This document shows positions 1 through 29,091 of a stretch of DNA of 29,091 nt, piece by piece (within the stretch, counting starts at the first letter, position 1; every line of letters starts with the position of its first letter). This stretch comes from an uncultured bacterium (GTDB lineage: Bacteria; SAR324; NAC60-12). The stretch lies in NCBI GenBank assembly GCA_965662845.1, contig CBFIJD010000037.1, forward strand, positions 1 through 29,091, read 5' to 3'. The notes below the pieces were generated by a model. It was not told the DNA's origin, searched no databases, and saw nothing but the letters and a program-made list of their open reading frames with translations. Made by a program: the position numbers and the translations under genes.

Positions 1-1
1 C

Positions 2-811
2 ACTGAGCGGGGACGCACCATCACGATGCAAGCGCTGGAAGCCGGCGCCGTCGACTTTGTGCAAAAACCCAGCGCCGACACGCGGCAAAGCATGGAGAGC
101 GTGCTCGCAGAGCTACGCCAAAAAGTCAAAACGGCGGCCACGATTGACGTCAGTCACTGGAAGGGGCGACGCCCTACCACTGCGGTTGCGACACCCAGCC
201 CGGCCTCCCGCACCATCCCCATCAATGTGAACCTCGCGAACAAAATCATCGCGATTGGCGCGTCTACCGGAGGAGTGGAGGCCATCAATCAGGTCATCTC
301 TCGCTTGCCGGCGACCTTGCCGGGCATTGTGATTGTCCAGCACATGCCGGCTGGGTTCACCAACACCTTTGCTCGGCGGCTCAATGAGCTCACTCAGATG
401 CATGTTGCCGAAGCGGTGAGTGGGAGCGTGATTCAGCCAGGGCATGTGTATCTGGCGCCTGGCGACGAACATCTGCGAGTGCGGCGCGTCTCAGGACAGC
501 TACAAGTGGAGTGTTCGACAGGAGAGAAAGTTTGTGGGCACCGTCCTTCCGTCGAAGTGTTGTTCCGCTCTGTGGCGCAGGTGCTAGGCGCCCAAGCGAT
601 CGGCGTGATGTTGACGGGGATGGGGAGCGACGGGGCAGACGGCATGGTCGCGATGCGGCAAGCAGGCGCGAGAACGCTGGCCCAAGACCAAAAATCGTCG
701 GTTGTGTTTGGCATGCCTGCAGAAGCCTTCCACCGAGGCGGAGCAGAAAAGCTGGTGCCTCTGGATCAGATCGCCAACCAAATTGTTCATTTGTTACAAA
801 GTATGAAATAG
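2..811 (+). CDS. cheB: Chemotaxis protein-glutamate methylesterase CheB, C-terminal catalytic domain; 5' end truncated by window edge
   Basis: ORF 26..811 stays open in frame back to base 2. Motifs IIAIGASTGGVEA, IVIVQHMPAGFT and GMGSDGADG are typical of the CheB methylesterase domain. The leading LEAGAVDFVQKP resembles the end of a receiver domain. Confidence 0.85.
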   Translation, partial: TERGRTITMQALEAGAVDFVQKPSADTRQSMESVLAELRQKVKTAATIDVSHWKGRRPTTAVATPSPASRTIPINVNLANKIIAIGASTGGVEAINQVISRLPATLPGIVIVQHMPAGFTNTFARRLNELTQMHVAEAVSGSVIQPGHVYLAPGDEHLRVRRVSGQLQVECSTGEKVCGHRPSVEVLFRSVAQVLGAQAIGVMLTGMGSDGADGMVAMRQAGARTLAQDQKSSVVFGMPAEAFHRGGAEKLVPLDQIANQIVHLLQSMK

Positions 812-1157
812 CGCCCATGCCTAAATTCGCGGAAAGTGTGTTTGAGCTCGAGGCCGCTCATGCCTTCGCAGAGACGTCTCCTGCCGAAACGTAGCAAGCG
901 TACTGTCTGCAAAAGTTGTATTCTCAGCTCAACGAGCTGGAGAGACCGTGGCAGCATCTGAGGCAAAATCCGCTCACCAAGATCGCAGAGTCAGCGCTGA
1001 CGCTGCCCGAAAAATTCAGTTGCTGCTGACCAGCATGAGCCCATATTTCAACCTACAGATTTATGCCGGCCCCGGGGTTGGCAAACAAGTCTTCACGACA
1101 ACCATTAAGCAAAATTTGCAGTCGTTAGTACAGCGACTGCTGCAATAGAGAAAGAGC

Positions 1158-2132
1158 ATGGCAGCCGTTGATTGTTTGATTGTTGGAGCAGGAATTTCAG
1201 GGCTGATGGCCGCGCGCGCGTTGCAGAGTGCTCTCTGCGACGTCCTCGTCGTAGACAAAGGACGGGGTGTCGGCGGGCGCATGAGCACGCGGCGTTTTGA
1301 TAATCATCGCCTAGATCATGGAGCCCAGTTTTTCACCGTTCGGAGCGACGCGCTCAGAGAGTATGTCGCGCAGTGGCAAGCCGACGGGGTTGTCCAAGAG
1401 TGGTGCCGAGGCTTTCGGGATGCGGAAGATGGTCACCCTCGTTATCGCGGGTCTGATGGCATGAATGCGATCCCTAAGGCGCTGGCACAAGGACTAGAAG
1501 TGCGCACCGAGCACAAGGTGACCTCAGCGCGTGAGGTGGGAAATGAGTGGGAAATTTCTTTTGAAGAACAACCGCCCGTGCGAGCTCGAGCCCTCTTGAT
1601 CACCGCCCCGGTTCCTCAAACATTGGCCATGCTGCAAGCGGGAGGAGTCACGCTCCCCCCAGCTACGGAGACGGCGCTAGGCCGCATCGAATACGACCCC
1701 TGCCTCGCGTTGATGGTCTTGCCCGATGTCCCCCTGCGCATGCCGTCAACCGGCGCCTTTCAGTGGAATTGTGAGCCGATCCAATTCATGTCTGACAACG
1801 CGCGCAAAGGGCTCCCCAATCCCGGCCAAGCCTTGACCATTCACCTCGCTCCCAAGTTCAGCCGGCAATACTGGGACGCCCCCGCTGAGGCTGTTCTCGC
1901 TGAAGTGCAAGCGCATCTCTCCCTACAAAACATCTCCTTGCAGACCTCCCGCTATCAACTACACCGCTGGCGCTACAGTCAACCATCTGTCCTCCACGAG
2001 GCCAACCATCTCTGTGCAGGCACAGACGCGCCGCTTTACTTCGCCGGCGACGCGTTCGCGGGGCCTCGAGTTGAAGGGGCAGCGCTCTCTGGCATCGCAG
2101 CAGGGCAGGCCCTCTCTCAATTGTTTCACTGA
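1158..2132 (+). CDS. NAD(P)/FAD-dependent oxidoreductase (amine-oxidase/renalase-like)
   Basis: N-terminal Rossmann dinucleotide-binding motif DCLIVGAGISGLMAA...VVDKGRGVGGR. C-terminal YFAGDAF..G.VEGA motif of the flavin amine oxidase fold. Purine-rich region GAGAAAGAG 7 nt before the ATG. Confidence 0.75.
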   Translation: MAAVDCLIVGAGISGLMAARALQSALCDVLVVDKGRGVGGRMSTRRFDNHRLDHGAQFFTVRSDALREYVAQWQADGVVQEWCRGFRDAEDGHPRYRGSDGMNAIPKALAQGLEVRTEHKVTSAREVGNEWEISFEEQPPVRARALLITAPVPQTLAMLQAGGVTLPPATETALGRIEYDPCLALMVLPDVPLRMPSTGAFQWNCEPIQFMSDNARKGLPNPGQALTIHLAPKFSRQYWDAPAEAVLAEVQAHLSLQNISLQTSRYQLHRWRYSQPSVLHEANHLCAGTDAPLYFAGDAFAGPRVEGAALSGIAAGQALSQLFH

Positions 2133-2181
2133 CATCAAAAAGTAGACGCTGGAGCACAGAAGTCCTCCAGCTGTGGCAGGT

Positions 2182-2748
2182 TTACTGAGAGCTGCTCGGA
2201 GCCACGGGTGCCTCCGTAGGCAGGGAGGCCTCAGGCGCTGGTGCAGTGGGGGCGGTCGCTTCTGGGACAGAGGAGCGCGGCTCTGCCGCTTCGGTGGCTT
2301 CAGGAGCCGCTGGGGATGGTTCTAGTTCCACAGGTGGCAGGGCTGGGGCCTCGGTCTGCTCCAGCTCCACATCCGGTTCTGCAGGAGCCTCTTCTTCCGG
2401 TAGCGGAGCCGCAGGGAGCGCAGCGTCGCCGGCGGGCAGCGGGATCTCAGCTTGAGGAGGGGGCAGCACACCTCCGGGGACTTCTGGGAGAGTCTGAAGC
2501 TCTTTCAAGACGGAGTCGCTCGCTCGCTCAGAAGACATGTAAGCGAGGGTGAGAGAGGACGTCATGAACAACACCGCCAAAACGGTGGTGGCTTTGCCAA
2601 TGCCTGTCATCGGCGAGCGCGTGGATTGCGCCTGCCCGACTCCGCCGAAAGCCGCGCCAAGCTCGGCGCCTTTTCCGGATTGCATCAGCACAAAGAAGAT
2701 GAGGAGAAGACAGATAAAAACGTGGATGATGAGCAGTAAAGTGAACAT
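2182..2748 (-). CDS. secG: Preprotein translocase subunit SecG with long Pro/Ala/Glu-rich C-terminal extension
   Basis: The first ~72 aa (LLLIFFVLMQSGKGAELGAAFGG...TTVLAVLFMTSSLTLAYM) match the two-TM SecG family. It is followed by a ~115-aa low-complexity PEA-rich tail. It lies immediately downstream of tpiA, which is conserved tpiA-secG synteny. Confidence 0.85.
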   Translation of the reverse strand: MFTLLLIIHVFICLLLIFFVLMQSGKGAELGAAFGGVGQAQSTRSPMTGIGKATTVLAVLFMTSSLTLAYMSSERASDSVLKELQTLPEVPGGVLPPPQAEIPLPAGDAALPAAPLPEEEAPAEPDVELEQTEAPALPPVELEPSPAAPEATEAAEPRSSVPEATAPTAPAPEASLPTEAPVAPSSSQ

Positions 2749-2773
2749 AGAAGAAAGTCTTGAGAGGAAAAAA

Positions 2774-3517
2774 TCAGGCGGCTTGAACGATTGCGGCGAA
2801 ATCTTCTGGCTTGAGACTCGCGCCCCCGACCAAAGCCCCGTCGATGTCGCTCATCGCGAGGAGTTCTTTCGCATTATTGGGTTTGACGCTGCCTCCGTAG
2901 AGAATCTGCATCTGCTCGGCGACGTCTGCGCTGGCCAGCGCGGAAATCAGGCCACGGATGTGGCGGTGCATGTCGTTCGCTTGCTCAGGGGTCGCGGTGT
3001 GTCCGGTACCAATTGCCCACACCGGCTCATAAGCGATCACACAGCGTCGCAGGTCATCAAGCGCGATGTCGCTGAGTCCGGTGGTGATTTGTGAACTCAC
3101 GATGGCTTCTTGCTCTCCTGCTTCGCGCTCTTGCAGCGTTTCGCCCACACAATAAATGGGGTGAATTGCCGACTGTAGCAAGCGCTTGATCTTCTTGTGA
3201 ATCAGAGCGTTGTCTTCCTGAAAATATTGGCGGCGCTCCGAGTGCCCCACAATGCAATAGCTCACACCGCACTCTTTCAACATTGAGACCGCAACTTCTC
3301 CAGTGTAAGCCCCCGACACTTCCTCATGAACATTCTGAGCGCCCAACATGACGGGGCTCTCTTGCAGCGCATCCGCAGAGACGCCTAGAAGCGGGAAGGG
3401 CGGGCAGATCACCATGTGAGCCGTAGTCGAAAGCGACCGCAGAGCATCAACCATCGGTTGAATCAACTCGCGGTTGCCGTTCATTTTCCAGTTGCCAGCA
3501 ATCAGAGGAGTACGCAC
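2774..3517 (-). CDS. tpiA: Triose-phosphate isomerase
   Basis: Begins (GTG)RTPLIAGNWKMNG, the canonical TpiA N-terminus, and contains the GHSERR and AYEPVWAIGTG active-site motifs. GTG at 3517 is preferred over the upstream ATG at 3586: GAGG lies 8 nt upstream, and the ATG would add a hydrophobic 23-aa extension not seen in TIM. Confidence 0.9.
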   Translation of the reverse strand: MRTPLIAGNWKMNGNRELIQPMVDALRSLSTTAHMVICPPFPLLGVSADALQESPVMLGAQNVHEEVSGAYTGEVAVSMLKECGVSYCIVGHSERRQYFQEDNALIHKKIKRLLQSAIHPIYCVGETLQEREAGEQEAIVSSQITTGLSDIALDDLRRCVIAYEPVWAIGTGHTATPEQANDMHRHIRGLISALASADVAEQMQILYGGSVKPNNAKELLAMSDIDGALVGGASLKPEDFAAIVQAA

Positions 3518-3628
3518 AGGAACCTCAAGGAGGGGGTTGATCTTCCAAGTGAGGAGAAGCAGGAAAAAAAGTGCGACAAACTGCAAGACTTCCTCTGAAA
3601 GAGCAAGCCTATTTCTTTGCTTGCCGCC

Positions 3629-4387
3629 TCACCACGGAATTTTCTCTCCATCCCACGCCACCAGCTCGCCCAGCGGGTTTTTCGTCGTTTTCTCCAGCGA
3701 CTCCATCATCGACGCGACGCTGTACTCGACGGTGAACAGTTTTTCGGCAGCCACATTCTTCTGAAAGGGCGCCGAGAGGTTCGTCGCCACCGTCCCAGGA
3801 TGTAGCGCGACTACCTTGGTCTGTGGCGCAACGCGGTGAAACTCAATCGCGATGTTGCTCATCAACATGTTCAAAGCGGCTTTAGAAGCCCGATAGCTGT
3901 ACCACCCGCCGGCGCGGTTGTCGGCAATGCTGCCCACGCGCGCAGAAATGGCGGCGAAGATGCTGGGAGAGGGATGACGAAACAAGCGATGAAGATGCTT
4001 CGCAAGGAAAACCGTTGGGAGCGTGTTGACTCGCATCGCCTCATGCATCTGTTCTGCGTTGATTTGACGGAGGCTTTTTTCAGGGCCATGTTGATCGTTG
4101 TGCAGGTATCCCACACAATTGATCAGAAAGTGCAGACTCCCCGCTTGTTCCTTGATTTGCACAGCGATGCGCTCCACATCCGCCTCTTGTGTGACATCAC
4201 CAGAGAGCACCCGAACGCGCCCCGATGAGCTGTCTTGGAGGTGTTGCAGCTCCGTCGCCTTCTCCGGATTCCGACAGACAGCGAAGATCGGAGCGTAGTC
4301 GCTGTGTTCGAGCAGGTGCTTAACAAACCCCCAGCCTAAGCCTCGGGCGGCGCCGACTACCAGCGCAGGTTTGAGCTTTTCAGACAT
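3629..4387 (-). CDS. SDR-family short-chain dehydrogenase/reductase
   Basis: N-terminal cofactor-binding VVGAARGLGWG motif. Catalytic YSYRASKAALN (YxxxK) motif. Length ~250 aa is typical of classical SDRs. Confidence 0.8.
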   Translation of the reverse strand: MSEKLKPALVVGAARGLGWGFVKHLLEHSDYAPIFAVCRNPEKATELQHLQDSSSGRVRVLSGDVTQEADVERIAVQIKEQAGSLHFLINCVGYLHNDQHGPEKSLRQINAEQMHEAMRVNTLPTVFLAKHLHRLFRHPSPSIFAAISARVGSIADNRAGGWYSYRASKAALNMLMSNIAIEFHRVAPQTKVVALHPGTVATNLSAPFQKNVAAEKLFTVEYSVASMMESLEKTTKNPLGELVAWDGEKIPW

Positions 4388-4447
4388 GAACTCTCTCGGC
4401 AGCAGGATTCACAATCGCGTTTCAATGACGCTAATGGCAGCAGTGTA

Positions 4448-5371
4448 TCAACGTCGTGGCGAAAGGGAATCATAGAGGGCGAGATAACTTTGATAGCGCA
4501 CGTCTTGGATCCGCTGCGCTTGCACGGCAGCTTTCACAGCGCAGTCGGGCTCATGTCGGTGTGTGCAGTTGGGAAACCGACAGCCCACGCGGTCTACAAA
4601 CTCCACGAAGTATTGATCTAACTCCTCGGCCTGCACGCCCCACGGACGCAGCTCACGAACTCCTGGCGTATCCACCAGATATCCGCCTTCGGGCAAAGGA
4701 AACATCTCCGCCAACGTCGTCGTGTGTCGCCCTTTTCCAATTTTTTGATTGACCGCCCCCACCCGAATCTCCCAGTCCGGAAACAGCGCTTTCACCAGAG
4801 AAGATTTCCCCACCCCCGAGTGCCCTGCCAGCACCGAAGTCTGGAGGTGAAGTTGCTCGCGGACCGCGTCGAGCAGCGTCCCCTGCAACGCGCTCACCGT
4901 GAGCACCACGTATCCCAAATGACGATACAGCTCCGCGATGTTCTGCGTCTGCGCTTCTGTCGCAAGATCAATCTTGTTCAAGACAATCACAGGCTCTAGC
5001 CCCCCTGCCAACCCCGCCACGATCAGGCGATCCACCACACCATGCCGAAATGTGGGCTGACGCACCGCAGCCACAATCAGCAGCTGATTGGCGTTGGCCA
5101 CCAAGACCTGGCGAATCTCTCGCTCTGGAATGTTGCGAGCCAGCTCCGTCGTGCGCGGCTCAATCCGATAGATCAAACCCGCGTCTTCCGCCGCTTCTGG
5201 ATCCGCTTCTACACGATCGCCAACCGCAATCTTTTCGTCGTAGCGGCTCTCTTGAAACAAGTTGCCTTTCACACGACACAGGCGGGGCTCTCCGTCTGCA
5301 AAAGAGACGTAATAAAAACTCTTTGTACGTTTGCGTACGATCCCAATCTGCTTCATTTGGGCCGTGACCAT
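4448..5371 (-). CDS. rsgA: Ribosome small-subunit-dependent GTPase A (RsgA/YjeQ)
   Basis: Circularly permuted GTPase motifs LNKIDL then GHSGVGKSSL then DTPG. C-terminal zinc-finger cysteines CRFPNCTHRHEPDCAV are characteristic of RsgA. Confidence 0.85.
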   Translation of the reverse strand: MVTAQMKQIGIVRKRTKSFYYVSFADGEPRLCRVKGNLFQESRYDEKIAVGDRVEADPEAAEDAGLIYRIEPRTTELARNIPEREIRQVLVANANQLLIVAAVRQPTFRHGVVDRLIVAGLAGGLEPVIVLNKIDLATEAQTQNIAELYRHLGYVVLTVSALQGTLLDAVREQLHLQTSVLAGHSGVGKSSLVKALFPDWEIRVGAVNQKIGKGRHTTTLAEMFPLPEGGYLVDTPGVRELRPWGVQAEELDQYFVEFVDRVGCRFPNCTHRHEPDCAVKAAVQAQRIQDVRYQSYLALYDSLSPRR

Positions 5372-5425
5372 CAGAAAGTAGTGAAGCGAGCCGCGTTGCG
5401 TTCAGACAGAGCCCAGGCGCTGGGC

Positions 5426-7546
5426 TCAAGAGGCCGCGTGATGAACCTTCCAAACTCGATGAATTCTGGGATTGCGCTGAAAATCGGGCGGGAGCAACTC
5501 GGCGTCTAACGCCTCGAAATGCAAGTGAGGTAAGGCCTCTTCCTCCAATCGAAAGCGCCGATGATTCGTCGAGAAAATCAGAGTGCCTGCCGGAGTTAAC
5601 AGACGGGAGACATGACGCAACAACTCCACATGATCGCGTTGCACGTCCCAAGTCTCCTGCATCGATTTCGAGTTAGAGAACGTAGGCGGGTCGAGAAAAA
5701 TCAGATCAAACAGCTGCCGTTGGCCTTTGACCCACTCCAAACAATTCGCATGGACGCATTGGTGCCGATGTTCGTTCAATTGATTCAACCGTAAGTTGTC
5801 TCGGGCCCAACCCAAGTAAGTCTTTGACAAATCCACCGAGACGCTGCGCTCTGCGCCTCCTAACGCTGCAGCGACCGTGACGCTCCCCGTGTAGCAAAAC
5901 AAGTTCAGAAAGCGAGTCCCTTCCGCTAAGTTCTGCACATATTTGCGAGTTAAGCGGTGATCTAAAAACAGGCCCGTGTCCAAATAGTCACGCAAATTCA
6001 CCCAAAATTTTGCGTTGTTTTCCTGCACCACAAAACGATCTCGCGAGCTCGCCAGCTTTTCGTATTGTTGCCTTCCCTTTTGGCGACTGCGGCGTTTGGT
6101 GACCAGCTTGTCTTCGGGCACGCCAAAGACCTCCGTCACTCCCGCTAAGACTTCCAACCAGCGCGTCTCTGCCGCAAGGACATCGACGTCTTTGGGAGGG
6201 TCATACTCCTGCACTTGGACCCACTCTCCATAACGATCTACCGCGACTCCATACTCTGGAATGTCTTTGTCATACGCTCGAAAGCACTCCACCTGATCCC
6301 GTTTGAGCCATGGCTTGAGCTTCTTCAAATTCTTGCGGAGGCGGTTCGTGAACGGGTTCTCTGCGGTCACTTCAAGAGCGGTGGGCGTCTGCGTCGTTTC
6401 TTTGGGCAGGTAGCGATAGAGCTGGCAATCCAGAGGACCGTTTTTGAAGGGGTGACGCTTGTCATAATAGAGCCCGATGTCTTGCGCAAGCGACTCTTCA
6501 CTGGTCAGGATGGCGACCTGCCAATTCGGGAAGCGTTGTTCGCGGAGCTGTCCCAACAAACGATACAGGCGAGGCAAATCGGGATCGCTTTGCAGCCGAT
6601 GCCCATAGGGAGGGTCTGTCAACAGAAGCCCCTGTGGCGCGGGAGGTTGCAGCTGAATCACTTCCAGTTGCTGCAACCTCGCTTGCTGCGCAAACCCCAA
6701 CTGTTGAAGGTGAACCTTTGCGCGATGCAAGGCTTCTTCGGAAGAGTCATAGCCGAACACGTGCGGAAGCCGCTGTTGCGCCTCGGCCTGGCGCGCTTGA
6801 GCGGCATCTAGCAGGCGTCGCCATAAGCTCGGTTGGTGCCCTCGCCACCCTTGAAAACCAAAGTAGGTGCGCAGCGTTCCAGGGGCGACCTCTCCAGCCA
6901 TGAGCAGCCCCTCCGTCAAGATCGTTCCGTCTCCGCAAAGCGGGTCTAGGAGGGGCCAGCCCTGCCGCGCCAGCCGAGGCCAGTCACATTGCCAAAGCAG
7001 AGCGGCGGCTAGGTTTTCTTTGAGCGTTGCCGTACCGATTTCCCGCCGATAGCCGCGCAGGTGCAGACTCTCTCCTGCAAAGTCGAGATACAGCGTCAGT
7101 TGTTTTCCTTGCAGGTGCGCCCAAACAGGCAGATCGGGGCGCTCTCGGGATACGTCAGGGCGTCGTTGATAGCGCTCCACAAAGCCGTCTGCAATCGCGT
7201 CTTTGATTTTGAGCGCCCCAAAGTGCGGATGCTTGACGAAGGCGTTGGTTCCATGGAAGGCAATCGCAAACGTGCCGTTGGGAGAGAGGTGCTCGTGCCA
7301 AGGGACTTCTCTCGCCACCTCATACAAGTCATCAGGAGCGTTGACCTCCGCCTGTTGCAGCGGCATCAGCACGCGATTCGCGAGGCGAGACCAGAGACAC
7401 ACTCGATAACCGGCTTCCAAGTCTGCCGCAAATTGGACTTTTCCTGCGGAAGGCTGCGCTCCTTGGATGCCCATTGCCCGCAGCTCTTGTGCAAGGAGCT
7501 TTTCGATGTGTAGAGGGCAGAGAACCACCCATTGAAAAGAGTTCAT
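5426..7546 (-). CDS. rlmL: Bifunctional 23S rRNA methyltransferase RlmKL (THUMP domain plus two SAM-dependent MTase domains)
   Basis: ~706 aa. N-terminal THUMP region, mid motif LLDPLCGDGTILTE...DPPYG, and a second MTase module FLNLFCYTGSVTV...FLDPPTFSNS. The ATG at 7546-7544 overlaps the tag stop codon as ATGA. The ORF-track ATG at 7573 would overlap tag by 30 nt. Confidence 0.85.
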   Translation of the reverse strand: MNSFQWVVLCPLHIEKLLAQELRAMGIQGAQPSAGKVQFAADLEAGYRVCLWSRLANRVLMPLQQAEVNAPDDLYEVAREVPWHEHLSPNGTFAIAFHGTNAFVKHPHFGALKIKDAIADGFVERYQRRPDVSRERPDLPVWAHLQGKQLTLYLDFAGESLHLRGYRREIGTATLKENLAAALLWQCDWPRLARQGWPLLDPLCGDGTILTEGLLMAGEVAPGTLRTYFGFQGWRGHQPSLWRRLLDAAQARQAEAQQRLPHVFGYDSSEEALHRAKVHLQQLGFAQQARLQQLEVIQLQPPAPQGLLLTDPPYGHRLQSDPDLPRLYRLLGQLREQRFPNWQVAILTSEESLAQDIGLYYDKRHPFKNGPLDCQLYRYLPKETTQTPTALEVTAENPFTNRLRKNLKKLKPWLKRDQVECFRAYDKDIPEYGVAVDRYGEWVQVQEYDPPKDVDVLAAETRWLEVLAGVTEVFGVPEDKLVTKRRSRQKGRQQYEKLASSRDRFVVQENNAKFWVNLRDYLDTGLFLDHRLTRKYVQNLAEGTRFLNLFCYTGSVTVAAALGGAERSVSVDLSKTYLGWARDNLRLNQLNEHRHQCVHANCLEWVKGQRQLFDLIFLDPPTFSNSKSMQETWDVQRDHVELLRHVSRLLTPAGTLIFSTNHRRFRLEEEALPHLHFEALDAELLPPDFQRNPRIHRVWKVHHAAS

Positions 7547-8094
7547 GCGTCCAGTGGAGGTGAGTTCAACCAAGGTGGGGAGAGTTCAATTTGACGCAAA
7601 AAAACAGGGCAGTCTGGATCATGTGGGGGGCGTAGGTACGCGATGCTCATCAAAAATTCCCCAATGATTTCTGGCCCAACAAAACGAAAACCTTGATCGC
7701 GGAAGAGCCTCACCCAGGCTACCAGTTCAAGCGGGTGAGACTGAGCCAACCAAGCCGCGAAGCCACCATGCGAGGCGCGGAATCGCTGAATTACCAGCGC
7801 GTTGTGTTGCAGCGCTTGCAGTTTGCGCTGATTGCGAATGATGGCCGGATTGTTTCGTAAAGAGTCGATCTCTTGAGGAGTGAGGGCGGCGACTCGATCA
7901 ACATCAAATTGGTGAAAGGCTTCTCTCAGGGCCCTCCGTTTTTTGAGGACGGTCAGCCAGCTCAAGCCGGCTTGCATGATCTCCAGAGCGAGGCGCTCGA
8001 ACAGCTGAGCTTCGTCGTGCAAAGGGAAGCCATACTCAAAGTCGTGGTAAGGCCCGTGGAAGGGGTGCCCCTGCGCCGTCTGGCAGTAGCTCAC
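7543..8094 (-). CDS. tag: DNA-3-methyladenine glycosylase I
   Basis: Aligns from residue 2 with E. coli Tag (YHDFEYGFP vs YHDNEWGVP; LEIMQAGLSWLTVLKKR vs LEGQQAGLSWITVLKKR), with zinc-binding C-terminal cysteines. GTG start overlaps the moaE TGA stop as GTGA. Confidence 0.85.
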   Translation of the reverse strand: MSYCQTAQGHPFHGPYHDFEYGFPLHDEAQLFERLALEIMQAGLSWLTVLKKRRALREAFHQFDVDRVAALTPQEIDSLRNNPAIIRNQRKLQALQHNALVIQRFRASHGGFAAWLAQSHPLELVAWVRLFRDQGFRFVGPEIIGEFLMSIAYLRPPHDPDCPVFLRQIELSPPWLNSPPLDA

Positions 8095-8546
8095 TCGGCT
8101 TCCTGTTGACGTCGCAGCTCGTCAAGGGACGAGGCTTCGCAACCTTCTACCCAGACCGCAGAACCGTCGGAGAAGTGTTCTTTTTTCCAAATCGGGACGG
8201 TTTTTTTCACCGTATCGATGATGTAGCGGCTGGCGTCGTAAGCGTCTCTTCGATGAGAGGTCGCCACCACAATCCCAATGGAGCAGTCCCGAATGCGCAT
8301 CTTCCCAAAGCGGTGAATGACTTCCGCATAGTGCAAGGGCCACTGTCGCTGGGCTTCGCTCACAATCTCTGCAATTTGGCGTTCGGCGAGAGCTTCATGC
8401 GCTTCATACTCCAAAAACTCGACTCCTTTGCCCTCACTGTGATTGCGAACGTCTCCTGAAAAGAGGAGCACGGCACCAGCGGCAGAGTGTTTAGCGCGCA
8501 GCAAGAGTCCGTGCAGATCAATTTCTTCGCGTGTGATGTGTTGCAT
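8091..8546 (-). CDS. moaE: Molybdopterin synthase catalytic subunit MoaE
   Basis: Motifs VLLFSGDVRNHSEG, HRRDAYDASRYIIDTVKKTVPIWKKE match MoaE. GAGAGGA SD lies 9 nt upstream. It starts 4 nt after the argS stop. Confidence 0.85.
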   Translation of the reverse strand: MQHITREEIDLHGLLLRAKHSAAGAVLLFSGDVRNHSEGKGVEFLEYEAHEALAERQIAEIVSEAQRQWPLHYAEVIHRFGKMRIRDCSIGIVVATSHRRDAYDASRYIIDTVKKTVPIWKKEHFSDGSAVWVEGCEASSLDELRRQQEAE

Positions 8547-8550
8547 ACGG

Positions 8551-10311
8551 TTACATCCTCTCGGGCGGTTCGATGCCTAGCAATTGCAGTCCTCTCCGGA
8601 GCGTCTCTCCGACACAGTGAAAGAGAGACAAGCGCGCGTGTTGCAGCGCGGTAGAGTCTGCATATTTCACAGAGCACGCCCCATAACAACGGCTGAAATC
8701 TCGGGCGAGCTCGTAAAGAAATCGGGCGAGCAAAGAGGGGCGATATTGTTCGCCGGCCTGCGCCACGGTCGCGTTGAAGTCAAACACGCGCCGAATCAGA
8801 GCGGTCTCTGTCGGGTGTCGCAGCAGCGCATAGTCTGGAGACACATCGGAGAGATCTACATCAAAACTGCGCGCGATGCTGCGAATCCGCACATAGGCAT
8901 AGACGAGGTAGACGCCTGTGTCTCCTTCTGCGACCAACCAATCTTGCAGCGAGAACGTAATCTGCTTGTTCGGATCTTGATTGAGCATCCCATACTTAAT
9001 CGCCGCGACAGCGACTTTGCGGGTGGTATCGGAGATTTCGGCTTCAGTCCAGTCTCCTTGATGACTCTCCAAATATGTGCTGCGAATGAAGTCGCTGACT
9101 TTTTGCTGCAACTCGGAGAACAAAATCACGTTCCCAGCTCGGGAGCTCATTTTTCCGTCTGGGAGCACAACCAACGCGTACGGCAAATGGAAGCAATGTG
9201 CCGCCTGCTCATATCCCATGTGCTGGAGGGTCGCGAAGACTTGCTGGAAGTGAAGTGTCTGCTCGGCCCCGACCACGTAGATCGAGCGTTCAATGCTAAA
9301 CTCTTCAAACTTGCGCTGTGCGAGGGCGAGGTCTTTCGTCGCATAAAGCGTGTTTCCGTCGGACTTCAGCAATAAAAAAAAGCCCAAGTTCTGCTCTTGA
9401 AGATCGATTCCAATCGCTCCTTCTGAGCGTTGAAATGTGCCGTCTTCGGCTCCTTGCAAGACGAACTGCTTCCCGGCTTCATCGACCTCCGACTCAAAAA
9501 ACACATGATCGAAGCGCGTTCCCAGCCAGTCATAAATCGCGTTGAAGTCTGCGAGGGACCACTGTCGTGTCTCATCCCAAATGCGCAGCATGTCGGGTTC
9601 TTTGGCTTCGAGCTGCGCCAAAATCTGGCTGATGCGGGCGTGGGCTGAGGCTTCTTCTTCCCCTTCTAAGTTGGCTAAGTGCAAGGTGGCCGCGGTATAC
9701 AATTCACCCAGCCACTCCCCCCGAAAGGTCTCTGGCGGTTCAGCTTGGTTGTGATCAAGATAAAACCAAAGGCATTTGGCAATGTGTGTCCCGACGTCGC
9801 CAATGTAATTCGCGGCGATGACCTCATGACCATTGTAACGATACAACTGGACCAGACTATCTCCCAGCGCCACGTTCCGACAATGCCCCACGTGGAAGCC
9901 TTTGTGCGTGTTCGGCTGCGAGAACTCGATCATCACCCGCGAGCGAGACTCCGCTGCGTTTCTTTGGAAGTACGTCCCATCTAAGACGGTCGGGAGCGTT
10001 TGTGTCGCCATAAACGCATAGTTGACGCGGACATTCAAATAAGGGCCCGCCGCAGCGCAATCGGTGAATTGGCCGGTGGCGATGAGTCTGGGCTGAAGCG
10101 GGGCTTGCAGCGACTGCGCAATGCGTGGGGGAGCTTGACGGAGCTGTTTGGCGAGAGGAAAGCAAGGAAAGGCATAATCACCCAGCTCAGGGGTAGGAGG
10201 GGTCTCAATTGCCGACAGAAATGGGTTCATGTCCCATTCGTGTTCACCGTAGAGTTCTTGCAAAACAGAGGTGAGTTCGCTGGCGAAGGTCGTGACAAAT
10301 ATATTTTTCAT
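8551..10311 (-). CDS. argS: Arginine--tRNA ligase
   Basis: 586 aa. Class I signature HVGH (FHVGHCRNVALGD), KMSSR (KMSKS-type) motif, and an N-terminal anticodon-binding-like region GDYAFPCFPLAK. Confidence 0.93.
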   Translation of the reverse strand: MKNIFVTTFASELTSVLQELYGEHEWDMNPFLSAIETPPTPELGDYAFPCFPLAKQLRQAPPRIAQSLQAPLQPRLIATGQFTDCAAAGPYLNVRVNYAFMATQTLPTVLDGTYFQRNAAESRSRVMIEFSQPNTHKGFHVGHCRNVALGDSLVQLYRYNGHEVIAANYIGDVGTHIAKCLWFYLDHNQAEPPETFRGEWLGELYTAATLHLANLEGEEEASAHARISQILAQLEAKEPDMLRIWDETRQWSLADFNAIYDWLGTRFDHVFFESEVDEAGKQFVLQGAEDGTFQRSEGAIGIDLQEQNLGFFLLLKSDGNTLYATKDLALAQRKFEEFSIERSIYVVGAEQTLHFQQVFATLQHMGYEQAAHCFHLPYALVVLPDGKMSSRAGNVILFSELQQKVSDFIRSTYLESHQGDWTEAEISDTTRKVAVAAIKYGMLNQDPNKQITFSLQDWLVAEGDTGVYLVYAYVRIRSIARSFDVDLSDVSPDYALLRHPTETALIRRVFDFNATVAQAGEQYRPSLLARFLYELARDFSRCYGACSVKYADSTALQHARLSLFHCVGETLRRGLQLLGIEPPERM

Positions 10312-10399
10312 ACCTAGGGACTTGGGAGGAAGGAAAAGGGGGAACTATGCGCAGCGGTTGGGTCAGATTCAAGTGCAATTCGGCAGGATTCGAGGTGAG

Positions 10400-10451
10400 G
10401 CGGATCACTTTCCTCCGAGGAGCACCCCTCCCCTCTTCAGGCGTGATCCGC
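10400..10451. repeat. Hairpin copy 1: conserved 27-nt core CCGAGGAGCACCCCTCCCCTCTTCAGG (10415-10441) flanked by inverted repeat GCGGATCAC / GTGATCCGC
   Basis: Direct reading: the outer arms 10400-10408 and 10443-10451 are perfect reverse complements. The core itself can fold (CCGAGGAG / CUCUUCAGG with one G-U) around a C-rich loop. Confidence 0.85.
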
Positions 10452-10493
10452 ACGAGATCGCCAGCCCGTAGAGGACTAGCGATCGTTGAGGGA

Positions 10494-10543
10494 GCAGGTC
10501 ATGAATCCGAGGAGCACCCCTCCCCTCTTCAGGCATGACCTGC
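10494..10543. repeat. Hairpin copy 2: identical 27-nt core (10507-10533) flanked by a different inverted repeat GCAGGTCATG / CATGACCTGC
   Basis: Outer arms 10494-10503 and 10534-10543 are perfect reverse complements. The core is identical to copy 1. Confidence 0.85.
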
Positions 10544-10578
10544 TGGTTGCCATTGCCTAACGCAATGGCGAGAGCGGG

Positions 10579-10632
10579 GGCGAATCGCGTTCATCCGAGG
10601 AGCACCCCTCCCCTCTTCAGGAGCGATTCGCC
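10579..10632. repeat. Hairpin copy 3: identical 27-nt core (10595-10621) flanked by a third inverted repeat GGCGAATCGC / GCGATTCGCC
   Basis: Outer arms 10579-10588 and 10623-10632 are perfect reverse complements. An additional 8-bp hairpin GCCATTGC-ctaac-GCAATGGC lies at 10549-10569 between copies 2 and 3. Confidence 0.85.
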
Positions 10633-10645
10633 TTTCGTCGCCAGC

Positions 10646-10888
10646 TCAGCGGCCAACGACGTAGTTTTCAATCGCAGTAATGCACCGGTCAATGTTCCCG
10701 ATCTCTTGCTGCAAGTTTGTATACAGCTCCGTCACGCCGTTCAGGCGTGCCCTGAGTTCGTTATTCTCGTTTCGGAGCAACTGATTTTCCATGTTTAATT
10801 GCTCAACTTGAGCTCGCAAGTTTCGTTCCCAGTTTTTGTCACGCACTTCTCGAATGTCAATCACTTTCCCGATCACGTTGCCCTCCAT
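10646..10888 (-). CDS. Hypothetical small coiled-coil protein (80 aa)
   Basis: ATG with AAGG 7 nt upstream. Strongly heptad-like central region LRAQVEQLNMENQLLRNENNELRARL. Lies 12 nt downstream of the RHH gene on the same strand. No recognisable family. Confidence 0.5.
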   Translation of the reverse strand: MEGNVIGKVIDIREVRDKNWERNLRAQVEQLNMENQLLRNENNELRARLNGVTELYTNLQQEIGNIDRCITAIENYVVGR

Positions 10889-10900
10889 GTGCCTTGAGAG

Positions 10901-11080
10901 TTAGGATTCCTCTTCTCTAACAGAACCACGCTGGCCTTCAAAACGAACGAGTAGCTCATCGACGGCCTGCAAAATAATGTCTGACCGTTTCCGGCCAGTG
11001 CGATCGCATTCTTCCTGCAATCTCGTGAGCAAGATCTTCGGTATCTTTACCGCAATTTGCTCACGTTTTTCTGGTGGCAT
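10901..11080 (-). CDS. Ribbon-helix-helix (CopG/Arc-type) DNA-binding protein, 59 aa
   Basis: MPPEKREQIAVKIPKILLTRLQEECDRTGRKRSDIILQAVDELL fits the beta-strand plus two-helix RHH pattern (KxxVxIP...L...A....G.S.S.....A). Internal ATG at 11080 has a strong GGAGGA SD 5 nt upstream. The longer ORF-track start at 11149 lacks an SD. Confidence 0.65.
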   Translation of the reverse strand: MPPEKREQIAVKIPKILLTRLQEECDRTGRKRSDIILQAVDELLVRFEGQRGSVREEES

Positions 11081-11159
11081 ATTCCTCCTCGGGAACCCAT
11101 TTGTTATCGCCGCGGTCTCATGTACCGAACGTGAACAGAAACCTAACATAAGATTTTTG

Positions 11160-11176
11160 GATATTCAACGAATATC
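11160..11176. promoter_or_regulatory. 17-bp perfect palindrome GATATTC-AAC-GAATATC in AT-rich divergent intergenic region; candidate operator, possibly for the adjacent RHH protein
   Basis: Perfect 7-bp inverted repeat with 3-nt spacer. It is flanked by direct repeats ATTTTTGG at 11153-11160 and 11192-11199. It sits ~85 nt upstream of the RHH start and ~105 nt upstream of the mce start. The region 11081-11279 is markedly AT-rich relative to the window. Confidence 0.35.
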
Positions 11177-11279
11177 TTTTTGTGGATGTATTTTTTGGCG
11201 GGCAGTTTTAACTTGTGGTTTGAACGGATCTTTCATGGATTTCCTCCTTTTTCTGCACCACCAACCAAGGAAAATTGAC

Positions 11280-11759
11280 ATGAACCATCCCGTTGCCGAA
11301 CAAATTCCCGGATTCCAGTTTGTAGATCACATCGCGATTGCGGTCTTGCCCGGAACCCTAGACGCACAAGTAAAGGCCTATGAACAGATGGGCTTTCAAG
11401 AGGTGCATCGGGAGGAAATTGCAGGAGTCGACCAAGTGCGAGAGGCACTTTTGCGTATTGGCGACAGCGAAAACTTAATTCAATTGCTCGAACCGCTGAA
11501 CGCCGAGTCTCCTGTACAAAAAATGATTGATCGGCAAGGAGGAAGAGGAGGGCTCGCACACGTCGGGTTTCGCGTAAAAAATGCCCAAATCGCCTATCAG
11601 TATTTGCAAGAGCAAGGCTTTCGCCTCATCGACAAAGCGCCGCGACCCGGCTCACGGGGCACGACCGTCTTCTTTGTACACCCCAAATCTCGCGAAGACG
11701 CGCCCTTCGGAGTCCTCTTTGAAGTCGTGGAAGACCCCAATGCCGAGGCCCACGCATGA
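11280..11759 (+). CDS. mce: Methylmalonyl-CoA epimerase / VOC (glyoxalase-fold) family protein
   Basis: 159 aa from ATG 11280, with AAGGAAA SD 8 nt upstream. Motifs IDHIAIAV...LAHVGFRV...VFFVHPK..FGVLFE typical of the paired beta-alpha-beta-beta-beta VOC epimerase. Its stop overlaps the galE start (ATGA). Confidence 0.8.
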   Translation: MNHPVAEQIPGFQFVDHIAIAVLPGTLDAQVKAYEQMGFQEVHREEIAGVDQVREALLRIGDSENLIQLLEPLNAESPVQKMIDRQGGRGGLAHVGFRVKNAQIAYQYLQEQGFRLIDKAPRPGSRGTTVFFVHPKSREDAPFGVLFEVVEDPNAEAHA

Positions 11760-12724
11760 GCTTGCGAATTCTTGTGGTCGGTGGGGCAGGCTACATTGGT
11801 AGCCACGTCACCAAAGCGCTGCGGCAAGCGGGACACACCCCGATTGTCTTTGACAACTTGCGAAGCGGGAAGCAGGTCAATCTACTGGAAGGGATCGCGT
11901 TTCAGCATGGAGATTTGTTGCTCCCCGATACGCTACGAGGAGTCTTGGAAGGAGTCGACGGGCTGATCCATCTGGCGGCGCTCAAAGCTGCTGGCGAATC
12001 GATGCAAACTCCCGAACGCTACGCTCAGCACAACATCAGCGGAACCATTCACTTGCTCAACGCCGCCCTAGAAGCCAACGTGAAGTTTGTCGTCTTCTCA
12101 TCGACGGCTGCCGTTTATGGTGACCCCCAATACGTGCCGATGGATGAAAAGCATCCCACACAACCCGCCAACTTTTACGGCCACACAAAGCTCGCAATCG
12201 AGGAGCTGTTGCGATGGTATGCCACGCTGCGTGGGTTGCGCTATGCCGCGCTCCGCTACTTCAATGCGGCAGGTTATGATGTGGACGGCGAGATCAACGG
12301 ACTAGAGACACAACCGGCGAACCTCCTCCCCATCGTCATGGAAGCTGTGACCGGACGCCGAGCCAGCGTGGAAGTTTTCGGCACAGATTACGAGACGCCT
12401 GACGGTTCCTGCATCCGCGACTACATCCATGTTAACGACCTTGCCGAGGGTCACGTCCGTGCGCTGGAATACCTACAACGCAACGCAGACAACCTTGTCC
12501 TCAATCTCGGAACCTCAAACGGGCTAAGCGTCTTGGAGGTTCTGGAGAAAACTCGGGAGCTCTCAGGGGTGGAGTTTTCTGTGCGGCGTGGCCCCAGACG
12601 CGAGGGAGACCCTGCCGTCGTCTTAGCGACCTCTGCTAAGGCGCAGTCGTTGCTCAACTGGACTCCGCAGCACAGCGACATCACGACGCTCATCCAGACG
12701 ATGCTCCGTGCCTATGGTCACTGA
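11756..12724 (+). CDS. galE: UDP-glucose 4-epimerase
   Basis: N-terminal VVGGAGYIGSH NAD-binding motif, catalytic YGHTK (YxxxK), ~320 aa extended SDR. Strong full-length resemblance to GalE. Confidence 0.9.
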   Translation: MSLRILVVGGAGYIGSHVTKALRQAGHTPIVFDNLRSGKQVNLLEGIAFQHGDLLLPDTLRGVLEGVDGLIHLAALKAAGESMQTPERYAQHNISGTIHLLNAALEANVKFVVFSSTAAVYGDPQYVPMDEKHPTQPANFYGHTKLAIEELLRWYATLRGLRYAALRYFNAAGYDVDGEINGLETQPANLLPIVMEAVTGRRASVEVFGTDYETPDGSCIRDYIHVNDLAEGHVRALEYLQRNADNLVLNLGTSNGLSVLEVLEKTRELSGVEFSVRRGPRREGDPAVVLATSAKAQSLLNWTPQHSDITTLIQTMLRAYGH

Positions 12725-12793
12725 ACCTTCTCTTCCAAACCCCCGCTGACATCGAAGCTCGCACACAGGCCCCCTCAAGCACCGCAGCGCTGT

Positions 12794-13795
12794 TCAGGAC
12801 GGAAGCTGACGCTCTTGATAGAGCTTGCGTGTGATCTGCTGCAGGTGGCGCGCGCTGTCCGGAATCGGCTGATCCCAGAGCTTAATGATGCGCTTCGCGA
12901 GACGAATGATGTCTTGGGCCGCATAAGATTTGGGGTTGTGCTTCATCAACGCCGTCTTCTTGCGTACGGCGTCCACAACCGCTCGATCTTCTGGCACAAA
13001 CCCGATGTAGTCGACTTCAAGCTCCAACATGAAGCGCAGCGTCCGATCCAACACAGTGAGGATTTCTAAGTCATCTGGGCTCATGCCAACATTGAACACC
13101 AGCCGAGGACGGAACTGACGCCACACCGCGCGCAATTTTGCCGCGACTTGGGGGTCGAGTTCATTCACAAACTCTTGCACACCGGCAACATTGTAATCAC
13201 TGATCTCTACAGGCGTGATGTAAAGTTCGTGCAGACGCTTGCGGAGTTCTCGATTGACCGGCAGCGCGTGCTCCATCACGCGAAACGCGAGATTTTTCAA
13301 AAACGCGATCATGTTCGTGACCGCCGTATATTCCGGCGTCGTGACCAACAGCCCCTTTGGCGAGATGCGGAAAAAATCTAGCGTTAAAAAAGAACTCCCG
13401 GCTCCGAGATCCAGCAGAATGTAGTCCGCCTGCAGCTTCCGGATTTCATGCATCAAGCGCATCTGTTGGGCAGGCGTGATGTTCGCCATAAACGGATTGC
13501 CCGCGTCGCCAGCGATCAGGCTCAGGTTGGCATACGGGGTCTGCGTTTGGCATTCAGCTAGACTTTTGGGGCCGCCTCGCAGAAAGTCAGCCACTCCCTT
13601 GGTCGTGCTCAGCAACCCGAGATAGGAGTGCAAGTTCGCTGCGCCAAGGTCTAAATCAATGGCAATGGTCCGATATCCCAAGCGGGCCAGAACAAGCGCT
13701 AAGTTCGCTGAGATCAGGCTTTTGCCGACGCCGCCCTTCCCCCCAGCAATTGGAATGATTGTTGCGGATGACTTGGTGTTGGTTGCAGAGTTCAT
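12794..13795 (-). CDS. MinD/ParA-family deviant Walker A ATPase (paralog 1)
   Basis: Deviant Walker A AGGKGGVGKS with signature lysine, then DLDLGAANL and hydrophobic-DLGAG motifs (Walker A' and B). The start is uncertain. The ORF-track start at 13837 is a TTG. The first ATG (13795, MNSATNTKSSATIIPIAGGKGG) is used here. Confidence 0.8.
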   Translation of the reverse strand: MNSATNTKSSATIIPIAGGKGGVGKSLISANLALVLARLGYRTIAIDLDLGAANLHSYLGLLSTTKGVADFLRGGPKSLAECQTQTPYANLSLIAGDAGNPFMANITPAQQMRLMHEIRKLQADYILLDLGAGSSFLTLDFFRISPKGLLVTTPEYTAVTNMIAFLKNLAFRVMEHALPVNRELRKRLHELYITPVEISDYNVAGVQEFVNELDPQVAAKLRAVWRQFRPRLVFNVGMSPDDLEILTVLDRTLRFMLELEVDYIGFVPEDRAVVDAVRKKTALMKHNPKSYAAQDIIRLAKRIIKLWDQPIPDSARHLQQITRKLYQERQLPS

Positions 13796-13879
13796 GGACT
13801 TCGCTACTGAAAGGTTGGGGAACTGGAGCGCGCACAAGGTGGAGCGGGCGCAGAAGCTTTTTCTTCAAAAGGACGCAGT

Positions 13880-14824
13880 ATGACGACGATCATTCCCGTG
13901 GCAAGCGGCAAAGGAGGGGTGGGCAAGAGCCTCATCACCGCCAATCTTTCGATGGCCCTAGCCGAACTGGGCTATCAGGTGGTCGCCGCAGATCTCGATT
14001 TCGGAGGCGCCAATCTACATTCGTATTTGGGACTCAAAAACAACAACCCGGGCATCGGCGAGTTTCTGATGGGGCGCGTCCCGCGCTTGGATGACCTGCT
14101 CGTGAATACGAGTCACCAGCATGTGCACTTCTTACCGGGAGAAGGGACCACTCCCTTCCTCGCCAACATGAACGTCGCGCAGCGCATCCGACTGGCGCAA
14201 AACCTCCGCAAACTTCCCGCCGACTTCCTGTTGCTCGATCTCAGTGGGGGGAGCGCCAACCAAACCTTGGACTTTTTTGCCATGTCGCCCCGTAGTTTGC
14301 TGGTGTCGCGGGCAGACACACCATCTTTGATGAATCTGCTCGGATTTTTGAAGCAGCTCGCGTTTCGTCGCATTGAGCACTTCTTGCCGCGCAATCTGGA
14401 GCTGCAAAATGCTGTAAAGCAGTTGCTGTTCCAACCGATTAACGTCAAGCCCGCAGTGACTGTACAAAGAATTTACCAAACGATTGGAGAGTATGATCCA
14501 AACGTCGCGCGACGCGTGGCCGACCGCTGGACGCAGCTGAAACCCCGTGTGCTGTGCAACCAAGTTGGGCGCCCCGAAGACATGAACATCTGGAAACAAG
14601 TCCAAACGCTGGGACAAGAGCGCTTGCAGCTGGATCTTCAGTGCTGGGCAGAATTTGGTTTTGATGAAGATGTGAACGAAGCCTTGCGCGATCAAATCCC
14701 CCTATTTCAGTCCACTTATGGGGACGCTTTTATCACGCAGATGCTGGAGCTGGCTGATCGGATCGCATCCGAGTGGACGCTGCCTTCGCCCAAACAGCTC
14801 GCGAACGCTTCTCTTACAAGATAG
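13880..14824 (+). CDS. MinD/ParA-family deviant Walker A ATPase (paralog 2)
   Basis: ASGKGGVGKS deviant Walker A. ~60-75% local identity to the divergently encoded paralog (IIPxAxGKGGVGKSLIxANL...LGY...DLD.GGANLHSYLGL...LLLDLxxGS...TLDFF). AAGGA SD 8 nt upstream. It ends 184 nt before gvpA. Confidence 0.85.
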   Translation: MTTIIPVASGKGGVGKSLITANLSMALAELGYQVVAADLDFGGANLHSYLGLKNNNPGIGEFLMGRVPRLDDLLVNTSHQHVHFLPGEGTTPFLANMNVAQRIRLAQNLRKLPADFLLLDLSGGSANQTLDFFAMSPRSLLVSRADTPSLMNLLGFLKQLAFRRIEHFLPRNLELQNAVKQLLFQPINVKPAVTVQRIYQTIGEYDPNVARRVADRWTQLKPRVLCNQVGRPEDMNIWKQVQTLGQERLQLDLQCWAEFGFDEDVNEALRDQIPLFQSTYGDAFITQMLELADRIASEWTLPSPKQLANASLTR

Positions 14825-15008
14825 CCGGTCATCTCCAAATTCTTGGTGTGTAAACAGAAGGTGAAACGAACGGCACGCTCAGGTACTCTTTGTGCACATC
14901 CTCGTCGTGGAAGTCTGTCAGGTTGTGCAGATGTTTTCTGATAAAGGGCTGTCACTGAGCTTCCACTCACTCTCTTCTAATCCTTCAATAGTCGTCCAGG
15001 AGTAAGAC

Positions 15009-15218
15009 ATGGCTACCGTAGCTAACACCACCAATTCCTCAAGCCTTGCAGAAGTAGTTGACCGCGTGCTGGACAAAGGCATCGTGATTGATGCGTTTGC
15101 GAAAGTATCCCTCGTGGGGATTGAACTGCTCTCCATCGAAGCTCGCGTTGTTGTAGCTTCTGTTGAAACCTACCTAAAGTACGCTGAAGCCATCGGTCTG
15201 ACCCAGACTGCTGCCTGA
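15009..15218 (+). CDS. gvpA: Gas vesicle structural protein GvpA
   Basis: 69 aa; [56 protein letters not shown] is the hallmark GvpA sequence, closest to cyanobacterial GvpA. AGGAG SD 8 nt upstream. Confidence 0.97.
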
Positions 15219-15224
15219 TGATTC

Positions 15225-15249
15225 AGTCTCCGTTCTTGCAACGGAGACT
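15225..15249 (+). terminator. Perfect 10-bp stem / 5-nt loop hairpin between gvpA and the gvpC-like gene; candidate attenuator/partial terminator
   Basis: AGTCTCCGTT-cttgc-AACGGAGACT lies 7 nt after the gvpA stop, followed by a C/T-rich tract. High gvpA-to-downstream transcript ratios enforced by such hairpins are known for cyanobacterial gvp operons. Confidence 0.45.
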
Positions 15250-15279
15250 CGCCCCCTCCTTCTTTCCACCTGAGGTCTT

Positions 15280-16284
15280 ATGCAAGCAAGCGTCGAACAG
15301 CTCCGCTCCCAAGTTCAACAACTCCTCGACAACACCCGCAATGAGCGCCAAGCCAGTCGCGAAGCCATCGTCAACGAATTGAACACTTTCCGCTCAGAGC
15401 TCCAGTCTGGAGTCATCGAGCTGCGCCAGCAGATGCAACAAGACTTGCAACAAAGGCAGCAAGACTTTCAACAAAGCTCCCAAACCGCCCGCGAGGCACG
15501 CCACGCCTTCTTGCAAAGTCTCAAAGACTCGACCGAAGCGTTCCGCCAAGCCGCCCGCGATCAAATCATGTCACAAGGCCAAACTGCCCGTGAGACACGC
15601 CACGCTTACCTCGAACAGCTGCGCCAAGACGTCCACCAACTGCAACAAAACCTGCGCGATCAACTGCAAGCGGCCAGTCAAAACTTGAGCGAGGAAGCCG
15701 AAAACCAACGCACCGAAAGACGCGAATACATTGAGAGCCTGCGCGATCAGATCACCGAAGCCTTGAGCCGCGTCCAAGCCGACCTGCAGCAAATGCAGGC
15801 ACAGTTGCAAGCCGACGGCGACGCAGCGCGCTCTACACGCGCTCAGTTTGTCTCCGACCTGCAAGCCCAAGTGCAGGACTTCCGCACACGCACCCGACAA
15901 GAACTCGCAGAGACCGCGCGGGCTGGACGCGAGAGCCGTCGAGCTTTTTTAGAAGCGCTCCGCTCGGGCAAGAGCCCCACAGGCGCCCCTGTCGCAGAAG
16001 CGGCCGCGCCGACTCCGACTCCCACTTTGGTCAGCGAAGAGCCGCCTGCAGCACCCGCTTCCGAAGAACCCGCAGCCTCGGCAGAAGCCCCTGTTGCAGC
16101 GCCGCCTGCGGCCCCTGCGACAGAAGCCTCGCCCGCTGAGACCCGTGAAGCGGCCGCGCTGCGCCGACGTCGCATGCTCGCCGCTCAACGCGCCCGCACC
16201 ACCGAAGGCCAAACGCCTCGCAAAACGCTGAAAGTGGCCTCCGAAAGCCCCACCGAGAAACTGGACTCAAACGACCAGTTCTAA
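15280..16284 (+). CDS. gvpC: GvpC-like repeat protein (paralog 1) with Ala/Pro/Glu-rich C-terminal tail
   Basis: Position immediately after gvpA. Six repeats of motif R..R..(F/Y)(L/V/I)..L with spacings 47-33-40-40-33 aa (33-aa units with heptad insertions), as in GvpC. Glutamine-rich helical composition. The C-terminal ~100 aa are low-complexity A/P/E. Confidence 0.6.
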   Translation: MQASVEQLRSQVQQLLDNTRNERQASREAIVNELNTFRSELQSGVIELRQQMQQDLQQRQQDFQQSSQTAREARHAFLQSLKDSTEAFRQAARDQIMSQGQTARETRHAYLEQLRQDVHQLQQNLRDQLQAASQNLSEEAENQRTERREYIESLRDQITEALSRVQADLQQMQAQLQADGDAARSTRAQFVSDLQAQVQDFRTRTRQELAETARAGRESRRAFLEALRSGKSPTGAPVAEAAAPTPTPTLVSEEPPAAPASEEPAASAEAPVAAPPAAPATEASPAETREAAALRRRRMLAAQRARTTEGQTPRKTLKVASESPTEKLDSNDQF

Positions 16285-16295
16285 ATTAGGAGCGG

Positions 16296-17198
16296 ATGAC
16301 CGAAAACCTACACCTCGAAACGGGCGAAAGCTTCGTTAATAGCGCATCTGTCGAAGACTTAACGGAGCGCGCGCTGGCCTACCTCCAAGTCGGCTACCCT
16401 GTGCATTTCGCAGGCCCCGCTGGAACCGGCAAAACCACCCTCGCCTTCCACCTCGCCGCTCAGCTGGGGCGCCCCATCACCTTGATTCATGGCAACGACG
16501 AGTTCGGGACCTCCGATCTTGTAGGTGACAACGTCGGCTTCAAAAGCAACCGAATTGTCGACAATTACGTCCACTCCGTTGTGCGCACCCAAGAAGAAGT
16601 GCAGGAACTCTGGGTAGACGACCGCTTGACGCAAGCTTGCGTCCGTGGGGAAACGCTGATTTACGACGAGTTCAACCGCTCACGCCCCGAGGCCAATAAC
16701 GTGTTCTTGAGCGTGCTCGGAGAAGGTGTCTTGAACCTGCCCAAGCGGCGCGACACAGAGAAGAGCAGCTACGTGGTGGTTCACCCTGAATTTCACGTCA
16801 TTTTCACATCAAACCCTGAAGAATACGCCGGAACACACAAGACGCAGGATGCTCTCGGAGACCGCATGATCACCATCGAGTTGCAGCACCCTGATCGACA
16901 GACCGAGGTGGGCATTGTCGTCGCCAAGTCTGGCCTCAAAGAAGCAGACTCTGCAAAAATTGTGGATCTGGTCCGCGAAGTGCGTGAGTTGAGCCCGAAC
17001 AAATTGCGCCCAACCATGCGCTCTTCCATCGCCATTGCCAAAGTGATCCAGCATCAAAAACGTCGTGTCCGCTCCAGCGACCTCTTCTTCCGCAAAGTGT
17101 GCTATGACCTCTTGCACGCCGACATTGCGAAGGTCAAACGCGGCGGATCTACCATCCCCAGTCATGAAATTGACGAAATCATCGACCGTATCTTCTGA
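16296..17198 (+). CDS. gvpN: Gas vesicle protein GvpN (AAA+ ATPase), copy 1
   Basis: Walker A GPAGTGKTTLA, Walker B LIYDEFNRS. Full-length match to GvpN/CbbQ-like AAA+ proteins. Confidence 0.92.
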   Translation: MTENLHLETGESFVNSASVEDLTERALAYLQVGYPVHFAGPAGTGKTTLAFHLAAQLGRPITLIHGNDEFGTSDLVGDNVGFKSNRIVDNYVHSVVRTQEEVQELWVDDRLTQACVRGETLIYDEFNRSRPEANNVFLSVLGEGVLNLPKRRDTEKSSYVVVHPEFHVIFTSNPEEYAGTHKTQDALGDRMITIELQHPDRQTEVGIVVAKSGLKEADSAKIVDLVREVRELSPNKLRPTMRSSIAIAKVIQHQKRRVRSSDLFFRKVCYDLLHADIAKVKRGGSTIPSHEIDEIIDRIF

Positions 17199-17284
17199 AG
17201 ATCACGTGTCCGTCCAACGAGACTGGGCTCGTTCTTCCAGCCTCTCGCACGAAGTATTCTCTCAACGCTGTCCTCAAAGGTCGC

Positions 17285-18451
17285 ATGCCAGCCAGCCTTG
17301 AACAAATTCGCGCCGAAGTGCAACAGCTCCTCGAGACGCATCGCAGCGAACGCCAAGCCACACGCGAGGAGGTCTTTGGACAACTGCAAAGCTTTCGCAA
17401 AACGCTGAAGACTAGCATCGTCCACAAGCGCAATGCGATGCAGCAAGCGCGAGAGACCAGCGCCGCAGATGCGAGAGCAGCCCGCCAGCAATTTGTGCAC
17501 AATCTGAAATCCGACGCCGAACAACGACGTCAGACCGTGCGTCAACGTCTGGGAGACCTCGGCATACAGTCCCGTCAAGCGCGCCAAGAATTTCAAGTTC
17601 ACCTCCAAAAAGAAGTCCGTAACCTGCAAGGGCAAATGCGCCACAAGCTCCAAACGAACACCCAGCATCTGGCCGAATGCGCGGAAGCCGATCGTACGGA
17701 ACGGCAACAATTTGTGCAGAACTTACGCGGCAATGTGCGAGATTTGCTTGCTTCGGTTCAAACAGAAAATCAGCAAGCCCACGCCCAACTCCAAGTTGTC
17801 AGCAGAGAGGCTCAAAATGAGCGAGCGCAGTTTGTGGCAAACTTGAGCACCAACGTCAGCGCATTCCGGCAAAAAGTGCGGCAAGAGCTGCAGGACTCGG
17901 CGAAGCGTGCTCGCAAACAACGCCAAGAGTTTCGTGAAAATTTACGCAACCCAACTCCCATCGTGGAAAATACCTCGCTTGCGCTGACGCCTTCAGAATC
18001 ACAGCTCAGCCCTACAAAGGATGACCTCCCGCTAGAAAAGCGCGAAGCCCCGCTCACAGATGCGTCGCTCCCCCCTCACGTTGTGGAAACCGCGCAACCT
18101 CCTACAATCGCGTCACCGGCCAAGCAGACTCGGAAGCAGCCAGCGACTCTGACATCTCGTGACCAAGCCGAGCTAGCGTCCAACGCAACCGCTCCAGAGG
18201 CGTCACCTCCCGCGTCCGTTGCCACAGCGTCCCCCAATCCGAAGCCTCGCAGCCCCACACCCACAACGGACGCCGTCACTCGACCCGCTCGACGGAGAGC
18301 TGCGGCAGGCAAGACCCCAAAGACCGCCTCGCAGCGTTCCGGCGCAGCGTCCTCCACCGAAGAGCCAGAGGCGCCGCTGTCGTCCATGACACCTCCAACT
18401 CGTCAGCTTCGTCAACAGCGCACAAGCCCTGACTCTCATGACTTTTTCTAA
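17285..18451 (+). CDS. gvpC: GvpC-like repeat protein (paralog 2) with Pro/Thr/Ser/Ala-rich C-terminal tail
   Basis: Same motif R..R.(Q)(F)(V)..L repeated six times with spacings 39-33-40-40-33, parallel to paralog 1. The N-terminus MPASLEQIRAEVQQLLETHRSERQATREEV parallels MQASVEQLRSQVQQLLDNTRNERQASREAI. A ~170-aa disordered tail follows. Confidence 0.6.
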   Translation: MPASLEQIRAEVQQLLETHRSERQATREEVFGQLQSFRKTLKTSIVHKRNAMQQARETSAADARAARQQFVHNLKSDAEQRRQTVRQRLGDLGIQSRQARQEFQVHLQKEVRNLQGQMRHKLQTNTQHLAECAEADRTERQQFVQNLRGNVRDLLASVQTENQQAHAQLQVVSREAQNERAQFVANLSTNVSAFRQKVRQELQDSAKRARKQRQEFRENLRNPTPIVENTSLALTPSESQLSPTKDDLPLEKREAPLTDASLPPHVVETAQPPTIASPAKQTRKQPATLTSRDQAELASNATAPEASPPASVATASPNPKPRSPTPTTDAVTRPARRRAAAGKTPKTASQRSGAASSTEEPEAPLSSMTPPTRQLRQQRTSPDSHDFF

Positions 18452-18457
18452 GACCGC

Positions 18458-19360
18458 ATGACCGAGAACTTACACATTGAGACGGGCGACAGCTTTGTTG
18501 ACAGCCCCTATGTTCAGGACATCACCGAACGCGCCTTGGTTTACCTGAAAGTCGGCTATCCTGTACATTTTGCCGGCCCGGCAGGCACCGGAAAAACAAC
18601 GCTCGCCTTCCACCTCGCCTCGCAGCTCGGGCGCCCGATTACGCTGATTCACGGAAATGATGAGTTTGGGACCTCCGATCTGGTCGGCGCCAACGTGGGC
18701 TTTAAGCGCCACCGCGTCGTCGACAATTATGTACACTCTGTAATGCGCACCCAAGAAGAAGTCCGCCAACTGTGGGTTGACGATCGTCTAACGCAGGCTT
18801 GTGTCAACGGCGAGACGCTGATTTATGATGAGTTCAATCGCTCGCGCCCAGAAGCCAACAACGTCTTCTTGAGTGTTCTGGGAGAAGGCATTTTGAATTT
18901 GCCGAAGCGGCGTGGCGAAGAGCAACAGAGTTACGTCGAGGTGCATCCAGACTTTCATGTGATTTTCACCTCGAATCCCGAAGAATACGCCGGCACTCAC
19001 AAGACGCAGGACGCGCTGAGTGACCGCATGATCATCATTGATCTGCACCACCCCGACCGCCACACCGAGGTTGGCATTGTCATCGCCAAAGCGCGCCTCC
19101 CCACAGAAGACGCAGAGAAAATCGTGAACATCGTCCGCGAGGTGCGCGAGCTGAGCCCACACAAACTCCGACCGACCATGCGCTCTTCCATCGCCATCGC
19201 CAAGGTCATCGCTCACCAAAAGCGTCAGGTCTCCTCTAAAGATCTCTTCTTCCGCAAAGTATGCTATGACATCTTGCAAGCCGACATTGCACGAGTGAAG
19301 CGCGATGGCGACCCGATTGAAAATCACGAACTCGACGAAATTATTGCACGATACTGCTAA
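18458..19360 (+). CDS. gvpN: Gas vesicle protein GvpN (AAA+ ATPase), copy 2
   Basis: ~80% aa identity to copy 1 over the full length, with identical Walker motifs. Nucleotide divergence is concentrated at third codon positions. Confidence 0.92.
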   Translation: MTENLHIETGDSFVDSPYVQDITERALVYLKVGYPVHFAGPAGTGKTTLAFHLASQLGRPITLIHGNDEFGTSDLVGANVGFKRHRVVDNYVHSVMRTQEEVRQLWVDDRLTQACVNGETLIYDEFNRSRPEANNVFLSVLGEGILNLPKRRGEEQQSYVEVHPDFHVIFTSNPEEYAGTHKTQDALSDRMIIIDLHHPDRHTEVGIVIAKARLPTEDAEKIVNIVREVRELSPHKLRPTMRSSIAIAKVIAHQKRQVSSKDLFFRKVCYDILQADIARVKRDGDPIENHELDEIIARYC

Positions 19361-19394
19361 GCTCCGTCATCACGGCAACACATAGGGAGGCATC

Positions 19395-19688
19395 ATGGCT
19401 CAACGCAAAGGAATGCGCGATATCCTGACTCACGGGCAACAACGCGGCGCCCAAACGCACAACGGCAACACCGCCTATTTGCGTCTGTATTCCTTGGAGA
19501 TGGAACGGACTCGCTTGAGTAAAGAAAAAGAAGCCTTGCTGATCCATCTGAAATCGATTGAAAAGCGCGAGTCCACCATCCTGGAAGAACAAAAGAAACT
19601 TCGTCAAAAAATCGAGCTGTGGCATGACGAAGCCGAGCAGCAATCCGCTGCCGTCGAAGCCGAGAACAGCTTTAAGATTCGATACTAA
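19395..19688 (+). CDS. Small charged coiled-coil protein, possible GvpG-like accessory gas vesicle protein
   Basis: 97 aa, in-operon position between gvpN and gvpF/L. Central charged helix LEMERTRLSKEKEALLIHLKSIEKRESTILEEQKKLRQKIE resembles GvpG-type proteins in composition. The assignment is tentative. Confidence 0.4.
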   Translation: MAQRKGMRDILTHGQQRGAQTHNGNTAYLRLYSLEMERTRLSKEKEALLIHLKSIEKRESTILEEQKKLRQKIELWHDEAEQQSAAVEAENSFKIRY

Positions 19689-19702
19689 CAACAAGGAACG
19701 TT

Positions 19703-20449
19703 GTGGCTGGAAAATATCTGTATGCCATCGTAGCAGGCAACCAAATCACTTTACCTGAGAGCGCCGGCATCGAAGACCAAGCGCTCGAAATACTCGGCAC
19801 GGAACATCTCGCCATCGTCGTCAGTGAAACCAACGCAACGCAGCTGCGCCCTCAACGCAAGCACCTCGCGCGACACCAAGAAGTGCTCGCTGGGCTCCTC
19901 AAACAGGGGGCGACGCCACTGCCGATGAAATTTGGCATGATCGCCGATTCCGCTGGGTCGGTAGAACGTCTGCTAGAAGCCAACGCAGCGACCTTGCAAA
20001 CACAGCTCGACCGCGTCGTAGGTCAAGTGGAAATGGGACTGCGCGTCGTGCTCGAAGTCCCCAATGTGTTCGAGTTCTTCGTCGGCAAATATGAGACTCT
20101 GGGGAAACTGCGCGATCAGTTCTTCAACGATCGTCAACCCAACCAAGACGAGATGATTCACCTAGGGCGCGAGTTCGAGAAAGCGCTCACCTCCGAACGA
20201 GAGCGAGCCCTCGAGCAAGTCGAGCAACGGCTCAGGCCCCACTGCACGCAAATCCAGAGCAACGACTGCCGCGACGAGCGAGAGATTGTGCATGTGGCCT
20301 GCTTGATCCCGCGCGAGGCAGAGTCCCAGTTTGAGCAATGGGTGATTGAGGCCGCCCGCCCCTTCGACCAAAACTATACCTTTGACTTCAACGGTCCGTG
20401 GTGTCCGCACAACTTTGTGCAGCTAGATCTGGAAGCTCCCACTGGATAA
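19703..20449 (+). CDS. gvpF: Gas vesicle protein GvpF/GvpL family
   Basis: N-terminal YLYAIV and overall length/pattern of the GvpF/L family. GTG start with AAGGAA SD 6 nt upstream. Confidence 0.85.
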   Translation: MAGKYLYAIVAGNQITLPESAGIEDQALEILGTEHLAIVVSETNATQLRPQRKHLARHQEVLAGLLKQGATPLPMKFGMIADSAGSVERLLEANAATLQTQLDRVVGQVEMGLRVVLEVPNVFEFFVGKYETLGKLRDQFFNDRQPNQDEMIHLGREFEKALTSERERALEQVEQRLRPHCTQIQSNDCRDEREIVHVACLIPREAESQFEQWVIEAARPFDQNYTFDFNGPWCPHNFVQLDLEAPTG

Positions 20450-20458
20450 AACACGCTG

Positions 20459-20713
20459 ATGGATGACGAAGCCCTGCTGCAAAAAATCACCCTCTGTGAA
20501 GTGCTAGACCGCGTGCTCAACAAAGGGGTCGTGCTCGCCGGAGAAGCCACGATCTCGGTGGCAAACGTCGAGCTGCTCTATCTAGACCTGCGCCTCTTGG
20601 TTTGTTCCTCCGCTACCAAACATCGAGTCAAGCATGACGATCAATCCGACGCCCATTCAAACCGAAACGCCCGAAGCGTTCCGCCAAGTGCTGCGGCCCC
20701 CCGAGTGGAATGA
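20459..20713 (+). CDS. GvpA/GvpJ-family minor gas vesicle protein (GvpM/GvpS-like)
   Basis: LCEVLDRVLNKGVVLAGEATISVANVELLYLDLRLLVCSSAT is the GvpA-fold core. Its 3' 80 nt overlap gvpK out of frame. Confidence 0.75.
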   Translation: MDDEALLQKITLCEVLDRVLNKGVVLAGEATISVANVELLYLDLRLLVCSSATKHRVKHDDQSDAHSNRNARSVPPSAAAPRVE

Positions 20714-20972
20714 GAACCTCAACCTGAACGCGAGCAACGCCCCCAATGGGCTCGCCCAGCTCGTCTTGACCTTGATTCAACTCCTGCATGACTTGCTGGA
20801 GCGACAGGCGCTGCAGCGTATGGACGCAGGCCAGCTCACCGACGCACAAATTGAAGAAGTCGGCACCACCCTGATGCGTCAAGCAGAAGAGATCGAGCGT
20901 CTCTGCGAACTGTGTGGTCTCACGCCCGCCGATCTGAATCTTGACCTTGGTCCCTTGGGATCTCTGCGCTAG
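20634..20972 (+). CDS. gvpK: Gas vesicle protein GvpK
   Basis: GLAQLVLTLIQLLHDLLERQALQRMDAGQLTDAQIEEVGTTLMRQAEEIERLCELCGL matches the conserved GvpK core. Confidence 0.85.
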   Translation: MTINPTPIQTETPEAFRQVLRPPEWNENLNLNASNAPNGLAQLVLTLIQLLHDLLERQALQRMDAGQLTDAQIEEVGTTLMRQAEEIERLCELCGLTPADLNLDLGPLGSLR

Positions 20973-20981
20973 GAGCCCTTT

Positions 20982-21281
20982 TTGTCGATTCACCACAACA
21001 CCTCCTCCACCAATCTCGCCGATCTCTTAGAACGAGTCCTCGACAAGGGAATCGTGATCAGCGGCGATATTCGGGTCAAAATTGTAGACATTGAGTTGCT
21101 GACCATTGAGCTCCGCCTGATCATTTGCTCCGTCGATAAGGCCCGTGAAATCGGCTTGGATTGGTGGAGTTTTACCGGGAAGCAGCCGTCTCCAGAGCTG
21201 CAAAGCTCGGTACAACGCCTCGAAGAGCGACTGGAACGCATGGAGCGGTTGCTCACCCAACAAGCTCAGGACGACAAATAG
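20982..21281 (+). CDS. gvpJ: Gas vesicle protein GvpJ
   Basis: [51 protein letters not shown] is the GvpJ/GvpA-family core. TTG start with perfect AGGAG SD 6 nt upstream, directly after the gvpK stop. Confidence 0.85.
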   Translation: MSIHHNTSSTNLADLLERVLDKGIVISGDIRVKIVDIELLTIELRLIICSVDKAREIGLDWWSFTGKQPSPELQSSVQRLEERLERMERLLTQQAQDDK

Positions 21282-21511
21282 TTTGGGAATGCAAGCTGAC
21301 ACGGACTGAACGCTTGCGCCGCAGTCACCCCCAGCGCACCTTTGTTGCCCCAGCCTGTGCTAGGGCGCGCCCGCTTCCACACTCGCCTGATCGCCCCTCT
21401 CCCACACAAACCACCTGCGCTCCGCCGGAAAATAAGCTATTGTCAGACGGTCTTACATTTGCAGCTTGAAAGTGTGCATTTCGTTTTTCAGACCTTTCTC
21501 CAGACAAGCTT

Positions 21512-24500
21512 ATGAATTGGCATCAACGCTGGAAACTCCTTTGGCTCGGAGTGTTGCTGGCCTCGGCGCAGGGAGCGTCTGCGGCAACGTGTGGCCTTCC
21601 TGCCGGACTCTCAGAAGATCAACAGTTTGCCTTCGCTGAGCGCATGGTCGCAGATGGCTTGCTCACAAGCGCCCGTGACTATTTGAGTTGTTACCGCGCG
21701 AGCGAACCTAACGGCCAATTCCGCTCTCAGGCCATGCAGCTGGAAGGAGAGGTTCTGATGCGCATGGGCGAGGAATATTGGTCGCAAGCGTTTGTGGTGT
21801 TTGAAGAGTGGCTGCGCGAACATCCAGAGCACCCTGCCGCGCCCTCCATTCGCCTGAAGCTGGGCAACATCCACTTCCGCTTTGGGCGAATGCAATCCAC
21901 CGAAGAAGCCCTCGAACCCATCCCAGCTTCGGCGGAAGAGTATGCGCAAGCGCGCTTTTTGATGGGGCAAGCCGTCTTCCGCCGCTCCGTCTCGTATCGC
22001 CAGAAAAACGCCCCCACGCAGGCCGATCAACTCGCCGCCGCCGCCGCCAGCTATCTGGAAGTCGCCCTGCAGGGGGAACTCAACCCCGCGCAGCAGCTTG
22101 AGGCCCACTATCAAGCGGGCTACGCGCGCTATGTGTTGCAGCAATATGAGCAGGTTCCGCCACACTGGGAGAGCTACCTTGCCCAAGCCGAGGCGAGCCC
22201 GCAGCGAGAAGAGACGCGCTATCTCTTAGCCTCGGCGCATCGCCGCTTGGAGCAGTGGCCGCAAGCCGAGCAACGCTATGGCGAGGTGGCCGTCACCACA
22301 CAAGAGATCTCGGCAACGAACCAGAATTTGGCGAAATTTTGGTGGGGCGAGGCCGCGTTTCAGCGAGGCTTGGCTGAAGTGCGCCAGAGCGAGGCGAGTG
22401 AACTCAACCCCAGCTTTGCCAAGGAGTTGACTCCACGCTACGAGAGCTATCTGGCGACTGAAGAGGCCACCTATCGCCCCCTCGCAGCCTTTCGGCTCGG
22501 CGTGCTCTATTCGGCAGCAGAGCAACCGCAGGAGGCCATCGCGGCTTATGAGCGCTACTTGGAAACCCGCGATGAAGCCTATCGCCAAGCAGCGCACTAT
22601 CAACTGGGGGTCCTGCACGCCCAGCAGAATGAACCCCGCGCCGCGATTAAGCACTTAGAGCCCCTGCAAGACGTCCCCACCTATCGTCGTGACCCCGCCT
22701 TCTGGAACTTGATGGCGCAGCAATACGCGGCCATTCCCGATGAACCCCGCTTGGAGAGCTTGCTCTTAGCGGCGTCAGAAGCGCCGGAGTTTTCGCGGCG
22801 CACACGCCTCCAGTTTTTGCTGCGGCTCACCACACGGCAGTATCAAGCGCGCCGCTGTCTGGACCTGCTAGACACGCTGGTGCGATACGACGAACCCGCC
22901 GACATTCCCGAAGCACAACAGCTCTATCAACAGCGTGGCAGCTGCTTTTATCTGGAGAAAAAGTGGGCTTTGGCCCGCAAAGATTTGCAGCGCGTTCGCC
23001 ACGTTCCAGCCTATCGCCCCACGATCTTCCGCAGTTTGGTCGCGATCAACCGTCAATTGGAAGACGGCCCAGCGTTGCAGGAGACCCTCGCTTGGGGCGC
23101 CGAACCCGAAGTCTTGCTGCGCGACGCCGATTGGCAGCTGTGGGTCGAAGAGCTGCGCAAACAAGAAGACTGGGAAGCCCTACTGACGGTCTATGCTCGT
23201 TGGGACAGCCGCGCCGATGCCACGCTGAGAGAGCGCCCCGAGCACTTGTTGCAGTGGGCCCGAGCCCATCGGCAAGTCGGACAAACCACCGAAGAAGCAC
23301 GCCTGCTAGAAGACGTCCTCTTTTTGCTGCCTGAACAACCGGACGCGCTGCGAGAACAGACCGTTGGGCGGCTGGCGACCCTCTATCAAGAGCAAGATCG
23401 GGTCGCTGACATTCCCAAACTCTACCAAATCCACCTGCTGGCACTCTTGCCGGAAGAGGCTCCCAAATATCGAGATTATGCCTTGTATCTTGGTGAGCTG
23501 TACCAGCGGCAACTCAACAACGAAGACCAAGCCCTCCCGTGGCTCGAAGAAGCGGATCGGGGAGGCCAGACGCCCACAGAAGTGCGCGCTGCGCTCTTGC
23601 GAGCCGGCATTCATCAACAACGCGGTGAGACCGACTTGGCGCTCCCGATTTGGCGACGCCTGAGCCTGCAGCAAGCCGATGCGTCAGCGCAGTTTCTGGC
23701 GACCTACCGACTGGCCACCCTGCTCGCGGAGCGCAAGCAATGGGACGAAGCGCTGCAACAGTTTGAGGAGGTCTCGCGACTGCCGGCGCCCCGCGACCAA
23801 GACCTTGCCATGCAACAGGACGCCGCAACCCGCGCCACAGAGATCCGACAGTTCGTGTTTCAACGTGACTTGAAAGATCAACTAGAGCGGAGAGATTGGC
23901 CCGCTGTCAGCACACACATCCGCACCCACTGGGAACAGGGCCTCGTCCAACTAACCCCCGCGTTACTCCAAACTTGGGTGCACGCCGAGCAGCAGCAAGC
24001 GCGTTGGCAAGGCGTCCTAACCGTCTACAACGATGTTCAGAAGAGAGAGCCCCAGCGGGCTCTGACAACCGATGACCTCATCTGGCAAGGCGAAGCCCAC
24101 GAACAGCTGAAGCAGCCGCGTGAGGCGGTCGCGTTCTATGAGCGGGCTCTGAAAGAGCTGCCGGCTGACGACGAACGCCGACCTCGCGTCTCAGCTCGTC
24201 TGGTTCGTTTATATGAGGCTAGCGAAGACCATGAGAAGCAGCTCCAGCTCTACGAGCGCCTCTATGCTGAGACGAACCGTGCCGCAGAGAAACAACAATA
24301 TGCGCTGCGCGCAGGGATTCTCAGCTTGCAGAAACTCCAAAACGAACGCCGTGGCGCCGAATGGCTCAGCAAAGTCGATCAAGGGGGAACTTCGGATGTC
24401 GAACTACAGTCCGCGCTGTTGCTAACAGAACTCGACCAAAACAACGAGAATTACGCCATCGCCTTAGAGCGTTTGCAGCAGTTCGAGCAACGCGAGGTGC

Positions 24501-27500
24501 CCGCGTCCTCCCAGTGGTCTTGGCCGCTGCAATTTCAAATTGGCGTCTTGCACCAAGCGTCTGAAAACTGGGAAGAGGCCCGCCCCTATCTCGAACGAGT
24601 GGCCGCACAGCAAGAAGACCCCGAGCTTCAAACACAAGCCGCCCAACGGCTGCAAAGCGTAGAGCAAATCATTGCGAGACAACAGCTGCGTGCGCTAACA
24701 GACCAAGAGCGCTGGAGCGAGGTTGGGCCCTTTGTGGAGGCCGAGCTGGACAAAGGGACGCTGACCTTTGACCCACCCACCACAAACGCGTGGCTGCGCG
24801 CGGAGACCCAAGCGCAAAATTGGGAGAAGGTCCTCGCGATTTACGCGCGGCTACGACAAGAGCGCCCTGCTGAAGCCGAGACTCCCGCAGCGCTGATCGC
24901 CCAAGGACAAGCCGCCGAAGGGCTGGGTGGGTGGCTGCGCGCACGCGACTATTATGAAGCCGCCCTGCAACAAACGCCCGCCTCCGAAGAAGAGCGACGC
25001 CTCACCTTGATGGAGCGACTGCGCCATGTGTTTGAGAAAGATCCCCGTGACAACAAAGCCGACTTCCCCCCCATTGTGGTGCGCGAATATGACTCGTTTC
25101 GGCAGCTAGAGAACCGACGCCAACTGGCACAGCTGCTCGTTTTTTGGGCGCGTGAGCGGAGCAATGACCCACAGCTAGAGCGCGAATGGCTGGTCAAACT
25201 GGGCAACCTCGACTCCGGCGAATCGTCCCTGCAAGCGCGGATTCAACTCGCAGAGCTACAACAGCAAGATGGGAATACGGAACAAGCCATTCAAACTTTG
25301 GAGCAGACGCTCTCTCCTGAACTCACCCCCGCCGCCCCATTTTACTTGTCGATTCATCAGCGCCTCGCGAATTGGCACCAGGCCCAAGAACAATGGATGG
25401 CCGCGCTACGACATCACCAAGCCGTGCTCAAACTCCCTGAATCGCCCGCAAATGAGACCGCCCGCCAGCAGGCAAAAGAACAAATCATCTCCATTCGCCA
25501 GTTTTTGAGCACTCAACAGCTGAACACGGCTCGCGAGCAGGAAGATTGGCCGCAAGTCAGCCAACAGATCCAGCGGGGTCTGAATGACGGCAGCTTAGCG
25601 CACAGCGAAGAGTTGTATCGTTTGTGGCTGGAAGCCGAGACCCGGCAGGAGAACTGGCCGAGAGTGGGGGCGATCTATGACCAACTGGCCGAGCGCCACC
25701 CCGAGTCCGTCACGAATCTAGCCGACTACCAGAACCGCGGCTTTGCAGCTTCCCAAGCCGGAGACCCCAGCCAAAGCGTCGCGTTCTACACCCAAGCCTA
25801 TGCAGTCGCCCAGCCTCCTCAACAGCGCGACTTCGCGCTGCAACTCGCCGAATTGCAAAAAGACCAGCCCCGAGAAGCCCTCTCTTGGCTAGAGAAAGCC
25901 TACCTCCAGAGCCCTCCCGAAGAACAAGAGGCCATCGCGTGGCAGGCACAAGCCATCGCACAATCACTCAACGACTGGCAACTCGAAGAGCCTTGGCTCA
26001 GGAAGCTCGACCAAGGTGGCAACTCAGACACCGAGCTGCAGGCGCTGTGGCGGCGTGTAGAGCGGGCCGAACAAACCCAAAACGCGGAGCAAGAGCGCGA
26101 GGCCCTACAAGCAGTCTTGCAGCGAGACCCGTCGCCACAAACGTCGTGGTTTGTGCTCGCACACTTCCGCTTGGGGAAATCGTTTCAGGAGGCTGAACGC
26201 TGGGAAGAAGCAGAATACGCCTATCTGCAAGCGGCACAGTCCGAACCACCGGCAGAATATGCAGACGTCCAAACCGCCGCTCGTCAGCAGTGGAAAGCCC
26301 TCTCGCAACGGGGACTCAACGACAAGCTAGACCGCCTGGAACAAAACGAGGATTGGGCGGGGATGTCCTACCTGATCCGCAAGGAACACCTAGCGGGCAC
26401 GCTTCAACTCGATCCACCCATCTTTGCGCTGCTGGTGCGAGCCGAAGTGGAACAGCAAAACTGGAAGGGCGTCCTCAAAGCCTATCAGCTGCTAGAGAAA
26501 GATGACCCGCCGCAGACCCAAACCGCAGACGCGCACTTGCAACGAGCCCGCGCAACGCTGCAACTGCAAGGCTGGGCACCTGCGGCCGACTGGTATCAAA
26601 AAGCTTGGCAGGCCACAGGCGCTGACGACCCCACACAGCAGCTCGCCATCGTGGATGAAGCGGGCCCCGCCTTTGAAAACGCCGAACAAGTTCCGCAGCT
26701 CGTCGCGCTCTACGAGCAGACATATCCGCACCTCCAAGATCCTGCGTTGCGACGTCGCTGCGCGCAGACCATCATCTTTTACGCTCAAGGGGACCTCAAA
26801 GATGAGGCCAAGGCGCGTCAGTGGATCGCTCAGCTCGACCAGGGTGGGAACGCAGATGAAGACCTCGCGGCCTTGTGGGCGCAAGCGCGAGAGGCCCTCC
26901 AAACCAACGAAACCGCCAAGGCTCAGGAGATCTTGCAGACCTTGCTCGCCCGCGATCCGGCTCCTGAGTCGCTGTGGTATGTACTGGCGCACTATCAACT
27001 CGGCGTGCAGGCCCAGCAAGCTCAAGAGTGGACGAATGCCCTCGGTCACTATGAATCTGCGGCACAAGCGCCCGCGCCGGAAGAGGGCCTTGAATATCAA
27101 CAACTCGCGCGACAGCAAGCCGACCAAATCAGCGATTACTTGGCGAAAAATCGTCTGCAAACCCTCATCCAAGAGCAGCGCTGGGCAGAAGTCGCTGGAG
27201 AGTTACGACCGACCCTTGAGGCGCAAGGCGAGCGCGCCGACCTACAGCAAATCTTGGTGTGGCGTCGTGCGGAGTTAGAACAACAAAACTGGGAAGGAGC
27301 CCTCGCTTCGTGGCGAGTCCAACGTCAAGTGAATGAGCGCAGCACGCTCAACGCCGAGGCCCTCTGGCAACAAGGCGCCCTGCAAGAGCGCTTAGAGCAG
27401 CCCGCGCGCGCGCTAAACTACTATCAACAGCTGTTGCAGCGCTTCCCTGAGAGCGTCGAAGGACAGCAAGCGCGAAAGCGCATCGCCGACATCTACCTGC

Positions 27501-27979
27501 AACAAGGCGATCTCCAGCAGCTCGTTGTGTTCTTAGAAGAGCAGCATGAGCGCACGACCGACCCCGAAGTCAAACGAGCGTATGCTTTACAAATCGCAGA
27601 GTATTATGCAGTGGCTCTCCAGCAGCCGGAGCAGGCCTTGCAGTGGTGGGAACAAGCCGACCAAGGCGGCACCTCCAACGCAGAGCTAGAGGCCGGTTTT
27701 GAGCTGGCCAAGGCCGACATCAACGCCGGACGCAGCGACTCCGCCCTCCTGCGGCTTCAGAATCTTGCCCGTCGTGAGTTGCCTCCGGCGTCGCAGTGGT
27801 TCGTGTTGATACACTATCAACTCGCGGCGCTTCATCACACGCAAGAGCAGTATCCTGAGGCATTAGAGCACTATCGCATGGTCGCTACGCATCCTGGGGT
27901 GAAAGGGCTCGAAGAATATCACTCGTCTTCAAAAGAGCTGGCCGACGCCATCGCGAAGTATTTGGCTCAGTTGGAGTGA
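21512..27979 (+). CDS. Giant (2155 aa) secreted TPR-like repeat protein built from ~270-aa tandem modules
   Basis: N-terminal Sec-type signal peptide MNWHQRWKLLWLGVLLASAQGASA. Recurrent module markers W(L/I)xKLDQGG(N/T)SDxELQALW (at least 5 copies), SQWFVLAHYQLG-like (4 copies) and NWxxVLxIYxxL (6 copies) at ~270-aa periodicity. TPR-like Ala/Leu/Tyr/Gln-rich helical composition throughout. Confidence 0.85.
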   Translation: MNWHQRWKLLWLGVLLASAQGASAATCGLPAGLSEDQQFAFAERMVADGLLTSARDYLSCYRASEPNGQFRSQAMQLEGEVLMRMGEEYWSQAFVVFEEWLREHPEHPAAPSIRLKLGNIHFRFGRMQSTEEALEPIPASAEEYAQARFLMGQAVFRRSVSYRQKNAPTQADQLAAAAASYLEVALQGELNPAQQLEAHYQAGYARYVLQQYEQVPPHWESYLAQAEASPQREETRYLLASAHRRLEQWPQAEQRYGEVAVTTQEISATNQNLAKFWWGEAAFQRGLAEVRQSEASELNPSFAKELTPRYESYLATEEATYRPLAAFRLGVLYSAAEQPQEAIAAYERYLETRDEAYRQAAHYQLGVLHAQQNEPRAAIKHLEPLQDVPTYRRDPAFWNLMAQQYAAIPDEPRLESLLLAASEAPEFSRRTRLQFLLRLTTRQYQARRCLDLLDTLVRYDEPADIPEAQQLYQQRGSCFYLEKKWALARKDLQRVRHVPAYRPTIFRSLVAINRQLEDGPALQETLAWGAEPEVLLRDADWQLWVEELRKQEDWEALLTVYARWDSRADATLRERPEHLLQWARAHRQVGQTTEEARLLEDVLFLLPEQPDALREQTVGRLATLYQEQDRVADIPKLYQIHLLALLPEEAPKYRDYALYLGELYQRQLNNEDQALPWLEEADRGGQTPTEVRAALLRAGIHQQRGETDLALPIWRRLSLQQADASAQFLATYRLATLLAERKQWDEALQQFEEVSRLPAPRDQDLAMQQDAATRATEIRQFVFQRDLKDQLERRDWPAVSTHIRTHWEQGLVQLTPALLQTWVHAEQQQARWQGVLTVYNDVQKREPQRALTTDDLIWQGEAHEQLKQPREAVAFYERALKELPADDERRPRVSARLVRLYEASEDHEKQLQLYERLYAETNRAAEKQQYALRAGILSLQKLQNERRGAEWLSKVDQGGTSDVELQSALLLTELDQNNENYAIALERLQQFEQREVPASSQWSWPLQFQIGVLHQASENWEEARPYLERVAAQQEDPELQTQAAQRLQSVEQIIARQQLRALTDQERWSEVGPFVEAELDKGTLTFDPPTTNAWLRAETQAQNWEKVLAIYARLRQERPAEAETPAALIAQGQAAEGLGGWLRARDYYEAALQQTPASEEERRLTLMERLRHVFEKDPRDNKADFPPIVVREYDSFRQLENRRQLAQLLVFWARERSNDPQLEREWLVKLGNLDSGESSLQARIQLAELQQQDGNTEQAIQTLEQTLSPELTPAAPFYLSIHQRLANWHQAQEQWMAALRHHQAVLKLPESPANETARQQAKEQIISIRQFLSTQQLNTAREQEDWPQVSQQIQRGLNDGSLAHSEELYRLWLEAETRQENWPRVGAIYDQLAERHPESVTNLADYQNRGFAASQAGDPSQSVAFYTQAYAVAQPPQQRDFALQLAELQKDQPREALSWLEKAYLQSPPEEQEAIAWQAQAIAQSLNDWQLEEPWLRKLDQGGNSDTELQALWRRVERAEQTQNAEQEREALQAVLQRDPSPQTSWFVLAHFRLGKSFQEAERWEEAEYAYLQAAQSEPPAEYADVQTAARQQWKALSQRGLNDKLDRLEQNEDWAGMSYLIRKEHLAGTLQLDPPIFALLVRAEVEQQNWKGVLKAYQLLEKDDPPQTQTADAHLQRARATLQLQGWAPAADWYQKAWQATGADDPTQQLAIVDEAGPAFENAEQVPQLVALYEQTYPHLQDPALRRRCAQTIIFYAQGDLKDEAKARQWIAQLDQGGNADEDLAALWAQAREALQTNETAKAQEILQTLLARDPAPESLWYVLAHYQLGVQAQQAQEWTNALGHYESAAQAPAPEEGLEYQQLARQQADQISDYLAKNRLQTLIQEQRWAEVAGELRPTLEAQGERADLQQILVWRRAELEQQNWEGALASWRVQRQVNERSTLNAEALWQQGALQERLEQPARALNYYQQLLQRFPESVEGQQARKRIADIYLQQGDLQQLVVFLEEQHERTTDPEVKRAYALQIAEYYAVALQQPEQALQWWEQADQGGTSNAELEAGFELAKADINAGRSDSALLRLQNLARRELPPASQWFVLIHYQLAALHHTQEQYPEALEHYRMVATHPGVKGLEEYHSSSKELADAIAKYLAQLE

Positions 27980-28207
27980 GGGGGAACGCCAGAGATGTCG
28001 CGTTGTGTTCGCATTGCCATTGCTTGCTCTTGCGATTCTGTGCTAAGGCTCTCCATCAATTGTTCAACTGCCTAAAACGAGCGCTTCGTCGGCTCTGCCT
28101 TCACTTCGTGGAGCGGGGAGCAAACACGTAGCTCCGGCTTACGAGCTGCCCGCATTATAGTTCATCTTCCCATCTTCCTTTTCACTTCCTCTCACCCCGA
28201 GGTTTTC

Positions 28208-28867
28208 ATGTCGAGTGTATCCCAAACTCTCTCTGAAGAAATTGCGAACAGCGTCACCCACGGTGTTGGGGCTGCGCTCAGCGTAGCCGCGCTCACCTTG
28301 CTGGTGACTCTCGCGACGTTTCATGGAGACGTCTGGCATCTGGTCAGCGTCAGCGTCTATGGGACGAGCCTTGTGCTGCTTTATCTCGCGTCCACGCTGT
28401 ACCACGGTCTGCAACATCCCAAACTGAAACAGATCTTTCAGATGCTAGATCACGCCGCGATTTACTTGCTCATTGCAGGGACATATACCCCGTTCTTGCT
28501 GGTGAACATGCGGGGCGTTTGGGGATGGAGCTTGTTTGTGGTGATCTGGGCAATGGCGATTGGTGGGATTCTCTTTCACCTTCGCTGTGGGGAACGGTTC
28601 CCCAAGGTGAGCCTCGGCGGTTATCTGGTCATGGGCTGGCTTTGTGTCATCGCGTTGCCAGAGATGGTCGAGACCGTCGGCGAGGACGGCATGTTGTTGG
28701 TGTTTCTGGGAGGGGTCTCTTACACCGTGGGCGTCATCTTCTATGTCTGGCAGCGGTTGCCGTACAACCACGCGATTTGGCACCTGTTTGTGCTTGGCGG
28801 GAGCATCGCACATTTTTTTGCCGTCCTCTGGCATGTTCTCCCCACTCCGGCGGTGCCCAACGCTTGA
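28208..28867 (+). CDS. Hemolysin III / PAQR-family 7-TM membrane protein
   Basis: Seven hydrophobic segments. Motifs NSVTHGVGA...LYLASTLYHG...MLDHAAIYLLIAGTYTPF...HAIWHLFVLGGSIAHFFAV match the HlyIII/YqfA family. Confidence 0.85.
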   Translation: MSSVSQTLSEEIANSVTHGVGAALSVAALTLLVTLATFHGDVWHLVSVSVYGTSLVLLYLASTLYHGLQHPKLKQIFQMLDHAAIYLLIAGTYTPFLLVNMRGVWGWSLFVVIWAMAIGGILFHLRCGERFPKVSLGGYLVMGWLCVIALPEMVETVGEDGMLLVFLGGVSYTVGVIFYVWQRLPYNHAIWHLFVLGGSIAHFFAVLWHVLPTPAVPNA

Positions 28868-28996
28868 TCCAGCCTGCGAACGCGAAGCCCCTACGGGAAA
28901 CCATGGAGGGGCCCCTATCGGGTCGGGAAAAACAAAAACGCGGTCATCGTCAGGGCTGGCCCCCGTGCCTGACCGGATTCCGAGAAAACACAAACA

Positions 28997-29091
28997 ATGC
29001 AATTGCTCTCACCCAAGAATGATCTGGTCTTCAAGCTGCTCTTTGGGCAGCACCCCGACCTGCTGCGCGACGCCCTCAACTGCTTTTTGTC
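28997..29091 (+). CDS. Rpn-family recombination-promoting nuclease / putative transposase (PD-(D/E)XK), 5' fragment running off the window
   Basis: MQLLSPKNDLVFKLLFGQHPDLLRDALNCFL carries the diagnostic N-terminal D-x-x-FK-x-LFG motif of the Rpn/YhgA-like family. This family is abundant in cyanobacteria. Confidence 0.6.
   Translation, partial: MQLLSPKNDLVFKLLFGQHPDLLRDALNCFL

Follow-up and report, generated by a model that had tools for sequence, protein, structure and literature searches.

A structured argS mRNA leader with tandem hairpins in one small uncultured SAR324-like marine clade

The window, meaning the whole stretch of DNA analysed here, comprises 29,091 nucleotides of contig CBFIJD010000037.1 (GenBank assembly GCA_965662845.1) from an uncultured SAR324 bacterium. 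On its minus strand argS is followed by closely spaced moaE, tag (encoding a methyladenine glycosylase) and rlmL, while glyoxalase and epimerase genes lie upstream and are divergently transcribed. Inside the 334-nt space upstream of argS sits an array of three hairpin modules, named c1, c2 and c3 in the order of their coordinates. The features of the locus are the following.

8551-10311, minus strand: argS, arginyl-tRNA synthetase (586 aa), first gene of argS-moaE-tag-rlmL
10312-10399, minus strand: pyrimidine-rich, G-poor tail (C 40%, G 15%) running from the last module to the argS AUG
10400-10451, minus strand: module c1, outer stem GCGGAUCAC/GUGAUCCGC, loop at 10423-10429
10456-10484, minus strand: middle hairpin hpM, GAUCGCUAG/CUGGCGAUC, between c2 and c1
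10493-10544, minus strand: module c2, outer stem AGCAGGUCAUG/CAUGACCUGCU, loop at 10515-10521
10549-10569, minus strand: small hairpin P0, GCCAUUGC guuag GCAAUGGC, immediately 5' of c2
10579-10632, minus strand: module c3, the 5'-most module of the RNA, outer stem GGCGAAUCGC/GCGAUUCGCC, then CC:GG, bulge UGAA, inner stem GAGGGG:CUCCUC and loop AGGGGUG at 10603-10609
10637-10660, minus strand: hairpin hpX, GUCGUUGGC cgcuga GCUGGCGAC, 5' of c3, present in both MFE and centroid structures
10646-10888, minus strand: 80-aa coiled-coil ORF with sub-threshold ZapB/bZIP-like Pfam matches only
10833-10860, minus strand: conserved upstream block TTGACA-N11-13-GCGTGACAAAA(G), common to all four lineages discussed below
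10901-11080, minus strand: 59-aa RHH (CopG-like) ORF upstream of the leader, with a strong GGAGG Shine-Dalgarno sequence

Further along the window, ParA-like ATPases are encoded at 12794-13837 and 13880-14824, an apolipoprotein-like repeat protein at 15280-16284, two paralogous 300-aa AAA_5 ATPases at 16296-17198 and 18458-19360, and GvpL/GvpF at 19703-20449. These genes are counted in a gas-vesicle-type gene cluster given as 13880-21300, and a single 2155-aa ORF consisting mostly of TPR repeats occupies 21512-27979.

A scan of the whole window found three exact copies of the 27-mer CCGAGGAGCACCCCTCCCCTCTTCAGG, starting at 10415, 10507 and 10595 and all located in one 233-nt stretch. No fourth copy was detected within the 29 kb with up to three mismatches allowed, and none of 100 shuffled sequences gave any match. 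The core that is identical in c1, c2 and c3 is 28 nt long and recurs at a spacing of 88-92 nt, and each copy is enclosed by perfectly complementary arms (copy 1, 10400-10408 and 10443-10451, 9 nt; copy 2, 10493-10503 and 10534-10544, 11 nt; copy 3, 10579-10588 and 10623-10632, 10 nt). These results bear out a sequence-only reading of the same DNA, which had described three identical 27-mers, each inside inverted arms, and two hairpins filling the gaps between them, both of which are present (10549-10569 and 10456-10484). The same reading had held that the hairpins are not classical intrinsic terminators, in agreement with a terminator scan of 10400-10632 that was empty on both strands; between the modules and the AUG no terminator in the sense orientation was found either. 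The 592 nt containing the array are 100% identical in the window and in two independent assemblies (JGI 3300038982 and Logan ERR15116882), and the array is thus not an assembly artefact.

Comparison with relatives was based on 43 argS loci fetched via protein similarity, of which the closest (ArgRS 66-67% identical) belong to uncultured 'Deltaproteobacteria'/SAR324-like MAGs. A fuzzy search of these loci revealed two core-like sequences approximately 110-220 nt upstream of argS, in the same orientation, in L002, L003 and L022, and the degenerate pattern derived from them, RAGGRGAGGGGTGCYYCTYGG, matched 13 metagenome loci. Nine of the 13 contain two matches 85 nt apart, with argS directly downstream in every case. 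The single matches in L046, L047, L051 and L052 were discarded as chance, having neither flanking arms nor argS and scoring 18-26 bits with the covariance model. The search via ArgRS homologues yielded a lineage with 72% identical ArgRS and two modules (L057, L058, L063) and a lineage with 64% identical ArgRS and two degenerate modules (L060). Intact two-module carriers comprise three GTDB MAGs (L002, L003, L022), nine metagenome contigs (within L044-L056) and L057, L058 and L063, and altogether 14 distinct related leaders with two hairpins, here called A and B, precede argS-moaE-tag-rlmL (ArgRS 64-72% identical). The two modules of each carrier are 85 nt apart and always precede the argS orthologue by 95-110 nt, on the strand that is sense for argS.

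In approximately 870 kb of loci, matches to the covariance model occurred upstream of argS only. Another 39 argS loci, drawn from canonical SAR324, Bdellovibrionota and further groups, gave no match to the model, and the closest outgroups, which have infA upstream of argS, gave none either. All carriers share one gene order, in which epimerase and glyoxalase genes diverge from the leader and argS-moaE-tag-rlmL follows it, and this order is absent from non-carriers. The range of the leader is narrow: one syntenic clade. Because all carriers belong to that clade, the link to argS represents a single evolutionary event, and an arginine-related function is therefore not demonstrable from it. Scans for the exact core and for 22-mers returned zero matches in the GTDB representative genomes and JGI contigs scanned; the source population is still present in JGI and Logan assemblies, where it was reached via ArgRS protein clusters, so the scanned collections are incomplete.

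As argS is encoded on the minus strand, the sequence-only reading had folded the reverse complement of the sense RNA. On the sense strand each module consists of an outer stem of 8-11 bp, a CC:GG step, a 4-nt bulge on the 5' side with 3-6 unpaired nt on the 3' side, and a head formed by a 6-bp inner stem and the 7-nt loop AGGGGUG. The 5' strand of the inner stem is all purine and the 3' strand all pyrimidine (GAGGGG:CUCCUC in the window, GAGGAG:CUCCUC in hairpin A, AAGGGG:CCUCUU in hairpin B). The loop is unchanged in all 21 distinct aligned modules, the weakly scoring B module of L060 included, and the parts that vary across modules are the 5' bulge and the 3' internal loop. In the covariance-model alignment of the 21 modules 96.1% of the cells are paired, compared with 36-56% in slid controls; in eight of the 18 pairs both partners have changed, and the observed covariation score was reached by none of 500 shuffles. 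The window modules scored 74.2 bits (c3, model R1), 65.5 bits (c2) and 68 bits (c1). A separate RNAalifold run on 11 leaders recovered P0, A, the middle hairpin and B. P0 has a counterpart at the equivalent place in relatives (positions 9-14 pair with 24-29, double changes included), and hpM corresponds to the consensus helix 94-104/114-123.

The strand of the functional molecule can be read from the same alignment. G·U pairs account for 46 of 358 cells on the sense strand only; on the opposite strand they become C·A and pairing drops to 84.9%. Likewise, the single U·G pair of hpM on the sense strand turns into mismatched C·A when the plus strand is read. The 6-bp inner stem of the sense strand is paired at 98% across relatives, versus 80% for the plus-strand inner stem with a 10-nt C-rich loop proposed in the sequence-only reading, which requires a different register for each variant. 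From the G·U asymmetry and the inner-stem pairing it follows that the functional molecule is the argS-sense RNA, and both the strand and the inner fold of the earlier proposal have to be replaced. The folding z-scores in the window were -3.0 for the plus and -3.7 for the minus strand. The further claim that the element is non-coding and selected for its structure is upheld.

The threefold identity of the window cores, in contrast, is not what carries the case for selection. The full-leader alignment identifies c2 as the positional orthologue of hairpin A, with which it shares the arms GCAGGUC/GACCUGCUC, and c1 as the positional orthologue of hairpin B, with which it shares the arms GCGGAU../..AUCCGC and three compensatory pairs; in both cases the flanks are common as well as the arms. 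Module c3 is an extra B-type copy (78% identical to c1 over 74 nt) that occurs in the window lineage only, in a stretch of approximately 260 nt missing from relatives. The relatives have A and B cores that disagree with each other at 10 of 28 positions, while the window cores are identical even at bulge nucleotides that vary freely in other lineages. Given that orthologous A and B differ to this extent, the identity in the window reflects recent lineage-specific homogenisation, for which the sequences would point to gene conversion or duplication within the window lineage as the route, and taken alone it is no evidence of selection. An invariant core between covarying arms had been taken as the mark of selection on structure; this stands for the loop and top stem, which are conserved across lineages, and fails for the 28-nt identity of the window copies. 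More generally, concerted evolution within one leader can yield the pattern of invariant core and covarying arms, which by itself overstates selection.

Selection on the leader is instead shown by the conservation of the loop and top stem across lineages and by the constraint on module B. Between L057 and L022, whose ArgRS proteins are 72% identical and whose loci have GC contents of 54% and 42%, module B is identical at 53 of 54 positions amid neighbours of roughly 50% identity (P0, 10/20; hpM, 18/27; tail, 18/38). The leader is nevertheless dispensable in some lineages, L001 having lost it beyond -45 and L060 showing its decay. In L060, whose ArgRS is 85% identical to that of the L003 group with its intact modules, A has the loop AAGGGUG on a 3-bp stem and B has broken pairs (35.7 bits; 3690-3835), which suggests that selection has been relaxed or altered within one sublineage. 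In L001, a close relative of L002, leader homology ends approximately 45 nt upstream of the argS ATG, and it looks as if an insertion or rearrangement removed or displaced the hairpins. In place of the leader, L001 (region 1-500) has AT-rich DNA that carries short TATACTATAGTCTAT-like repeats in tandem, along with an ORF running on the other strand.

Downstream of the modules, the tail is of similar composition in all lineages (C 18-40%, G 7-15%) and approximately 90-100 nt long, the last module ending 88 nt (window) to about 100 nt (relatives) before the AUG. No convincing Shine-Dalgarno sequence was found in the argS tail. Among the upstream regions of about 20 window ORFs, most are without a clear Shine-Dalgarno sequence and several, argS included, contain pyrimidine-rich tracts, which suggests that initiation in the source organism is largely independent of this sequence. 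A role of the heads as a Shine-Dalgarno mimic or standby site, in which GGGGUG would pair with the anti-Shine-Dalgarno sequence, was rejected on the ground that most genes are without a Shine-Dalgarno sequence and pyrimidine-rich upstream regions are common, so that argS is not special in this respect.

Upstream of the hairpins, and well separated from them, the TTGACA block recurs at approximately 9625-9657 in L003, 9663-9695 in L057 and 3550-3580 in L060. It contains a perfect -35 hexamer with no recognisable -10 element at 17 nt; the window version has its spacing reduced by 2 nt and falls within the 80-aa ORF. Judged from this sequence, the block may be the promoter or an operator of the operon; a promoter search at the leader identified none. 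The 80-aa ORF is confined to the window lineage, where most of it, together with c3, fills the insertion of approximately 260 nt. Its stop codon is inside hpX, 14 nt before c3, and its translation could affect folding of the leader. The RHH ORF has a counterpart in L057 (9445-9666; 83% identical over 48 aa) and is limited to the window and L057 lineages. Its product had been put forward as a binding partner of the array; it is not an obligate one, as L003 and L060 keep the hairpins and are without the RHH gene.

Neither the window nor the two relatives compared with Rfam matched a described RNA, permissive thresholds giving nothing beyond noise. Searching the whole window against Rfam with cmscan at the gathering score, a check that had been advised together with the original description, returned no match to a known family, and even at E<=10 the Rfam T-box model had no match in window 10250-10950, L003 9600-10010 or L057 9640-10010. 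Inspection by eye for an ARG-box, a sigma-70 -10 element, a k-turn, a sarcin-ricin motif and rRNA H74 (the RlmL substrate) revealed none that was consistent across lineages. A full-text literature search found no described argS leader motif, and the leader has apparently not been described previously. The three hairpins are thus real elements of a structured argS mRNA leader that is conserved in one small uncultured SAR324-like marine clade.

As to what the leader does, the array is probably part of a structured argS-moaE-tag-rlmL leader whose heads are putative operator sites for a trans-acting factor. The ancestral order would have been P0, module A, the middle hairpin, module B, a pyrimidine-rich tail of about 90 nt and the AUG, with the variable outer stem of each module holding up the conserved head (the 6-bp purine:pyrimidine stem and its AGGGGUG loop). 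The window lineage would then have gained a third, B-like module and homogenised all three heads. We infer a regulatory role from this arrangement, with the heads acting as repeated recognition sites of an operator; the most plausible binder would be a protein occupying two or more sites, and the output step would be control of expression through the downstream tail, where head occupancy would affect loading of the ribosome (S1) or of Rho. At approximately 90-100 nt from the AUG, the modules are too far away for a direct block of the ribosome. Pairing or pseudoknot formation of the G-rich head with the tail was no better than in composition-matched shuffles (z between -0.1 and -1.1; +0.7 in L060). 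By analogy with ThrRS and thrS, the binder is possibly ArgRS, the obvious candidate, although thrS is no match in three respects: mimicry by the loop, proximity to the AUG and the oligomeric state of the enzyme, ArgRS being a monomer. Among the functions suggested in the sequence-only reading (a small RNA or leader, a REP-like family, a DNA-level array), it is the leader with repeated protein-binding loops that is favoured, and the others are not.

A more specific proposal, which we put forward only tentatively, is that the leader represents a new class of aminoacyl-tRNA synthetase riboregulator unrelated to T-boxes, in which the AGGGGUG heads would sense arginine charging via ArgRS, tRNA-Arg or arginine. 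The G-poor pyrimidine tail would serve as the transmitter, for example by governing access of Rho or S1. If true, this would amount to non-T-box synthetase feedback in a Gram-negative phylum poor in Shine-Dalgarno sequences.

It is unlikely that the leader is purely passive, its stacked hairpins protecting the 5' region of the mRNA or serving RNase III/E processing without any sensing. The presence of several stable local hairpins would suit such a role, as would the dispensability of the leader in L001 and its decay in L060. Stability alone, however, leaves the invariant loop, the purine:pyrimidine top stem and the identity of module B at 53 of 54 positions unexplained.

Similarly unlikely is an upstream ORF with Arg codons that starts in the bulge of hairpin A, so that stalling at scarce charged tRNA-Arg would melt the hairpin and raise argS expression. 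E. coli pheST provides a precedent for an aminoacyl-tRNA synthetase operon under stalling attenuation, and a start codon does occupy the same place of hairpin A in every lineage other than that of the window (AUG in L057 and L060; UUG in L003, L002, L022 and L048; GUG in L056 and L049). It is followed by AGG AGA GGG GUG CUC CUC (M-R-R-G-V-L-L) in all except L060, which reads AUG AAA AGG GUG UUC CUC (M-K-R-V-F-L) with one Arg codon. Hairpin B reads P-R-K-R-G-G-V-P-L-G-R, and the three window modules read L-K-R-G-G-V-L-L-G in one frame. Yet AGG or AGA turns up in one frame or another of any purine tract, and NUG results from three of the four bases, which makes these observations weak evidence. 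Moreover, the A orthologue of the window has AAG at the start position, and the peptide ranges from 8 to 64 codons, varying even between close relatives. Substitutions preserve pairs and not amino acids (CUC CUC to CCU CUU, Leu to Pro), the start codon is buried in the hairpin, and no intrinsic terminator follows.

A protein-free sensor, in which the tandem heads would bind a small molecule such as arginine, or tRNA-Arg, as a non-T-box riboregulator, appears more improbable still. Tandem hairpins with identical conserved loops recall the logic of guanidine-II, module B contains conserved internal-loop nucleotides, and the missing Rfam match would fit a new class. The conserved positions, however, are in the terminal loop and stem, not in a junction pocket; the window modules have not retained the internal loops of module B, T-box features are absent, and a narrow distribution in a single gene context offers no clue to a regulon.

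We attach very little weight to a plus-strand product, an antisense or small RNA with the fold of the sequence-only reading: the window stems are all perfectly Watson-Crick paired, so that both strands fold well, but on the plus strand the 46 G·U cells of the relatives turn into C·A mismatches, the inner stem is 80% paired with a register shifting from variant to variant, and there is no conserved plus-strand terminator. Least credible of all is a mobile or dispersed repeat (REP- or MITE-like), a CRISPR-like array or a DNA cruciform, which the three identical 28-nt cores, the 88-92-nt spacing and the inverted flanks might call to mind, given that no other copy exists in the 29 kb, that the exact core is absent from the scanned GTDB and JGI sets, that the degenerate pattern matches argS leaders and four armless chance sites only, that the 'spacers' are conserved orthologous hairpins in a locus without cas genes, and that the G·U pairs favour RNA. 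The suggestion of a novel REP-like family in particular is countered by the scanned collections, where true matches were confined to sites preceding an argS orthologue, and that of a DNA-level cruciform by the 46 of 358 pair cells that are G·U, which pair only in the RNA of one strand. A CRISPR array was likewise rejected, as 10 of the 28 positions distinguish the A 'repeat' from the B 'repeat' in relatives; a Pfam scan of 18 ORFs identified no cas gene.

To our knowledge, the regulation of aminoacyl-tRNA synthetase genes in bacteria is largely unknown beyond T-boxes and E. coli thrS, pheST and alaS, and we know of nothing on such regulation in uncultured phyla such as SAR324. Of the systems with which the argS leader can be compared, T-box leaders share with it the class of gene and a long structured 5' leader, whereas the specifier loop, the T-box sequence, the antiterminator/terminator pair and the U-tract are absent here. 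A pheST-type attenuator also precedes an aminoacyl-tRNA synthetase gene, and a short ORF with cognate Arg codons is possible inside the structured argS leader, but here there is neither a run of cognate codons nor a terminator, the ORF length is not conserved, and in the window the ORF is absent at that place. CsrB/RsmZ sponges and CsrA-bound leaders likewise contain repeated hairpins in one RNA. Here, by contrast, only two to three modules are found, fixed before one operon, and GGA occurs in stems and internal loops only (e.g. CUCGGAU, UUGGAC), outside the conserved loop; the CsrB-like logic once suggested for the array does not agree with an invariant loop, AGGGGUG, that contains no GGA. 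The guanidine-II (mini-ykkC) riboswitch resembles the argS leader in that a single leader holds a pair of hairpins whose stems vary and whose conserved loops are identical; it differs in its ACGR tetraloops, compared with 7-nt G-rich loops in far larger modules with internal loops, and in its gene context, and no Rfam match was obtained here.

The likeness to the E. coli thrS operator extends furthest, since there, too, the leader of an aminoacyl-tRNA synthetase gene carries two similar stem-loops that present the same conserved head with a 7-nt loop, with other structure in between, and the repeated-site logic of thrS implies a multivalent binder. The thrS hairpins, however, mimic the anticodon arm of tRNA-Thr and abut the Shine-Dalgarno sequence, in contrast to argS modules at a distance of approximately 90-100 nt from the AUG. 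An anticodon loop carries U33, and for tRNA-Arg of E. coli the identity elements in it are C35 and G/U36. Both U33 and C35 are missing from AGGGGUG, which bears no resemblance to the anticodon loop of tRNA-Arg, and mimicry of the tRNA-Arg anticodon arm was rejected by these general identity rules rather than against a tRNA-Arg gene of this lineage, none being encoded in the window or the collected loci. With its covarying structure, its confinement to the sense strand and its fixed place before the same gene, the argS leader shows the features of a generic structured cis-regulatory 5' leader, and it adds a covariation-supported RNA motif without an Rfam counterpart, in which an unusually constrained module presents two to three copies of a simple head.

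Follow-up and report, generated by a model that had tools for sequence, protein, structure and literature searches.

In cyanobacteria such as Anabaena, Calothrix and Planktothrix with its gvpC length variants, gvpC (PF01304) lies directly after gvpA and encodes tandem repeats of about 33 residues that form an amphipathic helix on the GvpA ribs. One such repeat covers about four GvpA subunits (PMC10185304). In Planktothrix and Microcystis, vesicle width and strength vary with the GvpC variant or its number of repeats (PMC9501494), and Planktothrix gvpC variants are also the subject of part of PMC4349496. In Planktothrix it is gvpA and gvpC that have been multiplied, but not gvpN. Repeats are less regular in haloarchaeal GvpC, at 32-39 residues (PMC9501494), and the C-terminal part of this protein binds GvpN (PMC9501494, PMC9372576). 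Halobacterium salinarum carries two gvpC and two gvpN copies per genome in its p-vac and c-vac clusters (gvp1/gvp2), which are expressed differently (PMC9501494). In Serratia sp. ATCC 39006 the operon begins gvpA1-gvpC-gvpN-gvpV-gvpF1; deletion of gvpC, the gene between gvpA1 and gvpN, lowers the collapse pressure from 0.43 to 0.14 MPa, and gvpN is required for the growth of bicones into cylinders (PMC4982088).

The window, that is, the whole stretch of 29,091 nucleotides analyzed here, contains a gas vesicle operon in the order gvpA, C1, gvpN1, C2, gvpN2, a small ORF, gvpF/L, a gvpJ-like gene, gvpK and another gvpJ-like gene, and all features given with coordinates below lie on its forward (+) strand. 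The gvpA gene (15009..15218) encodes the major shell protein of 69 aa, which matches Pfam PF00741 (Gas_vesicle) at 3.3e-16 and the NCBIfam GvpA model NF006874 with 127 bits (cutoff 100), and is 83-89% identical to GvpA of related loci. It is followed by C1 (15280-16284; 334 aa), gvpN1 (16296..17198; 300 aa), C2 (17285-18451; 388 aa) and the gvpN1 paralogue gvpN2 (18458..19360; 300 aa). N1, a MoxR/CbbQ-class AAA+ ATPase that also matches Pfam AAA_5, scores 334.6 bits and N2 336.5 bits against the curated GvpN model TIGR02640 (cutoff 266.8). It is shown that a C plus gvpN cassette of about 2.1 kb has been duplicated in tandem inside a SAR324-related gas vesicle operon, with 2162 nt from the start of gvpN1 to that of gvpN2. 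All four cassette genes are intact, and the same arrangement occurs with no frameshift or other disruptive mutation in four independent assemblies from four samples, so the duplication is no assembly artefact. The order of gvpA, scaffold, gvpN, small gene and gvpF is that of Serratia, which has a single gvpC and a single gvpN, and the likeness is one of gene order and described roles. Halobacterium differs in that its entire 14-gene cluster is present twice, at separate loci and with a gvpA and regulators for each copy, whereas here only the C plus gvpN cassette is doubled, within one operon with a single gvpA.

N1 and N2 are identical at 243 of 298 residues (82%) in a gap-free alignment, and of the differences between their genes, which are 76% identical, about 140 are synonymous and 75 non-synonymous (pS 0.67, pN 0.11, dS ~1.7, dN/dS 0.07). 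Strong purifying selection acts on both gvpN copies, whose ATPase motifs are all intact and identical between the two. The C pair gives a similar dS (~2.0), with dN 0.60 and dN/dS ~0.3; since synonymous sites are saturated (dS 1.7-2.0), the duplication is old. Thus the original prediction was correct in its gene order, with the ORFs in place and the gvpA and gvpN families matched, and in describing two GvpN copies of about 80% identity that differ mostly at synonymous sites, separated long ago and kept by purifying selection. It had also proposed a phylogeny with orthologs; N1 and N2 form an exclusive neighbor-joining clade, with equal distances to 118 outgroups (0.389 vs 0.398). Its view that the arrangement is unusual holds as well, as a second gvpN was found in 0 of about 47 related gvpN loci. 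Nevertheless, the cyanobacterial clusters that it took as yardstick were misplaced: the nearest matches of the ArgRS of the window are SAR324-cluster bacteria (58-62% for the named matches), and the host is SAR324-like, not cyanobacterial. As far as the compared sequences reach, the duplication is shown to be specific to this lineage.

No close relative with a gvp cluster was found, and the two nearest relatives lack the entire gvp block at the corresponding syntenic position, indicating a region with a history of gain or loss. The missing block would also suit a second cassette that came in by horizontal transfer, from an unsampled but related lineage, instead of arising by duplication in place. 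This origin is rather improbable, given that N1 and N2 are exclusive sisters, that in a search of 5.8 billion proteins the best match to N1 is N2 (82%) and the next stands at 62% with nothing between, that GC3 is uniform over the gvp cluster and that the two gene pairs have similar dS.

The C proteins have diverged much further than the GvpN proteins, with 36% identity by BLASTP (E 2e-45) and 39% over a 233-column alignment of the repeat domains, which occupy residues 1-233 of C1 (15280..15978) and residues 1-226 of C2 (17285..17962). Both domains share one architecture of six repeats. In C1 the motif R..R..[FY]...L occurs at residues 23/71/104/144/184/217, and in C2 at 23/64/97/137/177/210. 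Both proteins thereby have the same 33-40-40-33 spacing for repeats 2-6; a single 7-residue indel separates their first intervals, and BLOSUM autocorrelation peaks at lags 33, 40, 73 and 113. The N-terminal helix is conserved, with 18 identities among the first 28 residues. In an AF2 model the repeat domain of C1 is one continuous helix over residues 2-228 (pLDDT 87), with a predicted length of 34 nm. A hydrophobic periodicity of 3.65 residues has a power of 211 in C1 (53 +/- 12 in shuffles) and 167 in C2 (58 +/- 14), about 8-13 SD over the shuffles. A length of 33 residues corresponds to 9 turns and one of 40 residues to 11, which would keep the hydrophobic stripe in phase through all six repeats.

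Each repeat domain is followed by a low-complexity tail. The C1 tail (15979..16284) is rich in A, P, E and T (A25 P16 E12 T11 %) with a basic patch near its end, and the C2 tail (17963..18451) is rich in P, A, T and S (P15 A15 T13 S12 %), also with a basic patch. Their alignment is no better than shuffles, 80 of 500 of which reach the observed score, and no motif common to the two tails was detectable, so that no obvious conserved docking site for GvpN is apparent. Among the assemblies, polymorphisms of C1 fall only in the tail and are all non-synonymous (T245A, E253K, A286T), and the non-synonymous ones of C2 (S307P, Q378P) are in the tail too.

A more diverged GvpC-like pair with the same six repeats at 33-40-40-33 spacing, a conserved N-terminal helix and differing disordered tails had been expected, and each of these features is borne out, the spacing for repeats 2-6. 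The assignment of the pair to GvpC stands in part. Gene position, repeats and amphipathic helix agree with it, but there is no detectable sequence relationship to cyanobacterial GvpC: C1 and C2 have no match to PF01304 in a Pfam search, although scores of 249 and 161 bits are reached by two reference sequences of GvpC, and hhalign against the cyanobacterial GvpC profile gives a probability of 1.7%. In addition, cyanobacterial repeats are uniform 33-mers without a long disordered tail, whereas C1 and C2 mix 33 and 40 residues and have one. By these comparisons the two proteins lie outside the cyanobacterial GvpC family and are GvpC-like by position, repeat architecture and predicted amphipathic helix. 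Significant similarity instead places them in an unannotated helical-repeat family whose genes, in other phyla, separate gvpA from gvpN. A joint C1 and C2 profile searched against 1.84 billion representatives retrieved such interval proteins at E 4e-12 to 1e-3, and hhalign to this family gives a probability of 78%. Members were found in Chromatiaceae, Desulfomonilaceae, Planctomycetota and metagenomic loci, and share with C1 and C2 the gene position, an R..F...L..V-type repeat motif and a basic low-complexity tail. The MGxLTxDM start and ARxAWxG end of the family are both missing from C1 and C2, and so is the C-terminal helix-hairpin-helix domain (HHH_5) of many members; C1 and C2 are also unusually Gln-rich. 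In no other interval-family locus is a second C copy paired with a second gvpN.

The sole similarities of C1 and C2 to known or solved proteins are weak matches to apolipoproteins A-I and E, with 39 bits (6.8e-10) against Pfam PF01442, under its 90-bit cutoff, and E 0.006-0.3 against the PDB entries. ApoA-I and ApoE are long amphipathic helices that repeat every 11/22 residues and rest on a hydrophobic surface, as proposed for C1 and C2; with scores far under the family threshold, the likeness is an analogy of physical design and not membership. One could also suppose that C1 and C2 are not shell scaffolds, and serve as an assembly platform, an inter-vesicle spacer or an anchor to another cell structure. 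The lacking PF01304 match, the HHH_5 ends of many same-position family members, unexpected if the protein did no more than brace the shell, the long disordered tails projecting from the helix and the two MinD/ParA-like ATPases next to the operon would all fit. Such a role is nevertheless judged unlikely, because a gene directly downstream of gvpA, repeats of 33/40 residues and an amphipathic helix that keeps its phase fit what has been described for GvpC of cyanobacteria, Halobacterium and Serratia (PMC9501494, PMC4982088, PMC10185304).

We lean, with modest confidence, towards a reading in which the cassettes were duplicated and retained, C1 and C2 are GvpC analogues, and each C protein has a cognate GvpN. 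C1 and C2 would take the functional role of GvpC, each folding into one amphipathic alpha-helix with a length of about 33-34 nm. With the stripe in phase over all six repeats, the rod could rest flat against the GvpA ribs and so stiffen the shell, and the disordered tail with its basic patch would point outward. N1 and N2, both of the MoxR/CbbQ class, would be the AAA+ ATPases that drive vesicle growth from bicone to cylinder. The most speculative step is that each GvpN favors its own C protein, which is proposed since scaffold and ATPase were copied and kept together and the C-terminal part of Halobacterium GvpC binds GvpN. On this view two variants of the scaffold would be available to the cell, sharing a single vesicle or divided between two vesicle types. 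Specialized scaffold/ATPase pairs, which the original prediction linked to vesicles of different width or strength or to different conditions, are plausible, and a duplicate arrangement unseen in about 47 related operons hints that scaffold and ATPase work as a matched pair.

Differences between N1 and N2 speak for such a coupling of C and N. The 57 that separate them cluster towards the two ends (residues 1-30 and 211-300) and away from the ATPase core, for which looser constraint alone may account, and N2 carries substitutions at six positions at least 95% conserved in outgroups (T193I, S212A, G213R, D224N, N235H, K279R). At 82% identity and with the same catalytic motifs, the two may be interchangeable or co-assemble. 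The copies might be redundant, kept for dosage or drifting slowly apart without specialization. The identical ATPase motifs and equal divergence rates from outgroups would agree with this, and extra C protein could mean fuller shell coverage, buckling pressure being reported to scale with GvpC coverage (PMC10185304). Redundant copies rarely last until dS is saturated, however, and the fall of C1 and C2 to 36-39% identity with their architecture kept, together with the changes of N2 at conserved residues, makes plain redundancy doubtful.

A tentative alternative, less probable than cognate pairs though to be taken seriously, is a single vesicle type with N1 and N2 in one hetero-oligomeric AAA+ ring and C1 and C2 in a two-component belt, with neither cognate specificity nor separate populations. 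AAA+ ATPases of this class act as rings (the nearest solved structures to gvpN1 are midasin AAA domains, NorQ and CbbQ), self-interaction of GvpN has been reported (10.1101/2023.07.23.550228), and the identical repeat spacing would allow the same lattice to hold both C proteins. The four genes, 7-86 bp apart, are also tightly packed and co-directional, and a scan for promoters and terminators between them gave no signal above chance, so they are probably made together and nothing points to the cassettes being regulated separately. Mixed assembly leaves unexplained why C and gvpN were retained as a pair, when C alone is duplicated elsewhere. Lineages other than this one have a duplicated gvpC-like gene without a duplicated gvpN, as in the related locus L029, so a second ATPase is not a strict condition for a second scaffold.

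The 86-bp spacer between the cassettes (17199..17284) has no convincing homology to the gvpA-C1 spacer and no significant fold (z 0.2). Directly 3' of the gvpA stop codon is a perfect 10-bp stem-loop (15225..15249; MFE -17.3 kcal/mol, z -2.5, with 5 of 200 shuffles equally good). It was not among the calls of the terminator scan and is a possible attenuator or transcript stabilizer.

Downstream of gvpN2 come gvpF/L (19703..20449; Pfam PF06386, 2.7e-56), a gvpJ/M-like GvpA paralogue (20459..20713; PF00741, 1.2e-17), gvpK (20634..20972; PF05121, 1.2e-30) and a gvpJ-like GvpA paralogue (20982..21281; PF00741, 5.8e-17). The PF05121 match begins at residue 29 of gvpK, so its true start may be downstream of the overlap with the preceding gene. 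In the gvp cluster of the window only one gvpF/L and no recognizable gvpG were found. Between gvpN2 and gvpF/L lies a small conserved gene (19395..19688; 97 aa) at the position of gvpV in Serratia, with no curated Pfam or NCBIfam match above threshold. Its homologues, of 31-42% identity, directly follow gvpN in seven related loci (L029, L030, L033, L034, L036, L041 and L048), and an AYLRxxxLExE motif and a C-terminal RY are common to it and the post-gvpN ORFs of Methylocella and Spartinivicinus. Two MinD/ParA-like ATPases adjoin the operon.

The compact gas-vesicle operon lies on the plus strand of the window (15009-21281), where gvpA (15009-15218) is followed by two consecutive cassettes, each consisting of a gvpC-like gene and a gvpN gene. 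The first cassette contains C1 (334 aa; 15280-16284) and gvpN1 (16296-17198), and the second contains C2 (388 aa; 17285-18451) and gvpN2 (18458-19360). A gap of 61 bp separates the gvpA stop codon from the start of C1, and C2 is located downstream of gvpN1, both inside the gvp operon, with a start-to-start spacing of 2162 nt between gvpN1 and gvpN2. The original prediction of a tandemly duplicated gvpC-like/gvpN module was borne out in every particular. An assembly artefact or chimera was ruled out, since four independent assemblies from four samples display the same arrangement and are 99.7-100% identical across the region. The sources are the JGI samples 3300038702 and 3300038982 and the runs ERR15116882 and ERR15116679. 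No frameshift or stop codon was found in the region in any of the four, and the few non-synonymous polymorphisms among them fall in the tails of C1 and C2, with one in N2. These intact and concordant assemblies indicate that all four genes are maintained. What is new is only the arrangement, namely a lineage-specific duplication inside a well-known gas-vesicle system.

Both GvpN copies score above the cutoff of the GvpN equivalog model TIGR02640 (266.8 bits), with 334.6 bits for N1 and 336.5 bits for N2. Their AAA+ motifs, including Walker A GPAGTGKT, Walker B DEF and the sensor and arginine residues, are intact and identical, and among solved structures midasin AAA domains, NorQ and CbbQ are closest to them. 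Each copy has 300 aa compared with a median of 332 aa in 118 relatives, apparently lacking the variable N- and C-terminal extensions of the latter. The two proteins share 243 of 298 residues in a gap-free alignment. Among their 57 differences, 30 are located in residues 1-30 and 211-300 and only 11 in residues 31-150. N2 carries changes at six positions with a conservation of at least 95% in the 118 outgroup sequences (T193I, S212A, G213R, D224N, N235H and K279R), whereas the departures of N1 from the consensus are mostly conservative, which gives a weak hint that N2 may be the more derived copy.

The duplication is old, tandem and lineage-specific, and all four genes have been kept. The gvpN copies are 76% identical in DNA, with pS of 0.67, pN of 0.11, dS of 1.7 and dN/dS of 0.07, in agreement with the earlier view of an old duplication with GvpN under purifying selection. 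Identity is even along the gene (69-83% in 90-nt windows), which rules out recent gene conversion between the two copies. C1 and C2 are 36-39% identical across their first ~230 residues, with dN of 0.60 and dS of ~2.0. The similar and saturated dS of the C pair and the N pair is consistent with one ancient duplication of C and gvpN as a unit. In a search for the duplication boundary, the gvpA-C1 and N1-C2 spacers showed no convincing homology. Dosage or redundancy as the reason for keeping two cassettes is unlikely, given that dS is saturated and that C1 and C2 have diverged. There is no support for the second cassette having been acquired elsewhere: GC3 is even throughout the gvp cluster, and neither GC nor GC3 speaks for a recent transfer.

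A comparison of N1 with 5.8 billion clustered proteins gave N2 (82%) as its best match besides itself, followed by a protein at 62%. A neighbour-joining tree that included 118 relatives placed N1 and N2 together in an exclusive clade, and the two are equidistant from the outgroups (0.389 and 0.398). All related loci examined (21 from genomes and 27 from metagenomes) have only one gvpN, with the genes arranged as gvpA, interval gene, gvpN and gvpF, and no other tandem cassette of C and gvpN was found. Genome and metagenome scans yielded no close relative with a gvp cluster that could serve for dating, the best being 62-65% identical. In a full-text search of the literature for duplicated gvpN or tandem gvpC-gvpN, the only precedents were the two Halobacterium clusters and the Planktothrix gvpC variants. 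One metagenomic locus (L029) has two small gvpC-like paralogues in tandem (4909-5268 and 5486-5902) between gvpA and a lone gvpN, implying that the scaffold gene is able to duplicate without the ATPase in other lineages. In addition, the Chromatiaceae MAG ppb02 has a second contig (L004) with gvpA-gvpN-gvpF and no interval gene, the GvpN of which is 99% identical to that of its full cluster (L003). The Lamprocystis MAG (L001 and L021) likewise has a second contig in which gvpN directly follows gvpA with no interval gene. Such contigs could represent a second locus, or else a variant from a co-binned strain in which the gvpC-like gene has been lost.

The repeat architecture of C1 and C2 was as first described. 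Each protein has six occurrences of the motif R..R..[FY]...L, with a spacing of 33-40-40-33 from repeat 2 to repeat 6 in both; the repeat autocorrelation peaks at 33, 40, 73 and 113. The repeat domain of C1 was modelled by AlphaFold2 as one unbroken helix of ~34 nm (residues 2-228, mean pLDDT 87), the low pTM of this model being expected for a rod. In a Fourier analysis, hydrophobicity was dominated by a single 3.65-residue period that stays coherent throughout the repeat domain, with a power of 211 for C1 and 167 for C2 against ~55 +/- 13 for shuffled sequences. At this period, 33 residues correspond to 9.0 turns and 40 residues to 11.0 turns, so the hydrophobic stripe stays on one face of the helix with either repeat length. 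A period close to 11/3 and not 3.5 marks a helix designed to lie on a surface, as opposed to one that winds into a coiled coil. Similarity of C1 and C2 to solved structures is limited to weak matches to apolipoproteins A-I and E, and among curated families only apolipoprotein-type helical repeats were matched, at scores below threshold. After the repeat domain comes a low-complexity tail, which is rich in A/P/E/T in C1 and in P/A/T/S in C2; the two tails align no better than shuffled sequence. By eye, both tails share a terminal DSxDxF and a basic patch, an anecdotal resemblance.

The interpretation placed on the duplication stood in part. C1 and C2 are GvpC-like by position, architecture (repeats) and predicted physics (an amphipathic helix), but at the sequence level they were rejected as cyanobacterial GvpC. 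The HMM of the 33-residue GvpC repeat, PF01304 (Gas_vesicle_C), matched neither C1 nor C2 at E <= 0.1, while as positive controls an Anabaena-type and a Calothrix-type GvpC gave 249 and 161 bits, respectively (both reference sequences having been checked against Pfam). Profile-profile comparison with cyanobacterial GvpC using hhalign gave only 1.7% probability (E 0.03), for the C1-C2 pair and the wider family alike. Calothrix GvpC scored only weakly (14-23 bits) against two planctomycete members of that family.

This wider family emerged from an exhaustive search of 1.84 billion representatives with a C1+C2 profile, which returned 41 matches at E <= 1e-3, the best small proteins reaching E 4e-12 and 3.5e-11. 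A word-indexed search with the C1 repeat domain gave no match at E <= 1e-3 in a collection from which the exact C1 and C2 sequences are absent, and tblastn of C1 against plasmids gave none. The small proteins matched by the profile constitute a recognisable helical-repeat family for which neither Pfam nor NCBIfam has a model. They start with MGxLTxDMxRL, contain repeats of ~33 residues of the type FRxxHxEMA...R..F...LK..V, end this part with DLxGARxAWxG, and have a basic low-complexity tail, often with a C-terminal helix-hairpin-helix domain. Comparison of the N-terminal 100 residues of C1 and C2 with this family by hhalign gave 78% probability (E 1.8e-5). The family signatures MGxLTxDMxRL and DLxGARxAWxG are absent from C1 and C2: C1 begins MQASVEQLRSQV and C2 begins MPASLEQIRAEV, and their repeat domains end with RRAFLEALRSG and RQEFRENLRNP, respectively, as helices analogous to the family ends. 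C1 and C2 are concluded to be divergent members of a non-cyanobacterial family with no curated model.

Chromatiaceae, Desulfomonilaceae, Planctomycetota and many metagenomic loci have a gene for this type of protein between gvpA and gvpN, as read from the many related loci in which that interval was readable. These interval proteins are named 'hypothetical' by NCBI and JGI; for instance, the interval gene is labelled 'hypothetical protein' in the plasmid gvp clusters of Spartinivicinus and Methylocella. Outside cyanobacteria, the protein in the gvpC position therefore belongs to a widespread helical-repeat family, and its labelling by genome pipelines implies that GvpC-type scaffolds are under-annotated.

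Many gvpC-position proteins of other lineages end in a helix-hairpin-helix domain (HHH_5; DDLTxIxGIGP...LNxAGIxTFxQLA), including those at L030 4713-5867, L037 3522-4208, L040 4507-5814, L041 514-1677, L043 4911-5816 and L048 4713-5867 of the related gvpN loci. This domain is usually associated with nucleic-acid binding and is odd on a presumed shell scaffold. Its occurrence in relatives of C1 and C2 would favour a non-scaffold role for the two proteins, which we regard as quite improbable in view of their position, repeats and predicted amphipathic helix. GvpC of Serratia ATCC 39006 is the one proteobacterial protein with a scaffold function known from experiment. In Serratia, the gene between gvpA and gvpN is gvpC, and its deletion cuts the collapse pressure threefold (PMC4982088). 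Several related clusters also have a small protein with repeated CxxCxGxG (DnaJ zinc-finger type) between the gvpC-like gene and gvpN (L007 9460-9831, L026 2383-2823, L028 2443-2964 and L046 3947-4288); no such gene was found in the window.

From their anatomy and the literature, C1 and C2 would act as rods along the GvpA ribs that stiffen the shell, and N1 and N2 as ring ATPases needed for vesicle growth. A single 33-residue repeat of Anabaena GvpC covers about four GvpA subunits along the rib (PMC10185304). GvpN hydrolyses ATP and is required for the growth of bicones into cylinders (PMC4982088; 10.1101/2023.07.23.550228), and the C-terminal part of haloarchaeal GvpC binds GvpN (PMC9501494, PMC9372576). 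Speculatively, the two cassettes may have become cognate pairs yielding two scaffold variants, given the joint duplication and retention of scaffold and ATPase and the binding of GvpN by haloarchaeal GvpC. The full proposal, in which GvpC-type scaffold and GvpN would form specific cognate pairs, GvpN would use ATP to load or remodel its own scaffold and not only serve as a chaperone of GvpA, and two pairs would give two mechanically different vesicle coats, is unlikely as it stands. GvpN is usually discussed in relation to GvpA. Mixed N1/N2 rings, together with a belt composed of both C1 and C2 on a single type of vesicle, are a possible alternative, though this is held tentatively. Use of the cassettes under different conditions, as had been envisaged, found no support. 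Counts of promoter and terminator signals between the cassettes were not above those in shuffled sequences, and co-expression of the two is therefore more likely than separate use.

That C and gvpN were copied as a unit, with both copies long kept, provides independent evolutionary evidence of a functional link between them and is in keeping with the reported binding between GvpC and GvpN of Halobacterium. The main value of the locus lies in this evidence of coupling between GvpC-type scaffold and GvpN and in the pointer to an unannotated scaffold family. Besides, two diverged scaffold/ATPase pairs acting on a single GvpA would offer a test bed for the tuning of shell stiffness, as in acoustic reporter genes. 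If cognate pairing were true, C-N specificity would have its first genomic evidence in the duplicated cassette, which would also supply natural orthogonal scaffold/ATPase modules for gas-vesicle engineering.

A perfect 10-bp hairpin (15225-15249) lies immediately 3' of the gvpA stop codon, with a C/T-rich stretch after it, and may attenuate read-through, leaving gvpA transcripts more abundant than those of the downstream genes. Downstream of the cassettes, the plus strand carries a 97-aa ORF (19395-19688), gvpF/L (19703-20449), a gvpJ/M-like gene (20459-20713), gvpK (20634-20972) and a second gvpJ-like gene (20982-21281). No family match was found for the 97-aa ORF. Its counterparts (31-42% identical) lie directly 3' of gvpN in seven metagenomic loci, its AYLRxxxLExE and C-terminal RY are common to the post-gvpN 'hypothetical proteins' of the Methylocella and Spartinivicinus plasmids, and it occupies the same position as gvpV of Serratia. 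The gvpJ-like and gvpK ORFs (20459-20972) overlap by 80 nt as listed, and the gvpK start codon is probably located further downstream, because the GvpK Pfam match starts at residue 29. The cluster has one gvpF/L gene only, and a second is usual upstream in related loci. No GvpG match was detected among the ORFs tested, nor any other Gvp family assignment among the ten ORFs scanned; additional gvp genes may be present elsewhere in the genome.

The ArgRS encoded at 8551-10311 is nearest to that of SAR324-cluster bacteria (58-62%; best match overall 72%), indicating that the host is not a cyanobacterium. The two relatives closest in ArgRS (72% and 64%) keep the order RlmL, Tag, MoaE, ArgRS, glyoxalase and epimerase, beyond which their genes are unrelated. 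The block at 12794-27979, comprising two parA/minD-like genes, the gvp operon and the gene for a 2155-aa TPR protein, is missing from both, and the gvp region is therefore an island gained or lost in the lineage relative to them. The two MinD/ParA-family ATPase genes are divergent and directly upstream of gvpA (12794-13837, minus strand; 13880-14824, plus strand). Their products are paralogues (39% identical), one of which is named FlhG by JGI. No ParA-like neighbour was detected at other gvpN loci. These ATPases might position vesicles in the cell. The TPR-rich protein is encoded directly 3' of the gvp operon (21512-27979, plus strand), and its N-terminus resembles a signal peptide. It contains at least six tandem modules of ~274 residues, with D[QR]GG at 682, 956, 1500, 1776 and 2050 and autocorrelation peaks at 272-276 and 545-550, and shows weak TPR matches to YbgF and MamA.
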